A stretch of DNA of 63,602 bases, the filler included, from Hausera hauseri (lineage: Eukaryota): assembly GCA_046269625.1 (NCBI GenBank). It is 10 parts of 10 records of this genome, joined end to end, with 100 filler letters (N's around TTAATTAATTAA, not from the genome) between each part and the next. Parts side by side here need not be neighbours in the genome. Positions count along the whole stretch, not along the records: positions 47,485 to 54,959 come from JBJURY010012789.1; positions 55,060 to 59,545 come from JBJURY010557896.1; 8 more parts are not named here. One strand, written 5' to 3'. Each line of letters opens with the position of its first letter. The first letter of the stretch is position 1. Below are positions 1-63,602 of the stretch, one piece after another. A model generated the notes under the pieces. That model saw nothing but the letters and a program-made list of their open reading frames with translations. It was not told the DNA's origin and searched no databases. Both the position numbers and the translations under genes were made by a program.

Positions 1-1
1 A

Positions 2-923
2 TATGCAATAAGTTTTATAATAGTAATCAGAGGTGATGATTGATTTATAGTTTGATTTGGACTTGAAATTAATATATTATCATATGTAGTTTTAATTTTT
101 CGTCGAAATAGATTATATTGTATGGAATCATGCTTTAAATATTTTTTTATTCAAAGAATTGGGTCTGCTATGTTTTTGATATACTTAAATATTATAAAGG
201 AACCAGTTGAAACTTTAGTTATGATAATTATAGCTTATAAGGTTGCTGCTGGTCCTTTTTATTTTTGATTTCCATCCTTGTGTAGAGGGGTATCTTGAGT
301 TCCGATGTTTTTTATCATATCTTTTCAGAAAATTATTCCTTTAATATTGATATCTTTATTTGTATGTACATTAATATGGATAGTTATATTTTTAAGATTA
401 GTAATAGGTTCATTAGGGTCTTTTAATCAATGTAATATGAAGCAATTATTAGCCTATTCTTCTATCCATCAATTAGGTTGATTATTGCTATGTATTATAT
501 TTGAGGATAATTCTTGGATTATTTATTTAATAATATATAGATTGGTATTGTTAGGAGTTGTTTCTGTATTAAGAGATTATGAAATTGTAAATTTTAATAT
601 GATTAGAAAGTGAAAGGACAAATTATGATTTGTAATTAGAATATTAAGAATAGGTGGCATACCACCGTTACTTGGTTTTTTTATAAAGTGGTTTGGATTT
701 ATTTGAATTTTACAATTAGGGATAATATGAGTAATATTTATAATTATAATGTCTGTAGTTATATTTTATATTTATACTCGAGTAGTTTATGATGTTTTGT
801 TGGGTTATAGTGTATATAACTGTTAATATAATAACATTAATTATAATAAACCTATTACTAAAATTGATTTTTTTGGATTTATAGGGGGTTTTTTGGGTTT
901 AGTATGTTTATTTATTTTATTAA
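2..923 (+). CDS. nad2: mitochondrial NADH dehydrogenase subunit 2 (5' partial; in-frame TAA at 824-826)
   Basis: Invertebrate mito code gives WFGLEINM, KYFFIQS, PFYFWFP, LLAYSSI and GGMPPLLGF; precedes trnW. Confidence 0.93.
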
Positions 924-929
924 ATTATA

Positions 930-985
930 ATAATAAGATAAAGTTCTATTAACTTTCAAAGTTAAAAGTGGATCTGATATGAATT
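930..985 (+). tRNA. trnW: mt tRNA-Trp (TCA), truncated; bounds approximate
   Basis: anticodon arm ttaac-tttcaaa-gttaa; position after nad2. Confidence 0.75.
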
Positions 986-1010
986 TACAGTTCATCATCG
1001 AATGATTTTT
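965..1010 (-). tRNA. trnY: mt tRNA-Tyr (GTA); bounds approximate
   Basis: minus-strand arm atgaa-ctgtaaa-ttcat. Confidence 0.75.
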
Positions 1011-1051
1011 AAGTTAAATTTGCAATTTAATGTTTGTAATAAACTATGTAG

Positions 1052-1052
<1 letters not shown>
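1003..1052 (-). tRNA. trnC: mt tRNA-Cys (GCA); bounds approximate
   Basis: minus-strand arm ttaaa-ttgcaaa-tttaa. Confidence 0.75.
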
Positions 1053-2590
<1,538 letters not shown>

Positions 2591-3256
2591 TTGTCAATAT
2601 GAGGATCGTTATATTTTCAGGATGGTGTTTCTTCTGTAATAGAATATTTAATTTTTTTTCATGATTATACTATAATTATTATAGTGTTAATTATAATATT
2701 AGTAGGATATATATTAGTTAATTCTTATACTAATAAGACTTATAATCTAAAAATATTTGAAGGACAGGAATTAGAAAGAATTTGAACAATACTGCCGGCA
2801 GTATTTTTATTATTTATTGCTTTTCCTTCTTTGCGATTATTATATTTAATGGAGGAGTCTGATTTATATGACATAACTATTAAAGTTATTGGTAGGCAAT
2901 GATATTGATCATATGAATATAGTGATTTTAATTATAAGTTTAATGATTCTTATATATTAGAAGATGAAATAAGAGTATTTCGATTATTAAATGTAGATAA
3001 TTATTTGGTTGTACCTTATAATATTAATGTTCGAATAATTATTACTGGAAATGATGTTATCCATTCTTGAACTATTCCTTCATTAGGGATTAAAGCTGAT
3101 GCTATCCCTGGTCGTTTAAATCAATTATCGTTGATTTTTGGCCGGATGGGAGTTTATGGGGGTCAGTGTTCGGAGATTTGTGGTGCAAATCATAGATTTA
3201 TACCTATTATAATAATAGTATGTCCTGTTAGAGCTTTTTTATGTATATTTATATAA
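2591..3256 (+). CDS. cox2: cytochrome c oxidase subunit II
   Basis: TTG start; QWYWSYEY, DVIHSW, CuA motif [14 protein letters not shown]. Confidence 0.97.
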
Positions 3257-3305
3257 ATATGTGACCGAAATAGGTGTTAGTCTCTTAAATTAATTAAGAG
3301 AAATG
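3255..3305 (+). tRNA. trnK: mt tRNA-Lys (CTT)
   Basis: arm ttagt-ctcttaa-attaa, anticodon at 3284-3286. Confidence 0.8.
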
Positions 3306-3350
3306 TAGTTAAATTAATATTAACTTGTCAAGTTAAAGATAGAATTATTC
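3298..3350 (+). tRNA. trnD: mt tRNA-Asp (GTC)
   Basis: arm ttaac-ttgtcaa-gttaa. Confidence 0.8.
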
Positions 3351-3499
3351 CTCAGTTAATGCCTTTATATTGAAGATTGTCTATAATAATATCTATGATA
3401 TTATTAATAATATTGGTGTTAATATTTTATTATAAATTAGATTATTTTCTACCTGGAAAGTGATCTAATTTTTCTAAAGGAGTTTGTTACTTATGATAA
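3344..3499 (+). CDS. atp8: ATP synthase F0 subunit 8
   Basis: IPQLMPLYW start; ATGATAA overlap with atp6. Confidence 0.92.
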
Positions 3500-4161
3500 T
3501 TAATTTATTTTCAGTTTTTGATCCTACATCATTTTTTGGTCTATCTTTAAATTGAATTATTCTAATAATATTATTAATATATGTTCCTATAAAATATTAT
3601 TTATTAAGTAGAGGTTTTTATTTAATTTTTAAGTCTTTATTTTTAGGTGTTAGAAAAGTATTTTATGAGGTTTCATTTCCTAATTATATAGCTTTAAATT
3701 TTTTATGTGTTATAACTTTTATATATTTAATTTTGAATAATTTGATAGGATTGTTTCCTTTTGTTTTTACTAGAACCGCTCATCCAGTTATTTCGTTAGG
3801 ATTTGGGTTTGTATTATGAATTTCTTTTTTTTTGATAGGGTGATTGAAGAATTTTATAAATAGAGCTGCTCACTTAGTACCTGAAGGTAGACCAATAATA
3901 TTAGCTCCATTAATAGTATTAATTGAGAGAATTAGACATTTAATTCGACCATTTACTTTGTCTATTCGATTGGCTGCTAATATGATAGCAGGTCACTTAA
4001 TTGTTGGGTTATTGTCTAGAATTAGAATAGTTAATATATTTGGTTTTATAAGATCGTTGGTTTTACAAAGTATTTTGTTAATTTTAGAATTTGGTGTTGC
4101 TATTATTCAAGGATTTGTTTTTAGAATTTTATTGTTATTATATGCTTTAGAATATTATTAA
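3493..4161 (+). CDS. atp6: ATP synthase F0 subunit 6
   Basis: LFSVFDP, AHLVPEG, RPFTLSIRLAANMMAGH. Confidence 0.96.
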
Positions 4162-4165
4162 ACTA

Positions 4166-4951
4166 TTGGAAAAGTTTTACCATTGTTATCATATAGTAAA
4201 TATGTCTCCTTGACCTTTACTTGTTGGGTTTGGAGTTTTAAATTGTATTATTGGATTAGTAAATATATTTACATATGTAGATATTAATATATTTTTATTA
4301 TCATTTATTTTAATAATGGTAATGAGATTATTATGATGACGAGATGTAATTCGTGAAAGAACTTTTCAAGGTTTACATTCCGGTATAGTGTTAAGTGGAT
4401 TAATAATTGGAATATTATTATTTATTGTTAGTGAAATTTTCTTTTTTATTTCTTTTTTTTGAGCTTTTTTTCATTCTAGATTAAGACCTACTATTGAAAT
4501 AGGATCTATATGACCACCTTGTGGTATTTTTCCTTTTAATCCTTTTCAAGTTCCCTTATTGAATACTGTAATTTTATTAGCTTCTGGGGTTACTGTAACG
4601 TGAACTCATCAATTAATTTTAAATAATAATTGAAAGAGGGCTAAAATATCTATAATAATAACTTGATTATTAGGTTTATATTTTTTAATACTTCAAATAT
4701 TTGAATATAGTATAGCATCTTTTAGAATTAGTGATTCTATTTATGGGTCAACATTTTTTATAGCTACTGGATTTCATGGATTTCATGTAATTGTAGGAAC
4801 TTTTTTTTTATTTATTATGTGGTATCGAATACTATATAAGCATATATCTAGTAATCATCATTTTGGTTTTGAGGCTGCAGCCTGGTATTGACATTTTGTG
4901 GATGTGGTTTGATTATTTTTATTTTCTGTAATATATTGGTGAGGAACTTAA
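4166..4951 (+). CDS. cox3: cytochrome c oxidase subunit III
   Basis: [34 protein letters not shown]. Confidence 0.96.
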
Positions 4952-4952
4952 A

Positions 4953-5005
4953 GAAATAATATATAAGTATAGTACGTTTGATTTCCAATCAAAAGAAGAT
5001 TAAAT
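4953..5005 (+). tRNA. trnG: mt tRNA-Gly (TCC)
   Basis: arm tttga-tttccaa-tcaaa. Confidence 0.8.
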
Positions 5006-5351
5006 TATTATATATATTGTATTAATATCAATAATGTTAACATCAGTTGTTTATTTGCTTTTTTATATATTGTATATAAAAGAAAAGCAAGATATAGAGG
5101 TTATAAGATGTTATGAATGTGGATTTGATCCTAATTCGTTTACCCGTTTAACATTTTCATATCGATTTTTTATAATTTCGATTTTATTTATTATTTTTGA
5201 TGTTGAAATTTCATTAATACTTCCTATTCCATTTTTAATGGAAAATTATATTGGGATATGATTATTTATTATATTTGTAGTAATTTTAATTATTGGTTTA
5301 TTATATGAATATCAGTTTGGTTCATTAGATTGAATGGATGTTCGACCTTAA
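5004..5351 (+). CDS. nad3: NADH dehydrogenase subunit 3
   Basis: [20 protein letters not shown]. Confidence 0.95.
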
Positions 5352-5390
5352 TTAAGACTTAAACTTAATGCAATAATCTGCCAATTAGAA
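5340..5390 (-). tRNA. trnL2: mt tRNA-Leu2 (TAA), located after nad3
   Basis: minus-strand arm ttaag-tttaagt-cttaa with tggcaga D-arm start; position typical of opisthothele spiders. Confidence 0.7.
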
Positions 5391-5438
5391 AGAAGTAATA
5401 TTACGATTTCAATGTTAATGAAATAGAAGAAGGATTGT
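5385..5438 (+). tRNA. trnN: mt tRNA-Asn (GTT)
   Basis: arm tttca-atgttaa-tgaaa. Confidence 0.7.
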
Positions 5439-5568
5439 GGTTTCCTGTTCCTGTGTATACAGGAACAGCAAACAACAGTAGTATCCTTTAATTATAAGGG
5501 TATGGCTAGGTTCCCCCTTTTTTCGGTTCAGGGGGAACCGAGAAAGCCTTTAGTCTTTATTGAAGACT
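5436..5568. other. GC-rich non-coding mitochondrial spacer with four consecutive stem-loops
   Basis: ctgttcctgt/acaggaacag; atcctt/aagggt; ggttccccct/agggggaacc; agtcttt/gaagact. Confidence 0.8.
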
Positions 5569-5620
5569 TATTTAAGTTAGTTTAAAATTGATTTGCAATC
5601 AGTTGATATGATATTCATAC
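5565..5620 (+). tRNA. trnA: mt tRNA-Ala (TGC)
   Basis: arm attga-tttgcaa-tcagt. Confidence 0.75.
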
Positions 5621-5672
5621 GGATAGTTAATTAAAGCTGCTAACTTTTATTTAGAGGAATTCTACTAATATG
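5620..5672 (+). tRNA. trnS1: mt tRNA-Ser1 (GCT)
   Basis: arm aaag-ctgctaa-cttt, anticodon at 5639-5641. Confidence 0.75.
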
Positions 5673-5674
5673 TA

Positions 5675-5725
5675 TTATTAGCTAAAAGCGGCTTAATTTC
5701 GAGTTAAGTGATGATAAATATAGTG
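5675..5725 (+). tRNA. trnR: mt tRNA-Arg (TCG)
   Basis: arm cttaa-tttcgag-ttaag. Confidence 0.75.
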
Positions 5726-5765
5726 GTTCACGTTACTATTTCATAGTAAAGAATGGGATTTAGAT
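5716..5765 (+). tRNA. trnE: mt tRNA-Glu (TTC)
   Basis: arm ttact-atttcat-agtaa. Confidence 0.65.
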
Positions 5766-5808
5766 TTCTTTATCTTCAGTAAATTGCTTTATTATAAGCT
5801 AATAGATT
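5755..5808 (-). tRNA. trnF: mt tRNA-Phe (GAA)
   Basis: minus strand tagctta D-arm and ttta-ctgaaga-taaa arm. Confidence 0.7.
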
Positions 5809-7447
5809 ATGCTATTAATATTATTGGGGTTAGGGTAAGTATAATTATAATTATAGTAAGGGTTTTTTTAGATATTTCTGGTATATTAGATATTGTAGTT
5901 AGAATAAAATTTATATTATTAGGACCATATTTTTCTTGTCATGTACTGTCATTTTTTATAAAAATTGATATTAGATTTGATAAATTAGTAATTGGGGTGG
6001 TTGATAGTAAGTGAATAAATCATAGTGAAATTGATGATTGTCCTGTTGATAAGAATTTTTTTCTTTTAAAAGATAATATGATTCCTATTATAATCCCTAA
6101 TATAAGGAATATAATAATTTTTATTTTATATGATAAATGTATTAAAAATAGTTGTTCAGGTTGAAGAATTCAAGATAAATGGGTACCAGATGTAATTGCC
6201 ATAGGAGCTATGGCAATAATAGGATAAGTAGCGTAATGATTAATATGATTTGATTGATCGGGTTTAGATTTTATTAGTGATTTGTTTCTTATAAAAGTTA
6301 TTCGAATGGAATATGTTGATGTTATTCCAATTGAGATAATTATTAATATGGTAAGGGAAGATTCCAATTTTGAGGAGATTATAAATTCAATGATTGCATC
6401 TTTTGAAAAAAATCCTGATATGAATGGAATTCCTATTAATGCTATAGTAGTAATTCCTAATGTGGAGGATATGGTTGGATATATAAAATAATTTATTCCT
6501 ATTATGCGTATATCTTGATATTTTGATTCGTGGATTATAATTCCAGCGCAAAGGAATATTGTTGATTTAAATAGGGCATGAATGATTAAGTGAGTAAAAG
6601 CTAAAATAGTAGATTTTATAGAAATTGCAAATATTATTATTGCAATTTGGCTGAGTGTGGATAAAGCAATAATTTTTTTTATATCTTGTTCTCAATTAGC
6701 TGATATTCTTGCATAAATAGCAGTGGATCTTGCAATAACTATAAGAGTAGTGATGATTAAAGGGTGAGAAAAATTTATGACTCGTAATATAATATAAATT
6801 CCTGCTGTTACTAATGTTGATGAGTGAACCAATGCTGAGATTGGGGTAGGGGCTGCTATAGCTATAGGAAGTCATGCTGAAAATGGAAATTGGGCACTTT
6901 TTGAGCAAGCTGCAATTATTAAAAATAAGAGTGGAAGAAGGGTAAATTCTTTATTTATGTTAAAATCTCAGTTTATTGAAATTGTTAATAGTCTGATTGA
7001 TAAGAGAATTAAAATGTCTCCAATTCGATTTCTTAAAAGTGTAATAGATCCTGATGATGCTGATAGGAAGTTTTGATAGTATACTACTAAAATGTAAGAC
7101 GATAGACCTAGTCCATCTCATCCTAATAGAATTAGGAAGATATTGTTTCTAATAATTAGGATTATTATTGATAAAATAAATATTATTATTAATATAATAA
7201 ATTGGGTTTGTTCGTTTTTAGGGATGTAGTATATTCTGAATATAATGATTATTCTTGAAATAATTATAACTGTTCCTATAAATATTATAGATATTCAATC
7301 GTATATTATATCAATTGATATTCTAAAAGAATGAAAGTTTAAAATAGGGATTTTAAAAAGGAAGAAATTGTTGGAAATTATTATTATTAATCTTATAATA
7401 ATTGGTATTATAGAACAAATTAATATAATTGATGATAAAGGGTTTAT
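5807..7447 (-). CDS. nad5: NADH dehydrogenase subunit 5
   Basis: [46 protein letters not shown]; 547 codons. Confidence 0.95.
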
Positions 7448-7497
7448 AAAAGAAATTATAGTTCCACAAACTATAGTTTTATTAAACTAGATATTTA
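7445..7497 (-). tRNA. trnH: mt tRNA-His (GTG)
   Basis: minus arm atagt-ttgtgga-actat between nad5 and nad4. Confidence 0.8.
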
Positions 7498-8778
7498 GTA
7501 TATTAAAATTTCAATCTTAAATAAAAGGATTATTAATGGGGTTAAGTGAATAAATATAGATATAAATATTTTTTGTTGGGTAGATGGGGTAGATAGTAAT
7601 TCTGTTTTATTATGATTAATATTAATGAATAATATTATTGAAAATGATGTAGCTATTAAAGAAGCTATAAAGATTATTATTAATAGATAATTATTTCAAA
7701 ATAATATTCTTGATATTAGTATAATTTCTCTTATAGTATTGATTGATGGAGGAGCTGAAATGTTAGTTGCTATAAATATAAATCATCAAAATGTAATGTT
7801 TGGTATGAGGGTAATTAATCCTTTAAATAAAATAATATTTCGTGAGTAATATTTTGAATATAAATCATTTACTATTAGAAATAATGCTGATGAGGATAAG
7901 CCGTGGGCAATTATTATAGTGATTGCTCCGATGAAACCTATTGTATTAAGTGTAAATAATCCTGTTAAGACTAGTCCTATGTGAGCAATAGATGAGTAGG
8001 CAATGAGGGATTTTAAGTCTTTTTGTCGAATACAATTTATACTAGTTGCTGTGGCTCCAATTAAACTAATTCTAATGATTCAAGTATTAATTTTGTTAAT
8101 TGATTTAATACATAATGGAAGAAATCGAATTAAACCATATCCTCCTAATTTAAGAAGGATTGCGGCAAGAATTATTGATCCTTCTAGTGGTGCTTCTACG
8201 TGAGCTTTTGGTAATCATAGGTGTGAAAAATATATTGGTATTTTTACTAAAAATGCTAATATTAAGAATATAATTATATTATATTTGATAAGTTTAGTAA
8301 TTGAAATCAAAAATGTTGGATTGTTCTTGATAATGATAATTCTAGCTAATAGAGGTAGGGATATTGTAATTGTATAAATTACTAAATAAATTCTTGCTTG
8401 AAGTCGTTCAGGTTGTTTTCCTGATATTGTAATAAGAATTATTGTTGGAATTAATACAGCTTCAAATATAATATAGAAAAGTATTATTTGAGATGATGAA
8501 AAGGTTATTAGCAAGATTAAGAAAATTGGGATTATAGTTTTTGAAATTTTATTGATGATTGATGAGGATAAATTAATTAATATAATGCTGATAATAGTTA
8601 ATGCAATTATGATTGTAGAAGTTATGTCTATATTGATAGATTCATATATTATGGAATATTGATAATTAATTATTAATAAAATAATAATTATTATTGAGTT
8701 AGATATAATTATTGATGAATATAATATTGATTTTATGAAAAAAATAATGGTTATTCTTAGTAGTAGTAATTTTATCAA
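7495..8778 (-). CDS. nad4: NADH dehydrogenase subunit 4
   Basis: [35 protein letters not shown]; 428 codons. Confidence 0.95.
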
Positions 8779-9040
8779 AGGTTATTAAGTTGATTGGTGA
8801 TGAATTTGAAGAATTGTGTGTTTTTGATATTGATACTAATAATCTTAAACCTATTCTTGATGCTCTGACTATTATAGATAATATAATAAGAAGTGAGGTT
8901 AAAGATAGTAATGATATTATATTTGAAATTATAGTAAATAGTGATATAATTATTAATTCTAATCTTAATAATATTAAAATGATATTTTTACGTCATCAAC
9001 ATATTCTTATTATTCTTATAATAATTATTGATTTTATAAT
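8779..9040 (-). CDS. nad4L: NADH dehydrogenase subunit 4L (incomplete stop T)
   Basis: hydrophobic ORF with ILLSLELM and GLSLLV; abuts nad4. Confidence 0.88.
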
Positions 9041-9041
9041 T

Positions 9042-9097
9042 TGAATAGAAGTATATTCTACATCCAAAGTAGATATTTTGATTAAATTAAATAGAAC
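9042..9097 (-). tRNA. trnP: mt tRNA-Pro (TGG)
   Basis: minus arm tctac-tttggat-gtaga. Confidence 0.8.
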
Positions 9098-9099
9098 AA

Positions 9100-9528
9100 T
9101 TGATAATATTATTTATAATAATATTTTTTATTGGCAGAATCCAACCTATAATTATAATTGCTAGATTGATTTTAATAGTTATTTGTTATTCTTATAATAT
9201 TTATATGTGAATTGGGGGGTATTGATTTAGATATGCTTTATTAATAGTAATATTAAGTGGAGTGCTGGTTGTATTTACTTATATAGTAAGATTAATACCT
9301 AATGAAAGATTTGAGAGATATAATTTGCTATATATTATTCTATTTATAATAATAGTTATAAAATATTATATAAGTAGTTATATAATGGATACAAGAGTTG
9401 TTTCTTTGGTATTATGAATTTCATATTTTGGTATATTTAATATATTTATAGTTTCTTTTTTATTAAGAATTATATTAATAGTAGTTTGGTTTAGATATAT
9501 AGATGAAGGGGCAATGTATATTAATTAA
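9100..9528 (+). CDS. nad6: NADH dehydrogenase subunit 6
   Basis: QP motif, LSGVLVVFTYMVSLMPNE; position between trnP and trnI. Confidence 0.9.
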
Positions 9529-9545
9529 TATACATATATATACAC

Positions 9546-9600
9546 AATTAAGTGCCTGAATAAAGGGTTAATTTGATAGATTAAATAATGAAATATTTTT
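9546..9600 (+). tRNA. trnI: mt tRNA-Ile (GAT) between nad6 and cob
   Basis: gtgcctgaataaaggg D-arm and ttaat-ttgatag-attaa arm; this placement is known from araneomorph spiders. Confidence 0.8.
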
Positions 9601-10737
9601 ATATCTATTCGAAATAGTGATAAGTTATTAAAGATAATTAATAATTCTTTAGTGGATTTACCTTCTCCCTCTAGATTAAGATACTATTGGAATTTTGGGT
9701 CTTTATTAGGATTGTTTTTAATAATCCAGATTATGTCTGGTTTATTTTTATCTTTTCATTTTAGAAGAAGTATTTTCTTATCTTTTGATAGAGTTATTTC
9801 TATAATACGGGATATAAATTATGGATGATTATTACGGGTAATCCATGCAAATGGGGCTAGAATGTTTTTTCTATTAATATATATTCATATTGGTCGGGGT
9901 ATATACTATGGATCTTATCGATATAATAAAACTTGAATAAGAGGAGTTAGAATTTTTCTATTATCGATGGCTACTGCATTTTTAGGATATGTTTTACCAT
10001 GAGGTCAAATATCATTTTGGGCTGCTACGGTAATTACTAATTTATTGTCAGCAATTCCTTATGTTGGAGTTTTATTAGTAGAATGAATTTGGGGGGGTTT
10101 TGCAGTAGGGGATCCTACATTAATTCGATTTTTTGCTTTTCATTTTGTTTTCCCCTTTTTGATTTTATTTTTAGTAATGTTTCATTTATTTTTTCTTCAT
10201 GAAACAGGTTCTGGAAATCCTGTTGGTTTAAATAGAAATTGTGATAAAGTTTTATTTTACCCATATTTTGTAGTAAAAGATTTATATGGATATGTTTGTT
10301 TTTTTGTTTTCTATATAATTATTTGTTTATTAATGCCTTATGTTTTTATAGATGTTGAAAATTTTATTTCTTCTGATCCTTTGGTGACTCCTGTTCATAT
10401 TCAACCTGAATGGTATTTTTTATTTGCTTATGCAATTTTACGATCTGTACCTAGAAAAATTGGGGGTGTAATTGCTTTAGTATTGTCAGTATTTATTTTA
10501 TATTTTATACCTATTTTTTATAATCAAAGGTTACGAAGTTTTGGGAATTATAAGATAATTAAGTATTTATATTGAGTATATGTAATTAATTGAATATTGT
10601 TGACTTGAAATGGTGCTTGTTTGGTAGAGATACCTTATAGATTATTAGGAATTTATTTTAGAATAATATATTTTATATTATATACATTGTGATATGTTGT
10701 TTATATATTTCAGGATTATATGTTAATATGATTTTAG
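9601..10737 (+). CDS. cob: cytochrome b
   Basis: [43 protein letters not shown]. Confidence 0.97.
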
Positions 10738-10783
10738 TAATAATTGTTTTGAAAACAATTAGTAAGATGTGTCTTTAAAGTCA
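10728..10783 (+). tRNA. trnS2: mt tRNA-Ser2 (TGA)
   Basis: arm attgt-tttgaaa-acaat. Confidence 0.75.
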
Positions 10784-10835
10784 GTCTAATTAGTTTAAGT
10801 AAAATAGAAGCTTTGTAAGTTTAAGATGTTAAATA
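10784..10835 (+). tRNA. trnT: mt tRNA-Thr (TGT)
   Basis: tagtttaagtaaaa D-arm and aagc-tttgtaa-gttt arm. Confidence 0.7.
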
Positions 10836-11746
10836 TTATAAAATATTATGGTTATTGAAATAGGAATTATTAGAAGGGATAGAGGCAGAAAAATTTTTCA
10901 TCTTAGTTTTATAAGTATATCGTATCGGAATCGAGGAAGTGTTCCGCGGACTCATAATAAGATAATAGTAATTATGATTAAAATGAATAATGAAAAAATT
11001 GAGTTGAGTGACTTAAAGAATATAATTGTTGAAATTATTCTTAAAATAATTATTCTTATATATTCAGCTAAGAAAATGAAGGCAAATCATCCTCCTATGT
11101 AATCTACGTTAAATCCTGAGACTAATTCGGATTCTCCTTCTGCAAAATCAAATGGTCTTCGATTTGTTTCTGCTAGACATGTAATTATTCATAAAATGAA
11201 TATAATTATATTTCCATAAAAGAATGGGCAGATTAATTGGGAGTTAGAAATTTCTTTAAATGAATAAGAGTAGGATATAATTACGATAAATAGAATGATA
11301 ATAAAGAATGATACTTCATAAGAAATTATTTGGGCTACTCTACGGATAGATCCTATGTTTCCATATTTAGAATTGGCTGATCATCCGATTATTAAAATAA
11401 AATATACGGATATTCTTGATAAAATAAAAAATAATAGTAAGTTATGTTTATTATCAAATAATGAAAATATATTAAATGTAATAATGGGAATTATTATTAT
11501 AGAAATAAATAAGGATATTGCTGGTCTAATGTATGTTAATATATAATTTATTATATCTGATGAAATTAGTTTTTTATTAAAGAGTTTTAATGCATCTCTA
11601 AATGGTTGTAAAAGTCCTATAAGTCCTACTTTATTAGGACCTTTTCGTATTTGAATATATCTTAATATTTTTCGTTCTAAAATAGTGTAAAATGCTACTC
11701 TAATTAGGATACTAATGGTAATTGTTGTAAAATTTAATATAAATAT
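10829..11746 (-). CDS. nad1: NADH dehydrogenase subunit 1
   Basis: [48 protein letters not shown]. Confidence 0.96.
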
Positions 11747-11795
11747 TTATTCTTGATTAGATTCTAATTCTAATGCATAATTTGCTAAATAGTAA
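11745..11795 (-). tRNA. trnL1: mt tRNA-Leu1 (TAG)
   Basis: minus arm ttaga-attagaa-tctaa. Confidence 0.8.
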
Positions 11796-12523
11796 ATTTA
11801 ATTAGTTATTTAGGTCCTTTCGTACTGTAAATATAATATTAGAAGATGGAAACCGACCTGGCTTACACCGGTCTGAACTCAAATCATGTAATGATTTAAA
11901 AGTCGAACAGACTTCCTATTATAAAATCTTTTGCAATTTTTAGGTTATTAATTCAACATCGAGGTCGTAAACATAAATTGTTATAAGATCTTGTAATTTA
12001 TATAGCGCTGTTATCCCTACGGTAACTTATTTTATATAAACAATTATATTGGGTCTTTTTTTTCATTAATTTTAATAAAATAAAAATTATTTAACTTCCC
12101 CAGTTAAACTAAAGTTAAGTTCGATAGGGTCTTATCGTCTTTCTTTTTTAAAAATGAATTTTTACATTAAATGTAATTTAAAAAATTTAAGTTAATAATA
12201 TAAATTATAATGTTAAATCTTTTATTCTAGTCTTTATTTAAAAGACAAATGATTATGCTACCTTAGCACAGATTCTGCGGCTATTTAAATTTCATTGAGC
12301 AGATTATACTATTAATTTAATCTAATAGAAATGTTTTTGTTAAACAGTCATAAAATTATAGATGAGTTATAATAACATAAATATATATCTAATAATAATA
12401 CTATTATAATTATTTATAGGACAAAAGATTAGTATAACTATTATAAGGGTTGTGGAAGATAGTTATAAAACTTAGTAAATACTTTTAGTTTTTTAAAAAA
12501 TAAAGAATTTGATTAAGTTATGT
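11796..12523 (-). rRNA. rrnL: mitochondrial large-subunit rRNA (partial, runs into contig end)
   Basis: conserved 16S motifs ccggtctgaactcaaatcatgt, caacatcgaggtcg, ctgttatccc and atgtttttgttaaacag. Confidence 0.95.
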
Positions 12524-12623
12524 NNNNNNNNNNNNNNNNNNNNNNNNNNNNNNNNNNNNNNNNNNNNTTAATTAATTAANNNNNNNNNNNNNNNNNNNNN
12601 NNNNNNNNNNNNNNNNNNNNNNN
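12524..12623. other. artificial contig linker; identical linkers at 20399-20498, 25822-25921, 33400-33499, 38862-38961, 43003-43102, 47385-47484, 54960-55059 and 59546-59645
   Basis: N-run, TTAATTAATTAA (stops in six frames), N-run; always 100 nt. Confidence 0.99.
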
Positions 12624-13668
12624 ATTATATTTAAGACTTACAAGGGATATACTAAAATGAACATAAGCTTGCATAGTGGTATATGAATGTACCAACATGT
12701 GAATTAATTCGGTTTAATCGACAATTTTAATTTAAACATACAAATTCGTATTTTTTTCTTACCCCGGGTCGTTTATTACAACTTCTGTGTAATAATGGAA
12801 CATTCTCTATACTGGAGCCTTAAAGGAAGAAAGTGGTTATATGAAACGAATTTTGTTAGGATTCTTCAGATTTTTCGTTTGTTATTGTGTCGTGATTTCT
12901 CCCTTAAGCGACAACGTTTTGCCCGAATATTTGATGGTCATTTTGTTATGGTTCGTGTCTTTCGTACAAAAGTGACGACACACTAACAAACACATTAAGT
13001 GAAACACTTGTAGTTTCCCAGAATTGTATCAGCATACTGCATACCGTAGGAGATGCTTAAAGTGATGATTCTTTATGTGCTGGAAAATTTGCACTTATGT
13101 TGTGATGTATTCAAGTTTTGGAAGTGTTAAACTATCTCGTTGTCTAGACCTTATTTATCTCTTTGACATGACCTTAACACGACTGGCAGTATTATAAACA
13201 CAAAGTTGAAAAGTCGATTAGCTCGAATGACGATTAGTTTCCCGTTTTTAATCCCACCTAATCTATGCGGAAATTAGGTTAAAGACGCAAAATATGAGAT
13301 ATTATAGAGAATAATTTAAATTCATAGGTGGATTTCATAATCCGATATAGTAGGTAGATCGATTGTTCGTTTAAGGTTAAACGAAATTGAAACAAACTAC
13401 ATTTTTCAGTAAAATGCTGAGTGAAATGTAGAATAATTAGGACAAATTTAATCTATTTGATTTTTTCCATTGATTGCACATATTCTATCAAAGTCATGAT
13501 GCGATATGATGGCTATCCACAGTTCTTGAATTTCATGGTGGTACATTTAGACTAATATATGCATTTCATGAAATCTCGCATTATCCGATGTACAATAACT
13601 GTTTCCTTACGCTCATTGACTTAACCAGTTACAATCCATGGTGATGAAGTCTGAGATGTACTGTACTA

Positions 13669-16600
13669 TTGTCTATAGCATTGATGTGCATGTCTGAAAT
13701 CGTCGTCATTTCAGCGGCCGACCAAAGACTGCCCGACGGGTTCTCCACTAGCGCCGATCCCTCTTTCGGCAGCCTGCGTAGGTGCAGCGCCTTCCGCAGA
13801 AAGATGGGTCCCTCTGCGCCTATGGGAGCGGTTCCCCCCCAGTGGTCGCAGGTGGCGTCATCACGTAATGCACATTCATCACAAAATGCCATATGTAATT
13901 CTTCTTTAGCTTCTGTTCGCACATCCGTCGATTCTGGATCCGTTTCAGTAAACGACAAATACCAGCCTATTGTAATCAATGATTCACAATCTGACGACGG
14001 CCTGTCCTACCGACAATGGATTACCACTATTCTTAGAGAACGGGTACGCTGTTGCATCTTTGTCATTAACGACTTTTGCAGGTTCTTTCTGAGAATGAAA
14101 CTCTCACTATCATTCTTGAAACTTCGAGTCTTCTTGATGATTGTTTTTCTGCAATGCAGGCAACAAACGAATCATTAGCCGTAATTTATAGGGATTGGGC
14201 TGTTGGGAAGGCACGTCGATTGAGAGATGCGTTCTTACAAGTGCGACGGAATGAAAAGGTCACTGAGAAAGTTAACTCAATTATGGTGAGTTTTATTTTG
14301 TGTCATCTCGTTCGTATGTTGCATGCATGTGTTTATGTTATACCTGAGATTGTTCAGCATATTGGCGCGCCCCATGTGGCCGCTATTTTCTCCAGACTTG
14401 TTATCAGAAGTATGAACAATCAGTCACCAACCTCCCATACGCAGCCAGAACGATCTGCGCGGCCCCCACCACCTGCACTTCATACTACCGATTTGCCTCC
14501 TATTGAACACCACACAAGCGCACCAGCTGCTCCTACTGGACTGTGTACAACAGATGCTTTATCACTTGTAGAATCATATTTACTGTCTGAGCTTGGCGTG
14601 GCAGTCGCACAGCCGATGTCTGGACGCGGCAGAGGAGCTCGACGAGGACTTACGCTGCGTAATCTGAGTGTACTATATGGCGCAGCAGCGACATCGCCCA
14701 TTGCCCATCAGCAAAACACAAATATGCGCAATGCAGTCAGTGCTCCCAAGCCTGCAGGGCAAATCGTAAGAGTTTGCCTTTTGGCGCCGTTTAGTTCCTC
14801 TTTCTGTTGTTGTTGCATGTTGAATAATGTTCATTGTATTTCTTAATGTAATGCGTTCAGGGATCCAGTCTTCAATTGCGCAACACGGATGTTCCAAACG
14901 ACTTGTCTGGAATACCGCCAACGGCTGCTCTGGCTAGCGAATTATCCGGCGTCAGTAGTCAAGTACGCAGTATGTTGCAGTCGGGCTATTTAAGGAGAAA
15001 TGTGTTGGCCGTTTTGTCGCCAGGATGCAGAAATATCGCCAGTCATTATTTCCTGGCAGTAGCACAAGTCAGTGCTAGTCACGATAAAGCTCGAATCGTC
15101 ATTTACAAAGTTTCCGTACTTCTTGAAGAATTGCACAATGTTGCAAGTTCTGGTGATGAGACAATAAAAGGTAACGTTATGTGTGTATGTCGAGTTACGG
15201 ATTATGGTAGATATGGACTGTCGGGAGGACTTGATTGAGCAAGTTTGTACTGCAACATTTGCATTCACCGTAATGTCTATGAGCGTCAATTCTGCCGACC
15301 AGCAGTACATGGCTGTATGCGGTTTGAAGGACGTTGTTGTTCTAATGTTCACGGCAATGGGTAGTGTCAGCAGCAAAATTCCCATTCGTCTTGTCTTGGA
15401 CGATACTAACCAATTTGTCATGAAGGCTATGTGGTTGCCTGGCACTCAAAGTCATTTAGTGGTGGTTTTGACACAATCTGTTCAGATATTCGACATAAAT
15501 ACTGCAACAGGTCAACCGCTATTCCATTTCAAGTCTGTGGAAGCCAGATTCAAGGACGCGACTTTCGCATTCATGCAGAGCAAGGATAATGGAAACACAG
15601 TGGACTGTTATGTTTTAGTCATGTCGGATAGCGGTTGTATTCACTGCAAAAAGTTGGATAAAGAGTGTATCGGAAATACCGGGTTTTACTTAGCAGAGAT
15701 GTTAGACTGGAATCCAGAATTATTCGGTATGAACAGAGATCTGAAAACTGGCATTCTTGGAAAAGGAGGCGCGTCTATACATTATGATCATCAATTGCAA
15801 ATTCTATTTCACTCATATAATAACGGATATACGTTCTGCTCCGTATTGGAAACGGGTGCTGATGATCTGTACGTCGATACCAACTACTTTCTCGATACAA
15901 CTGGCAACGACCCTCCGCTAAGTCTTACCGGATGGGCATCTGTTCCCTCTCAACCAGGTTTAGTGACGGCCGTTTGCGCACACAACAACACACCATTCTA
16001 CTTAGCTGTTGAACCAAACAGATTTGCCTATCAGATAATGGAGAAACACAATGGTGCTGAACCAGGTAAAGATGCGGATTGCTGTGTTGCCTGTAATCGA
16101 TGTTTTTATTCAGTATCACTCGACATGTCTGACATATCGGTAGCCAGTCTTACCAAAGTTACGGATGCTATCACCTTTCCATGGCGCACAGTCAATGACG
16201 GAGGTAGTCGCACTGCTACAGTATCTATGGTACTTTTCTACGATGGACGTATCCGGCTTCTCACTTCTCGACCGGCCACTACTTCTGATGGATTGTACTG
16301 GTTACGCGACTCATTCAGAAATTCATATTTATATCATTGTTTGGGTTGCGCACCTATGTCTAATCTTATTATCGATGGTCCAACAACAAGCATTGAGGGT
16401 CAACAAAAGCAGTACAAGACTCAGGATAGCGTTTTTCTTGATGATCCATCATGTGGTCATATTCCCGTTGATTTTTTCGAGCACTGTGAACAGACGAACG
16501 ACGTTTCGTTCAGTGGAGATCGGCTGTTGGAATTGTACTCACAGGATGTACTTAATAGTCGCATGGCCAATCAGGAACAGAGTATCACAGTTGTTTGCAA

Positions 16601-19030
16601 AAACCCGGTAGCAATGGTCATTAGCAACCGGCGACCGGACTCAGTAATCGTTGGTGTACGCATCGGTATCAATTCTACTGATCCCAGTAAGGTGCCGCGA
16701 TATGTTGAGATATACGGCAGGAAGGTACACATGCCTGATGGCTTAACAAAGAGCCGCATTGTTGACATCGGTTTATACAAATCAGAAATAGCCCATAACG
16801 AAACGTCGCTCACTATCCATGGTGAGTACATATGCATCCGTACTGCGTTATCGTCGTCATTCAGTGGGCCCCAGCAGGAATGCTAACGATATGATCGTTA
16901 TCGACTTCGTTAAAGTATTTATCCGACTGAAGGCATCATTACCTTGGCTGGCTGACAAACAAACGCTACTCAGAGGCAAGGATTTATTTGCTCCGCGCAA
17001 ACAACAACCAAGGTATCGTCCAATTACTAGCGACAGGGATTTCACTTTAATCCATTGCAGAAAGTCTCCGTCTATATTGGACACTGTGGCATCTGAAGTT
17101 ATCTCCATTGTAGCATCCCACGGGCTCGGTTGTCCAACTGACTCTACTCGACTTCCCAGTCCACAGCTCATAGCATCCGGTCTTCAATTACTCACCGCAT
17201 TTTTCCATTTCAAAAGTTCTCTTCGACGGCCGGTAAATTAATTAACTGATGCGTGTTTCTATACGATGTTCTCTACAGACATTTGACACCAGTATTGTAT
17301 CCGATAGAACAATTCGTGCTTTTACTAGTGACCTATTGGCAGCATTCTATCCTGGAACTGTTGTGCTTAATGCCGTCGCACTTCTGGCAGCTGTCAATCT
17401 TACGCGACAGACCGACAAAACTCAATCGCGCGTGGTCTTGTCCATCACGACATCGATAGCACAAACACTGTTCACTAGCTGCAGATCCGTCATTACGACC
17501 GTGCGTGACGCATGGCATTCTGGCAATGCAGAGCGGGACTGCACATCCGCACCGGCATTAGAAGCAGCTGTTATTCGTCTGTCTCATTTGATTGGCAAAC
17601 ATGTGTTATGGCGTACGTCCGATGATGATGCCATATCAACGCAAGATGTCTTCGATCTGCTTGTTGTGTGTCTCAATCTTATCGTTGAATTCCACGGCAC
17701 ATGTAATTGTCTCCGACCACGTATCGGCACAGATACAGGAGTGCCTCCTCTGATCTGTGCATACATTAATCCAGTATTTCGTCAACGACTGGATTATCTG
17801 CCGGCACTCATTCCCGCAGTTATCAGAGCACTGTTGGCATTCACTTTTCTCAGTAATATTGGAGCATCGCCCACGAGTACAGATCGACTGATGGCTGTGC
17901 TTATCCGACTTTTGACTCATGGGAATTTAGCAGTATGTTACCATTTGTTAATGTGCCTGATATAATATTTAGGTATCTCATCATACACGCAAGGCACTCA
18001 ATCAATTTATACGGCTGTGTTATGCCAGGGACGCTTCGGATGTAGTCGAAAAAGTAGAAGATATATCAAAACCGACGGCAAAGGACGCGAAACGGCTTCG
18101 ACCATTGACTCCAGATATTGATGTAATTGGAAGTGCAACAGATCCATTTGACGGTCAACAAGACGCAGCATGGGGGTCTGCGGTTGAATCAATGCAATTT
18201 GCCGAGGGATCTTCAGCTGGAGGAGGTCAACAGCAAATATTGCCAAATCTACAGGATAGTACGACTGTAGTGGGCGGTGAACATGAGCCAACGGAAGAAG
18301 ACGAAGAGGCTGACGATGAATGGATAACGGCCATGCCAAATTCAGAATCAAATTCATTGGGCGTAAGTACGCTAGCACAGGATGCTATGGCTTTGTTCCA
18401 GCAAATGGAAGAAGCTTCTCCTGAGATTGTTGAGGCAATTCATAGTCTTATAGCGAATGCTGACGAACAGACCGTTAGTGGTAGTACTAGAGTACGTAGT
18501 ATTTCAGACATTTAGATGATCGATTACGCTCTTCGGAAAAGTTTGGAAGAACAGGCAACAGCGGCGACTGGTCAGGATGCAGTTAACAGTGAGGACAAAG
18601 AAATTGTTGGAGGAGTGACAAATCAGGAAGATCAACGGTCGACGAACAACACAGCTGCGGCCGTTGCTGATGAATGGCCGACGGGCAAGCAATCAGCTCA
18701 ACTGGGCACTGTTGATGCTCAAGGACTTTCACCGCTTCAGGCTGTCAAGTCAATAGAACCAACTGCGACACCGGATCATGAAACAAGCGACACCAATAGT
18801 GAATCGGATATCGGTACATTTGCCATTATGAAGCCGTTGCGGTCTGCAACAGACAGCGGCCGAACAGAAATGATCCAGGCAGTTTTGCAGTTTAGTACAC
18901 AATTTTTGTCCGCTGTGACAAATCAATGGCCTCAACTTCTGGGTGACATGAGTAGCGGACGATCTAGCGCTCTTTTTAAATCCATATTCGAGATCATTCG
19001 TAGCATAGACATGCGTGATGAAGGAGCCAG
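13669..19030 (+). CDS. UBR4: UBR4/p600 E3 ubiquitin ligase, internal multi-exon part (beta-propeller, DOC-like region, UIM). Introns 14044-14081, 14286-14357, 14766-14860, 15171-15210, 16822-16864, 17233-17278, 17933-17972, 18474-18515
   Basis: YMAVCGLKD, KAMWLPGTQSHL, PVDFFEH, VPRYVEIYGR, IDFVKVF and DEQTMIDYALRKSL resemble UBR4 motifs; eight GT-AG introns join the listed ORFs in frame; 5' start not identified. Confidence 0.88.
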
Positions 19031-19093
19031 GTAATTTTATCTATTGGATTAATAAGGGCCGCATCACAAACATGGACATGACATTTTACTTAA

Positions 19094-19335
19094 CCCTTTC
19101 GATACGGGTATATTTTGCAACGTCGAACGCGCTAGACGCAAAAAATGTTAGTTTTCCAAACTAACATTTATGGTATTGAGATTTGCTGTGAATAGAAAAA
19201 AATCACGTTTTTATTTCAATGAACTTTATAGTAATAATATAGTAAAATTTATAAACAAATTAATAAATGTAAAAGTAAATATTGCATAGTATAAACAAAC
19301 AAAAACGCTTATTGATGTGACCCGTACTTAAAGGG
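19094..19335. mobile_element. piggyBac-type MITE
   Basis: TTAA|ccctttcgatacgggt ... acccgtacttaaaggg|TTAA: imperfect TIR with TTAA target duplication. Confidence 0.8.
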
Positions 19336-20500
19336 TTAATATTAAAAAATCATGCAAAAGTAAACAAATAAAACCAGGTTGGTATAAATACCAGCCCGAA
19401 AAGACGAAGAAAAACACATTATTACTATTTTACGATACGCTTTACACTACAAGTTTACCTGCTAAAGTAACTAAGAGGTAATCAATCCTTATATATTTTG
19501 TTCTTAGAAATCCGATATAAGAGAATTATAAACTAACCGAATCCGAAGTTTTATTTACAAGAAGATTCCGAAAGTATATCAAAGTGTAAATTTTCTGTAA
19601 GTGGAGTAAGTGTATATAAATGTTCCGTAAACACATTGACCGAACCAATTAGATACTTAAATTCAAAGACTGCTGGTAGAATCGAGTACATTATTAATAA
19701 TAATTTAACTGACCGTGATTGTCATTAGAAAACTTCATTTGCTGTAGGAATGGACCGAAATGAAAATAAGGGGAGTGAACTGCAAGAAGGACAACTCGGT
19801 AAATTACTGCTTGGATTTAAGTGTGAATTATTAAAATAATTAATTATATGATAAAATGTCAAACGCCGCCAAGAAAATGTTTTGCTTTGTGAGTCTACAT
19901 GTAGTATGAAATTAAATTTCTCTTATTTCTTAGTAATAAAATGCGATGTATTACCCCGAAAAAGGAAATTATGATTATCGAACTGATTAGTGTTGAAAGT
20001 GGTAATTAATGACATTCCTTTTCGATGGTGCTGCGTCGTTTTCAGCAATCATTGGTGCATATACCCAGGATAGCGATCAGAAGAGAAGTGGTTTATCGTG
20101 GGCGTGTGCTGTTGCACAGTACCGGTATCAGATGAAGATGAAGATTTGTGATCTATCCTCGTCAGTACTAATGATGATACGCTCAACACCTTATTGTGAT
20201 TGGATGGATAGGGATGAATTGATTGGTGCCGTAAGAGAGCATGGCGCCGATACCAGCATAATTAACATGCAGACGCAAAACAGTGATACAATGGAAGATG
20301 ACCACTTGAGAATTATGTATAATGTAATCTACATTATCCAAGTAATCCCCGGTCGTTCTGGAAGGATGATTTCGTTCCTTTACACACCGGATATCGAANN
20401 NNNNNNNNNNNNNNNNNNNNNNNNNNNNNNNNNNNNNNNNNNTTAATTAATTAANNNNNNNNNNNNNNNNNNNNNNNNNNNNNNNNNNNNNNNNNNNNCA

Positions 20501-20749
20501 AATTATTTTAATACTGTTGAAAAGGTACGTGGTGAATTAAAGAACTTGAAAGGGAAAATAATGGACAAAGTACGACACTGTCAGCTTATATGTGTACTAT
20601 GTAAACAAAGAAAAGTGGATACGGTATTCTTAATGTGCGGCCATCTCCTTGTTTGTCAAATGTGTTCCACCACCACCACAAAAGTAATCCACTAATGTCC
20701 AGAAAGTAAATGTGCTATAATGGAAATTGTGCACATTTATTATGAATGA
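20501..20749 (+). pseudogene. C-terminal RING finger (IAP/MDM2-like) gene fragment
   Basis: CVLCKQRKVDTVFLMCGHLLVCQMCS...*CPES...IVHIYYE*; premature stop; 5' end cut by contig edge. Confidence 0.75.
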
Positions 20750-20886
20750 CTTCAATAACATGGATGTAATTTGTATCATTGCGATGAAACAATACTCGCA
20801 AACTAAATATCTATTGTTTGCAATGAAAAAAAACCTGTAATATAAATACAGATGCAATTTCAGTTCACGCTTGTCTTTTTTAAACA

Positions 20887-21084
20887 ATGTCTTTTGAAAA
20901 CTATTCAGCAGTTGATGACAGTCTCTCAAAAAAGCCATGGTACAGAGAATATTCGCTCAGAAATTCTCCGTTGTATAACTTACATTATCTGCACAACGCT
21001 ATTCAATTGCCATTGAGGCAAACGGTCAAAATCAAACCGGTAAAATCCCCAATATGGAAAATGGGGAAGTTTACTATTATTTAA
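20887..21084 (+). pseudogene. ORFan homologous to 31539-32060, internally shorter
   Basis: YNLHYLHNAIQLPLRQTVKIKPVK and SPIWKMGKFT match YNIHFLRTSILVQLSTPIKMKQVK and SPVWKLGKFT in contig 4. Confidence 0.65.
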
Positions 21085-21367
21085 CTGACTTTATGTGCTT
21101 TTGTTATTTTAGTTTTTCTCTGATCAATAAAGAAATACATTCGTGTTACATATTTTGTTTTACCGTGCAAGGTTATTGTTTTACTTTTACCTTATCTTAA
21201 TAATAATAAATTAAGTAAGTAACCGAAAACAAAATACAAAAGACGCTGAACAAAGTACGTTATTAACATTAAAATAAAACAATGTACAAAAGACAATTGT
21301 CGATAACTGTCACAATATTGAATTGTCTGTATCTGATCTGATCTGATCTGACACCACCGAACATGTT

Positions 21368-24300
21368 TTATTTTAACCTCCAATGTCCATACGCCCAACT
21401 CTTATTTCGCCCCACCCACTTACGCTTATCATCATTGCATGATAAAGCGACTTTTTTTTCGTTACCCTATACAGCTGGTGCTCAATCGATCGGATGATAA
21501 TCACCGTGGTCGATTTTCGTCTGTCTCAGCTGGACTCCTTTTGCCCGCATTTTCGGTCCACAGTCACTCAGAAGACTGTAGCATTTTGGGCGTAGGAATA
21601 TCCATTCCCGATACTGAATCCGATCTTCACTTTCATATTTGAAGCAGCCGATTTTGTTGGTGATCGCGCTGCTGTACAACGGATGATCAAGTGAGTAGTT
21701 GGACGTGTCGACTAGTCCATCTGCCATCATTTCCCGGAGCAGTTGGTCGCGATTGACGTTTTTCAGCCCAAGAAAAAACCTGTTTGTATCACCGACAACG
21801 ATACTAATCTCACAGCCGTCGAACATTTGCCGGTAACGTGCCAAGTCGCGATACTGGAGCTCGTACATTCGTAACTTGCTCAGATCAAGTACCGCTTGTC
21901 CGATATAGCTTGGTCGGTTCGGTACGACTTCATCTCTGTTTAGAACCACGGCGACCAATCCATCGGCAATGTTCATTGATCGTCTAAACTGAGCCTTGCT
22001 GGTGTAGGTAACGAGTCGTTTTTCGTTGTTAGGGAAACACACATTGAGCCGCTTCTTCAGATTCTCCACTGCTTTCCCGTACAGTAAATTGCTTTTGAGC
22101 TTGTAATAGTCCTTTTCGAACTTTATACAAACTGCAGCTCGTTTTTCTGAATTTCCGTCAATATACTCCTTGAATATCGGCGCTTGATTGAATTTAATTG
22201 CGCGATGCAGCTGTGTGACGCGCACACTGAGCTGTATATAGAACTGTAGCAGACGCCGATGGACCACGTAATTCAGCTTCGGTTCATGCGTCATGAGCAG
22301 TTTCTTCACTTTTGAGCCTGGCGGACATTGGTTTAATGGTGTGACCGGCAAATAGTCCAAAACGTCATGCAGCTCATCTGGTACTACAAGATCGACTTCC
22401 GTCAGGTATTCGACTGAGCTTGCCATGTCTGCTCGTGGTAACTTGAGCATTATGTCGTCCAGATTTTCTCTGTCGACTACCCATTCAAAATAACCGTACG
22501 GCAAGGGTTGCGAAAGCTCCCAGCCGCACGGGTTATTAATACACATCGGCCAATAAGTACACGTCCAGTTTGAGATACTGGAGCATGTACTCCAACATGT
22601 TTCTACAGCCGAGTTCTGTCCAAGATTCTTGTGCTCTACGATATTCATCTGTGATGCCTGTCCATCGCGGAGGCAATTCCTCTGCTGTTCGGAGTCTCTC
22701 ATATGATGTTGCAAAGTCATATGGAAATATGCCTTTGCTGCGTGCAATATGTGTGAGGAACTGCGTTGAGGTTATCGGCACATCCGGCAAGGCATTTACC
22801 AGCTTCACCAATGATTCACTGAGAAATTGCAATGAATCAAGGAAGCGTATATGGAACCAGTTTATGCGTACTGACAGGGACAGGTACTTCTCCATTGTTT
22901 TTGGGATTATGGACAGTTCCCAGTGCGAAAATGCGTTGACGGCCCGTTTGAGTTTATGATGACAATCATAACCTCGGAAATTATGAAAGATCACGGGTAA
23001 GAATGGCCGCACACGCCTTGTCAAATTGCATAAATTGCATGCTGCTCCTATGTATCGACCAGTGAAATGATCATGGTCCGGTACAAGCCATTCCTATGCA
23101 TCATACGGTAACATTTTCTGGCACAGATAACATTCCTCTGTGATTGCAAACGTCAGGCTTGCGTCTTCGTCTGTCCAAATCAGGGGTTTTGTGCTGTTAT
23201 TTCGATACCACTGTGCGATTTCCGATTCAATTATTGTTTCCAAATGATGCAGGAAATCACGCTCACAGTCCCAGCCGTGAAACATGTAATACTGCGGTTC
23301 ACCTGCAGCTTTTATTGGAACAACCAACATTCCGTCGGCGATTGGAACATGTTTTGGTCGTATGCGTCGTGACGTGGTAGGATTGCCTCAATATCAGCAT
23401 ATACCACATATGCTCGACTGTTTGTTTTAGACCCGTCACTAAATCGCAACTCCTTTTGACTGGCATGACGTATATTGTTGTTCCTGATGCATTCTGTTTG
23501 CACAGCGTCATATGTTTTTCCCACGTGGTTTCTGATCTGAAGCTAAGCACACATACAGGACACCATTTACAACGTATACGCTTTTCGATGAACTGATGTT
23601 GGGCCATGTTCACCAGTCGGTCCAAATTTGACACGGCCACGAAATGAAATTTTTCTGCCTGCTCCAACAATAACAAATTTACTGTGCGTCTATTCGGGTT
23701 CCGACTTTGATAGATTATATCCACATGTGGATTCTTGTAAATTTATTCATCTGCCGGTATTTCAACTATTGCATTGTACCGTAACGCGTTGATTGACAGT
23801 GTCGGATTACGCCGTTCAAATGCTGGAATGGTTTTCAGTTTCATCGGCATCCAGTTTCCGTCGAATTGCAATTCGGAAAAATGCTACCGATACTGACTTG
23901 GACGATATGCACTATGTCTGCTACTTCGTCATATTTTAATACCGCCAGAATACTGTGAATAAAACAGTAATCATTGTTTGTGCTTTTTACATTTACTACC
24001 GCATAAGAGTGCTTTGATGCTTCAGGTGTCGGTATGAATGAACGTCCGGACAAGTAAATTATGTCACTCGACTTTGGTACAATAAAACCGAGAGTGACAG
24101 CTTTTAATATTCGCCCACCACTGCCATTTTCGGTGTAGTTGGCAATTTTTTCGTCCATCTTTTCGCCTATGTCGGCAATAAAATCTTTGGAATATGGAAC
24201 TGCTCGATGTGACAGGTGCCATTGTTTCCTGCCACCCTGCAGATTCTCAAATTGTGCAAGTGCATAATATTGCACTTTACAGTTGTGATTTTTTAATTTC

Positions 24301-24931
24301 TCCACTTCGGTTTCTAACCGGTTGGCACATGAGCGGGTCCATGCCTCAGTTGAGTTGCTGATTTTGCCGACATGTTTACTTTTATGTCCACGTACGATCT
24401 GTTTAAATCGTACATGACAGTAATGGGCGGTTCCTGCTGCTGCTACTGCTCTGTACTGCTGCTTTGTAGGTATTCGTCAAGACTTGTTGATGCTTGACAT
24501 TTCCTGATTGTTGAGGGAATACTGCTTTCTACTGACTCCATTAATATTTCCTTTTTGGACCTCTGAAACTGGTTCAAGTAGTCCTTGTGCTCATTATAAA
24601 ATTGTTCATAGTTGATTTCATCAACTATAGAACAAGCGGGACATACATAGGCCCATTTACTGTGCACCGTTGTGGCGCCATAGTATTGCTCCATTGTACT
24701 ATGGCAACCATCAACGTTGTGTACTCTACTTATACAGTACCGTGGATACATGGGGCAATTCACTAGCATAATCTTCTTCGACCGTGTAAACGGTCCGAGA
24801 TGATGCTTGTGCATCTCATAAAAATCGGGGTACGGACATTTGACTGAAATATTACACGTCGGACACAAATGTGTCCATTTCAACGTTGTTATATTTCGCC
24901 ATCTGTTGATGGCACTGTTCTGCCTCCTCAT
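21368..24931 (-). pseudogene. protein-primed family B DNA polymerase polyprotein, Polinton-type, copy A (frameshifted, internal deletion near 22540)
   Basis: ENGSG, NVKSTNNDYCFIHSILA, YADIEA, CYLC..DHDHFTG..AACNLCNL, FHNFRGYDCH, KGIFPY, KLKSNLLYGK, GDTN, LRPKCY, DDKR; the IRGG-containing segment between ExoIII and motif A is missing. Confidence 0.92.
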
Positions 24932-25110
24932 GTATGCTAGAGACGCGGTACATTAGATATTTTGAACATTTTTAAATTTAAACAAATTAAAGTAAATGTT
25001 AAATTTAAATTAAAAACGTTAAATACAATCATATAATAAATTGATATACAATAACTTATTTCTTTTACTCAGGTATAAACATATCAACCATATTACATAT
25101 TACAACTTAA

Positions 25111-25386
25111 ATGAAAGAGTACATTGAGTGTAAAATTCGGAAATTGACAGATGAAATAATGACTGGACACGTGTTTGACGTTTAGTATCTATGTGAGCTG
25201 ACAGAAACCAGGATAATGAGCAGACGAGAGTATATTGAAGTAATAGTTCGATCTCTCTTCATAAAACGTATCAAAGATGAGTGGAAACGAAAGTGGCAAC
25301 AATGACGACATATTAATTTCCTCAGTGGACTTGTATTTACTGCTTCGCTTTGTATTGGAATGAAAAAGTTGATTGACCGTATTTAA
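25111..25386 (+). pseudogene. small ORFan with C-terminal hydrophobic helix, copy A
   Basis: KLTDEIMTGHVFDV..SRREYIEVIVRSLF..INFLSGLVFTASLCIG; homolog at 26860-27183. Confidence 0.65.
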
Positions 25387-25481
25387 TTACAAATTTTATA
25401 TTTGTTTTCGTGAATCAATATAATTTATTTTTTACATTTTAATATAAATATATGCGCTTCTTTACGGTATGACATTACGAC

Positions 25482-25821
25482 ATGTCCCATTTAATAGAAC
25501 TCATTTGTTTATACCACTCGTTCGACGGTCTCAGGAGTCACCTTTACAATTTTTATCGACCTTTACGTGATGCACGATACTGTTCTCCCGAAGAGATACA
25601 CCGGCGTGCTGAGAGAATTGGAAGGCACTGGAACCTTATCTACGACATAAGAAACAGGTTGTTGGTGACATGGACACGATATTCGGTCTGATTTTTAGCA
25701 CCTATTGGAAATTGGCAAATTACTGTGTTGGATGATAATCCACATCAAATACGGTTTGTGGAAGATTTTGTCAAATGTGATTCCAACATTCCAACGTGGC
25801 AATCGGTGGATCAGATTTGCT
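25482..25821 (+). pseudogene. ORFan homologous to 26302-26748, copy A
   Basis: LYHSFDGLRSHLYN..RPL..ARY shared with copy B. Confidence 0.7.
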
Positions 25822-25958
25822 NNNNNNNNNNNNNNNNNNNNNNNNNNNNNNNNNNNNNNNNNNNNTTAATTAATTAANNNNNNNNNNNNNNNNNNNNNNN
25901 NNNNNNNNNNNNNNNNNNNNNCTTTTCTCTTTCAATGTAGAGATTGTTGTAGGTGAGC

Positions 25959-26223
25959 GGACAACACTATTTCCCACCTTCCTGACTATAACGATTGTCT
26001 TGAGTAATAAGAAAATTTGCGATAACCGAAAATGAATGTTAATTTATTTTTATTTTTTATTAATAATTTTTATATTATTATTATTTCATTATTAAATTTC
26101 TTTTCATTTAAATTACCCACATATCTAAATATGTGGAATTTTTGAAAATATTGTGACCAAGTTTTCGGACAACAACATTTCCCACCTACCTCACTATAAT
26201 GATTGTTTTGAGTAATTAGAAAA
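25959..26223. repeat. two imperfect direct repeats of about 55 bp (25959-26014, 26168-26223)
   Basis: ggacaac..atttcccacct.cct.actataa.gattgt.ttgagtaat occurs twice. Confidence 0.75.
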
Positions 26224-26301
26224 CAAAGTTTTATTCTTTTATATCGTGCAATTACTACTACTACTACTACTACTACTACTAATGTTACTAAATCATTCGA
26301 G

Positions 26302-26748
26302 TCAATTCGGATTACACAAACCGCACGGATTAGCCAATTCCAAAGGAGAAGATTGATCGCGACCATCGGAATTAACCGTATTGCAATATTGCTTTAAGCC
26401 CATTTCATCTGCTGACTGCCACATAGGAATGTAATCCGTCTGATTACCACCAACACCACGTTTGACAAAATCGGTCATAAATTGTACTTGACAAGGATTA
26501 CCGTCCAACGTCATTTTTCTATATGTGCGAAAAATCTTACGGAATAAAAATTCCATATCACCAGCAACATGCTTCATATGGGGTAGATAAGGTTCGCGTG
26601 CCCTCCAATTATGCTCACCAAGTAGGAGTAGCTCTTCCGAAGGCAAATATCGAGCATTGTCTAGAGGTCGATCGAGATTGTACAAGTGGTTCCTGAGACC
26701 GTCGAATGAGTGGTATAAGCTAATGAGTTGTGTCGTCAAGTGAGACAT
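26302..26748 (-). CDS. hypothetical protein of the pPolB element (148 aa)
   Basis: intact ORF with a syntenic homolog in contig 3. Confidence 0.7.
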   Translation of the reverse strand: MSHLTTQLISLYHSFDGLRNHLYNLDRPLDNARYLPSEELLLLGEHNWRAREPYLPHMKHVAGDMEFLFRKIFRTYRKMTLDGNPCQVQFMTDFVKRGVGGNQTDYIPMWQSADEMGLKQYCNTVNSDGRDQSSPLELANPCGLCNPN

Positions 26749-26859
26749 TGTATACTCTTATGGAACGCAAGAAGAAGAAGAAGCACATGTACTTATACTG
26801 CAATGTAGCTTGAACACACACACGCACAAAATAAAAACAAACACGTAGCAAAATTATAT

Positions 26860-27183
26860 ATTTATGCTGGGTTAAATACGGTCAATCAACTTTTACATTA
26901 CAATACAAAGCGAAGCAGTAAATACAAGTCCAATAAGGAAATTAATCCTCTATCGTTGCTGCCGTTTTCATCTCATTTTATCCTCAATACCTTTTACGAA
27001 CAGAGATCTGACTATCAATTCGATATATTCACGCCTGCTCACTATTTTCCTTTTTGTGAGTTCACATAAAAACTGTACATCAAACACGTATCCCGTCATT
27101 ATGTCATCGGTCAATTTCTTAATTTCAATTTTAATGTACTGCTCAATTTGATTAGTATTAGTAGAAATAGGGGAAACAAACAT
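26860..27183 (-). pseudogene. small ORFan with C-terminal hydrophobic helix, copy B (frameshift near 26968)
   Basis: KLTDDIMTGYVFDV..SRREYIELIVRSLF; downstream DNA nearly identical to 25314-25385. Confidence 0.65.
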
Positions 27184-27313
27184 TTATAACAGAGTATAGT
27201 TTATGTTTAATGTTTAATTTTACGCGTTTATTTTATTTATAATTTTAAATGTTGTTAATTTGTTTAAATTTAGAAATGTAAGCAATATCCCATGTACTGC
27301 GTCTCGCGCGTAC

Positions 27314-30300
27314 ATGTGGAGGAGGAGGACCAGTGCCATAAAGAGATAACAAAATATTAAAAAATTAGTCCGGACACGTATGTGTGTCCAACGTGTGATG
27401 TTCCAACCCGCTGTCTGTACCCCGACTTTTATAAGATGCACAAGCATCATCTCGGTCCGTTCACGCGGCCCAAGAAGATGATGCATGTGCATTGTTCCAC
27501 ATACCAACACTACTGTAGTAATAAAGTGCACAACGTTAGTGGTTGTCATAGTACAATGGAGCAGTACCATGGCATAACTACAACGCTGCACAATAAACGG
27601 GCCTACCTTTGTCTCGGTTGTTCAGTATTTGAAGCTCAAATCAACTATGAACAATTTTGTAATCTGCACAAGGACCACTTAAACCAGTTTAAGAGGTCGA
27701 AGAAACAAATATTTGTGAACAGCAGCAGCAACATTCTGTCAACAACAAAGAGTAGGAAACGTCAATTTAATCAGAAACAGTACCGAGCAGCAGCAGCAGC
27801 AGGAACAGCATCAACAATAACAGGAGGCCAGTATTCCCAGCATTACAGTCAAGTACGATCTGAACAGATCATACGTGGACATGAAGGTGGACATGTCGGC
27901 GAAAACAGCAACGCAACTGAAGGATGTACCTGCTCATGTGAGTAACCGGTTGGAAACAGAGGTGGCCAAATTCCAACACCATCACTGCAAAGTGCAATAT
28001 TATTCACTTGCAGAATTTGAAAATTAGGAAGGTGACAGGAAACAATGGTACCAAGATTTTATTGCCGACGTAGGAGAAAAGCTCAAGGAGAAAATCGCCA
28101 ACTACACTGAAAGGATTAGTGGATGGCGAAGAATACGAATTATCACTCTCGGCTTTATCATAACAAAGTCGAGTGATATGATATATTTGTCTAGACGATC
28201 ATTCATACCCACACCTGCAGCTCTGAAGCAGTCTCTGGCGGTAGTAAATGTAAAAAATACCAACGATGAATACTGCTTTATTTACAGCATTCTCGCGGTA
28301 TTGAAATATGACGAAGTAGACAGACATAGTGCATTTCGTACTAAACAGTATAAAAAATATTTTTCCGAATCGGATTTCGATGAAAGCTGGATGCCGATGA
28401 AACTGAAATCTATTCCGACTTTTGAACGGCGTAATCTGACACTGGAAGTCAATGTGTTCCGGTGCAACACAATCGCAGAAATACCGGCGGATGAAGAAAT
28501 TTACAAAAATCGTAGTCGGCACCCAAATGGCCGCCGCTCAGTAAATTTCTTGCTACTGGAACGAAAAGAAAAGTACCATTACGTTGCAGTGACAAATCTG
28601 GACAGACTACTGAACATGAAGCCTGACCATTTCCTCCAAAAACGGATAAAGTGTAAATGGTGTCCTGTATGTCTTCATGAATTCTGGTCGGAAACAACAT
28701 TGGAGAAACATGTGACTCTGTGCAGACAAAATTCTTCGGGAACCACAATGTATGTCATGCCCGTCAAAAAGAAACTCAGGTTCACTGATTGATCAAAAAC
28801 AGGCAGTCGGGCATATATAGTATATGCCGATATTGAAGCTATCTTTCCACGGCACAACATATATGATTAAAAACATGTTCCAATCGCCGTCGGTATGTTG
28901 GTTGTCCCAATAAGAGCCGCATGTCGTCAACCTCAATATTACGTTTTTCATGGCTGAAACTGTGTGTGTGATTTTCTGCAGCAGCTGGAAACAATAGTAG
29001 AAACGAAAATCGCACCATGGTACAGTAGAAATAGCAATAAACCTTTGACGTGGACAGATGAAGATGAACGCATGACGCTTGCAGTCACAGATGAATGTTA
29101 CCTATGCCACAAAATATTACCTTTTGATGCAGAGGAAAGGCTGGTACCGGATCACGACCATTTTACCGGGCGATACCTCGGAGCTGCATGCAATTCGTGC
29201 AATTTGGCAAAGCGTGTGCGGCCATTCCTGCCGGTGATTTTTCATAACTTCCAGGGTTATGATTGTCACCATATTCTGAAATTGGCCATAAACGGTTTTC
29301 TACACTGGTGACTATCTATAATTCCAACAAAGATGGAGAAGTACTTGTCCCTGTCGGCACGCATGAACCGGTTCCAGGTACGGTTTCTTGACTCATTGCA
29401 GTTCCTCAATGAGTCTCTAAGAAAGCTCGTAAGTGCCTTGCAGGATATGCCGATAACGCTGACGCAGTTCTCTGCGCATATTGCACGCAGAAAAGGCATA
29501 TTCCCATATGACTTTGCTGTGTCGTACGAGCGGCTTGAGACAACAGATGAATTGCCGCCACAATGGACCGGAATCACAGAGGACGAGTACCACAAAGCAG
29601 AGGAAGCGTGGACAGAGCTCGGCAGCAGAAACATGTTGGAGTACACGCTCCAGTACCTGAAACTGGACGTTTACTTGTTAGCCGATGTATTTCAGACATT
29701 TCGTGCTAAGGCGTTGGTGGACGATAGGCTAGAGCCGCTAAACTTTTACTCCCTGCCGGGGATGAGTTGGGCATCGACACTAATATCGTTGGTCAAGGAA
29801 ATTGAGCTGCTGCAAGACCCGGAAATGTACCGACTATTTGATGTTGGTATTCGTGGTGGCATGACATTTGTCAACAAGCATCACGTAACTAGTGATAACG
29901 ATGATACAACGTCAATTTCGTACATCGATATTAATAATCTGTACGGCTGAGCGCTTTCGCAACCCTTGCCGCACGGTTAGTTTGAATGGTTAATGGACAA
30001 ACAAGAACTGGATACATTGTCGGACAGTCTGCCAGCCGCAAACATGACAGAAAGCAGCTCAGTCGACTACCTAATGGAAGTCGATCTTTTGGTACCAGAT
30101 GAGCTGCATGAGGCTCTGGACGAATTACCCGTGGCACCACTCAGCCAATGACAGCCCGGCTCAAAATTAAAGAAACTGCTCACGACGCATGAACCCAAAT
30201 CCAATTACGTGGTTCATTGGCGTCCACTGCAGTTTTACGTGCAGCTCGGTGTACGCGTCACACAGCCGTATCGCGCAATCAAATTTAATCAGGCACCGAT

Positions 30301-31158
30301 ATTTAAGGTGTACATTGATGGAAATTCAGAGAAACGAGCCGCAGCTTGTACAAAGTTCGAAAAGGACTACTACAAGTTGAAAAATAATTCTCTCTACGGC
30401 AAAACAGTAAAGAACCTCAAAAAATGACTCAATATGCACCTATGTAACAGCGGAAAGCGGCTGGTTACGTAGACCAGCGAGGCTCAGTTCAGGCGGTCAA
30501 TGCACATTGCCGATGGATTGGTTGCAGTGTTGTCAAACCGGGAAGAAGTCGTACTGGACAGACCAAGCTATATAGGACAAGTGGTATTAGACCTGAGCAA
30601 GTTGCGAATGTACGAGCTCCGGTATCGCGGCCTGGCACGCTACCGGCAAATGTTCGACGGCCGCGAGATCAGTATCGTTGCCGGTGACACAAACAGCCTT
30701 TTTTGAGCTGAGAAACGTCAATCGCTACCAACTGATCCGGCAAATGATGGCAGATGGACTACTTGACACATCCAATTCCTCACAAAATCATCTGCTATAT
30801 AGCAACGACATGAGGAACAAAATCGGCTGCTTCAAGGATGAAAGCGAAGGCCGTGTTCAGTATCAAGAATGGATATTCCTACGCCCAAAGTGCTACAGTC
30901 TCCTGACGGACTGTGGACCGAAAATGCGCGCAAAAGGCTTTCAGCTGGCCCAGACAAAAATCGACCACGGTGGTTATCGCTGTATCTACGAAGAAGGAGG
31001 ACAATCAAAGGCTGTTGTGTCTCAAACGATCATCCAATCGACTGAGCACCAGCTGTATACGGTAACGAATAAAAAGTCGCTTTATCATGCAATGATGATA
31101 AGCGTAAGTGGGTGGGGCGAAATAAGAGGTGGGCCTAGGGACATTGGCTTTTGGAATA
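27314..31158 (+). pseudogene. protein-primed family B DNA polymerase polyprotein, Polinton-type, copy B (about 1280 codons, many stops and frameshifts)
   Basis: Cys/His repeats; SGW; OTU-like NDEYCFIYSILA...HYVAV; C2HC finger; ExoI YADIEA; HNH/EndoVII insert; ExoII FHNFQGYD; KGIFPY; ExoIII YLKLDV; IRGG; motif A DINNLYG; motif B KLKNNSLYGK; motif C GDTNS; LRPKCY. Confidence 0.94.
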
Positions 31159-31494
31159 AAATAACATACGTTTAGTGTTCACAAACAGATCAGTGCAAAA
31201 ATGCAATTCAGCCCAGTTAGATCATTGACATTTGTGATCTTTATTTTACATTCATCTACTGTACATGTTTTGTTATATATGATCAATAACGTATTTGTGC
31301 ACTAGTTTTTGTCTTCTGTTTTATAACAAGGAAATAGGACTCAGTTTGATTATCGAAAATAAATTAAAAATCTGATTTTACTCAAAAACTGAAATACTTT
31401 TCATTATTAATCTAAAACACAACACCAAAAACTCAAATAAATTTTATTATATATCATAAACTGACAACACCAAAAACTAAAAAGAGTGTGTCAA

Positions 31495-32060
31495 GTCAAT
31501 TCATTAAGGTAAACTTCCCCAACTTCCACACTGGAGATTTAATACCACGTAGCTCCATATATCCTTTCAGCTTCATTCACTGCTGTTTGTCCACTTGCAC
31601 TCACAATTTTCGCCACGTTGCCTTTAAGTAAAAGTGGGTATGTGTCCCGAATACCATTGGACAACATTAAATCATTGTCCACTTTCTTTATCGTTTCCTC
31701 AAATGCATCCAAGTCGCTGTCACCGATTTTCTTTGCAAACGAGTCATATTTTACTTGCTTCATTTTTATCGGTGTTGATAATTGCACTAGAATGGAGGTT
31801 CGCAGGAAGTGTATATTGTACCCGTTGTACACTATGGACTGTATGAGGGAATGAGGACCGTACGTGGACTCACTGTTGCTTCCTAAATACATATTAAGGT
31901 CAAAAAGTAAAAATGAAATGGACTTATTGCAACCTGGCGCAGTTGAACTGTCGGTGTTGTTGTTGTTTCTGCTGCAGCAGATGCTGTTGTTTTGTTGTGC
32001 AGACATTGTAGAAACAAAGAGAAATGAAAAAACATCCATATTTATACCAAATTTGCTCAA
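31495..32060 (-). CDS. hypothetical protein convergent with pPolB (3' frameshift)
   Basis: 173-aa ORF with a syntenic homolog at 20887-21084. Confidence 0.6.
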
Positions 32061-32414
32061 ATCGGTTTACTTTCGTTGTAAACAATGGACCAAATATGTA
32101 CAAACCGGTTTGCTTTAATTAGACAAACAGTGTACAAACGGTCAATAACACACGTGACGCCGTCTGTATTAAAAGTCATTCGTAATAAATGCACCTGCTG
32201 CTCTCGAAATCAATTCAGTATCAAGTACTTTCCATCATACTACCAAGTCGGAAATTGATAATCAATCAAAATTTTGCAATTGCTTCAGTTGATTAACTAT
32301 TTCCATGATGATTAATATTATTTCCTACCAATATTTATAGTTTTTGAACTATTCAACTAACCATTACGGCGTAACTTATTTACAGAAAAAAAAGAAAGAG
32401 AGAAATGCATTTAT

Positions 32415-32909
32415 TTATTTGCATGAAATGTAGTCAATACAAAGCCGTAGACATTTTTTGTAAGCATAATTTGGTCCATAATCACGATATGGACATATAA
32501 TGTTGTCAAGTACCATCGCCAGCGAGCTCTTTGATGTTAATGTTGAATACGTCGTCATTCACAACTCTGGAAACTGTGAATGGAGTTGTGTAAACCTTTG
32601 CCCGTCAATTTGATTTTTAATGTAAAATATTGTATTTTCAATGTCAAAACGATTACAAATATCTCCCATAATATACGTCGCACAAAAAATTGAATTGCCT
32701 TCGTACAAAAAAAGTCCGTGACGATGTTAAAAGAGAAATCCGTTTGTAATTTTCGCTTTTTCCGTCAGGTCATTCCACACAATACCGGGCTTGAATATGT
32801 AGAGAAGCGGTTTGAAAATGTTACCGACGTCCATAATGCATAATACCCTTATCAGGTACCGGGCATTATCATCTTGGAAAGCTTCAATATCTATAAATCC
32901 TGTCGCCAT
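32415..32909 (-). pseudogene. DEDD/DnaQ-like 3'-5' exonuclease
   Basis: GFIDIEAFQ ExoI-like start, YIFKP..W..L, (stop)HRHGL..YEG and a Cys-containing tail; pattern typical of small exonucleases in invertebrate endogenous DNA-virus elements. Confidence 0.6.
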
Positions 32910-32994
32910 TACTTATCTCTGATACAAAATCATTTTTTGTTTATAATACAAGCATAACAACTAACTAGTATTATTGTTATTATCATCACAATCA

Positions 32995-33399
32995 TTAAAC
33001 ATAGGTGGTTTTGTCCATATCACCAAAGACGAATTCTTTGCGTTCATTTCGTGTTGATTCATTGATACAAAACAATCCCCATTGTTCCGGTGACATTACA
33101 CTAAATTCCACTTCTTCGCATCGAAGAAAAACTATTTGTGCGATTGCACTACCTTTCGGAGAAGCATACGGTTCCCTGGATTGGTTTTCCAGAAACACCT
33201 TAATTTCATCACAAAAGTCTGAATCAATGACACCCCCGCCCACACCGTCAGTCCGAGCTTTGCCAATCCGCTTTTCGATAAAAGTTGACCGTAGTAACCG
33301 GATGAAATCGCTAATTAAATCTCAGTCGTTATACATTTGATTGTGCTGTCCGAAATTGTCGTATTGACATTGGAAAACACATCGTAGCCTGCACTGTTT
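32995..33399 (-). pseudogene. dut: dUTPase
   Basis: motifs SAGYDV, GYYGQLLSKSG, GGVIDSDF, IAQIVF and R..FVFG; one stop and one frameshift. Confidence 0.9.
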
Positions 33400-34446
33400 N
33401 NNNNNNNNNNNNNNNNNNNNNNNNNNNNNNNNNNNNNNNNNNNTTAATTAATTAANNNNNNNNNNNNNNNNNNNNNNNNNNNNNNNNNNNNNNNNNNNNT
33501 TATAAATGTATATATAACGTAAAGTAACTAACAGTTTTAACTTAAGGAGATTGATAATATCACTAGCACTAAATATCCACCAAAATGGTGTATCAGTCGC
33601 AAATCGTTATTTACATATATACAAGTCACAATCCAGGTTTTTAAACATATATAACAACCTTATCCAAAAGTAATGCATTATACCCAAAACTAATGACATT
33701 GTACTCACCTTAACACCAAGTTGATGAATTAAAGACTTACAAAAATCAGACAAGGGAACAAAAAAAAAAAAAGGAAGATGGTGGAATAAGCATTTAGTAA
33801 TATCAAGCTTCTCATCAGGGGGAATTACTCAATATTACGCTAATAATTAGGGTTTCGAATAATGTATCAGTCAATTAATGGGATACATCAAATTCCCCTA
33901 CCCTAATTAAAACCAATGATGTGAAAAAGATAAAAGCCAAGAGCATAGCAAAAACCATACAAATGAAAACAAACCTACAAAAAAAATACAAATATTCATG
34001 AAATAATTATATTAATTACAATTACCCAATAAATATTTAATCTTAGCACCAAGAAACTTCAATATGGATTAATTGATTGAAATTACCAAAATTTTAATTA
34101 AGAATAACCAAAATACACAATAAGTATAGGAATTAAATTAATACAACTAGAAATCAGATTAAGTATAAGCATTACAATATATGATAAATGTAATTAGATA
34201 TCCTAAGAATGGCATATAAAATGAGCAATTTCAAAACTCAATAATAATATAATGCAAACAGGAGAGCTAACAGGACACAATAGGCAACATTTTTTTTTAA
34301 AAAACGAGGGTGCCTACAAAATTCATTAGAGACAAAATGGGCAACCTTTATTTAAACTGAGGGCTGCTACAAAACTCAGCAGAGACAAAATGGGCAACTT
34401 TTAAGAGAGCGCCTACAGAACTCAAATAACACAAAATTTGCAGCTT

Positions 34447-34872
34447 TTAAAGTAACTGAGGGTGATGACAAAGCTCAGAACTAGATTTTAAGATATTTTT
34501 AACAGAAAAATTAAAATTAAATTTATTAAAAATATTATAAATTAAAGCTGGAGGGAAGTCACTTTCCAAAGCCTGTTTAATATTTAGTAGAATATTATCT
34601 TTGACAAAATCAGATGAGCAAAGTTTTTTAATTCTACAAAAATTATTAATGAGCAGGTTACGATATACTGAAATATGCAAACATGATGAAAAGTTTGTAT
34701 AGAATGTAACCTGAAAAGGGAAATAATTCTTCTTATTATATATATTAAACAGTAATTTATTATTCATAATTTTTATACGAAGGTCCAGAAAAGCAATTAC
34801 ATTATCCTTCAAGTGATTAACAGAAAGAGTTAAATCAGCCGGATATATAGATGGTAAAACATCAATAGAAGA
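34447..34872 (-). mobile_element. Penelope-like element RT thumb/C-terminal fragment
   Basis: IYPADLTL, IAFLDLRI, IYNK..FPF, SSCLH, RIKKLCS; cut at the transposon terminus. Confidence 0.7.
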
Positions 34873-35740
34873 GGGGTCATTCCATGTCAAATCATCCAGG
34901 GCATGAAACCCACCGTCTCAGATTTTAATGAAATTTTTTGTAGTTGTAGTTTTCACCATTCTTATTAACAATATAAAATTTCACTTCCATATCTCTAATA
35001 CTTTTTGAGATAAAAAATATTGAAATAATGAGAAAATTGACGTAAATTGCATTTTGAAGGCTCCGTATTCAAGAGGCATTATTTTAGAAAAAAAATCATA
35101 ACTTTGCTCATTTTCAAGATATTAAGTTGAAATTTTCACTGAAATGTAAACAAAAGAATGGGGATACAGGAAAAAATTAGTTTAATGATGATATTTAAAT
35201 CCAAGACCCCCAAAAAATTATCTTAACTTTGTTTTTATGAAATTTTTTGTGAGAAAAACGATACTTTTTCAAATATGTTTTTAGACATGAGGCAGAGGTG
35301 TTAACTAAGCAATTTTTGCTTTAAATTATTCTTAAATGTATAAAGTATAAGTATGTGAAAGAAAAATTGTGGCTTTTTGAGTGCTAATGCATTTATCTTG
35401 ACAAAAATCAAAATATTTGACGTATTCTGCATAAAATGCCGTTGTATGTGCAAGCAGCAGTGGGTATCCTAAAAAGGGCTAAATTAATTATTTATTTGGT
35501 AGACTCACTTTTAAAAAATACATATTTGAATTTCTGTTTATCCTATTGTTCAAATAAAAAAAAACTTTTATCACATAATAACTCTAAATAATTTAAATGA
35601 TATGTGATTTGTTTGCATAGATGTATGACAAAATATGAACATAAAATTCCATAAATTTTTAAATGATCATAAACAATTGAAGTTTTAAAAACTATAACAG
35701 TAGGTCATCTTAATATAATATAGCTTTTAATATCTACCTT

Positions 35741-38298
35741 TTAATTATAGTGGCGTGTTTTCTTTAATAGTATTATGTACTGATGTTGGATATAAATAGA
35801 GTCCTTCTCAAGAAAATAATGTGTTCTGCCAGATCCTTTTATTACTAGAGCTTCATCACAAACTATTATATTGGATATAGGTATAAAACAAATGTCTTCT
35901 CTAGAAGGCCAGTGAAAAGATGGTGCAGGACCACAAGGATGCAAAAACTTAACTTTAACATCCCCTTCATCTTCATGTTTTGACAAAACTAAGCAAAAAA
36001 CCAGTTGTTGGCATAAATACAAGCAATAAAACTATGTACACAGATATCTGACATCTTCATTAGAGATTGATCTCCTAAAAAATAGAAGATAGTGCAGAAT
36101 TTATCATCATAGCTTATCCTTTTGGTCCCAATGGCATCTTCTGATATGGGCACAAAATGATGAAAACTGCATGTGCCAGGGACTGTTTTTGTATTAGAGA
36201 AATGATTATCTAATTGCTGACGAGCATTTGAAAGTGTTTCTTTTTTTATAAGCCAAAATTTAATGCCTTCAATTTTAGTCCTGCAAAATGATAAAAATTT
36301 TTCAACAGAACCAATTACATTACCAGGACTCAATTGAAGACTTGCTTTAGTGACTAGGTCTTTAACAGTCCCACCAATACCATCACAAGGTGATTTACCA
36401 TGGCTGGTTGCAAAAAAAGTCCATGTGGCAGTTAATTGGAAGTCTTTTGTGATGGCAAAGATTGATAAAATTCTTACAGTTTTTATATTGTGCTGCACAG
36501 CCATCACTGTAGTATTGTATTTTTTTTTCACAGTTGGAAATGATTCTTTAAGGTACTTTATAATCAACTTTTGGGTTTCATAGACAAAAGCAACATCATG
36601 TTCTAAATCATCTGATATCATGCATAAACTTGATGTGATAAAGTCTTCAGAATATTCATTACAAGTGTAAATTATTACTGGATGAAGAGAACAACTGTCA
36701 GATGTCCAGTGGTATCCTTGTACTTCATCTTGAATTACATAAGAATAATTTTCACTGAAATCAAGGAGGGCTACAGCAGTATCAGGTTTCAAATTTGTTT
36801 TAATATCTTTGAGGTATCTAGCTTGGGATTTTGTGATGAAAGAATGGGGCAAAAGTATCTCCAGACTTCTTATTAATGTTTCCAAGTATTCTTCGAAATT
36901 CACTGTGAACTGAACCTGCTGTGTCCTATCAGTTGACACCCAAGAACTATAAGTAACTTCATCAGTAGGATCCCATTCTTCAAATTTTCCAATTAGAAAT
37001 CTTTGGAGATTTTCACTTGATGGACATTCGGAGCAGTGACGAAGCATACAGTCTCTGTTATGTTTGGAGCACACTAATTGATTAACTAAGTCATTGTAAG
37101 TCTCTTCTATTGCACAGGCATGGAGCATCAGCATGACATTTTGATGAATAGTGCATACACACTGCAAGTTGGTCGCACCATACAGAATTTTGAAAAACCA
37201 ATTTTCACATTTGGATATCTAATTTGAAAGCTGAATACAACTCATTCAAATTTCCTAACAATAATCTTTTTTGCATGTATTCATTTTTTGAAATGCTCAC
37301 TTTATTCTTTGATCCTGGCATAATTCGTGAATATTCATCATTTTGAAAAAAGTTCCTGACAGTAGCAACCACATCTTCATCATGTGAATGGCCTTTCCTA
37401 GGTTCAGCCAAAGCTATTTAACCTTTGTCTCTCAGAAGTTCTCTTGCTTTTTGCACAGTATAGTCACTAACATTAAATTCCTCACAAACTTTTTTCCTGC
37501 TCCATGATGATGGAACAAGAGTTAAAATCTGTATTTTTTCTCTTTTCGTGATTGTATTATTAAGTTTCATTTTAATTAATTGTATTAGGATATCCAAATC
37601 ACTTGCTTTCTGTGCTATGTCTTTAGGAAGTGGTGTCTGAGATCCACTTTCTGCTGGAAGATCTTTTTCTAATACTTTACTAACCTTTGATTTCAAAGTA
37701 TTACATGCAGATTCAATTTTTCTTTTAGTGTAATGTGTCTTACTGTGTGGCACTACTCCATGAAATTTCAGTGGGACTCTCCTATATTGTATAATGATGT
37801 ATTGATTTCTTCAAGTGCCTCTTGTTTAGAAACAGACAATTCTAAATTGACATTAGCATCATCACTGTCACTAGCCATAGCTTCCTCATGTTCAGTTTCT
37901 TCATCTAATTCAGAAGTATATTGATTAACTTTGTTCCTACAAGCATTACATATTTTCTGTCCAGGAACTGACTTTTCACAATTTGGTAATCTTCTGAGAA
38001 AAATTTACATTGATATTTCTCAAGGATTTTGTAATTTTTTTCTTATGGCATTTAAATGGATCAAAACATGATATCTGGTATGTTTCATACTTATTTAAGA
38101 AAAAGATCTTATGATGTTCACAAACAGTACGTAATAGTGAAGAACTCACTCCACTCCTCAAACTTAAAAGATTAATTTCTGATGTGTTTAATGAGTCAAC
38201 TTTTGATAGATTTTCCACTTGTGTATAACTCTTTTTATGACATTCAGTACCATTTTCTTTTCCAATACTACAAGCTTTACCAGTATCTTCTCTGACAT
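35741..38298 (-). pseudogene. Sola-type DDD transposase (frameshifted)
   Basis: CVCTIHQN, CMLRHCSECP, DFSENY, ISDDLEHD, frameshifted DGCAAQYKN, FFATSHGKSPCDGIGG, FLHPCGP. Confidence 0.8.
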
Positions 38299-38722
38299 AT
38301 TAAATAAAATTTATTTTTACTACTAATATAAAAAAAAATCCTAAGAATTAGGCTTTTACTAGTTTCCTGTTACATAAAAGAAAATAAAAAATACTTTAAT
38401 TAATTAATAGTACTTTACAAATTACTGTAGAACTTTTTAAAGTATTTCCAGCAATCAAATTAAGGAACACCCACAAAATAGTGTCAAAAGAAACAAGAAA
38501 CACCTTCATTGACTAAGAGAAAGAATAAAACTATTTCTGTTTTATCATGTCTGAGCATTGCGAAACATTCATGTTGAGTCATGCATGCAGAAAGATGGCT
38601 CATGTGGAAGGGGAGGAGTTACTTCACTGAGTAATGTTCTGCAATAGAACATGAAAATGAAGGGGGTGTTAAAGTTATGTTTCTGCATCCTTTTGGTCCT
38701 GCACCATATTTTGATGGTTTTC

Positions 38723-38723
<1 letters not shown>

Positions 38724-38764
<41 letters not shown>
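38724..38764. repeat. (AAT)n microsatellite inside the right inverted repeat
   Basis: about 13 AAT units. Confidence 0.9.
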
Positions 38765-39289
38765 GAACATTTGTTTAATACCCTTATGCAATATAATAGC
38801 TTGTGTTGAAGCTCTAGTAATAAAAGGATCTGGCAGAACACATTGTTTTCTTGAGAAGGACNNNNNNNNNNNNNNNNNNNNNNNNNNNNNNNNNNNNNNN
38901 NNNNNTTAATTAATTAANNNNNNNNNNNNNNNNNNNNNNNNNNNNNNNNNNNNNNNNNNNNAGAAACAAAACTGCTAAAAGGAACAGTGTCTGTGAACTA
39001 TTGAATTTTTGTGTGAACAAGACGTTGAATCTTATCAATATTTTTGTTCTCTGCTGTATTTGCTGAAAGTGATTGTCTTGCTTTGTTTGGAGTGTTGTTT
39101 GATAGTCTGCTGAGGTGATTTGGATGAATTTAAATTTTGATTTGACATGTCAGCAGGTTGAGAATTATTTGGTATGTCGATTAGCATAGTTTTTTGAATT
39201 GATGCAGGTTTTGGAGTAGTAGGTTGTCGTGTAGGTAGAATAGAAGAAGAATGAAAGGAGTCAAGATAGGTTTGTTTAAACTCAGCTTA

Positions 39290-42200
39290 GGGATCCGGTG
39301 TATCATTAACGAAGAATGCAAGTTTCACTTTAGTTATGTGCATGTTTTGTTCTTTATCGTTTTTTAGTATCGTAACCGTGTGGGAGGTAACATTGAGGAC
39401 TTTAAATGGCCCGAAATAGTTTGGTTTGAATCCAAAAGGTGCAGGATTTTTAACCACACAAACTTTGCATTAAATATTGCATCAGGTAGGTATGTTTTTT
39501 CACCATGTATTATTCTACAGAAACAGTCCTGACTTATCTGAACAAAGTGATTTCGTTCAGACCTAATAGTTTCGTCAGTTGGCGTGTTATTTAAATCGAT
39601 AAGTTCAAAGAATGCACGAATTGTGGTACCAAAAAGTGCTTCAGCAGGTGCGCAACCAGTAGTAGTAGACGGCGTGTTGCACCACCCGAGTAAAACGAAA
39701 TGAAGGATGGTTGTCCAGTTCGTATGAGTTTCGGCCAGAATTTTAGGGACATTTTAAGTGTGCGGTGAAAGCGTTCCAATAAGCCATTCGACTGAGGGTG
39801 ATATGGAGTTGTGTGTATGTGATTTATGCCCAGTCGATTAACTAAAGGCTTGAATAGGTTCGATTCAAATTTGGGACCTTGGTCTGTAATTATATAGCGG
39901 GATGAACCAAACCGGCTAATCCAAATTCTTATAAATGCATCGGCTATTGAATCTATATTGAGGGATCGCAACGGAACGGCTTCAGGCCAACGAGACGCGC
40001 GGTCCATCATTGTTAAGATGAATTGGTGGCCGTTATCGGAAGGTAATGAGCCGATGATATCTAAGTGAACTGATTCAAAACGGGACGTACGGGGAAAATG
40101 GAATAAAGGTGGCTTGAGATGCTTAGTTACCTTGAATTTTTGACAAGCCGCGCATTGCTTAACCCAATTCTGTACGTCAAACCTCATTGATGGCCATGTT
40201 ACGTGACGTTTGAGGAGTCGGAATGTAGCCTTGGAACCTGGGTGATGCAAAGAATAAACATGTTGAAATGCAGTTTGTTGGAGAGAAGGCGCCAAAATTG
40301 GCAAATGTTGCCCAGGTGTCGACGTGCCCATGGCTATTCCATCGATGATTTGTGCAGATTTGTACTGTTTAAGAGTTTCAGCGGAAGGTGAATTTTGGAT
40401 TAATTGTTCCTTAGAGAATATTGGTGTGGCACTAATAGCACCAACTGGTCGTGATAAGAAATCGGCTATTAAATTGTCTGTGTCAGAAATATGGCGAATT
40501 TTAAAATTGGATGTTGACAGATATGATATATGGCGTTTTTGTCGAAGTGATAGTTGTTTCATGTTCATTACATGAACAAGAGGTTGGTTGTCCGTTTGAA
40601 TGGTAAAGGAACGAGCGACAAGCAAATGTGAAAAATGTTTCAGAGCTAAAACAATGGCCAGAAGTTCTCTATCGAAGGTGGGATAACGGTGCTTTTATGA
40701 CTGCAGCTTACGTGGAAAAAATTCTAACGGCTCATTTATACCTTAAGATATTTGATGAAGAAGCGCTCCTACCGCTATGGTTTATACGTCGGTTGATAAG
40801 ATGAGGTCAGCATCAGGTTTTGGGTAAGCTAAAATCTCAATCGTTTTAAGCTTGTCGCGGGGTTCATCGAACTGGTTAACAAGTTCTGGTGTCCAATATA
40901 TAAGCTTTTCTTCGGCCTTGCTCCTAGCTGAGCGAAAGGAGCAGTTAACTGGCTACAGTGTGGGACGCATTTATGGAAAAAATGTGAAGTCCCAAGAAAA
41001 CTACGCATGTCAGTAGTGGTTTTGGGTAGTTCGGTGTTTCGTGTTTGATGAATTTTATCAGGCTGTGGACTGTGACCGTCAGGTGTGATGACGTGGCCAA
41101 GGAAATTGACCTTTTCTGGAAGAAAGAACACTTAGAAAAGTTCACTTGAAAATTGTAGTTGTGTAAGCGTTGGAAAACCAGTCTGAGATGTTCTTCGTGT
41201 CGTTTGGGCGATGCCAATGCGACTAGTACGTCATCAATGCACGAATATGCAAATGGCAAGCCTGAAAGAACTGAATCAATGTGCCGTTGAAAAGTTTGTG
41301 CTGAGTTCTTTAAACCGAACGACATTAATGCGTATTCGAAGAGACTAAAAGGTGTTAAAATGGCCTTTTTTGAATGTCTTCGGGTGCTAAAGGTATTTGG
41401 TGGTAGGCTTTTTTAAGATCTATGGTTGAATAAATCATAGTTTTGTTCAAAGATTGTAATATATCCCTAATGAGAGATAACGGATAAGCATCCATGGTGG
41501 TGAAGTTATTAAGTTGTCGATAGTCACCGCATGGGCGGAATGTGCCATCTTTCTTTTGAACGACGTGGAGTAATGATGCTTACGGTGATTTCGAGCAATT
41601 TATAATGTTAGCTTGCTCGAGTGCAGAGAATTCTGCTTCGACTGCCTGTCGATTGGGTGGTGAAAGTGGGAGGAGTTTTTGCCTAACGGGCCTAGGATTT
41701 TCTGTTATTATATGATGAAACGTCGTGTTAGCCGGTCGAAATTCTGGGTCTTTTTTATTGTAAGTAAACAAGATTTGGTTAAATATTGTTGCATTTCTTG
41801 GCTAGGTGTAATAAAGGCTATTGTTGCTATGGCAGTGAACTGATTGGATAGAAACGCTAGAAATCGAATCGCCTAAATCGTCCTTGTCAACGCCTTTTGT
41901 TCATTTATTACAGGACTGCAACAAAAACGTTGGTTTATTTATATTGATATTAATGACGGTCTTATTTACGTTCTTTTAATATCGATTTTGTAGGTGAGAT
42001 AGGTTGCATGATCGGTTGGTTATTTGTAGAGGTCGGTTTTGTTGAATTGCTTTTGATGATCCGACATTGTCAACAATCTACAAGGAGGTTGTAGAAAGAT
42101 AAGAAATCAGACCGAAGTATTGGTGATTGTGTGTCGGCAACGATAAATGTCCAATTAAAAATGTCTGAGAATCGTGGTAAAGTGAATGAAACCTTCGACG

Positions 42201-43002
42201 TGCTGAATACACGTAAAGCTTGGCAGTTTGATGTGTACAGTTTAGTAGAAGTCGGTGAGGTAATTGATATTTTTGTGGGCATTGGTAGAAGAGATACTGC
42301 CGCTCCGGAATCTATTATAAAGTTAATTGGTTGATTAGGCTTGGTGGAAATGAAGGCATTTAATGTGAAGACAACATTCGTGCGGCTGATACAATGACGA
42401 GGATAGCCTTTACCAGTATGCGCTGGAACATTTGGCGGCTTTGACAGTTTTTTTGGATGGGCAGATTTTGGGAGTCAGAAGAATTACTAGGGCATTTTTT
42501 AGGTCGGTTGGAAAACGTGCAACCGTTGATGCAATTTTGGGCTTTATTAATGAACCTATTGTGGTAAATGCAAACAATGTCAGATTTTTGAAAAGAGGAT
42601 GTAAAGAATTTGCACCCCAAGCAACATTTGCTGGATTTATTCTTGAATTTAGTGTGATAATAGAACACCATGCGTCAAGTAGGAGACCTAGCGGATTTTG
42701 ATTTGTTCGATGAATCACGGCTGTGATTAGTTGTGAATTGTACTCGTCGCGGCATGGATAAATTTTCCAGTTTAAACGTTAAAGCAGAAATGACTTTGTG
42801 TATTGCCGTGTTTTCAGCCTGTAGAGCGTTTATTTGGTTATTCAGCGCTACGATTTCTGTATTGGATGGTGTCACAGACAGTTGTAATGTGGCTGCAACA
42901 ATTGGAATATGGAGTGTATTTCATATTTCGTAGCTTTTATCAGCCAGTTGTTATAGTTTTTCTAACGTAGCGGTTAGTAAACTACGGTTAGTAAAACGCG
43001 TA
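39290..43002 (-). mobile_element. decayed Ty3/Gypsy LTR retrotransposon internal region (gag end, PR, RT, RNase H, IN)
   Basis: CxxH..C..C gag motifs, IIDSGAAVS, RPCGDYR, MSFGLKN, CIDDVL, ADFLSR, H2C2, HLDIIG, TDQG, YHPQSNGLLERFH, YFGPF. Confidence 0.92.
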
Positions 43003-43109
43003 NNNNNNNNNNNNNNNNNNNNNNNNNNNNNNNNNNNNNNNNNNNNTTAATTAATTAANNNNNNNNNNNNNNNNNNNNNNNNNNNNNNNNNNNNNNNNNN
43101 NNCGCGGAT

Positions 43110-43258
43110 ACGGAATTTAATACTAGTTCACGAACACTGAATTTAATAAAAAAGTAAATTCAGGAAGAGTGAATTTAAACACAAATTCGCGAACAATGAA
43201 TTTAATATAAATTCACCAACAGTGAATTTAATACAAAATATCAATTCATGAATTCACA
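43110..43258. repeat. degenerate tandem repeat of about 25-30 bp with internal dyad (gaattt..aaattc), 5-6 units
   Basis: tgaatttaa..aaattc.cgaaca recurs. Confidence 0.7.
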
Positions 43259-44136
43259 TAGACGCAAAAAATCGTGCAAGAAATAAAATTATTTTGTTTG
43301 TACACACCGTAATCCAACCCTGTACTTCAGACCTCATCGATGACCATGTTATGTGGTGCTTAAGAAGGTAGAGCGTACCTTTCGAACCTGGACGATATAA
43401 GGAGTGATTGTTTTTGAAGGTCAGATTTTCAACTAGAATAGTGGATCAAAATGTCGCAATTTTTATTGAAAATATAATTAGCCGATCTTTATGAACAAAC
43501 CGATAGTAACTTATACTACTACTTACAAATTTATCAGAAGAAAAAAAACCATTTTTTGTAAAAACTTTAAAACCCTATTGGCTTACTTTGTCTGCCATTT
43601 TTCGTTAAAAATAAAAAAAAACATTAGAAAACACTTTCATTCGCCCTACTTTATTCACCAATTTTCAACTATTTTCAGTCTTAATATAGACTAATATTAT
43701 TGACACGCGTAGCGAATTTGTCCAGTTAAAAACTAGTTTTTACATCTACTCATAATATTAAAATTAAAAGTTATCAGTTTCAACAATTATTATAAGGTAA
43801 AAAATTTCAACAATAATAAATTTGACACATCAAAATGACGATAAATGAAGTCCTCGAAAACCATACGTATTGTGAACTATTTGGAACACAATTCAAAAAA
43901 CCATCAGCTTTTAAGTCATTCAAAATCAAAAATAGTTATAAATTAAATAATACTCCGCCAGAATCACACAGTTATCAACATTGTAATAGATAACAGCTGG
44001 TAAATAAAAATCCGATCTCTTTTTAAATTCAATTTTCATGTTATATCAATAACTAAATTAAAATTTAATTTACATTTTTAAAATTATGTAAAGTAGTTCG
44101 TTAAATAATAAAAGTTTGTATTTATAATTTTTATAA

Positions 44137-45025
44137 ATGGCTAAAATATTTAAATCTAAATAAGAACCACAACGAGATGTGTATGGCTTTTATTTGGTAA
44201 ATAAGGAAAAAGGAACTTTTCACCTACAATCATTTCAAAGCCGAAAAGATACCAAAGTTCACGATTTACAGTATTATGAATCGTGCTGGAAATAAAGCTT
44301 GGCCAGAAAGGGTTAAGGGAAGTAGTTGTATTGCAAAGGTAATGACGAAACCCAATATGTCAAAATTAAGAAGCTTGTTTGACCATAAAGATAACATATA
44401 ACAACAACTAGCTGCCAGAAAGTTCCATTGCACTCAAGCTCATATATCACAAACATTAAACAAACATACAACAATAAAGCCGAGAAAGAAAAAGAAGATT
44501 CCTAAAAGAAGTCAAGCTCAAATAGCAAAAATACAAACATATTGTTCCAGACTTTGCTCGAAATTCTCAGATTTTTCATGGATTATTGATGATGAAAGTT
44601 ATTTTACTCTTTTACATAACATCATTAATGGAAACAATATTTTTTACTCAACTGATCTTTTCCTAACTCCACCAAGTGTAAAATACTCATCAAAAGCCAA
44701 ATTTGTGAAAAAACTTTTGGTCTGGGTCTCTTTTTCCAATAAAGGTGTTGCTTGTTTCCTTTTCGTACCATCCGGTCTTGCCATAAATCAAAAAATATAT
44801 ATAAATGAATGTATATGCAAAATACTTATTACTTTCATTGAAGAACATCATAAATGTAGCAAATGTGTATTCTGGCCACATATGACGTCTTCGCATTACG
44901 CTAAAAGGGTAATTGACTTCATGGTCGCCAATAACATCAGTTTTCTTCTTAAAGAAGACAATCCCCCAAATCTACCAAAATGCCGACCGATTGAGGATTT
45001 TTTGAGCATGTTGAAAGCAGAAGTC
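44137..45025 (+). mobile_element. IS630-Tc1-mariner DD37E-type transposase pseudogene, 3' truncated
   Basis: IIDDESYF; FWP(H)MTSSHY with 37 residues to E in NPPNLPKCRPIE. Confidence 0.82.
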
Positions 45026-45039
45026 AGTGTTTGATTGTG

Positions 45040-47220
45040 CCATACCAAAACCATAACCATATAAAAGGACAGAATATACAATGAACCAAAATGGCAGATC
45101 TCACAAGTATGGTTTGAGTCAATTGGTATGGGTGATTGCTTCCATTGTATTCAGACTTAAGTCAGAAGGCAACACAAGTAAGATTCCTTCTTGGGAAGGT
45201 TACAATTCATTGATCGCTGAAAATGTTCCAGCAACAAACGTCTGTGCTCTATCACTGCTTCCTGAAGTTGCGCATGAATGGTCAACCCTGTTGACTGTGA
45301 TTATGCAGACCACTGAATTGCGACGCCTGGCAGTAGGTGAAGAACATCCAACTGTTATCTTCTTCGATATGACTGTGCGAAAAGGTTATTAAGTTGTTGT
45401 ATGCCAGACCTGATTTGAAGAATACAGTTGTGCCCAGGCTTGGTGAACTACACGCAACCATGACTGCTCTGAGATCTCCTGGTTTTTCTATAGTGAACTC
45501 TGGTATAGACGATGTCTAGATAGAAACCGGTGTCTTTGGTGCAGCAACGACAAGGCAAAACTTTAAGTGCAAACATTACAAGCGTTCTCTTTGTTCCCAT
45601 ATCTACTTGTATGTTGCTCTATATGAGTTGGTATTAGAAGAAATTTTAAGAGGGAAAACAGCTGAAAAAAGTTTGGAAAATAACAGCAAATAGAAAAAGC
45701 ATTCTGTAGAGACAAAACAACCAACCTGGAATGTACTACTGAAGCTAATGCCAATCTGCTTTAAGTCATTATTAATTCCATTTTACTGAACTCATTGAAT
45801 GACTGGGAAGAACAAAAGCCTAAACATGCCATGTTCAAGTCCATAAGGAACTACTTGCGTCGGGTGGAGGCAATCTTTTTTTGAAGCATTCCGCAATGCT
45901 GATCTTGTCCTCCGTCTACAAGCTGCAGCAGGACTTAGTAAGTTGTTCTTTGCATTTGATAGGATCAAATATGAGACTGTGGCCAAGGTACGTTAGAGAT
46001 ATGCATGATCTTCGAAAATATTATCCTACAACGTGAAAGGAATTTAAAGAAGGCAGCCTGTCAGTCACAAGAAATGGTATTCTATTTGTGTCAATAGGTG
46101 TTGGTTATGCTATTGAACATATTAACAAACAGATGGAGATACACTCTGGATTGATTGGCATGTCGAATAATTTCAGCACAAGGCAGAGATTTTTTATATC
46201 GACACCACACTTATCAATTCGTTCAAGACAGTTCAAGAGACAATTTGCAATGGAGTCTGACAGCAGAAATGCTGAACATCATGATCTAAGCCCTAGTGCA
46301 ATAAGAAAGGACCATCAGGCAATCAGCAAAATAAATGAAACTATTCTAAGTCATGGTAACCCAGTCATCGCTGAAGGTGATACATTGTATAACATTATAA
46401 CACGCTTTATCTCACAAGTTTGTTTCATTGATCCTGTACATTGACGAAACTGGTTATAAATTGTATGACGAATATGTTTCAGACAGAATCAATGGTGAAG
46501 AACGCCTGTGGAGTCCAGTCAAGAAGCATAATAACAAAATGTTCACGGCTGGTAACATTAAATCGACTTTTAAAATTAGGGACAAAATTGTTGATCTAAA
46601 GGAGACGAAAAATTTCTACGGAATGCTGCTGGCTCTTACAAGATGAAACAGATATATTGACCAGAAGTTTGCTATTGGTAATTATGGATTCACACAAACA
46701 CCGCAATCACTCTTTTCTTTTAATGGGGATCCACTGCCGCGCACTGCTAAATATAAGTTAATTCATCTGCTTGAAAAAATGGCTAATGAAAACACAAACG
46801 AAAACGTTCAATAACAAAATGCTTGTGAACAAACCAAATTTCATCAACCTACTCAAAATGGTAACCTCAATCGAAAAATTGCTGTTGTAGATGGAATGGT
46901 CATTGTTCAAAAGTTTACTAAGAAACCAACAACGGTATGCACTATTAGACATTTAAGCTGTAACCAGAGATAATGATGAAATCATTCTAGTGTTTGGTAC
47001 GTATCAGACCAATTTTCTAAAACATGCAACCAGAGAGAAAAGAAGACAAGGAAATGATCCAGTCCAATATTAAATTGCAGATGACAAACATAAAAAGCAT
47101 ATCAATGAACCGTTTGCTTTCTCATAACGAAACCAAGTCTGAACTCAGAGTACGTTGCAGCCAAGACAATTGAATATAGCAGCAATTCATCCAAACTAGT
47201 TATTACATTTGCAGCATGAT
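45040..47220 (+). mobile_element. Academ-like transposon pseudogene (transposase plus XPG/PIN-like nuclease)
   Basis: IPSWEGYNS, RLGELH, NSGIDD, KHYKR, FAFDRIKY, AIEHINK, HGNP, AVVDGMVIVQ, LVFGTY..LK..TREKR. Confidence 0.65.
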
Positions 47221-49604
47221 ATACAGTAAACAATTAGAAGAGTAGGAGGAAAATGTATGTTCTGCACAGCCCCACTCCTGGGGGAGGGTAATCGATAAAT
47301 CAATTTTGCACATACCAAGCGATAGTGCCCATGGTGTACTATCGATCGGTAGTGTGCTAGGCGGCGATGCCGTTCAAATCGATANNNNNNNNNNNNNNNN
47401 NNNNNNNNNNNNNNNNNNNNNNNNNNNNTTAATTAATTAANNNNNNNNNNNNNNNNNNNNNNNNNNNNNNNNNNNNNNNNNNNNATTAAAGTTTTAATTT
47501 AAATCTAAAAATGTTTCTAATTTAAATTCAAAATTTCTGTTCTTCATTATATCCTCACAGTACAAATATATCGTTCAGCAAGAACTGATTTTCCTTCGCT
47601 TTTGATGTGATATAACTGATCGATCTAAAAAATAACTAACTGGTGTGAAAACAAAAATAAATGACTTACTTCGAACTGCTCCTGCAACTCCGAACTACCT
47701 GAAAAAACAACAATAAAAACATAGAGTGAATTAAAATTCACTTACTGTAATGGATTGATAAATAATTTTAATGGTGACTTGATTTATGAAGTTGACTTTG
47801 GTAAAATTTCGTTTGCTTTGTACAATTAAAGGTGATAATATTATACTATATATAGCTGACTGAACATAAACGTTTTAGAAAAAGTGCTTCGATTGTATTT
47901 TATGTTTACGAGTAAGCGTGTCTTGATTTTAATATATTATTTTTACCTAGGTTATCATTTACATAATTATATTTTCTGTGATTGTTATTTTACCTTATTT
48001 CTTAAGTAAAACAAAGTAAGTAACTAATTGGTGTGGATCTTCTACCGTCCAGGTCGAACCAACCTGACGAAAACCTCTAAGTAATTTGAGTGCTAAATAA
48101 AACATTAAGGTCAATTCGATAAATCCAAGCCCCACAGGCGACTATTGCCCAACATACCACATATAAGCTAGTGTTAGGTAAGATTAACAGCTCTATCACC
48201 TCCTCATCTGAGTAACGATACCTCACTAACTACGTAACCTTGTTCCCTCCACTAATTTTATTAACGCTTTTATTTATAAGTCTCTCCCAACGCAAATTAG
48301 TGAAGAATTGAACAAAACATCTATTGAATACTTACACTCGAAATTATGCATTTGATCCGTCAGTTTTCCGAATTTTCAACCATCATTCTGCTCGTTTACT
48401 TACCTGAATTAATTTGATTCAACCCTCAGAAATGTCGATTAATTTACAATGGAAATACATACACAACAACATTATTGAAAAAAGTACCGAATTTTGTAAT
48501 TACTTCATCGTCCCTATGAAACAATAATCCATATTTCATTCCGCATGTTTTAAGAATTGACAATCTCTGCCAGCAGTATGGTTCGAAAACTTGATATCCG
48601 AATAAGTCAGTTTAAAATTCTCAATTGGAATGGTTACAAAGTTTGAATGATGCCGAAACTTTCGTTTACATCGAAAGAAAAAATATAATCGCAAAACATT
48701 TGAAAGTAGTTATGTTCACGTGACGTGCGAAAAAGTGCCGGGTTTTGGTGTTCCCGATTTACCGACCTTTTTTTCTTAAATTTCAACATTTTAAAACTAA
48801 AAATGTTCTGAAAAGCCAGACATATTGTTTCGATTGATTCAATTTCATTCTAGATCTCAGACTTGCTTTAAAAACACTGACGTATTTTGAAAATTTTCAT
48901 TCCGTTTCAATTTTGTTATTCGGAAGAGTTAACATACACATTGCATTTGCTTTTGATTCTAAACCCCATATTGGAGTTCATTGTGATGCGAAAACCGGGG
49001 TGCTGAGGTCTTATTTCTTCACAGTAGATCTAAGCGTCCTAAAGGTTATTTATTTATTTTCAATTTCACAGAGAATGCTCATTACAAACCTGGAACCAAC
49101 AGAAATATTAGTGATGTAACTGATAATTAGACGAATCCATTGTACTTGGACATAACATGAAAGACAAACTGCAAATGTGACTTTAGTAAAATATTTGTTG
49201 AAAAAAGAAAGGAAAATTTGATAAAATTTTAAAATTGTCTAAATGTTAGAGGGAAATTGAAGAAATGTAAAATTACGTAACATTTAGAAGCCAATATTGT
49301 ATAATCCTGGCTTTGTTTACAAACATACTTTCACATTATTAATCAGCTAAACATTTTGTACTTGTAGAATCTGTAAAACTCTGACTAGCAGTAAGGTGCC
49401 TTTCGTTGTGAGAATTTCAAATATTTAAATTTATCTCAATCTTTTCAAAAAACTAAATCAAAGACACGTTCGTTAAAATATACAAGGGTTTTTTATTTTT
49501 TCAAATTTTATTTAAATTATCAACCAATAATATTCGAGGAAATTAAAATTAATTTAAATAAAATTACCATTTTGAGAGAATCATTAAACAAGAATATCAA
49601 ATCA

Positions 49605-49904
49605 ATGAATTCAAAAGATATTAGAGAAGTTGAAGATGATATATATGAAATGTATGACAAAATTGATTCGTTTAAACCGACCATTCCAATTATCGCCACG
49701 AATCAATATCTTTTAGAAGGAGGAATGCATTTGGAAAACAAACGAATTGTAACACTCATGTCGTTGGTTGCAGAATGTCTTGTAAACAACATTGTAACTG
49801 AAGTAAAAAGAAGTATAAAGCAATCGGGAGAAAATGAAAAGAATTTTACAAAACAGCATTTTGATGATGCTGTATTTAATTTGGGTTTGAATATATACAA
49901 ATAA
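49605..49904 (+). CDS. TAF10: TAF10-like histone-fold TFIID subunit (divergent, intronless)
   Basis: DSFKPTIP..ATNQYL..GG..NKRIVTLMSLVAE..GLNI parallels TAF10 EDYTPTIP..VT.YYL..AG..DPRIIRLISLAAQ..GINV. Confidence 0.7.
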   Translation: MNSKDIREVEDDIYEMYDKIDSFKPTIPIIATNQYLLEGGMHLENKRIVTLMSLVAECLVNNIVTEVKRSIKQSGENEKNFTKQHFDDAVFNLGLNIYK

Positions 49905-50256
49905 ATGTTTCTTATTAAATCTATATTTTATCACGAGTTTATTGATCATTGTTTCGTATTAATGGAAACTACTCGTAAAACATAAATTAACATATTTTAT
50001 TGCATTAAAATTACAGTAAAATTGTTTAGGTCTGACATTTTATAATAAATTGGCAGAAATGTGCAGAATATAATGCTGATTATTAATTTAAATTTATTAT
50101 TTCCAACATAGCCAAAATTACGCAATTCGAGTTAATATTTTTTATATCTTAGTGTTTTTGATGTTGTATCTATATGTAAATAATATTCTGTGGTAAAAAT
50201 AATATGTGGTAATTTATATGCACATTCAGAGAGAAAAGTGTAATTGTTAATTTGAC

Positions 50257-50437
50257 TAATAAATTTTAGACTGACAGAACATACGGAAAATATTATAGAT
50301 GGAATATAAAAAGAAGAATACGTCGAAGAAAGAAAAATTTTGTCAAAATTCAGAATTCGTAAACGTAGTTTGGGGACTTAATATTAATATTCCACTTATA
50401 ATATTTTCCGGATGTTCTGTCAGTCTAAAATTTATTA
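50257..50437. mobile_element. MITE with about 41-bp TIRs
   Basis: taataaattttagactgacagaacatacggaaaatattata and its reverse complement, one mismatch. Confidence 0.85.
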
Positions 50438-50439
50438 TT

Positions 50440-50878
50440 CAAGTGATTGAAACAAATCTGTGCATCCCTCTACACCTATAGCTTTATCTGCGACTGTAAA
50501 AGTGTAAGATACCAATTTTGTGTGAACTTATTTTCTTTCCAAGTCTTCTTCAATAATCCTTTAAACCATAGTATGTGATACCACCATTTCCTCGGCAATC
50601 ATTTGAACAATGAGACTGTTGTCTTCTTCAATCAACCGTTTTAACAATTCAATGCTTTCTTGTCTTAAATCGCTCTTTGGTCTATCACTGCCTTTAAGCC
50701 TTTCAAAACAATTTTTCCCATATTCCTTGAACTTCTTACAAATGATATGGATGCGGTGTAAACTAAATTAATCATCTGGACACGGTTCTTTTATGATTTT
50801 ATGTTTTCCAGTCGCTTTATAACCACATCTGCGTAAAGTCTCAATCAGAAAATATATGTGGCCCTTCGTGGTTTCCAT
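50440..50878 (-). mobile_element. mariner-like transposase N-terminal (HTH) relic
   Basis: KKFKE..GSDRP, IVQMIAEEMVVSHTMV*RIIEEDL, TKLVSYTFT. Confidence 0.65.
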
Positions 50879-52778
50879 AAAAATAAAACAAAAAGTCGAT
50901 CTAAACAACAAAACAACACAATATATCGACATTTTAAAATTAGAGCTTTATTTGCCAGTTTAAAATAGATTTAAATTAAATTTCAAACAATACAAAACAA
51001 CAAACTGCACAGACATTATTGTAATTACATATACATATATATAATCCATTTTGTTTGCAATAAAAAGCCGTTTTCTCGGTATAGCCGCTATTTCTATTTA
51101 ATAAGCGAGGCAAATATTACAAAGGCCTAAAGCATTTTGCGATATGGATATTTCAAATTTTATTTCACCCGATCGGTTTAAATTATTGTTATACATGTTG
51201 TATTTTAGTTATGTCACATTTTCTTATTTCATGATTGAAATGAATATTAGAGTTAATATTTAATTTTTTAATGTAAGATTTGTCGAAGTCTGTTTCAGTT
51301 TTAAGTAATAATTTGAGTAATTTAAAAAATAAATTTAACTAGTTAAATAATATTTATATTTAAATCTAAAATTTTCTGCTAATTTTAAAGGTTTTAAATG
51401 ATGTTTAAAATCAATTTTACTTGATTTTGTAAGATTTCCTTTTGCTTCTAAAGGCTGATAATTAGTCCAATGAAACATGTTTTTACATTCCATAATTTAT
51501 TAAAATTAAATTTAGAAAGCGTAAAACATGATCAAAATGAATTATTTTTCCTAAATCATTTATTGAATATTGATTGCCGTATTTTGTAGATAAATGATAT
51601 TTAATGTCACAACCTAGAAATAACATTGTGATATGATTTCCTTTAAATCCTCGAATAGATTTATATATTGCATGTAATAATAAATATCTTATTTATAATA
51701 ATAATTATTATTATTCTGTTAACGCAAACGTCTATATTAATTTATTCGTTGTCGATTATTCTTTCCCTATTCTTTGTGACATTCTAAAATTTTAACTTTT
51801 TGCCCTCGCAGAATAATTTCTCCGCTATTTTCACAATATTCTTTTCCCTGGATTGCAATTTTTTTATTTTCTTGTGCATATTATTTCTTGTATTCAGAAA
51901 AAGCTGCCCGTCTAAATGAAGGGAGAGATTAAAGGGAAAATATTGACGTAATCAGTGGTTCTCAAGTACTATATGATAACGATTTTGCAAATGAACACAT
52001 TGAATGTTCTTGCTGACTTTCCGAAATTTAATGTCTCGGTTTGGATTATCTTATCACCATGAATATTTGATGGACATAAAAATTCATACATGGGAGTAAA
52101 GTCGACAGATTTCGTTTGAAAATGCGGGAGACAGTCCGTAGAATTAATATCCGAATTTATTTAATGAAATATAATTCTAATTTATCCAAAAATATAGTAC
52201 CTCACAAAATGCATGAGGGTGTGCGTGTGTGTATATAGAACGTAAGTATATAGTTTGTATGCAAAATATATGACATCTCTTACTTCCAGTTGCAACAATT
52301 TAATAAAATTTTGAAAAGCTTATCTTTCTAACACAATAAAATTATTTACATGAGAAAACTTGTATAATATTCGACGCTGAATTATTTTCATTACTAAAAT
52401 GATAATTGAATATATAAGCATAATTTACTTTTGTTGTACAACATAAATGTAGAACTATGTTCATTTATTTTGGAAATCGTGAACAACATCTTTACAAACG
52501 TAATTTTGAATGTCATAATTTTAAAACAAATCAATCTCGAAATGTAATTTTGTCCAAATGATTCACAGATCCACCTGATGATAGCTAATAAAGCCGAAAC
52601 ATGGTATAGGAAAAATAAACAAATGAACTTTATTCCACCTTCTTATTTTAATACAATTAATTCATTAAATTTTTAATTAAAACAAATTTTAATATTTATA
52701 ATAATTAACTAAAATTTAAATAAAAAAGTTAAAATAAAAAGTAAATTAAAGTAATTAAATTTTTTGTGTTGTGTTCGG

Positions 52779-53684
52779 AAAATTGCTCAAAATCTTGGTC
52801 TGACTTTGAGTGAAGTTATTTCCAAAACGTTTAGCAATGGAGAAACAAGCGTCGAAATAAAGGAATCCGTTAGAGGAGATGACGTGTTCATTGTGCAAAC
52901 TGGCAGCGGAAACATAAATGATTCATTGATGGAACTACTATTAATGATCAGCGCTTGCAAAATTTCATCTGCTCAAAGAATAACAGCAATAATTCCTTGT
53001 TTCCCATATTCACGACAAGATAGAAAAGATAAATACCGAGTCCCAATATCTGCAAAGCTAGTAGCCAACATGATAACAGCTGCTGGAGCTGACCACGTAA
53101 TTACCATGGACCTCCATGCAAGTCAGATTCAAGGATTTTTTGATATTCCCGTTGACAATCTTTACTCTGAATTGGCAATTGTAAAATGGATTAAGGAAAA
53201 CATTCGAGACTATGAACAGTGTGTTATTGTCAGTCCCGATGCTGGTGGAGCTAAACGAGTTACTTCTGTTGCAGATAAGTTGGGTGTTGACTTTGCTCTA
53301 ATTCACAAAGAAAGAAAAAAGGCTAATGAAGTCGATAATATGGTGTTGGTCGGTGATGTGACGGATAAAGTTGCTATTCTTGTTGATGATATGATTGATA
53401 CGTGTGGAACAATAGTTTTTGCAGTTGATAAATTAATAGAAGCTGGTTCTAAAGAGGTTTACGCAATATGTTGTCACGGTGTGTTTTCCGGACCTGCAGT
53501 TAGCCGAATTCAAAATTCAAAATTTAAATCTGTAATTGTCACAAACACAATAGATCAAACTGAAGTCATGAAACAAACAAATAAAGTACAATGCATCGAT
53601 ATCAGTAGAATCTTATCTGAGGCAATTCAACGAACCCACAATGGAGAATCAGTATCGTTTTTATATTCACACATGCCATTTTAA
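52779..53684 (+). CDS. PRPS: ribose-phosphate pyrophosphokinase, intronless, lacking the first ~17 codons and ATG
   Basis: [53 protein letters not shown]. Confidence 0.93.
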
Positions 53685-54399
53685 TAAGACAAATAAAATA
53701 TTATTTGTATTTTATTATCCTTTGTTTCGTTTATTTTTGTTTGGTAATTTTACAGAAGAATTTATAAGATGGAACACTATTTAGTTGTATATTTTAATTA
53801 CTGATTTATTCAGATGTCTCGTTCTTCATCAGGTGTAGAGTATGAATTTTTTAAATATGTTACTTTAAATATTATGATGTGTATACACATTTGTGTTATG
53901 TTTGAAGGTCATTTTAGAAGGTCATTTGAGAAACTGTTCGAATAAAACATCTAAGACCAGATTCAATTATCCAAGACGTTATTGAATTTGGTTATAATCA
54001 TTTAAAAGAAAGTAAATAATAATTACTCACACAGAATTTGAAATTAAGTGATGGTCGAGATGACCAATATATATAAATGGACCGTGATCCACAGTATCCA
54101 GTGATTTTATTATCTTATTTTAATAGTAATTCCAGCAGTTCAATTTTCGTTTCACAGATAAACATTTGTGGGACATTTTGTAATAGAATTTAACATTTTG
54201 GAGAGAATAATATGAAGACTTTTGAAAAAATATTTCAAGCAGATTTCCTATTTTATTGGTCAAAAATAAAAAAATTAAATAGCAATAAATAAAAATTTCT
54301 GAATGTGTGTCTGTTCAAACTAATAATTGCATATTTTCATATACGTCATTGTAATATACGTACCATTAATGAAAGACTAATCATATATGAAAGAATGGT

Positions 54400-54903
54400 G
54401 TTAAATTTGTGGTAAATGGTCATATAACATCGGAAATGTACATTGACCTTCTGGAGAATAGATTCCTGCCTGCATTGAAGCAAAGGAATTTCAGTCATAA
54501 AGCCATCTTCCAGCAAGGTGGAGCACCTGCGTAAACTTTTTTCACTACCACAGAATTTCTCAATAACCACTTCCCAAACAGATGGGTTGGGAAATTCGGG
54601 CCAACGCACTGGCCACTACGCAACCCGGATTTAACCTCCAGCGATAATGCCTTGTGGGGTATTGTCAGACAGCATATCCACACAGGTCACCCACAAACGC
54701 ATGATGTATTGGAGAAATCAATTAAATCTCCATTCCAAAAGGTGAAGCAAGGCATGCTATTGAAAATCCATGAAAGGTCTTGGCACAGAATTACACTTTG
54801 TGTCGCACTTGATGGTAAACAAGTCGACCCCCTTGATAAATAAATTAGTATTATGTACTTTTGCTGGTTTTCCTAATCGCTAGGGACGTTTCAAACATCC
54901 TAT
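54400..54903 (+). mobile_element. Tc1/mariner (rosa/DD41D-like) transposase C-terminal relic
   Basis: FQQGGAPA, FPNRWVG..GPTHWPLRNPDLTSSDNALWG; TIR-like end aaacatcctata. Confidence 0.7.
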
Positions 54904-55767
54904 ACGTACCACTAATAATTGTATAATAACTGTATAATTTTATTAACAATGCCGCATTGNNNNNNNNNNNNNNNNNNNNNNNNNNNNNNNNNNNNNNNNN
55001 NNNTTAATTAATTAANNNNNNNNNNNNNNNNNNNNNNNNNNNNNNNNNNNNNNNNNNNNACAAAAGAAGAAGCTACACGTAAAGCCAAAACAGAACAATG
55101 CGTAGGACAAATCATGGGAGTCCGAGACGCTGAACTATATTTTGAGTATTTGCAAACGGACGAAGATAAAGAACAATACGATATAAATTTAGTACCACTA
55201 GGCGAAGCAGCCACTAAAGGTCCAAAACCAAAACGCCCAGTAGGCAGACCTAGAAAAGTGCGAGAAGAAGTGGATTAAAATGGAGAGTTAATTAGAGAAT
55301 TGAGGCAGATGTCGATTCCAACCCTTAGCACCCAAAATGAGGAATTAAGTGAGTTAATGAAAAATTTAATACGAATTGTGAATTATTCTAGTTTTAGAGG
55401 GGATATGTTGGATGATAAAGAAAAGATAATTTTCGATTCAGCCAAAATGATGAGAAGTTTACGTTTCAAACTATCAAAAAGTAACTTAACCGACGAGACA
55501 GTAATAAAAAAGATCATGGTAGAAAACACGAATGAGGAATTGAGAAAAGCATTGCTATACTTAGCTATCAAAATAAATCCTAATAGAGAAAGTGAAATCA
55601 ATCGAGCTATAAGCTTAGCACGTAGAGCAGCAAAAAGAATGCCCTGCGATGTAAATTTGGCAAGACTATTTGACAAGGAAGAAGACAAACGAAACAACAA
55701 TAAACTCGACGATATGATACGTAGCCTGACTACGTCAGATGTTGGAGGTAGGAAGAATGAATCAAAC

Positions 55768-57250
55768 TGGCTGATTAGCTTGATCACCTTGTTGATGCTA
55801 ATAAAGCATATGGGCGCTGTAACCGTCTATGATTGCGATAAGTTTAAATTAGGACAGAGATATTCCTTAATGGATCTAGAAGTATGCGAGGATGCCAGAC
55901 CGCACAAACTAGAAACAAGAGAGAAAAGTTACTTCCTGTATCAACAAGAATTGGTATCCTAGACGGAATGGAGTGCATGCTGAAACGGTCACGTAGTATT
56001 TTTTACTGTGGGTTGGTCCGTGGACATTCATCTATAATCAAACAAACGACTCCATTGATTCCAATGAACTTAGAGCGACAACACTGCAAACAAGCTAAGG
56101 AAACTGGAAGAATACAGTGGGACAGCATGCAATTAAAAATGCAACCCGGGAAAATAATTAGAGAATATAAAGTTGTAGCCGGAAGACTAGATATGCACAG
56201 CGGACATTGTAATGGAGCAGAATACGATACCGGAAAAGTATTAGAATCAAACGTCGTGGTTGTGGACTTCTATGAATCAGAAATGCGATCACAAAAGGTA
56301 ATGTTCCATAGTGTCACTAAGTTATACACTGAGAATCAAAAATGTCATTTACAAGACGGAACATGTGCTTTTAGAAGTTCGGTTATAATATGGGAACCTC
56401 CCTCTGGAAGAAGCTGTAATTTCATCAAAATTAAGGAGCTAAAGTTTAATGAAACTACCGGAAAACAATACGTGGATAAATCATAAACTAACTCAAGGAC
56501 ACGCGAAGATGTATCATAACACCCTACGCCTACTATATTAATCTCAGATCCGCATGGACTAAAATTTATAAAAAGGGGATGATGATTTGTTGCGATGTAG
56601 TAATGTTCGCCACAAACTATGAAGCATTCTTCGTAGCCGAAACAGAAATAAACGCAAAAACCTACAAATTGGAAACGCAGGATGTTCGGATTGAAGATTA
56701 TCTGCAAGATAAACACGATTACTTCTACTATAAAGGACAAGTTGGAATAACGGAATTATATTATAAAATAATAATGAATGACGGCAAATTAGATACCGAA
56801 ATTATGAGAACTAAAATGGATAATAAATTTTAAGACATCTTGTCGAAAGGTATATACCGGCCGAAGGAAATCGAGGCTTTCAGACAATTCATTGCCTTTC
56901 CACGACAACGAACACATGAGCTAAATCGAACAATGGCATCTGTAGTAGACGACACACGATATCAGGCTAAATGGGAATCATTACTTGGCGTAAACCACTA
57001 TCAGAGTGTGACAACCGAAATACTCTACAAAATCTGGGGAAGATTTTTAATTTTTGGGCAAGCCGCATCAGGATTTTTAGCGATATATTTTTTGATACAA
57101 ATAATTAAGGCAGTTATCCAAGCCGTAATAAACGGATACAAAATATTTCCACTAACCGGATTTTTATGTAAAATTCTGACTGCAATCATAACGCCTTTTG
57201 GAAAATTCCTAAAAGCAGACGAAGAGAGCAGATGGAAATCGAACGTAGAA
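55768..57250 (+). pseudogene. chuvirus-like (class III-type) envelope glycoprotein
   Basis: signal sequence then VYDC..YSLMDLEVC..LYQ, C.....S.FYCG, C..A..TG, GHCNG.EY, C.LQDGTC..IIWE..C, GIY..EI..F..FP, and membrane-proximal/TM block WGRFLIFGQAASGFLAIYFLIQIIKAVI..ING. Confidence 0.75.
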
Positions 57251-57839
57251 CGCCATGTCGGTTACTGTAATCGTAAACGAAGAGGGAGACCGATATTTCT
57301 ACGGAAGCGGAGGTCTACAAATCCGAATGCACGAAGAAATAATTCAGATGATGACAAGCCTAAGGGAGGAGAAGCATTCTCAGGGATGAATAGACACAGG
57401 GTGTACTCTGTAGTTAAAGCGCCATTACCCATGTTACACCCTACCGCTCCATTCTACGAAGATTGTGACAAGCGATTTATGAGCTCATATCAGACAGAAA
57501 TTTATAAAAGGACCATTAATGTAGAAGACCCTTATGAAGGAACGAAACGATACGGAATTTTACGGAAAATGTGTTACCGCCAATCCGCGGATGATCCTAA
57601 GATGATATACTCACCAAGGGAACCTAAACATATGGAAACTAGATCGTCAGTTTGGGACAACCCAAGATTAAAAACCTTCCAACATACAGAAATACATACT
57701 AACAATCGGGAGCCACTAATTAGTACTCATGAAATGGAAGAATTGCACGTAGAAAATAACGAATTATATCCAACCGAAAATTAAGACAGTTGTCGGAAAA
57801 CATAGTATCCACCCCAGAATATCAGTGACTAAACGTTAG

Positions 57840-59545
57840 AAAGTAGCATCGAACTGTTTTGGAACCGTGATCGAAGGAAGACCCTTCGCCAAAATTATTA
57901 TTGAGGAATAGGAAGTTTATGCGTTAATCGATACGGATTCCGAGATATCTTACATCAAAAACGATTCAATACCTCAAACGCTAAGAGGACAATTATATCC
58001 GCCGTATACGAAAGATGCAGGCAGTACGGGTGCTTTTGGCCAAACGTCGAAACCCATGTTTAAATGGAACCCAGAAGTCCAGTCACTTGGACAAATATTT
58101 CGACATGAATTTGCAATCATGGAACAATTAACTGACGATGTCGTTCTAGGATGAGATTTATTGAAAAGGCTACCAAATATAGCAATTGACTTACAAACTG
58201 GAAAGCTAATTGAGATTAGATCAAAAAGGGGCGTAAAAAACGCTAAGGATAGAAAATTTGGAGAAGTATGGATACCAGTAGACGAGAATATCCCACCAAG
58301 AACGGAAATAATAATTTAAGCACAAATTCATAAAGATGACGATCAGCCAGTATACTTTGAACCAAAGGAAACGTTAAATCCAAATCTAACACTTAGTAAC
58401 GTACTTACGAGAGTACACTCCGGTCGTGTACCAATTTGAATAGCGAACAATGCACAAACTCCTATCAAACTCCATGCTTATACTACTCTAGGAGATACGT
58501 ATAGAGTATCGTGGATAAATATCGAAGAGAAACCTTATAAATACGCCGAATTTCCACCTCACGTCGAAACCAAGTTTTCACCCGAGTCTTATTGCCGATT
58601 TTATGAACTATTATGCCGCTATAAATTGATTATTGCTAAGGACGAAGAAGATATTGGTAGAACAAAAGCGTTAAAATTAATTATTCCGCTCAAGAAGAAG
58701 CCGGGTTCAAATGATGAAATAGATCTGGAGGATCAGAAGATGCCAAAATGGTATCCTCCACCACATTCATTAAGACCCGAAATAACGAAAGAAGTTAAAC
58801 GAATGCTTAAGGCAGATATAATTAGACTCAGTTACAGATCCTGGTACTCATCTACCTTTTGGTTAATAAGAAAGGAACTACGAAGCACCGATTTTGTATC
58901 GATTACAGATCTCTAAATAATCTTATGATGAAAGACTCCTTCCCATTGCCCTCAGTAAAAGAGGCTTTAGATAGACCCTCAGGAGCAAAATGGTTTACCA
59001 CTCTGGACTTACAATCCGGATATTGGCAAGTGGAAATAGAGAACGAAGACCGTTATAAGGCAGCATTTAATACTCACGATGCCATTTACGCATTTAACGT
59101 CATGCCGTTCGGTATTACTACCGGACAAGCCATATTTACAAGAATGATGAACAAAATGTTAATGGGACTGGATCATGCCTTTGCAAACTTAGTTGATGTG
59201 ATGATAGCATCGAGAACAGAAGAAGAACACTTAAAGGATATTAAACATACGCTGATGCGTTTGGCACAAGCCGGATTGAAATTAAATCCAAAGAAATGAA
59301 AATGGGCTCAAAATGCAGTATCCTACATTGGCTATATAGTTGGAGAAGGAGGATCGAAACCAGACAACTCGTTGTTGAATAAAATATCGGATTGCATGGA
59401 ACCACAAAATCAGAAAGAGTTGAGACACTGGCTAGGACTTTGTGGATATTACGCAACCTACGTACCAGATAATTCAAAAATTAATGCACCTCTATACCGT
59501 TTACTTAAAAAGGGAATTAAATGGAAATGGACAGACGTTGAGCAA
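57840..59545 (+). mobile_element. Gypsy-type pol pseudogene: aspartic protease, dUTPase-like spacer, RT
   Basis: ALIDTDSEISYI, VVLG*DLL, RFCIDYRSLN, DSFPLP, LDLQSGYWQ, VMPFGI, degenerate YxDD (NLVDV), GLKLNPKK, LGLCGYY. Confidence 0.9.
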
Positions 59546-59645
59546 NNNNNNNNNNNNNNNNNNNNNNNNNNNNNNNNNNNNNNNNNNNNTTAATTAATTA
59601 ANNNNNNNNNNNNNNNNNNNNNNNNNNNNNNNNNNNNNNNNNNNN

Positions 59646-60215
59646 CACAAAAGAATCAGTGATGTTGTTCGATTTTAGCCACTGTTGGTGGAATTGGAGC
59701 CATGGTTTGCTGGAGTTGTTTTCGTTGAGAAAAATTCCAACACAAGGTAAATTTAACGAACCTCGTGACTGTTGGGATTGTGGCAAACGATAGACGTTGC
59801 CTGTATTTGTGGATTTATCATCCGAGAAGGATGAATTTGGATCCAATCCACGTCGGAGACGAAAATGGAGCATGAGATAGATGACTGAACGTTCATGGCA
59901 TACGGAAGACAAGAGGAAGTCTGAAGGATGTATTATAAGCCCTTGATATGTGAAATAGAAATCAGAAGTGTTGTATGATGAGGACAAAACATTATATAAG
60001 AGATGTGCTGTGTGGTTGAGTGGAGCACTTATGGTTGTTACATGCTGATCATTGCTGAAGACAAGGAATGATAGTTTCAGCGAAATGATTCCAGGGGAAT
60101 GGTGAAATGCATGAGGAGTTTGGGTTGTTTCCTTCTGTGCTAACAAGAGGTACGGGCGTGCAGCCGGGGTAGTGGTGGCAAGTGATGATTGGGATAAATG
60201 GATATCCAAAGACAT
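59646..60215 (-). CDS. ubiquitin-like domain fused to a probable Gypsy Gag N-terminus (3' end cut by contig edge)
   Basis: UBL pattern ending FYFTYQG...VIYLMLHFRLRRG, then a linker and LP..F....PWL....WL..NNITD. Confidence 0.55.
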
Positions 60216-60399
60216 TGAGCTTAAAACCCTTTAAAATGAACACTGGTGTTAGCTATGAAAGATTTGTATGAGCGCAGAAAATGGTCGCACTGGTGGGCGC
60301 AAACTAGTGAAAAACATTTCACCCACCTGTGACCGAATGTTGTTTTGCTGAACGCAGTGACAGCATCTTCATTATGACCAAACATTGACGGTGTGCTTG

Positions 60400-60628
60400 T
60401 AACATGGAATGAATGTGCTGAACAGTTTTCGCCGGGACCTAATGCTGTTAAATTGAAATGGGCACCATGTGAACTGATCTGTCTTTGCGGTAAGAGGGTA
60501 TTAGTATCGGCAATATCGGAGGATATTAGTGGATCCAGACCTTTCCTGTTCAAGGCCATAGCTCGTACTGAATAACTAGTTGATTCACTGAGATTGTCCA
60601 GCGTTAGTCGTTCTGCCTTGAACGTCAA
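60400..60628 (-). pseudogene. fibronectin type III domain fragment(s)
   Basis: LTLDNLSESTSYSVRAMALNRKG, then a second partial FNLTALGPGE. Confidence 0.65.
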
Positions 60629-62058
60629 AAACTGGCGTAGGTTTTCTACTCATAACATCTATACTATTTCGTCTCGAATCACGAACAATAATAACCGATT
60701 CTTTTATCATATTCGTTTTCTTTGCATTCTCAAAGATAGCAGCTTCGATCTTTTTTCTATCGCTTTTGTTTAAATGGAAGGAAATGAAACTACTGGATAA
60801 CCAATCACTCAGAAGCCGTATCACATTCACAAAATTATCCTCAAGAGATCGTGTACCATCCAGTGACGAAATGATCACAGTTTGAACTGTGAAAACGAAA
60901 TTGTCTGGTGAACCTTTTCCAATGATGAGAATTAACTCTATCCGATTCCAGATATTGTAGAATTAATTCAATTATCGAATAACAGATATGTCTGGTTACC
61001 TTTAGAACTGCTTTAAGACCCCACAACACAGTCTGATAGATGAAACTAAAGACGAGTTGGTTATTATCGGTACGTAGCCCAATTTCAAAGAGTTTTTTCA
61101 AATCATTCCAATTCCGATGACAAATGGACTCAACGATGAGATCATGGGATATGTCACTATACTCCTTCTTGGACTGAATTCCACCTTTTGTTTGTTCAAG
61201 ATGCTTACATACTCCAGCGATATCATCAGACATCAAAAGAACTGATTTGATTTCTATCAACATAATCCGTTGACTTTTGGCGATCAAAACGCCGCTTGGA
61301 AAATCTCAGTGACCACCTTGAAGATACAATTAATTTCTGGCACGTTCTCAACACTTCGATTGTTTCACCAAGAATTTCATATTTCGTTTTCGTTTTTGGC
61401 AAATATTCCGTGAAAAGACCTTTTACGATCAATTCTACAGATGCGTTGAACGCTTAGCTTTCATAAATTGAGTATCAGTCAATCATCTTGGTTTAAATGT
61501 TATTTCATTGAAAATCTCAAGTGAATGGTAATAGTTTATGGTACAAACTGCACGTGTTGATCGATAATGTAAAACGTTAGATGTGGGGCCAATACTTACA
61601 TTAAATGTTTCAGCTTGAAGTACTTTACAATTTTTTTCAACATCCTTAACATCTTTTCTCGATCTAAAAATCCCTAACATTTTTTCTTAACTTCTACTTT
61701 CAACAGTCTCCACAACAGATAAACAGTATATACCTATCTTTCTCAATAACACCACAGCTGCGAAGTACTTCTAACCAGGCTTCGGGTACATTATGAGTAA
61801 CTCCAAATAAAAATGGACACAGAGCTATCTGTAACATTTTCTGTCGTTGCTCTTCAATGAACTGCCTAGAATTCCTCAGCCAAACAGAAATATAGTCACC
61901 TGAAGAATACAGGAAAAGCATGGATTTACTGATGAAGAGAAGTTCTCTGTGATAAAAATAAATCCGTGTCTCTTTTCCCGGACTGAGTGATGTCCCTACC
62001 TATCCTCCCCCCACACCTATCTTGTTTTTAATTTATTTCAACCATTTAATCAACACAG

Positions 62059-63602
62059 TCATAAATGTAAAACCCAGCAAACAACATCACAAATCAAAAG
62101 TTGCTGCACTGGTCTCTGATGCACCTGGAATTCTTTCAGCAAATTCACATGAAATGTCTGATGTTTTTTCACTCTGTCAGGCATAAACAGTTCATAAGTG
62201 ACCTTACCCACTTGTCGAGTTACTTCATATGGGCCATGCCACTTAGCAAGCAGCTTATTATCTGATGTTGGCAGCAGCAACAGGACCTGTTGGCCTGGTT
62301 TCAGGACCCTCTCTTTAGATTTCTGGTCATACCATCTTTTCTGGTTCTCTTGTGCTGTCTTCATGCTCTCCTGTGCCAGAGCCGTCATCTCCTCCAACCT
62401 CTGTCGCATCTTGACCACATACGCCACAATGTTGTCCTCCGCTGATTCAGGATGTTCCCAGTAGTCTTTCAGGAGGTCCAATGGTCCCCTCACTTGGCGT
62501 CCATAGAGCAGTTCAAATGGGGAAAATCCTGTTAATGCTTGTGGGACCTCTCTGTAGGCAAACAGCAAATAGGGCAACCACTGGTCCCAATCTGCTCCTG
62601 TAGTGGAAACAAACTTGCGTAGCATGTTCTTCAGAGTTTGGTTGTATCTCTCAACAAGCCCGTCCGTTTGAGGATGATAGGGGGTGGTCTTAATTCCCTT
62701 CACTCCTAACAATTTGTAGACTTGTTGTAAAAGCTTAGACATGAAGTTTGTTCCACAATCTGTCAAAACTTCTTTCGGTATCCCAACTCTGGAAAACAGT
62801 TGTATCAGACAGTTAGCAACATTCCTGGCTTTCACACACCTCAGGGGAAAAGCTTCAGGATACCGAGTTGCATAATCACATATAACTAGAATATACTTGT
62901 TGCCCGCTGAGCTTCTCTCCAAGGGACCCACTACATCCATCCCTATTCTCTCAAAAGGAGTACCAATGATTGGTAGGGGCTGAAGATGGGCCAGAGGAAT
63001 CTTCTTTCCTGAAGTGAGTTGACATTTAACACATGACTTACAGAAGTGTGATATATGACTATATATTCCTGGCCACACAAATCTTCTGGCAATTCTACAC
63101 AGCGTTTTCTGAAATCCCATATGTCCAGCCCATGGAACTGTGTGCCCCAGATCCATTACTCTCTCTCTGAACTGTTGTGGTAATGCTAAGGACTCCACAT
63201 CCCCTTTACACTGATACAAAATTCCCCTTTTTACTACATAAGTAGCATCATCAAGAAAACCTGCAGTGCCCCGTCTAGTTCCTTCCACCTCTATGACTTT
63301 ATCAAACCAACATTTTAAAGTTGGATCCTGCCTCTGAAGCTCACCCACATTAGCTGGAAGATTAACATCTAGCAGCTGAAACGGTTTAAAAGTGTTGTCT
63401 GTTTGCCTGGCTGAACCTCTTATTTTGTCCCTCCTTTTCTCAGCCTTGGGTTTATGAGGTTTAACTGGTCCCATTTCCCATACTTCCTCAAAAAATGGTA
63501 ACTCCCTCAAGTTGTTTTGTGCACTTTGAGCCCTCGTGGTGACCATGTTGTGCCCTGCAGATGCTACTCTACATGGGAACTCTATGGTTTGGGCTAAGAG
63601 AG
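62059..63602 (-). mobile_element. Gmr1-like Gypsy integrase ORF, intact
   Basis: HTVPWAGH..CKSCVKC, IGMDVVGP, LTDCGTNF, YHPQTDGLVE, WHGPY, FHVNLLK; preceded by VTTRAQ with no RNase H (ADxLSR) motif in the visible upstream sequence. Confidence 0.88.

Follow-up and report, generated by a model that had tools for sequence, protein, structure and literature searches.

Burro (GYPSM1) elements, giant Gypsy LTR retrotransposons of planarians, carry env in frame between gag and protease, according to the passages that describe them in Arkhipova and Yushenova 2019 (PMC6431247). The same passages report an ORF1 of 4,873 aa with ankyrin, BCL2, and the in-frame env, matches of this env to mononegavirus-type fusion glycoproteins, and very many copies, including decayed ones. 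In the sections drawn on here, Chary and Hayashi 2026 (PMC13524379) describe GAG-ENV-POL gypsy elements with an HSV/gB env in nematodes, bryozoans, and flatworms, count 114 gypsy elements with a Chuviridae-like glycoprotein, and find that the GAG-ENV-POL elements are not monophyletic. Their supplement includes six Schmidtea elements, which we infer from host and size to be Burro. In mosquitoes, Anakin elements of the BEL/Pao type are also described as carrying a chuvirus-like glycoprotein (Dezordi et al. 2020, PMC7642597, relevant passages). The whole word "Burro" does not occur in PMC8532177.

An env-before-pol layout in gypsy elements is thus already published (PMC6431247, PMC13524379) and is not new in kind. 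The original prediction for the locus described below had assumed that a chuvirus-type env with a gypsy pol, or an env before pol, was undescribed; this part of it falls, as the passages cited have both in print, while its reading of the order, the env type, the gypsy RT, and a polyprotein in the lineage stands. The assumption may be explained by Dezordi 2023 (PMC10084718), which in the part considered found no clear gypsy capture.

The window, i.e., the whole stretch of DNA that was analyzed (63,602 nt from Hausera hauseri), consists of ten contigs joined by N spacers. The ninth (55060-59545; 4,486 bases) carries, in this order, a leader, an internal signal, a glycoprotein, a membrane anchor, a tail of ~190 residues, a protease, and an RT. 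We put the probability at roughly 0.8 that this contig is a fragment of a dead Ty3/gypsy LTR retroelement, likely a Burro/GYPSM1 one, in which a chuvirus/gB-type env precedes protease and RT, and that its active ancestor likely encoded one Gag-(Bcl-2-like)-Env-PR-RT-RH-IN polyprotein. Within this explanation, the domain order and decay of the contig and the single open frame of intact relatives are observations. The contig is internal sequence that ends in the RT and includes none of gag, RNase H, integrase, and LTRs. A blastn search of the contig against the other nine contigs of the window gave no match. Gypsy integrases are present on two other contigs, 38962-43002 and 59646-63602, and it is not possible to assign them to the element on 55060-59545. 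The features of the contig are as follows:

55060..55278, + strand: 5′ leader, truncated by the contig end (translation); a premature stop ends this part, which is in the same frame as the next
55279..55767, + strand: predicted helical leader domain in the place of the relatives' Bcl-2-like domain; only ~55483-55581 matches relatives, weakly
55768..55827, + strand: internal signal sequence with cleavage predicted directly before YDC (hydropathy peak; relatives with signal and [YF]DC)
55828..57033, + strand: ectodomain of a chuvirus/gB-type (class III) fusion glycoprotein, broken (PF24664; tblastn with intact relatives)
57034..57213, + strand: membrane anchor, followed by a second hydrophobic helix that is weaker (hydropathy; 31-36% identity to relatives here)
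57214..57784, + strand: tail of ~190 residues, predicted to be cytoplasmic, with an xYP motif at 57764 (translation, hydropathy)
57840..58860, + strand: aspartic protease and protease-RT spacer with four premature stops (Pfam RVP; tblastn, 22-25% to P0006, P0007, and P0023)
58865..59545, + strand: Ty3/gypsy RT, truncated by the contig end (RVT_1; matches to solved Ty3 RT; 42-46% identity to the nearest RTs)

The copy on this contig is dead. At least nine premature stops interrupt it (55276, 56484, 56517, 56831, 57909, 58152, 58317, 58437, and 59297), frameshifts lie near 55950-55970, near 56570, and near 58860, and tblastn with intact relatives reveals that ~126 residues of the ectodomain are missing near 56818-56834. 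The catalytic motif of the protease is degenerate at 57930, as is the YxDD motif of the RT near 59198, which is kept in all seven intact relatives. The copy had been called decayed from the outset; the ectodomain gap and the degenerate protease and RT motifs had been overlooked.

Sequence from the stretch is contained in two public runs, with shares of 0.39 and 0.10; one of them may be the source sample. No RNA run is listed as containing it, which has no bearing on expression. At 80% likeness, 19,313 and 1,450 short contigs matched, with 30 of 30 bins covered in each run, pointing to a large repeat family, although this depth is no copy number. None of the matched contigs spans the whole contig. 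At the three internal frameshifts other copies have different lengths, and at two of the stops most of them have a different reading; we attribute these lesions to decay.

The elements of an envelope glycoprotein named in the original prediction (internal signal, ectodomain starting with YDC, TM helices, and a tail of about 190 aa) are all present by hydropathy, PF24664, and translation. Three of the nine pieces scanned match Pfam PF24664 (Monjiviricetes fusion glycoprotein), in order, with E values of 2.8e-11 (profile 71-227), 0.0019 (251-347), and 8.2e-20 (475-605). A signal-like hydrophobic peak is located at 55771 (Kyte-Doolittle 1.94), and the arrangement of a signal followed by [YF]DC is common to the contig and its relatives. 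The anchor peaks at 2.2 (57074), with a weaker peak of 1.71 at 57143; each of the seven relatives profiled has one strong hydrophobic peak after the ectodomain. PF24664 and hydropathy together identify an envelope of the gB/chuvirus type that has a signal and an anchor.

The env N-terminal piece is 23-31% identical to relatives; with it as query, a full HMMER search returned 22 proteins, 20 of which are PF24664 by Pfam or short pieces of the same region. P0015-P0017 and P0022 are short, the last without a Pfam match. P0013, a spurious repeat match with no Pfam family, was rejected. A word-based search, for which the env C-terminal piece served as query, turned up nothing among 623 candidates, and no relative was found in viral contigs scanned with three queries, nor in prokaryote genomes. 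A metagenome scan yielded five loci (L001-L005).

P0006 (2,855 aa), P0007 (2,627 aa), and P0023 (4,844 aa, with ankyrin repeats) encode env, protease(s), RT, RNase H, and integrase in one chain, and P0111, from the RT search (among 120 listed of 314 matches), has the same order. L001, L002, and L004 are single frames of 3,426, 3,703, and 2,693 codons with env and pol, the latter two starting with Gag. L003 has a gag-leader, one stop before the signal, and then env to its end; in L005, no frame reaches 150 codons. In total, env and RT share one stop-free frame in seven relatives (P0006, P0007, P0023, P0111, L001, L002, and L004). Relatives that reach far enough start with Gag, and all seven checked have zinc knuckles upstream of env, ~260-870 residues before it. 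P0003 breaks off shortly behind the anchor; the cluster to which P0023 belongs also contains P0010 and P0024, both split pieces. We note that these relatives are biased towards long open frames, as they were found by protein search. The (gag)-env-pol order and single polyprotein proposed for the lineage are borne out by the seven relatives, and none of the 11 relatives that run past the anchor into the protease shows the gag-pol-env order that had been named as the counterexample.

The relatives range from 2,627 to 4,844 aa. Burro elements exceed 30 kb, with an ORF near 4,900 aa, and P0023 shares with them the size class and the ankyrin repeats. Six of the seven intact relatives have a second signal-plus-anchor membrane protein after the integrase. 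No mention of such a protein was found in the portions consulted of the literature on Burro and GAG-ENV-POL elements, and Atlas searches with the post-integrase part of P0033 yielded no usable match.

One frame with a single stop (55276) covers 55060-55959 and includes 256 leader codons ahead of the YDC at 55828, in agreement with the at least 235 codons originally estimated. These 256 codons gave no Pfam match. A basic GRP-type motif lies at ~55231-55257, which we take to be AT-hook-like; GRP[KR] occurs upstream of env in 5/24 proteins scanned (P0001, P0006, P0008, P0010, and P0023). Compared by hhalign with the leaders of six relatives, the contig leader shows a weak match at the matching place (score 21.7, E 0.008, 33 columns). 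None of 200 shuffled controls scored as high, and relatives left out in turn score 30-114. HMMER and BLASTP found no match between the contig leader and the relatives' Bcl-2-like leaders, and the contig leader has no GGW motif. Modeled alone, it reaches a pLDDT of 44 with generic helical structure matches (best Z 5.3), and Atlas searches gave nothing usable for it.

The Bcl-2-like assignment comes from the relatives. Pfam Bcl-2 is found in four of their seven aligned leaders (best E 2.4e-5), and a model of the L003 leader domain (pLDDT 79) retrieves with Foldseek 44 listed rows, all of the Bcl-2 family (best E 0.004). Searching solved sequences with the leader profile gave many Bcl-2 rows, none better than E 0.24; the top row of that search is an unrelated capsid (E 0.019). 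A search with the leader alignment matched only L003's own protein. Several relatives, e.g., P0006, P0010, and P0014, have no Bcl-2-like domain adjoining env.

At the junction, env is directly upstream of pol and no gag fits between them; the original prediction had likewise placed the protease soon after the stop at 57784. The env frame is open for 316 codons up to this stop (57782-57784), with 24 stops in each of the other frames over the same span. From 57840, the protease frame is open except for in-frame stops (Pfam RVP with X at the stops, E 0.0014, below cut-off), placing the switch from env tail to protease between 57764 and ~57840. A dUTPase-like spacer is reported for Burro; in the contig, Pfam gave no match to one.

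In all 11 relatives that reach far enough, the protease is in frame behind the anchor, 148-391 residues on (P0014 by motif only), compared to ~298 codons in the contig. The xYP motif lies 32-70 residues before the protease motif without a frame change in 10 of the 11; in the contig it lies 55 codons before, immediately ahead of the stop. Because the relatives read through in frame and the distance from xYP to protease is conserved, the simplest reading of the switch is a decay frameshift. Judging by these relatives, the copy's own family probably had a single-frame env-pol fusion; the copy itself switches frame at the junction.

The same lineage and order could instead express Pol by programmed frameshifting or splicing after the env tail, in which case Env-Pol would not be an obligatory polyprotein. 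Compatible with this are the stop at 57782-57784, behind which the protease is in a different frame, and the absence of any length difference listed at 57700-57900 among seven indel rows of related contigs, three of which match the other frameshifts. Less Pol than Gag and Env would then be made, as in most LTR elements. However, the in-frame relatives and the conserved xYP distance argue against it, no canonical slippery heptamer is seen by eye at the stop, and an indel at the junction could be unlisted because depth there is among the lowest. We consider this explanation unlikely and favor the decay frameshift.

The RT matches RVT_1 (E 6.6e-26). Among solved proteins, the best 2 of 18 matches are Ty3 RT (E 6.8e-40 and 4.9e-39), ahead of foamy (3.6e-19) and MLV-type RTs (3.7e-14). 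The RT is therefore closest to Ty3/gypsy RTs, as had been proposed. The contig displays PR-RT, and the full PR-RT-RH-IN order is found in P0006, P0007, and P0023. A Pao-type pol, as in Anakin, was rejected by comparison with gypsy and solved RTs: the RT is 42-46% identical to gypsy-type RTs, with Ty3 as best match, unlike the Pao backbone given for Anakin in the passages cited above.

For the RT tree, 46 rows of 116 extracted were used; rows at least 66% identical to a kept row were removed (including P0027 and P0033), and P0024, P0026, and P0082 were dropped. The contig and all seven env-pol rows fall together, apart from the 38 other rows (SH-aLRT 78 / UFBoot 85, the supports quoted being two labels off the re-rooting path). 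In this RT phylogeny, of the kind suggested in the original prediction, support is moderate and the contig branch long (1.25). The contig lies outside six closer env-pol RTs and adjoins L004 without support (25/53). An earlier quick tree, which gave the contig a very long branch, placed it in a group of 15 rows that included the five env-pol rows known at that stage (SH-aLRT 94). The tree fits a shared history of env and RT and is no proof of it.

Compared to Burro as described in the cited passages, the shared features are a Gypsy pol, an env with a fusion-glycoprotein match, an apparently high copy number, and the decay of copies. An env in frame with the protease and a BCL2-like motif before env are seen in Burro and in relatives here; the contig matches the motif weakly and switches frame behind env. 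The contig copy differs in being a dead 4.5 kb fragment in which MATH, SUMO-like, BIR, ankyrin, and LTRs are not visible; the likeness is judged by eye and from description. The Platyhelminthes C1a GAG-ENV-POL elements (PMC13524379, sections used) have in common with the contig a Ty3/gypsy pol, a gB-like env related to the Chuviridae glycoprotein, and env before pol, but they are intact with known hosts and the contig copy is decayed. In the supplement rows viewed, the Schmidtea C1a env rows share their Cys and motif pattern with the contig and its relatives by eye, whereas the nematode env rows and one bryozoan row look unlike the contig env.

These comparisons bear on whether the contig instead belongs to a separately derived, nematode- or bryozoan-like GAG-ENV-POL errantivirus lineage that merely resembles Burro. 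Non-canonical nematode ERVs, which Sacco et al. are said to have described in 2022, reportedly have a continuous gag-env-pro-pol frame. From the sections of the sources used here, they share with the contig a Metavirus pol and a captured RNA-virus glycoprotein before pol, but the nematode env rows in the supplement look unlike the contig env. The published non-monophyly of GAG-ENV-POL elements (PMC13524379, same sections) and the position of the contig outside the six closer RTs leave some room for such a lineage. Against it are the unlike nematode and bryozoan rows, the motifs shared by the six Schmidtea rows, and the Bcl-2-like leader of P0001, the best env match, which together make a separate origin very unlikely.

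A chance junction of a 3′ env with the pol of another copy (tandem, nested, or deleted), or a misassembly, might be suspected in a decayed copy with an internal deletion, from a repeat family prone to chimeric assembly and with no matched contig spanning it, but is largely refuted and highly improbable: intact relatives have this order in a single open frame, neither an LTR-like repeat nor a gag was found at the env-pol junction within the contig, and one related contig connects the env tail, at 57743, with the start of the protease, at 57840, with a side of 43 letters. The best reading remains that the element is a fragment of a divergent, decayed, and apparently high-copy Burro-like GAG-ENV-POL errantivirus.

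We hypothesize that in an active element the Gag part would stay in the cytosol while the internal signal would direct the glycoprotein into the ER, where cleavage by signal peptidase ahead of YDC would leave the class III ectodomain lumenal. A single membrane anchor would return the chain to the cytosol, so that tail, PR, RT, RH, and IN would be cytosolic. Pol would then begin as the tail of Env, tethered only until released by the protease of the element. With the trimeric glycoprotein, particles would be able to move from cell to cell, and the Bcl-2-like domain may damp host cell death. We propose this topology and these cleavage steps because type I glycoproteins and retroelement polyproteins are processed in this way. 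The copy on the contig itself cannot perform them.

A bolder reading, which we hold to be doubtful, places the contig in a deep and very high-copy sister lineage of Burro whose host is not a flatworm. Members of that lineage would encode a virus-like polytopic polyprotein that combines a captured Bcl-2-like domain and a class III fusogen with up to six protease-like domains and, behind the integrase, a second membrane protein with its own signal and anchor. If so, the post-integrase membrane protein could be a receptor-binding partner of the fusogen.

As a dead copy with a published layout, the contig does not resolve any open question. What it contributes is a further, divergent member of a small group in which a fusion glycoprotein is placed within the Gag-Pol frame, and its relatives indicate that the same layout, often with a Bcl-2-like domain, recurs despite low sequence identity. 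The importance of the finding would be greater if the host is not a flatworm or if the relatives' post-integrase membrane protein is an entry factor.

Six of the seven intact env-pol relatives, in which glycoprotein and RT share one stop-free frame, carry a further in-frame signal, ectodomain and membrane anchor 3′ of integrase. These post-integrase units were found in metagenome loci (in each locus's own coordinates) and in proteins from database searches:

L001, ~8900-10279
L002, ~10000-11205
L004, ~7700-8518
Proteins P0006, P0007, P0023, P0027 and P0033

L001 has one more signal-ectodomain-anchor unit, placed between two proteases. From its motif, we take the post-integrase ectodomain of several relatives to be fibronectin-III-like. 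The unit had no match in Pfam or in Atlas, where the query was the post-integrase part of P0033.

Several protease-like domains per polyprotein, together with C2H2 zinc fingers and ankyrin repeats, were found in the set P0023, P0008, P0006 and P0019; P0023 has six protease-like Pfam stretches, some of them 3′ of integrase. A separate downstream ORF encodes an RNase T (DEDD) exonuclease domain in L001 (10617-12104, E = 1.4e-5) and L002 (12085-13470, E = 0.0011).

The other contigs of the window contain the following:

1-12523, near-complete invertebrate mitochondrial genome
12624-20398, large eukaryotic gene spread over several frames
20499-25821 and 25922-33399, decayed genes for DNA polymerase B of protein-primed type (PF03175 at E = 7e-5)
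38962-43002 and 62059-63602, gypsy-type pol fragments with integrase, on contigs separate from the env-RT element
49395-49904, TAF10 gene, apparently intronless
52755-53684, PRPP synthetase gene, apparently intronless

The large gene is presumably UBR4-like; its longest piece had no Pfam match. The two polymerase contigs, 73-78% alike, we assume to be Polinton-like. The AT-rich contig at 47485-54959 also bears, near 54400-54840, what we judge from its motif to be a Tc1/mariner-like remnant.

In the mitochondrial genome, COX1 and strand bias appear spider-like. This genome need not come from the same host as the retroelement. Database records assign the env-pol polyprotein P0007 to a Flavobacteriaceae MAG and annotate it as a hypothetical protein; its source is likely animal DNA misplaced into a bacterial bin.

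What the first reader, a model, noticed from the sequence alone, without database searches (positions are those of the whole stretch)
59646..60089. Ubiquitin-like domain fused in front of a probable Gag
Seen: 59847-60089 (minus) follows the ubiquitin pattern element by element (ISLKLSFLVF, VTTISAP, HTAHLLYNVLSSSY, FYFTYQGLII, FLLSSV, ERSVIYLMLHFRLRRG). One base change (cgt to ggt) gives the RLRGG deubiquitinase cleavage motif. Downstream LP..F..W..W...NITD resembles the N-terminus of one Gypsy Gag class. Inference: a retroelement using a ubiquitin leader that host DUBs cleave to define the Gag N-terminus, analogous to ubiquitin insertions in pestivirus polyproteins.
Basis: partly seen in the sequence, partly recalled or inferred. 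Interest (0 to 1): 0.7.

Follow-up and report, generated by a model that had tools for sequence, protein, structure and literature searches.

The report
Ubiquitin-like leader on retrotransposon Gag
A jumping gene of the Gypsy type carries a ubiquitin-like domain, ending in ubiquitin's cut motif in most copies, fused in front of its capsid protein, so host ubiquitin-cutting enzymes likely release the capsid protein, as in some cattle viruses; this copy is a decayed one.

Summary
60089-59847 (minus) encodes a diverged ubiquitin-fold domain, followed in frame by a 34-aa linker and the start of a Ty3/Gypsy Gag; the contig ends at 59646. Three independent relatives (P0001, P0005, P0007) have the same leader, ending RLCGG, RLLGG and RLRGG, ahead of a complete Gag. 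This copy reads RLRRG, but about 93% of sister-copy depth in run X1 reads glycine there. In a model of P0001, 15 of the top 50 structural matches cover the leader and all are SUMO/ISG15/FAT10/ubiquitin (Z 6.8-7.0); the other 35 are retroviral-type capsids. The Gag is DUF7041/Mag-like. Another contig of the window holds a Gag of this family followed by PR-RT-RH-IN. Likely mechanism (inferred, untested): host deubiquitinases cut after GG and set Gag's N-terminus, as for SDE2 and pestivirus insertions. Against: no Pfam or significant PDB sequence hit, modest Z scores, selection not significant in the leader alone, and P0005 has a Met right after GG. Six literature searches and four look-ups in this scan's notes showed no prior description; Repbase was not searched.

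The parts
59847..60089 (-). Diverged ubiquitin-fold (beta-grasp) leader; ends LHFRLRRG in this copy, diglycine in relatives and in most sister copies
   Evidence: sequence; fold of the P0001 leader; sister copies; weak SDE2 hit, E 0.067
59745..59846 (-). 34-aa Ser/Asn/Pro-rich linker without Met; predicted disordered in the relative
   Evidence: pLDDT <50 for model residues 70-114
59646..59744 (-). Start of the Gag capsid domain (DUF7041/Mag-like), cut by the contig end
   Evidence: aligns to P0001 and P0007 Gag; Gag identity of relatives
60090..60230 (-). In-frame low-complexity extension; first ATG at 60215, a candidate start
60231..61625 (-). Upstream region of short frameshifted ORFs, including a weak fibronectin-III piece (about 60536-60616); present in several variant contigs of run X1; possible captured host fragments
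   Evidence: fn3 E 0.041, below cut-off; E 0.58; searches found nothing for three other ORFs
42477..42986 (-). C-terminal half of a Gag of the same family, with two Cys/His knuckles, on another contig (not joined to the finding's contig)
   Evidence: 35-38% identity to P0005/P0006/P0007, E 1e-24 to 1e-26
39594..42400 (-). Frameshifted pol behind that Gag: protease motif IIDSGA, RT, RNase H, integrase, in Ty3/Gypsy order
   Evidence: PF00078, PF17917, PF17921, PF00665

Best explanation
This is a decayed copy of a multi-copy Ty3/Gypsy (Mag-like) retrotransposon family whose Gag frame begins with a predicted ubiquitin-fold leader ending in R-L-x-G-G, and host deubiquitinases likely cut after the diglycine to release Gag with a defined N-terminus. 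Shown: the in-frame order leader-linker-Gag in 4 of 4 elements whose N-terminal part is present (window, P0001/P0003, P0005, P0007); diglycine in the three relatives and in most sister copies; Gag identity; pol behind a family member. Predicted: the beta-grasp fold. Inferred: translation starts upstream of the leader (no Met lies between GG and the capsid core in 3 of 4 elements), a USP5-like enzyme does the cutting, and the benefit is better expression or folding of Gag, a non-Met N-terminus (Ser/Thr), and shedding of whatever lies upstream. Donor of the leader unknown; an SDE2-type domain is the best lead.
For: Tail residues: window LHFRLRRG, P0001 VHFRLCGG, P0005 ISSRLLGG, P0007 LHFRLRGG. 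They keep the positions that SDE2 needs for cleavage, L70, R73, L74 and GG, while residues after the cut did not matter (PMC13572447, section 8 part 1 read). The leaders are only 24-35% identical and linker length varies from 29 to 37 aa. Run X1: 1114.6 of 1195.4 summed depth, 32 contigs, read glycine at the codon where this copy has Arg; run X2: 11.1 of 11.1, 4 contigs. Model of the P0001 segment: E-E-H-E-E-E over residues 5-68, block pLDDT 59-79. 15 of 50 listed matches cover residues 1-73 and all are SUMO/ISG15/FAT10/ubiquitin (Z 6.8-7.0, rmsd 2.3-3.1, 66-73 aligned), with model residue 73 on ISG15 residue 157; the other 35 are capsids. The best PDB sequence hit of the leader profile is SDE2, aligned at its RxxGG (E 0.067). 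Variants shared among copies are 12 synonymous of 20 against 29% expected (P 0.004); variants private to this copy are 5 of 20, i.e. neutral decay. No residue after GG is Pro; that Pro blocks cleavage is recalled.
Against: No cleavage, expression or RNA evidence. No Pfam hit for any leader; the SDE2 hit is not significant; Atlas ubiquitin-like clusters scored only 0.86-0.88. The window's own single-sequence model had pLDDT 48 and no Foldseek match at E<=1e-3. Z of about 7 lies under the tool's caution line of 8, and one search is a second look at Foldseek's top 1000, not an open search. Within the leader alone the shared variants are 5 synonymous of 12 (P 0.25); only 40 of 45 variant rows were visible and each was judged singly. 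P0005 has Met directly after GG and the window has Met 9 aa before the motif's end, so Gag could start without the leader. Only four leaders are known, all from unnamed records.
Confidence: 0.7

Rival explanations
1. The leader is a captured ubiquitin-fold fragment that rides along; Gag is made from a Met at or near the junction and the diglycine is a relic.
For: P0005 has Met right after GG; the window has a Met 9 aa before the motif end; selection in the leader alone is not significant; other host-gene pieces lie upstream in relatives.
Against: No Met between GG and the capsid core in the window, P0001 or P0007; frame, fold and R-L-x-G-G are kept at 24-35% identity; the window's Met is absent at that place in P0007.
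Confidence: 0.1
2. The leader is translated but stays attached, serving as a matrix-like, assembly or proteasome-targeting domain of Gag.
For: Very low similarity to ubiquitin could prevent recognition; USP7 did not process human SDE2 (PMC13572447 passage), so recognition is enzyme-specific.
Against: Uncleaved ubiquitin-like domains usually lose the diglycine (recalled); here it is kept in 3 of 3 relatives and in most sister copies; USP5 processes domains under 20% identical to ubiquitin.
Confidence: 0.1
3. Cleavage occurs, but the selected product is the freed ubiquitin-like protein, acting as a decoy or modifier against host ubiquitin/SUMO-based silencing.
For: A free C-terminal diglycine would be exposed; the fold matches SUMO and ISG15 equally well. 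Giant Gypsy elements of planarians carry ubiquitination-related domains (PMC6431247 passages).
Against: Leader surfaces diverge quickly, unlike conjugated modifiers (recalled); no direct evidence.
Confidence: 0.08
4. The fusion is an assembly or gene-calling artefact.
For: The contig changes character near 61,500-61,900 (CpG count, run coverage); P0006 is a bacterial domain joined to Gag; the long N-terminal parts of P0001 and P0007 may be joins made by a gene caller.
Against: The leader-Gag junction is contiguous DNA in one frame here; contigs of run X1 bridge it (records 1 and 2); three other records share it.
Confidence: 0.02

Closest known systems
Mag-clade Ty3/Gypsy LTR retrotransposons (DUF7041 Gag)
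   Same: DUF7041-like capsid start, two adjacent Cys/His knuckles (noted for Mag in PMC5408684 passage), PR-RT-RH-IN order, Gag similarity to canonical element L001 (E 9e-9). That DUF7041 marks Mag Gag is recalled.
   Different: L001 starts Gag at a Met about 13 aa before the DUF7041 domain, with no leader; this family has a 70-80 aa ubiquitin-fold leader and a divergent capsid below the Pfam cut-off (16.4 of 28 bits).
SDE2 / Sde2 ubiquitin-fold-activated precursor
   Same: N-terminal divergent ubiquitin fold cut at GG by a deubiquitinase; same critical tail positions; best, non-significant PDB sequence hit.
   Different: Host splicing factor with a conserved GGKGG site; here GG is followed by S/T/M/L and a variable linker, then Gag.
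Ubiquitin and ubiquitin-like insertions in cytopathic pestivirus (BVDV) polyproteins
   Same: A host-derived ubiquitin fold placed in front of an element protein (insertions at NS2/NS3 and before duplicated NS3; PMC13517609 passages); use as a processing signal is recalled.
   Different: Those are recent copies of host genes in an RNA virus and can revert; this leader is old, far diverged and fixed across a retrotransposon family.
Ubiquitin-ribosomal protein fusions (Ubi1-eL40)
   Same: Ubiquitin moiety as an N-terminal leader needed for productive expression of its partner (PMC6721733, title and abstract start only).
   Different: True ubiquitin, host gene, supplies the ubiquitin pool.

Membership tests
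Ty3/Gypsy LTR retrotransposon | Gag with retroviral-type capsid fold | tested here: met
   Relative P0001: 35 of 50 rows are capsids, best Z 9.6; P0005 DUF7041 0.96; the window aligns over the first 33 capsid residues
Ty3/Gypsy LTR retrotransposon | pol with PR-RT-RH-IN order behind Gag | tested here: met
   Met for a family member on contig 38962-43002; not readable for this copy (contig end)
Ty3/Gypsy LTR retrotransposon | LTRs, primer binding site, target-site duplication | tested here: inconclusive
   No long repeat within or between contigs; both contigs are partial
Ty3/Gypsy LTR retrotransposon | Dispersed multi-copy family | tested here: met
   646 contigs of run X1 lie on 495 bp, in all identity bands from under 90% to 99+%
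Mag clade | RT phylogeny inside Mag | not tested
   No reference RT set was on hand; the assignment rests on Gag features only
Mag clade | DUF7041 Gag start and paired knuckles | tested here: met
   (E 0.012, below cut-off)
Ubiquitin-fold (beta-grasp) domain | Beta-beta-alpha-beta-beta-beta fold | tested here: met
   P0001 leader model and 15 of 15 matches over it; the window's own model has similar elements but low confidence
Ubiquitin-fold (beta-grasp) domain | C-terminal diglycine in register | tested here: met
   P0001, P0005, P0007 and most sister copies; not this copy
Ubiquitin proper (PF00240) | Sequence match to the ubiquitin family | tested here: not met
   0 Pfam families for the window leader and for 3 of 3 leaders
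SDE2-type Ubl | Significant sequence similarity and GGKGG site | tested here: inconclusive
   E 0.067 and 0.45; no KGG after the site
Deubiquitinase-processed fusion | Cleavage after GG | not testable with these tools
   Needs a cleavage assay or N-terminal proteomics

The most novel reading that the evidence does not exclude
The ubiquitin-like cut site works as a release adaptor that lets this family capture host gene pieces in front of Gag without harming the capsid: relatives carry DIS3L plus CNOT1 pieces (P0001, within a 3.55-kb contig) or a CARM1 piece (P0007) in the same predicted protein, and this copy has a fibronectin-III piece upstream, so each lineage would express its own cargo-leader protein that host enzymes cut from Gag.
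Probability: 0.15. Interest if true: 0.85.

Novelty: new variant of a known kind. Interest (0 to 1): 0.62.

Why it matters
LTR retrotransposons normally cut their polyproteins with their own protease (recalled). A family that hands the first cut to host deubiquitinases would tie its mobility to the host ubiquitin system, offer the host a point of control, and show that the pestivirus trick, known from short-lived insertions, can become a fixed and old part of a mobile element. The claim can be tested with a simple reporter assay.

Tried and rejected
No genome is held for the window. Extending past 59646 is impossible; the neighbouring RT is on another contig and strand. First homolog search with the window protein: 0 of 41 candidates. 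Viral contigs: 0 relatives in two scans; phages: none. The single metagenome scan gave 1 locus of 150 pattern matches, a canonical leaderless element. P0002 was rejected as a repeat-driven chance hit. A LINE reading, suggested by depth rising towards 59646, was dropped once Gag and Gypsy pol were found. Profile comparison of A2 with the L001 Gag start gave nothing (probability 0.3%). Fold search with the window's own low-confidence model was uninformative. The wide VIA search and a plain Foldseek run on the better model were never run. No RNA holder was listed. PDB searches of three upstream ORFs found nothing. A four-leader trimmed alignment including P0007 was not made, so the leader profile rests on three sequences. 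Literature searches (titles and abstract starts only) and look-ups in this scan's notes showed no description of this fusion; the one note returned (Copia capsid fused to an F-box) is another matter. Repbase and subscription journals were not covered; no supplements were read.

Full report
Setting. The window is a string of 10 unrelated contigs separated by N-linkers: a mitochondrial genome, Polinton-like pieces and several retroelements. The finding lies at the end of contig 59646-63602. Nothing can be read beyond 59646, and the RT next door belongs to another contig and the other strand. No genome is held.

Observation. The minus frame 60230-59646 has no stop and holds, in order, a low-complexity stretch with an ATG at 60215, the proposed ubiquitin-like segment ending LHFRLRRG at 59847, a 34-aa linker and 33 residues beginning CVGIFL. 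By sequence alone the leader matches no Pfam family and no PDB chain. The Atlas offered ubiquitin-like clusters only at 0.86-0.88.

Relatives. The exhaustive search returned 2 proteins at E<=0.001, one real (P0001, E 2.3e-20) and one chance (P0002). Two further searches added P0005 and P0006 (2 of 1894 candidates) and P0007 (2 of 7915, one being P0001). P0007 is 46% identical to the window over 162 aa. P0001/P0003, P0005 and P0007 each have leader, linker and a whole Gag; P0006 has only the Gag half behind a bacterial domain and says nothing on the leader. The leader tails are VHFRLCGG, ISSRLLGG and LHFRLRGG, each the only such motif in its protein, 29-37 aa before the capsid core.

The downstream part is Gag. 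The P0005 segment gave DUF7041 in 27 of 30 Atlas hits, best 0.96, with a sub-threshold Pfam hit. The family's Gag matches a canonical leaderless element, L001 (E 9e-9). In the P0001 model, residues 106-263 align with MLV, PEG10, Arc, dArc1, HIV and HERV-K capsids. Contig 38962-43002 of this same window begins inside a Gag of the family (35-38% identity, E 1e-24 to 1e-26) and goes on through a protease motif, RT, RNase H and integrase. The two contigs do not overlap and were not joined. Placement in the Mag clade rests on Gag features; no RT tree was built.

The leader is a ubiquitin fold. The window's single-sequence model was poor (pLDDT 48; no Foldseek match at E<=1e-3). With a 4-sequence alignment the P0001 leader folded with block pLDDT 59-79 as two strands, a helix and three strands, followed by a disordered linker. 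Of 50 listed matches, 15 cover the leader and all are SUMO, ISG15, FAT10 or ubiquitin (Z 6.8-7.0, rmsd 2.3-3.1, 66-73 residues), with the diglycine in register with that of ISG15. These Z values are modest and come from a second look at Foldseek's top 1000. A three-leader profile picked SDE2 as its best PDB sequence hit, aligned at the GG site, at a non-significant E of 0.067.

Sister copies. Two runs hold the stretch. In X1, 646 contigs lie on 495 bp. At the codon where this copy has Arg, 1114.6 of 1195.4 summed depth (32 contigs) reads glycine; in X2, 11.1 of 11.1. Of 45 variant places 40 were shown. The 20 at which this copy differs from at least 80% of depth are 5 synonymous and 15 not, as expected for neutral decay. 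The 20 that vary among copies are 12 synonymous (29% expected, P 0.004), but only 5 of 12 within the leader (P 0.25). So the frame was under selection in active lineages and this copy is decayed; selection on the leader alone is not shown by these counts. X1 may be related to the source sample, and summed depth is not a copy number.

Mechanism. In human SDE2, cleavage needs L70, R73, partly L74, and GG, and does not depend on the residues after the cut; USP5 processes domains under 20% identical to ubiquitin (PMC13572447: passages and section 8 part 1). All four leaders keep a hydrophobic residue, Arg and Leu at these positions. In 3 of 4 elements no Met lies between GG and the capsid core, so Gag likely has to be read through the leader. 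P0005 has Met right after GG, which may preserve the original fusion point but also allows a separate start. The most likely working is a precursor cut by a host deubiquitinase into a free leader and a Gag starting with Ser, Thr or Met. Architecture is shown, fold is predicted, cleavage and its purpose are inferred.

Upstream cargo. P0001 carries DIS3L and CNOT1 pieces and comes from a 3554-base contig; P0007 carries a CARM1 piece with altered conserved residues; the window has a weak fibronectin-III piece in a region covered by several variant contigs of X1. This may be gene capture, known for LTR elements (PMC6431247 passages), or joins made by a gene caller; the DNA of those records could not be read. 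Beyond about 61,900 the contig holds an unrelated Gypsy integrase covered by X2 and hardly by X1, so the contig may be nested or chimeric there.

Novelty. Ubiquitin-like insertions are described in BVDV (PMC13517609 passages). Six searches of the paper library (listings only) showed no retrotransposon with such a leader; passages of PMC5408684 and PMC13524379 did not mention one. Repbase was not searched. Verdict: a real feature, a new variant of a known kind of element; interest 0.62.

Noticed in passing
window 55848-59593 (+): A Monjiviricetes-type fusion glycoprotein (PF24664, two pieces) lies upstream of the protease and RT of a Gypsy-like element, an unusual order. Chuviridae-like glycoproteins beside gypsy pol are mentioned in PMC13524379 (passage).
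   Followed up: partly
window 62062-63600 (-): Intact-looking Gypsy integrase with SH3-like tail in CpG-poor DNA, covered by run X2 and hardly by X1; unrelated to the leader-Gag family; the contig may be chimeric or nested near 61,600-61,900.
   Followed up: partly
P0001 / P0003 residues 45-548: Pieces of two RNA-decay factors, DIS3L and CNOT1, sit directly upstream of the leader-Gag in one predicted protein.
   Followed up: partly
P0007 residues 136-398: CARM1 piece with altered conserved residues upstream of the leader-Gag.
   Followed up: partly
P0006: Bacterial DUF5777 domain joined to the Gag half, probably an assembly chimera.
   Followed up: no
window 1-12523: AT-rich animal mitochondrial genome with positive GC skew; cob on plus, nad1/nad4/nad5 on minus, read by eye from translations.
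   Followed up: no
window 20499-33399: Two contigs with related, broken Polinton/adintovirus-like polymerase B pieces, recognised by eye from translations.
   Followed up: no
window 52755-53684 (+): Intronless ribose-phosphate pyrophosphokinase-like ORF, recognised by eye.
   Followed up: no
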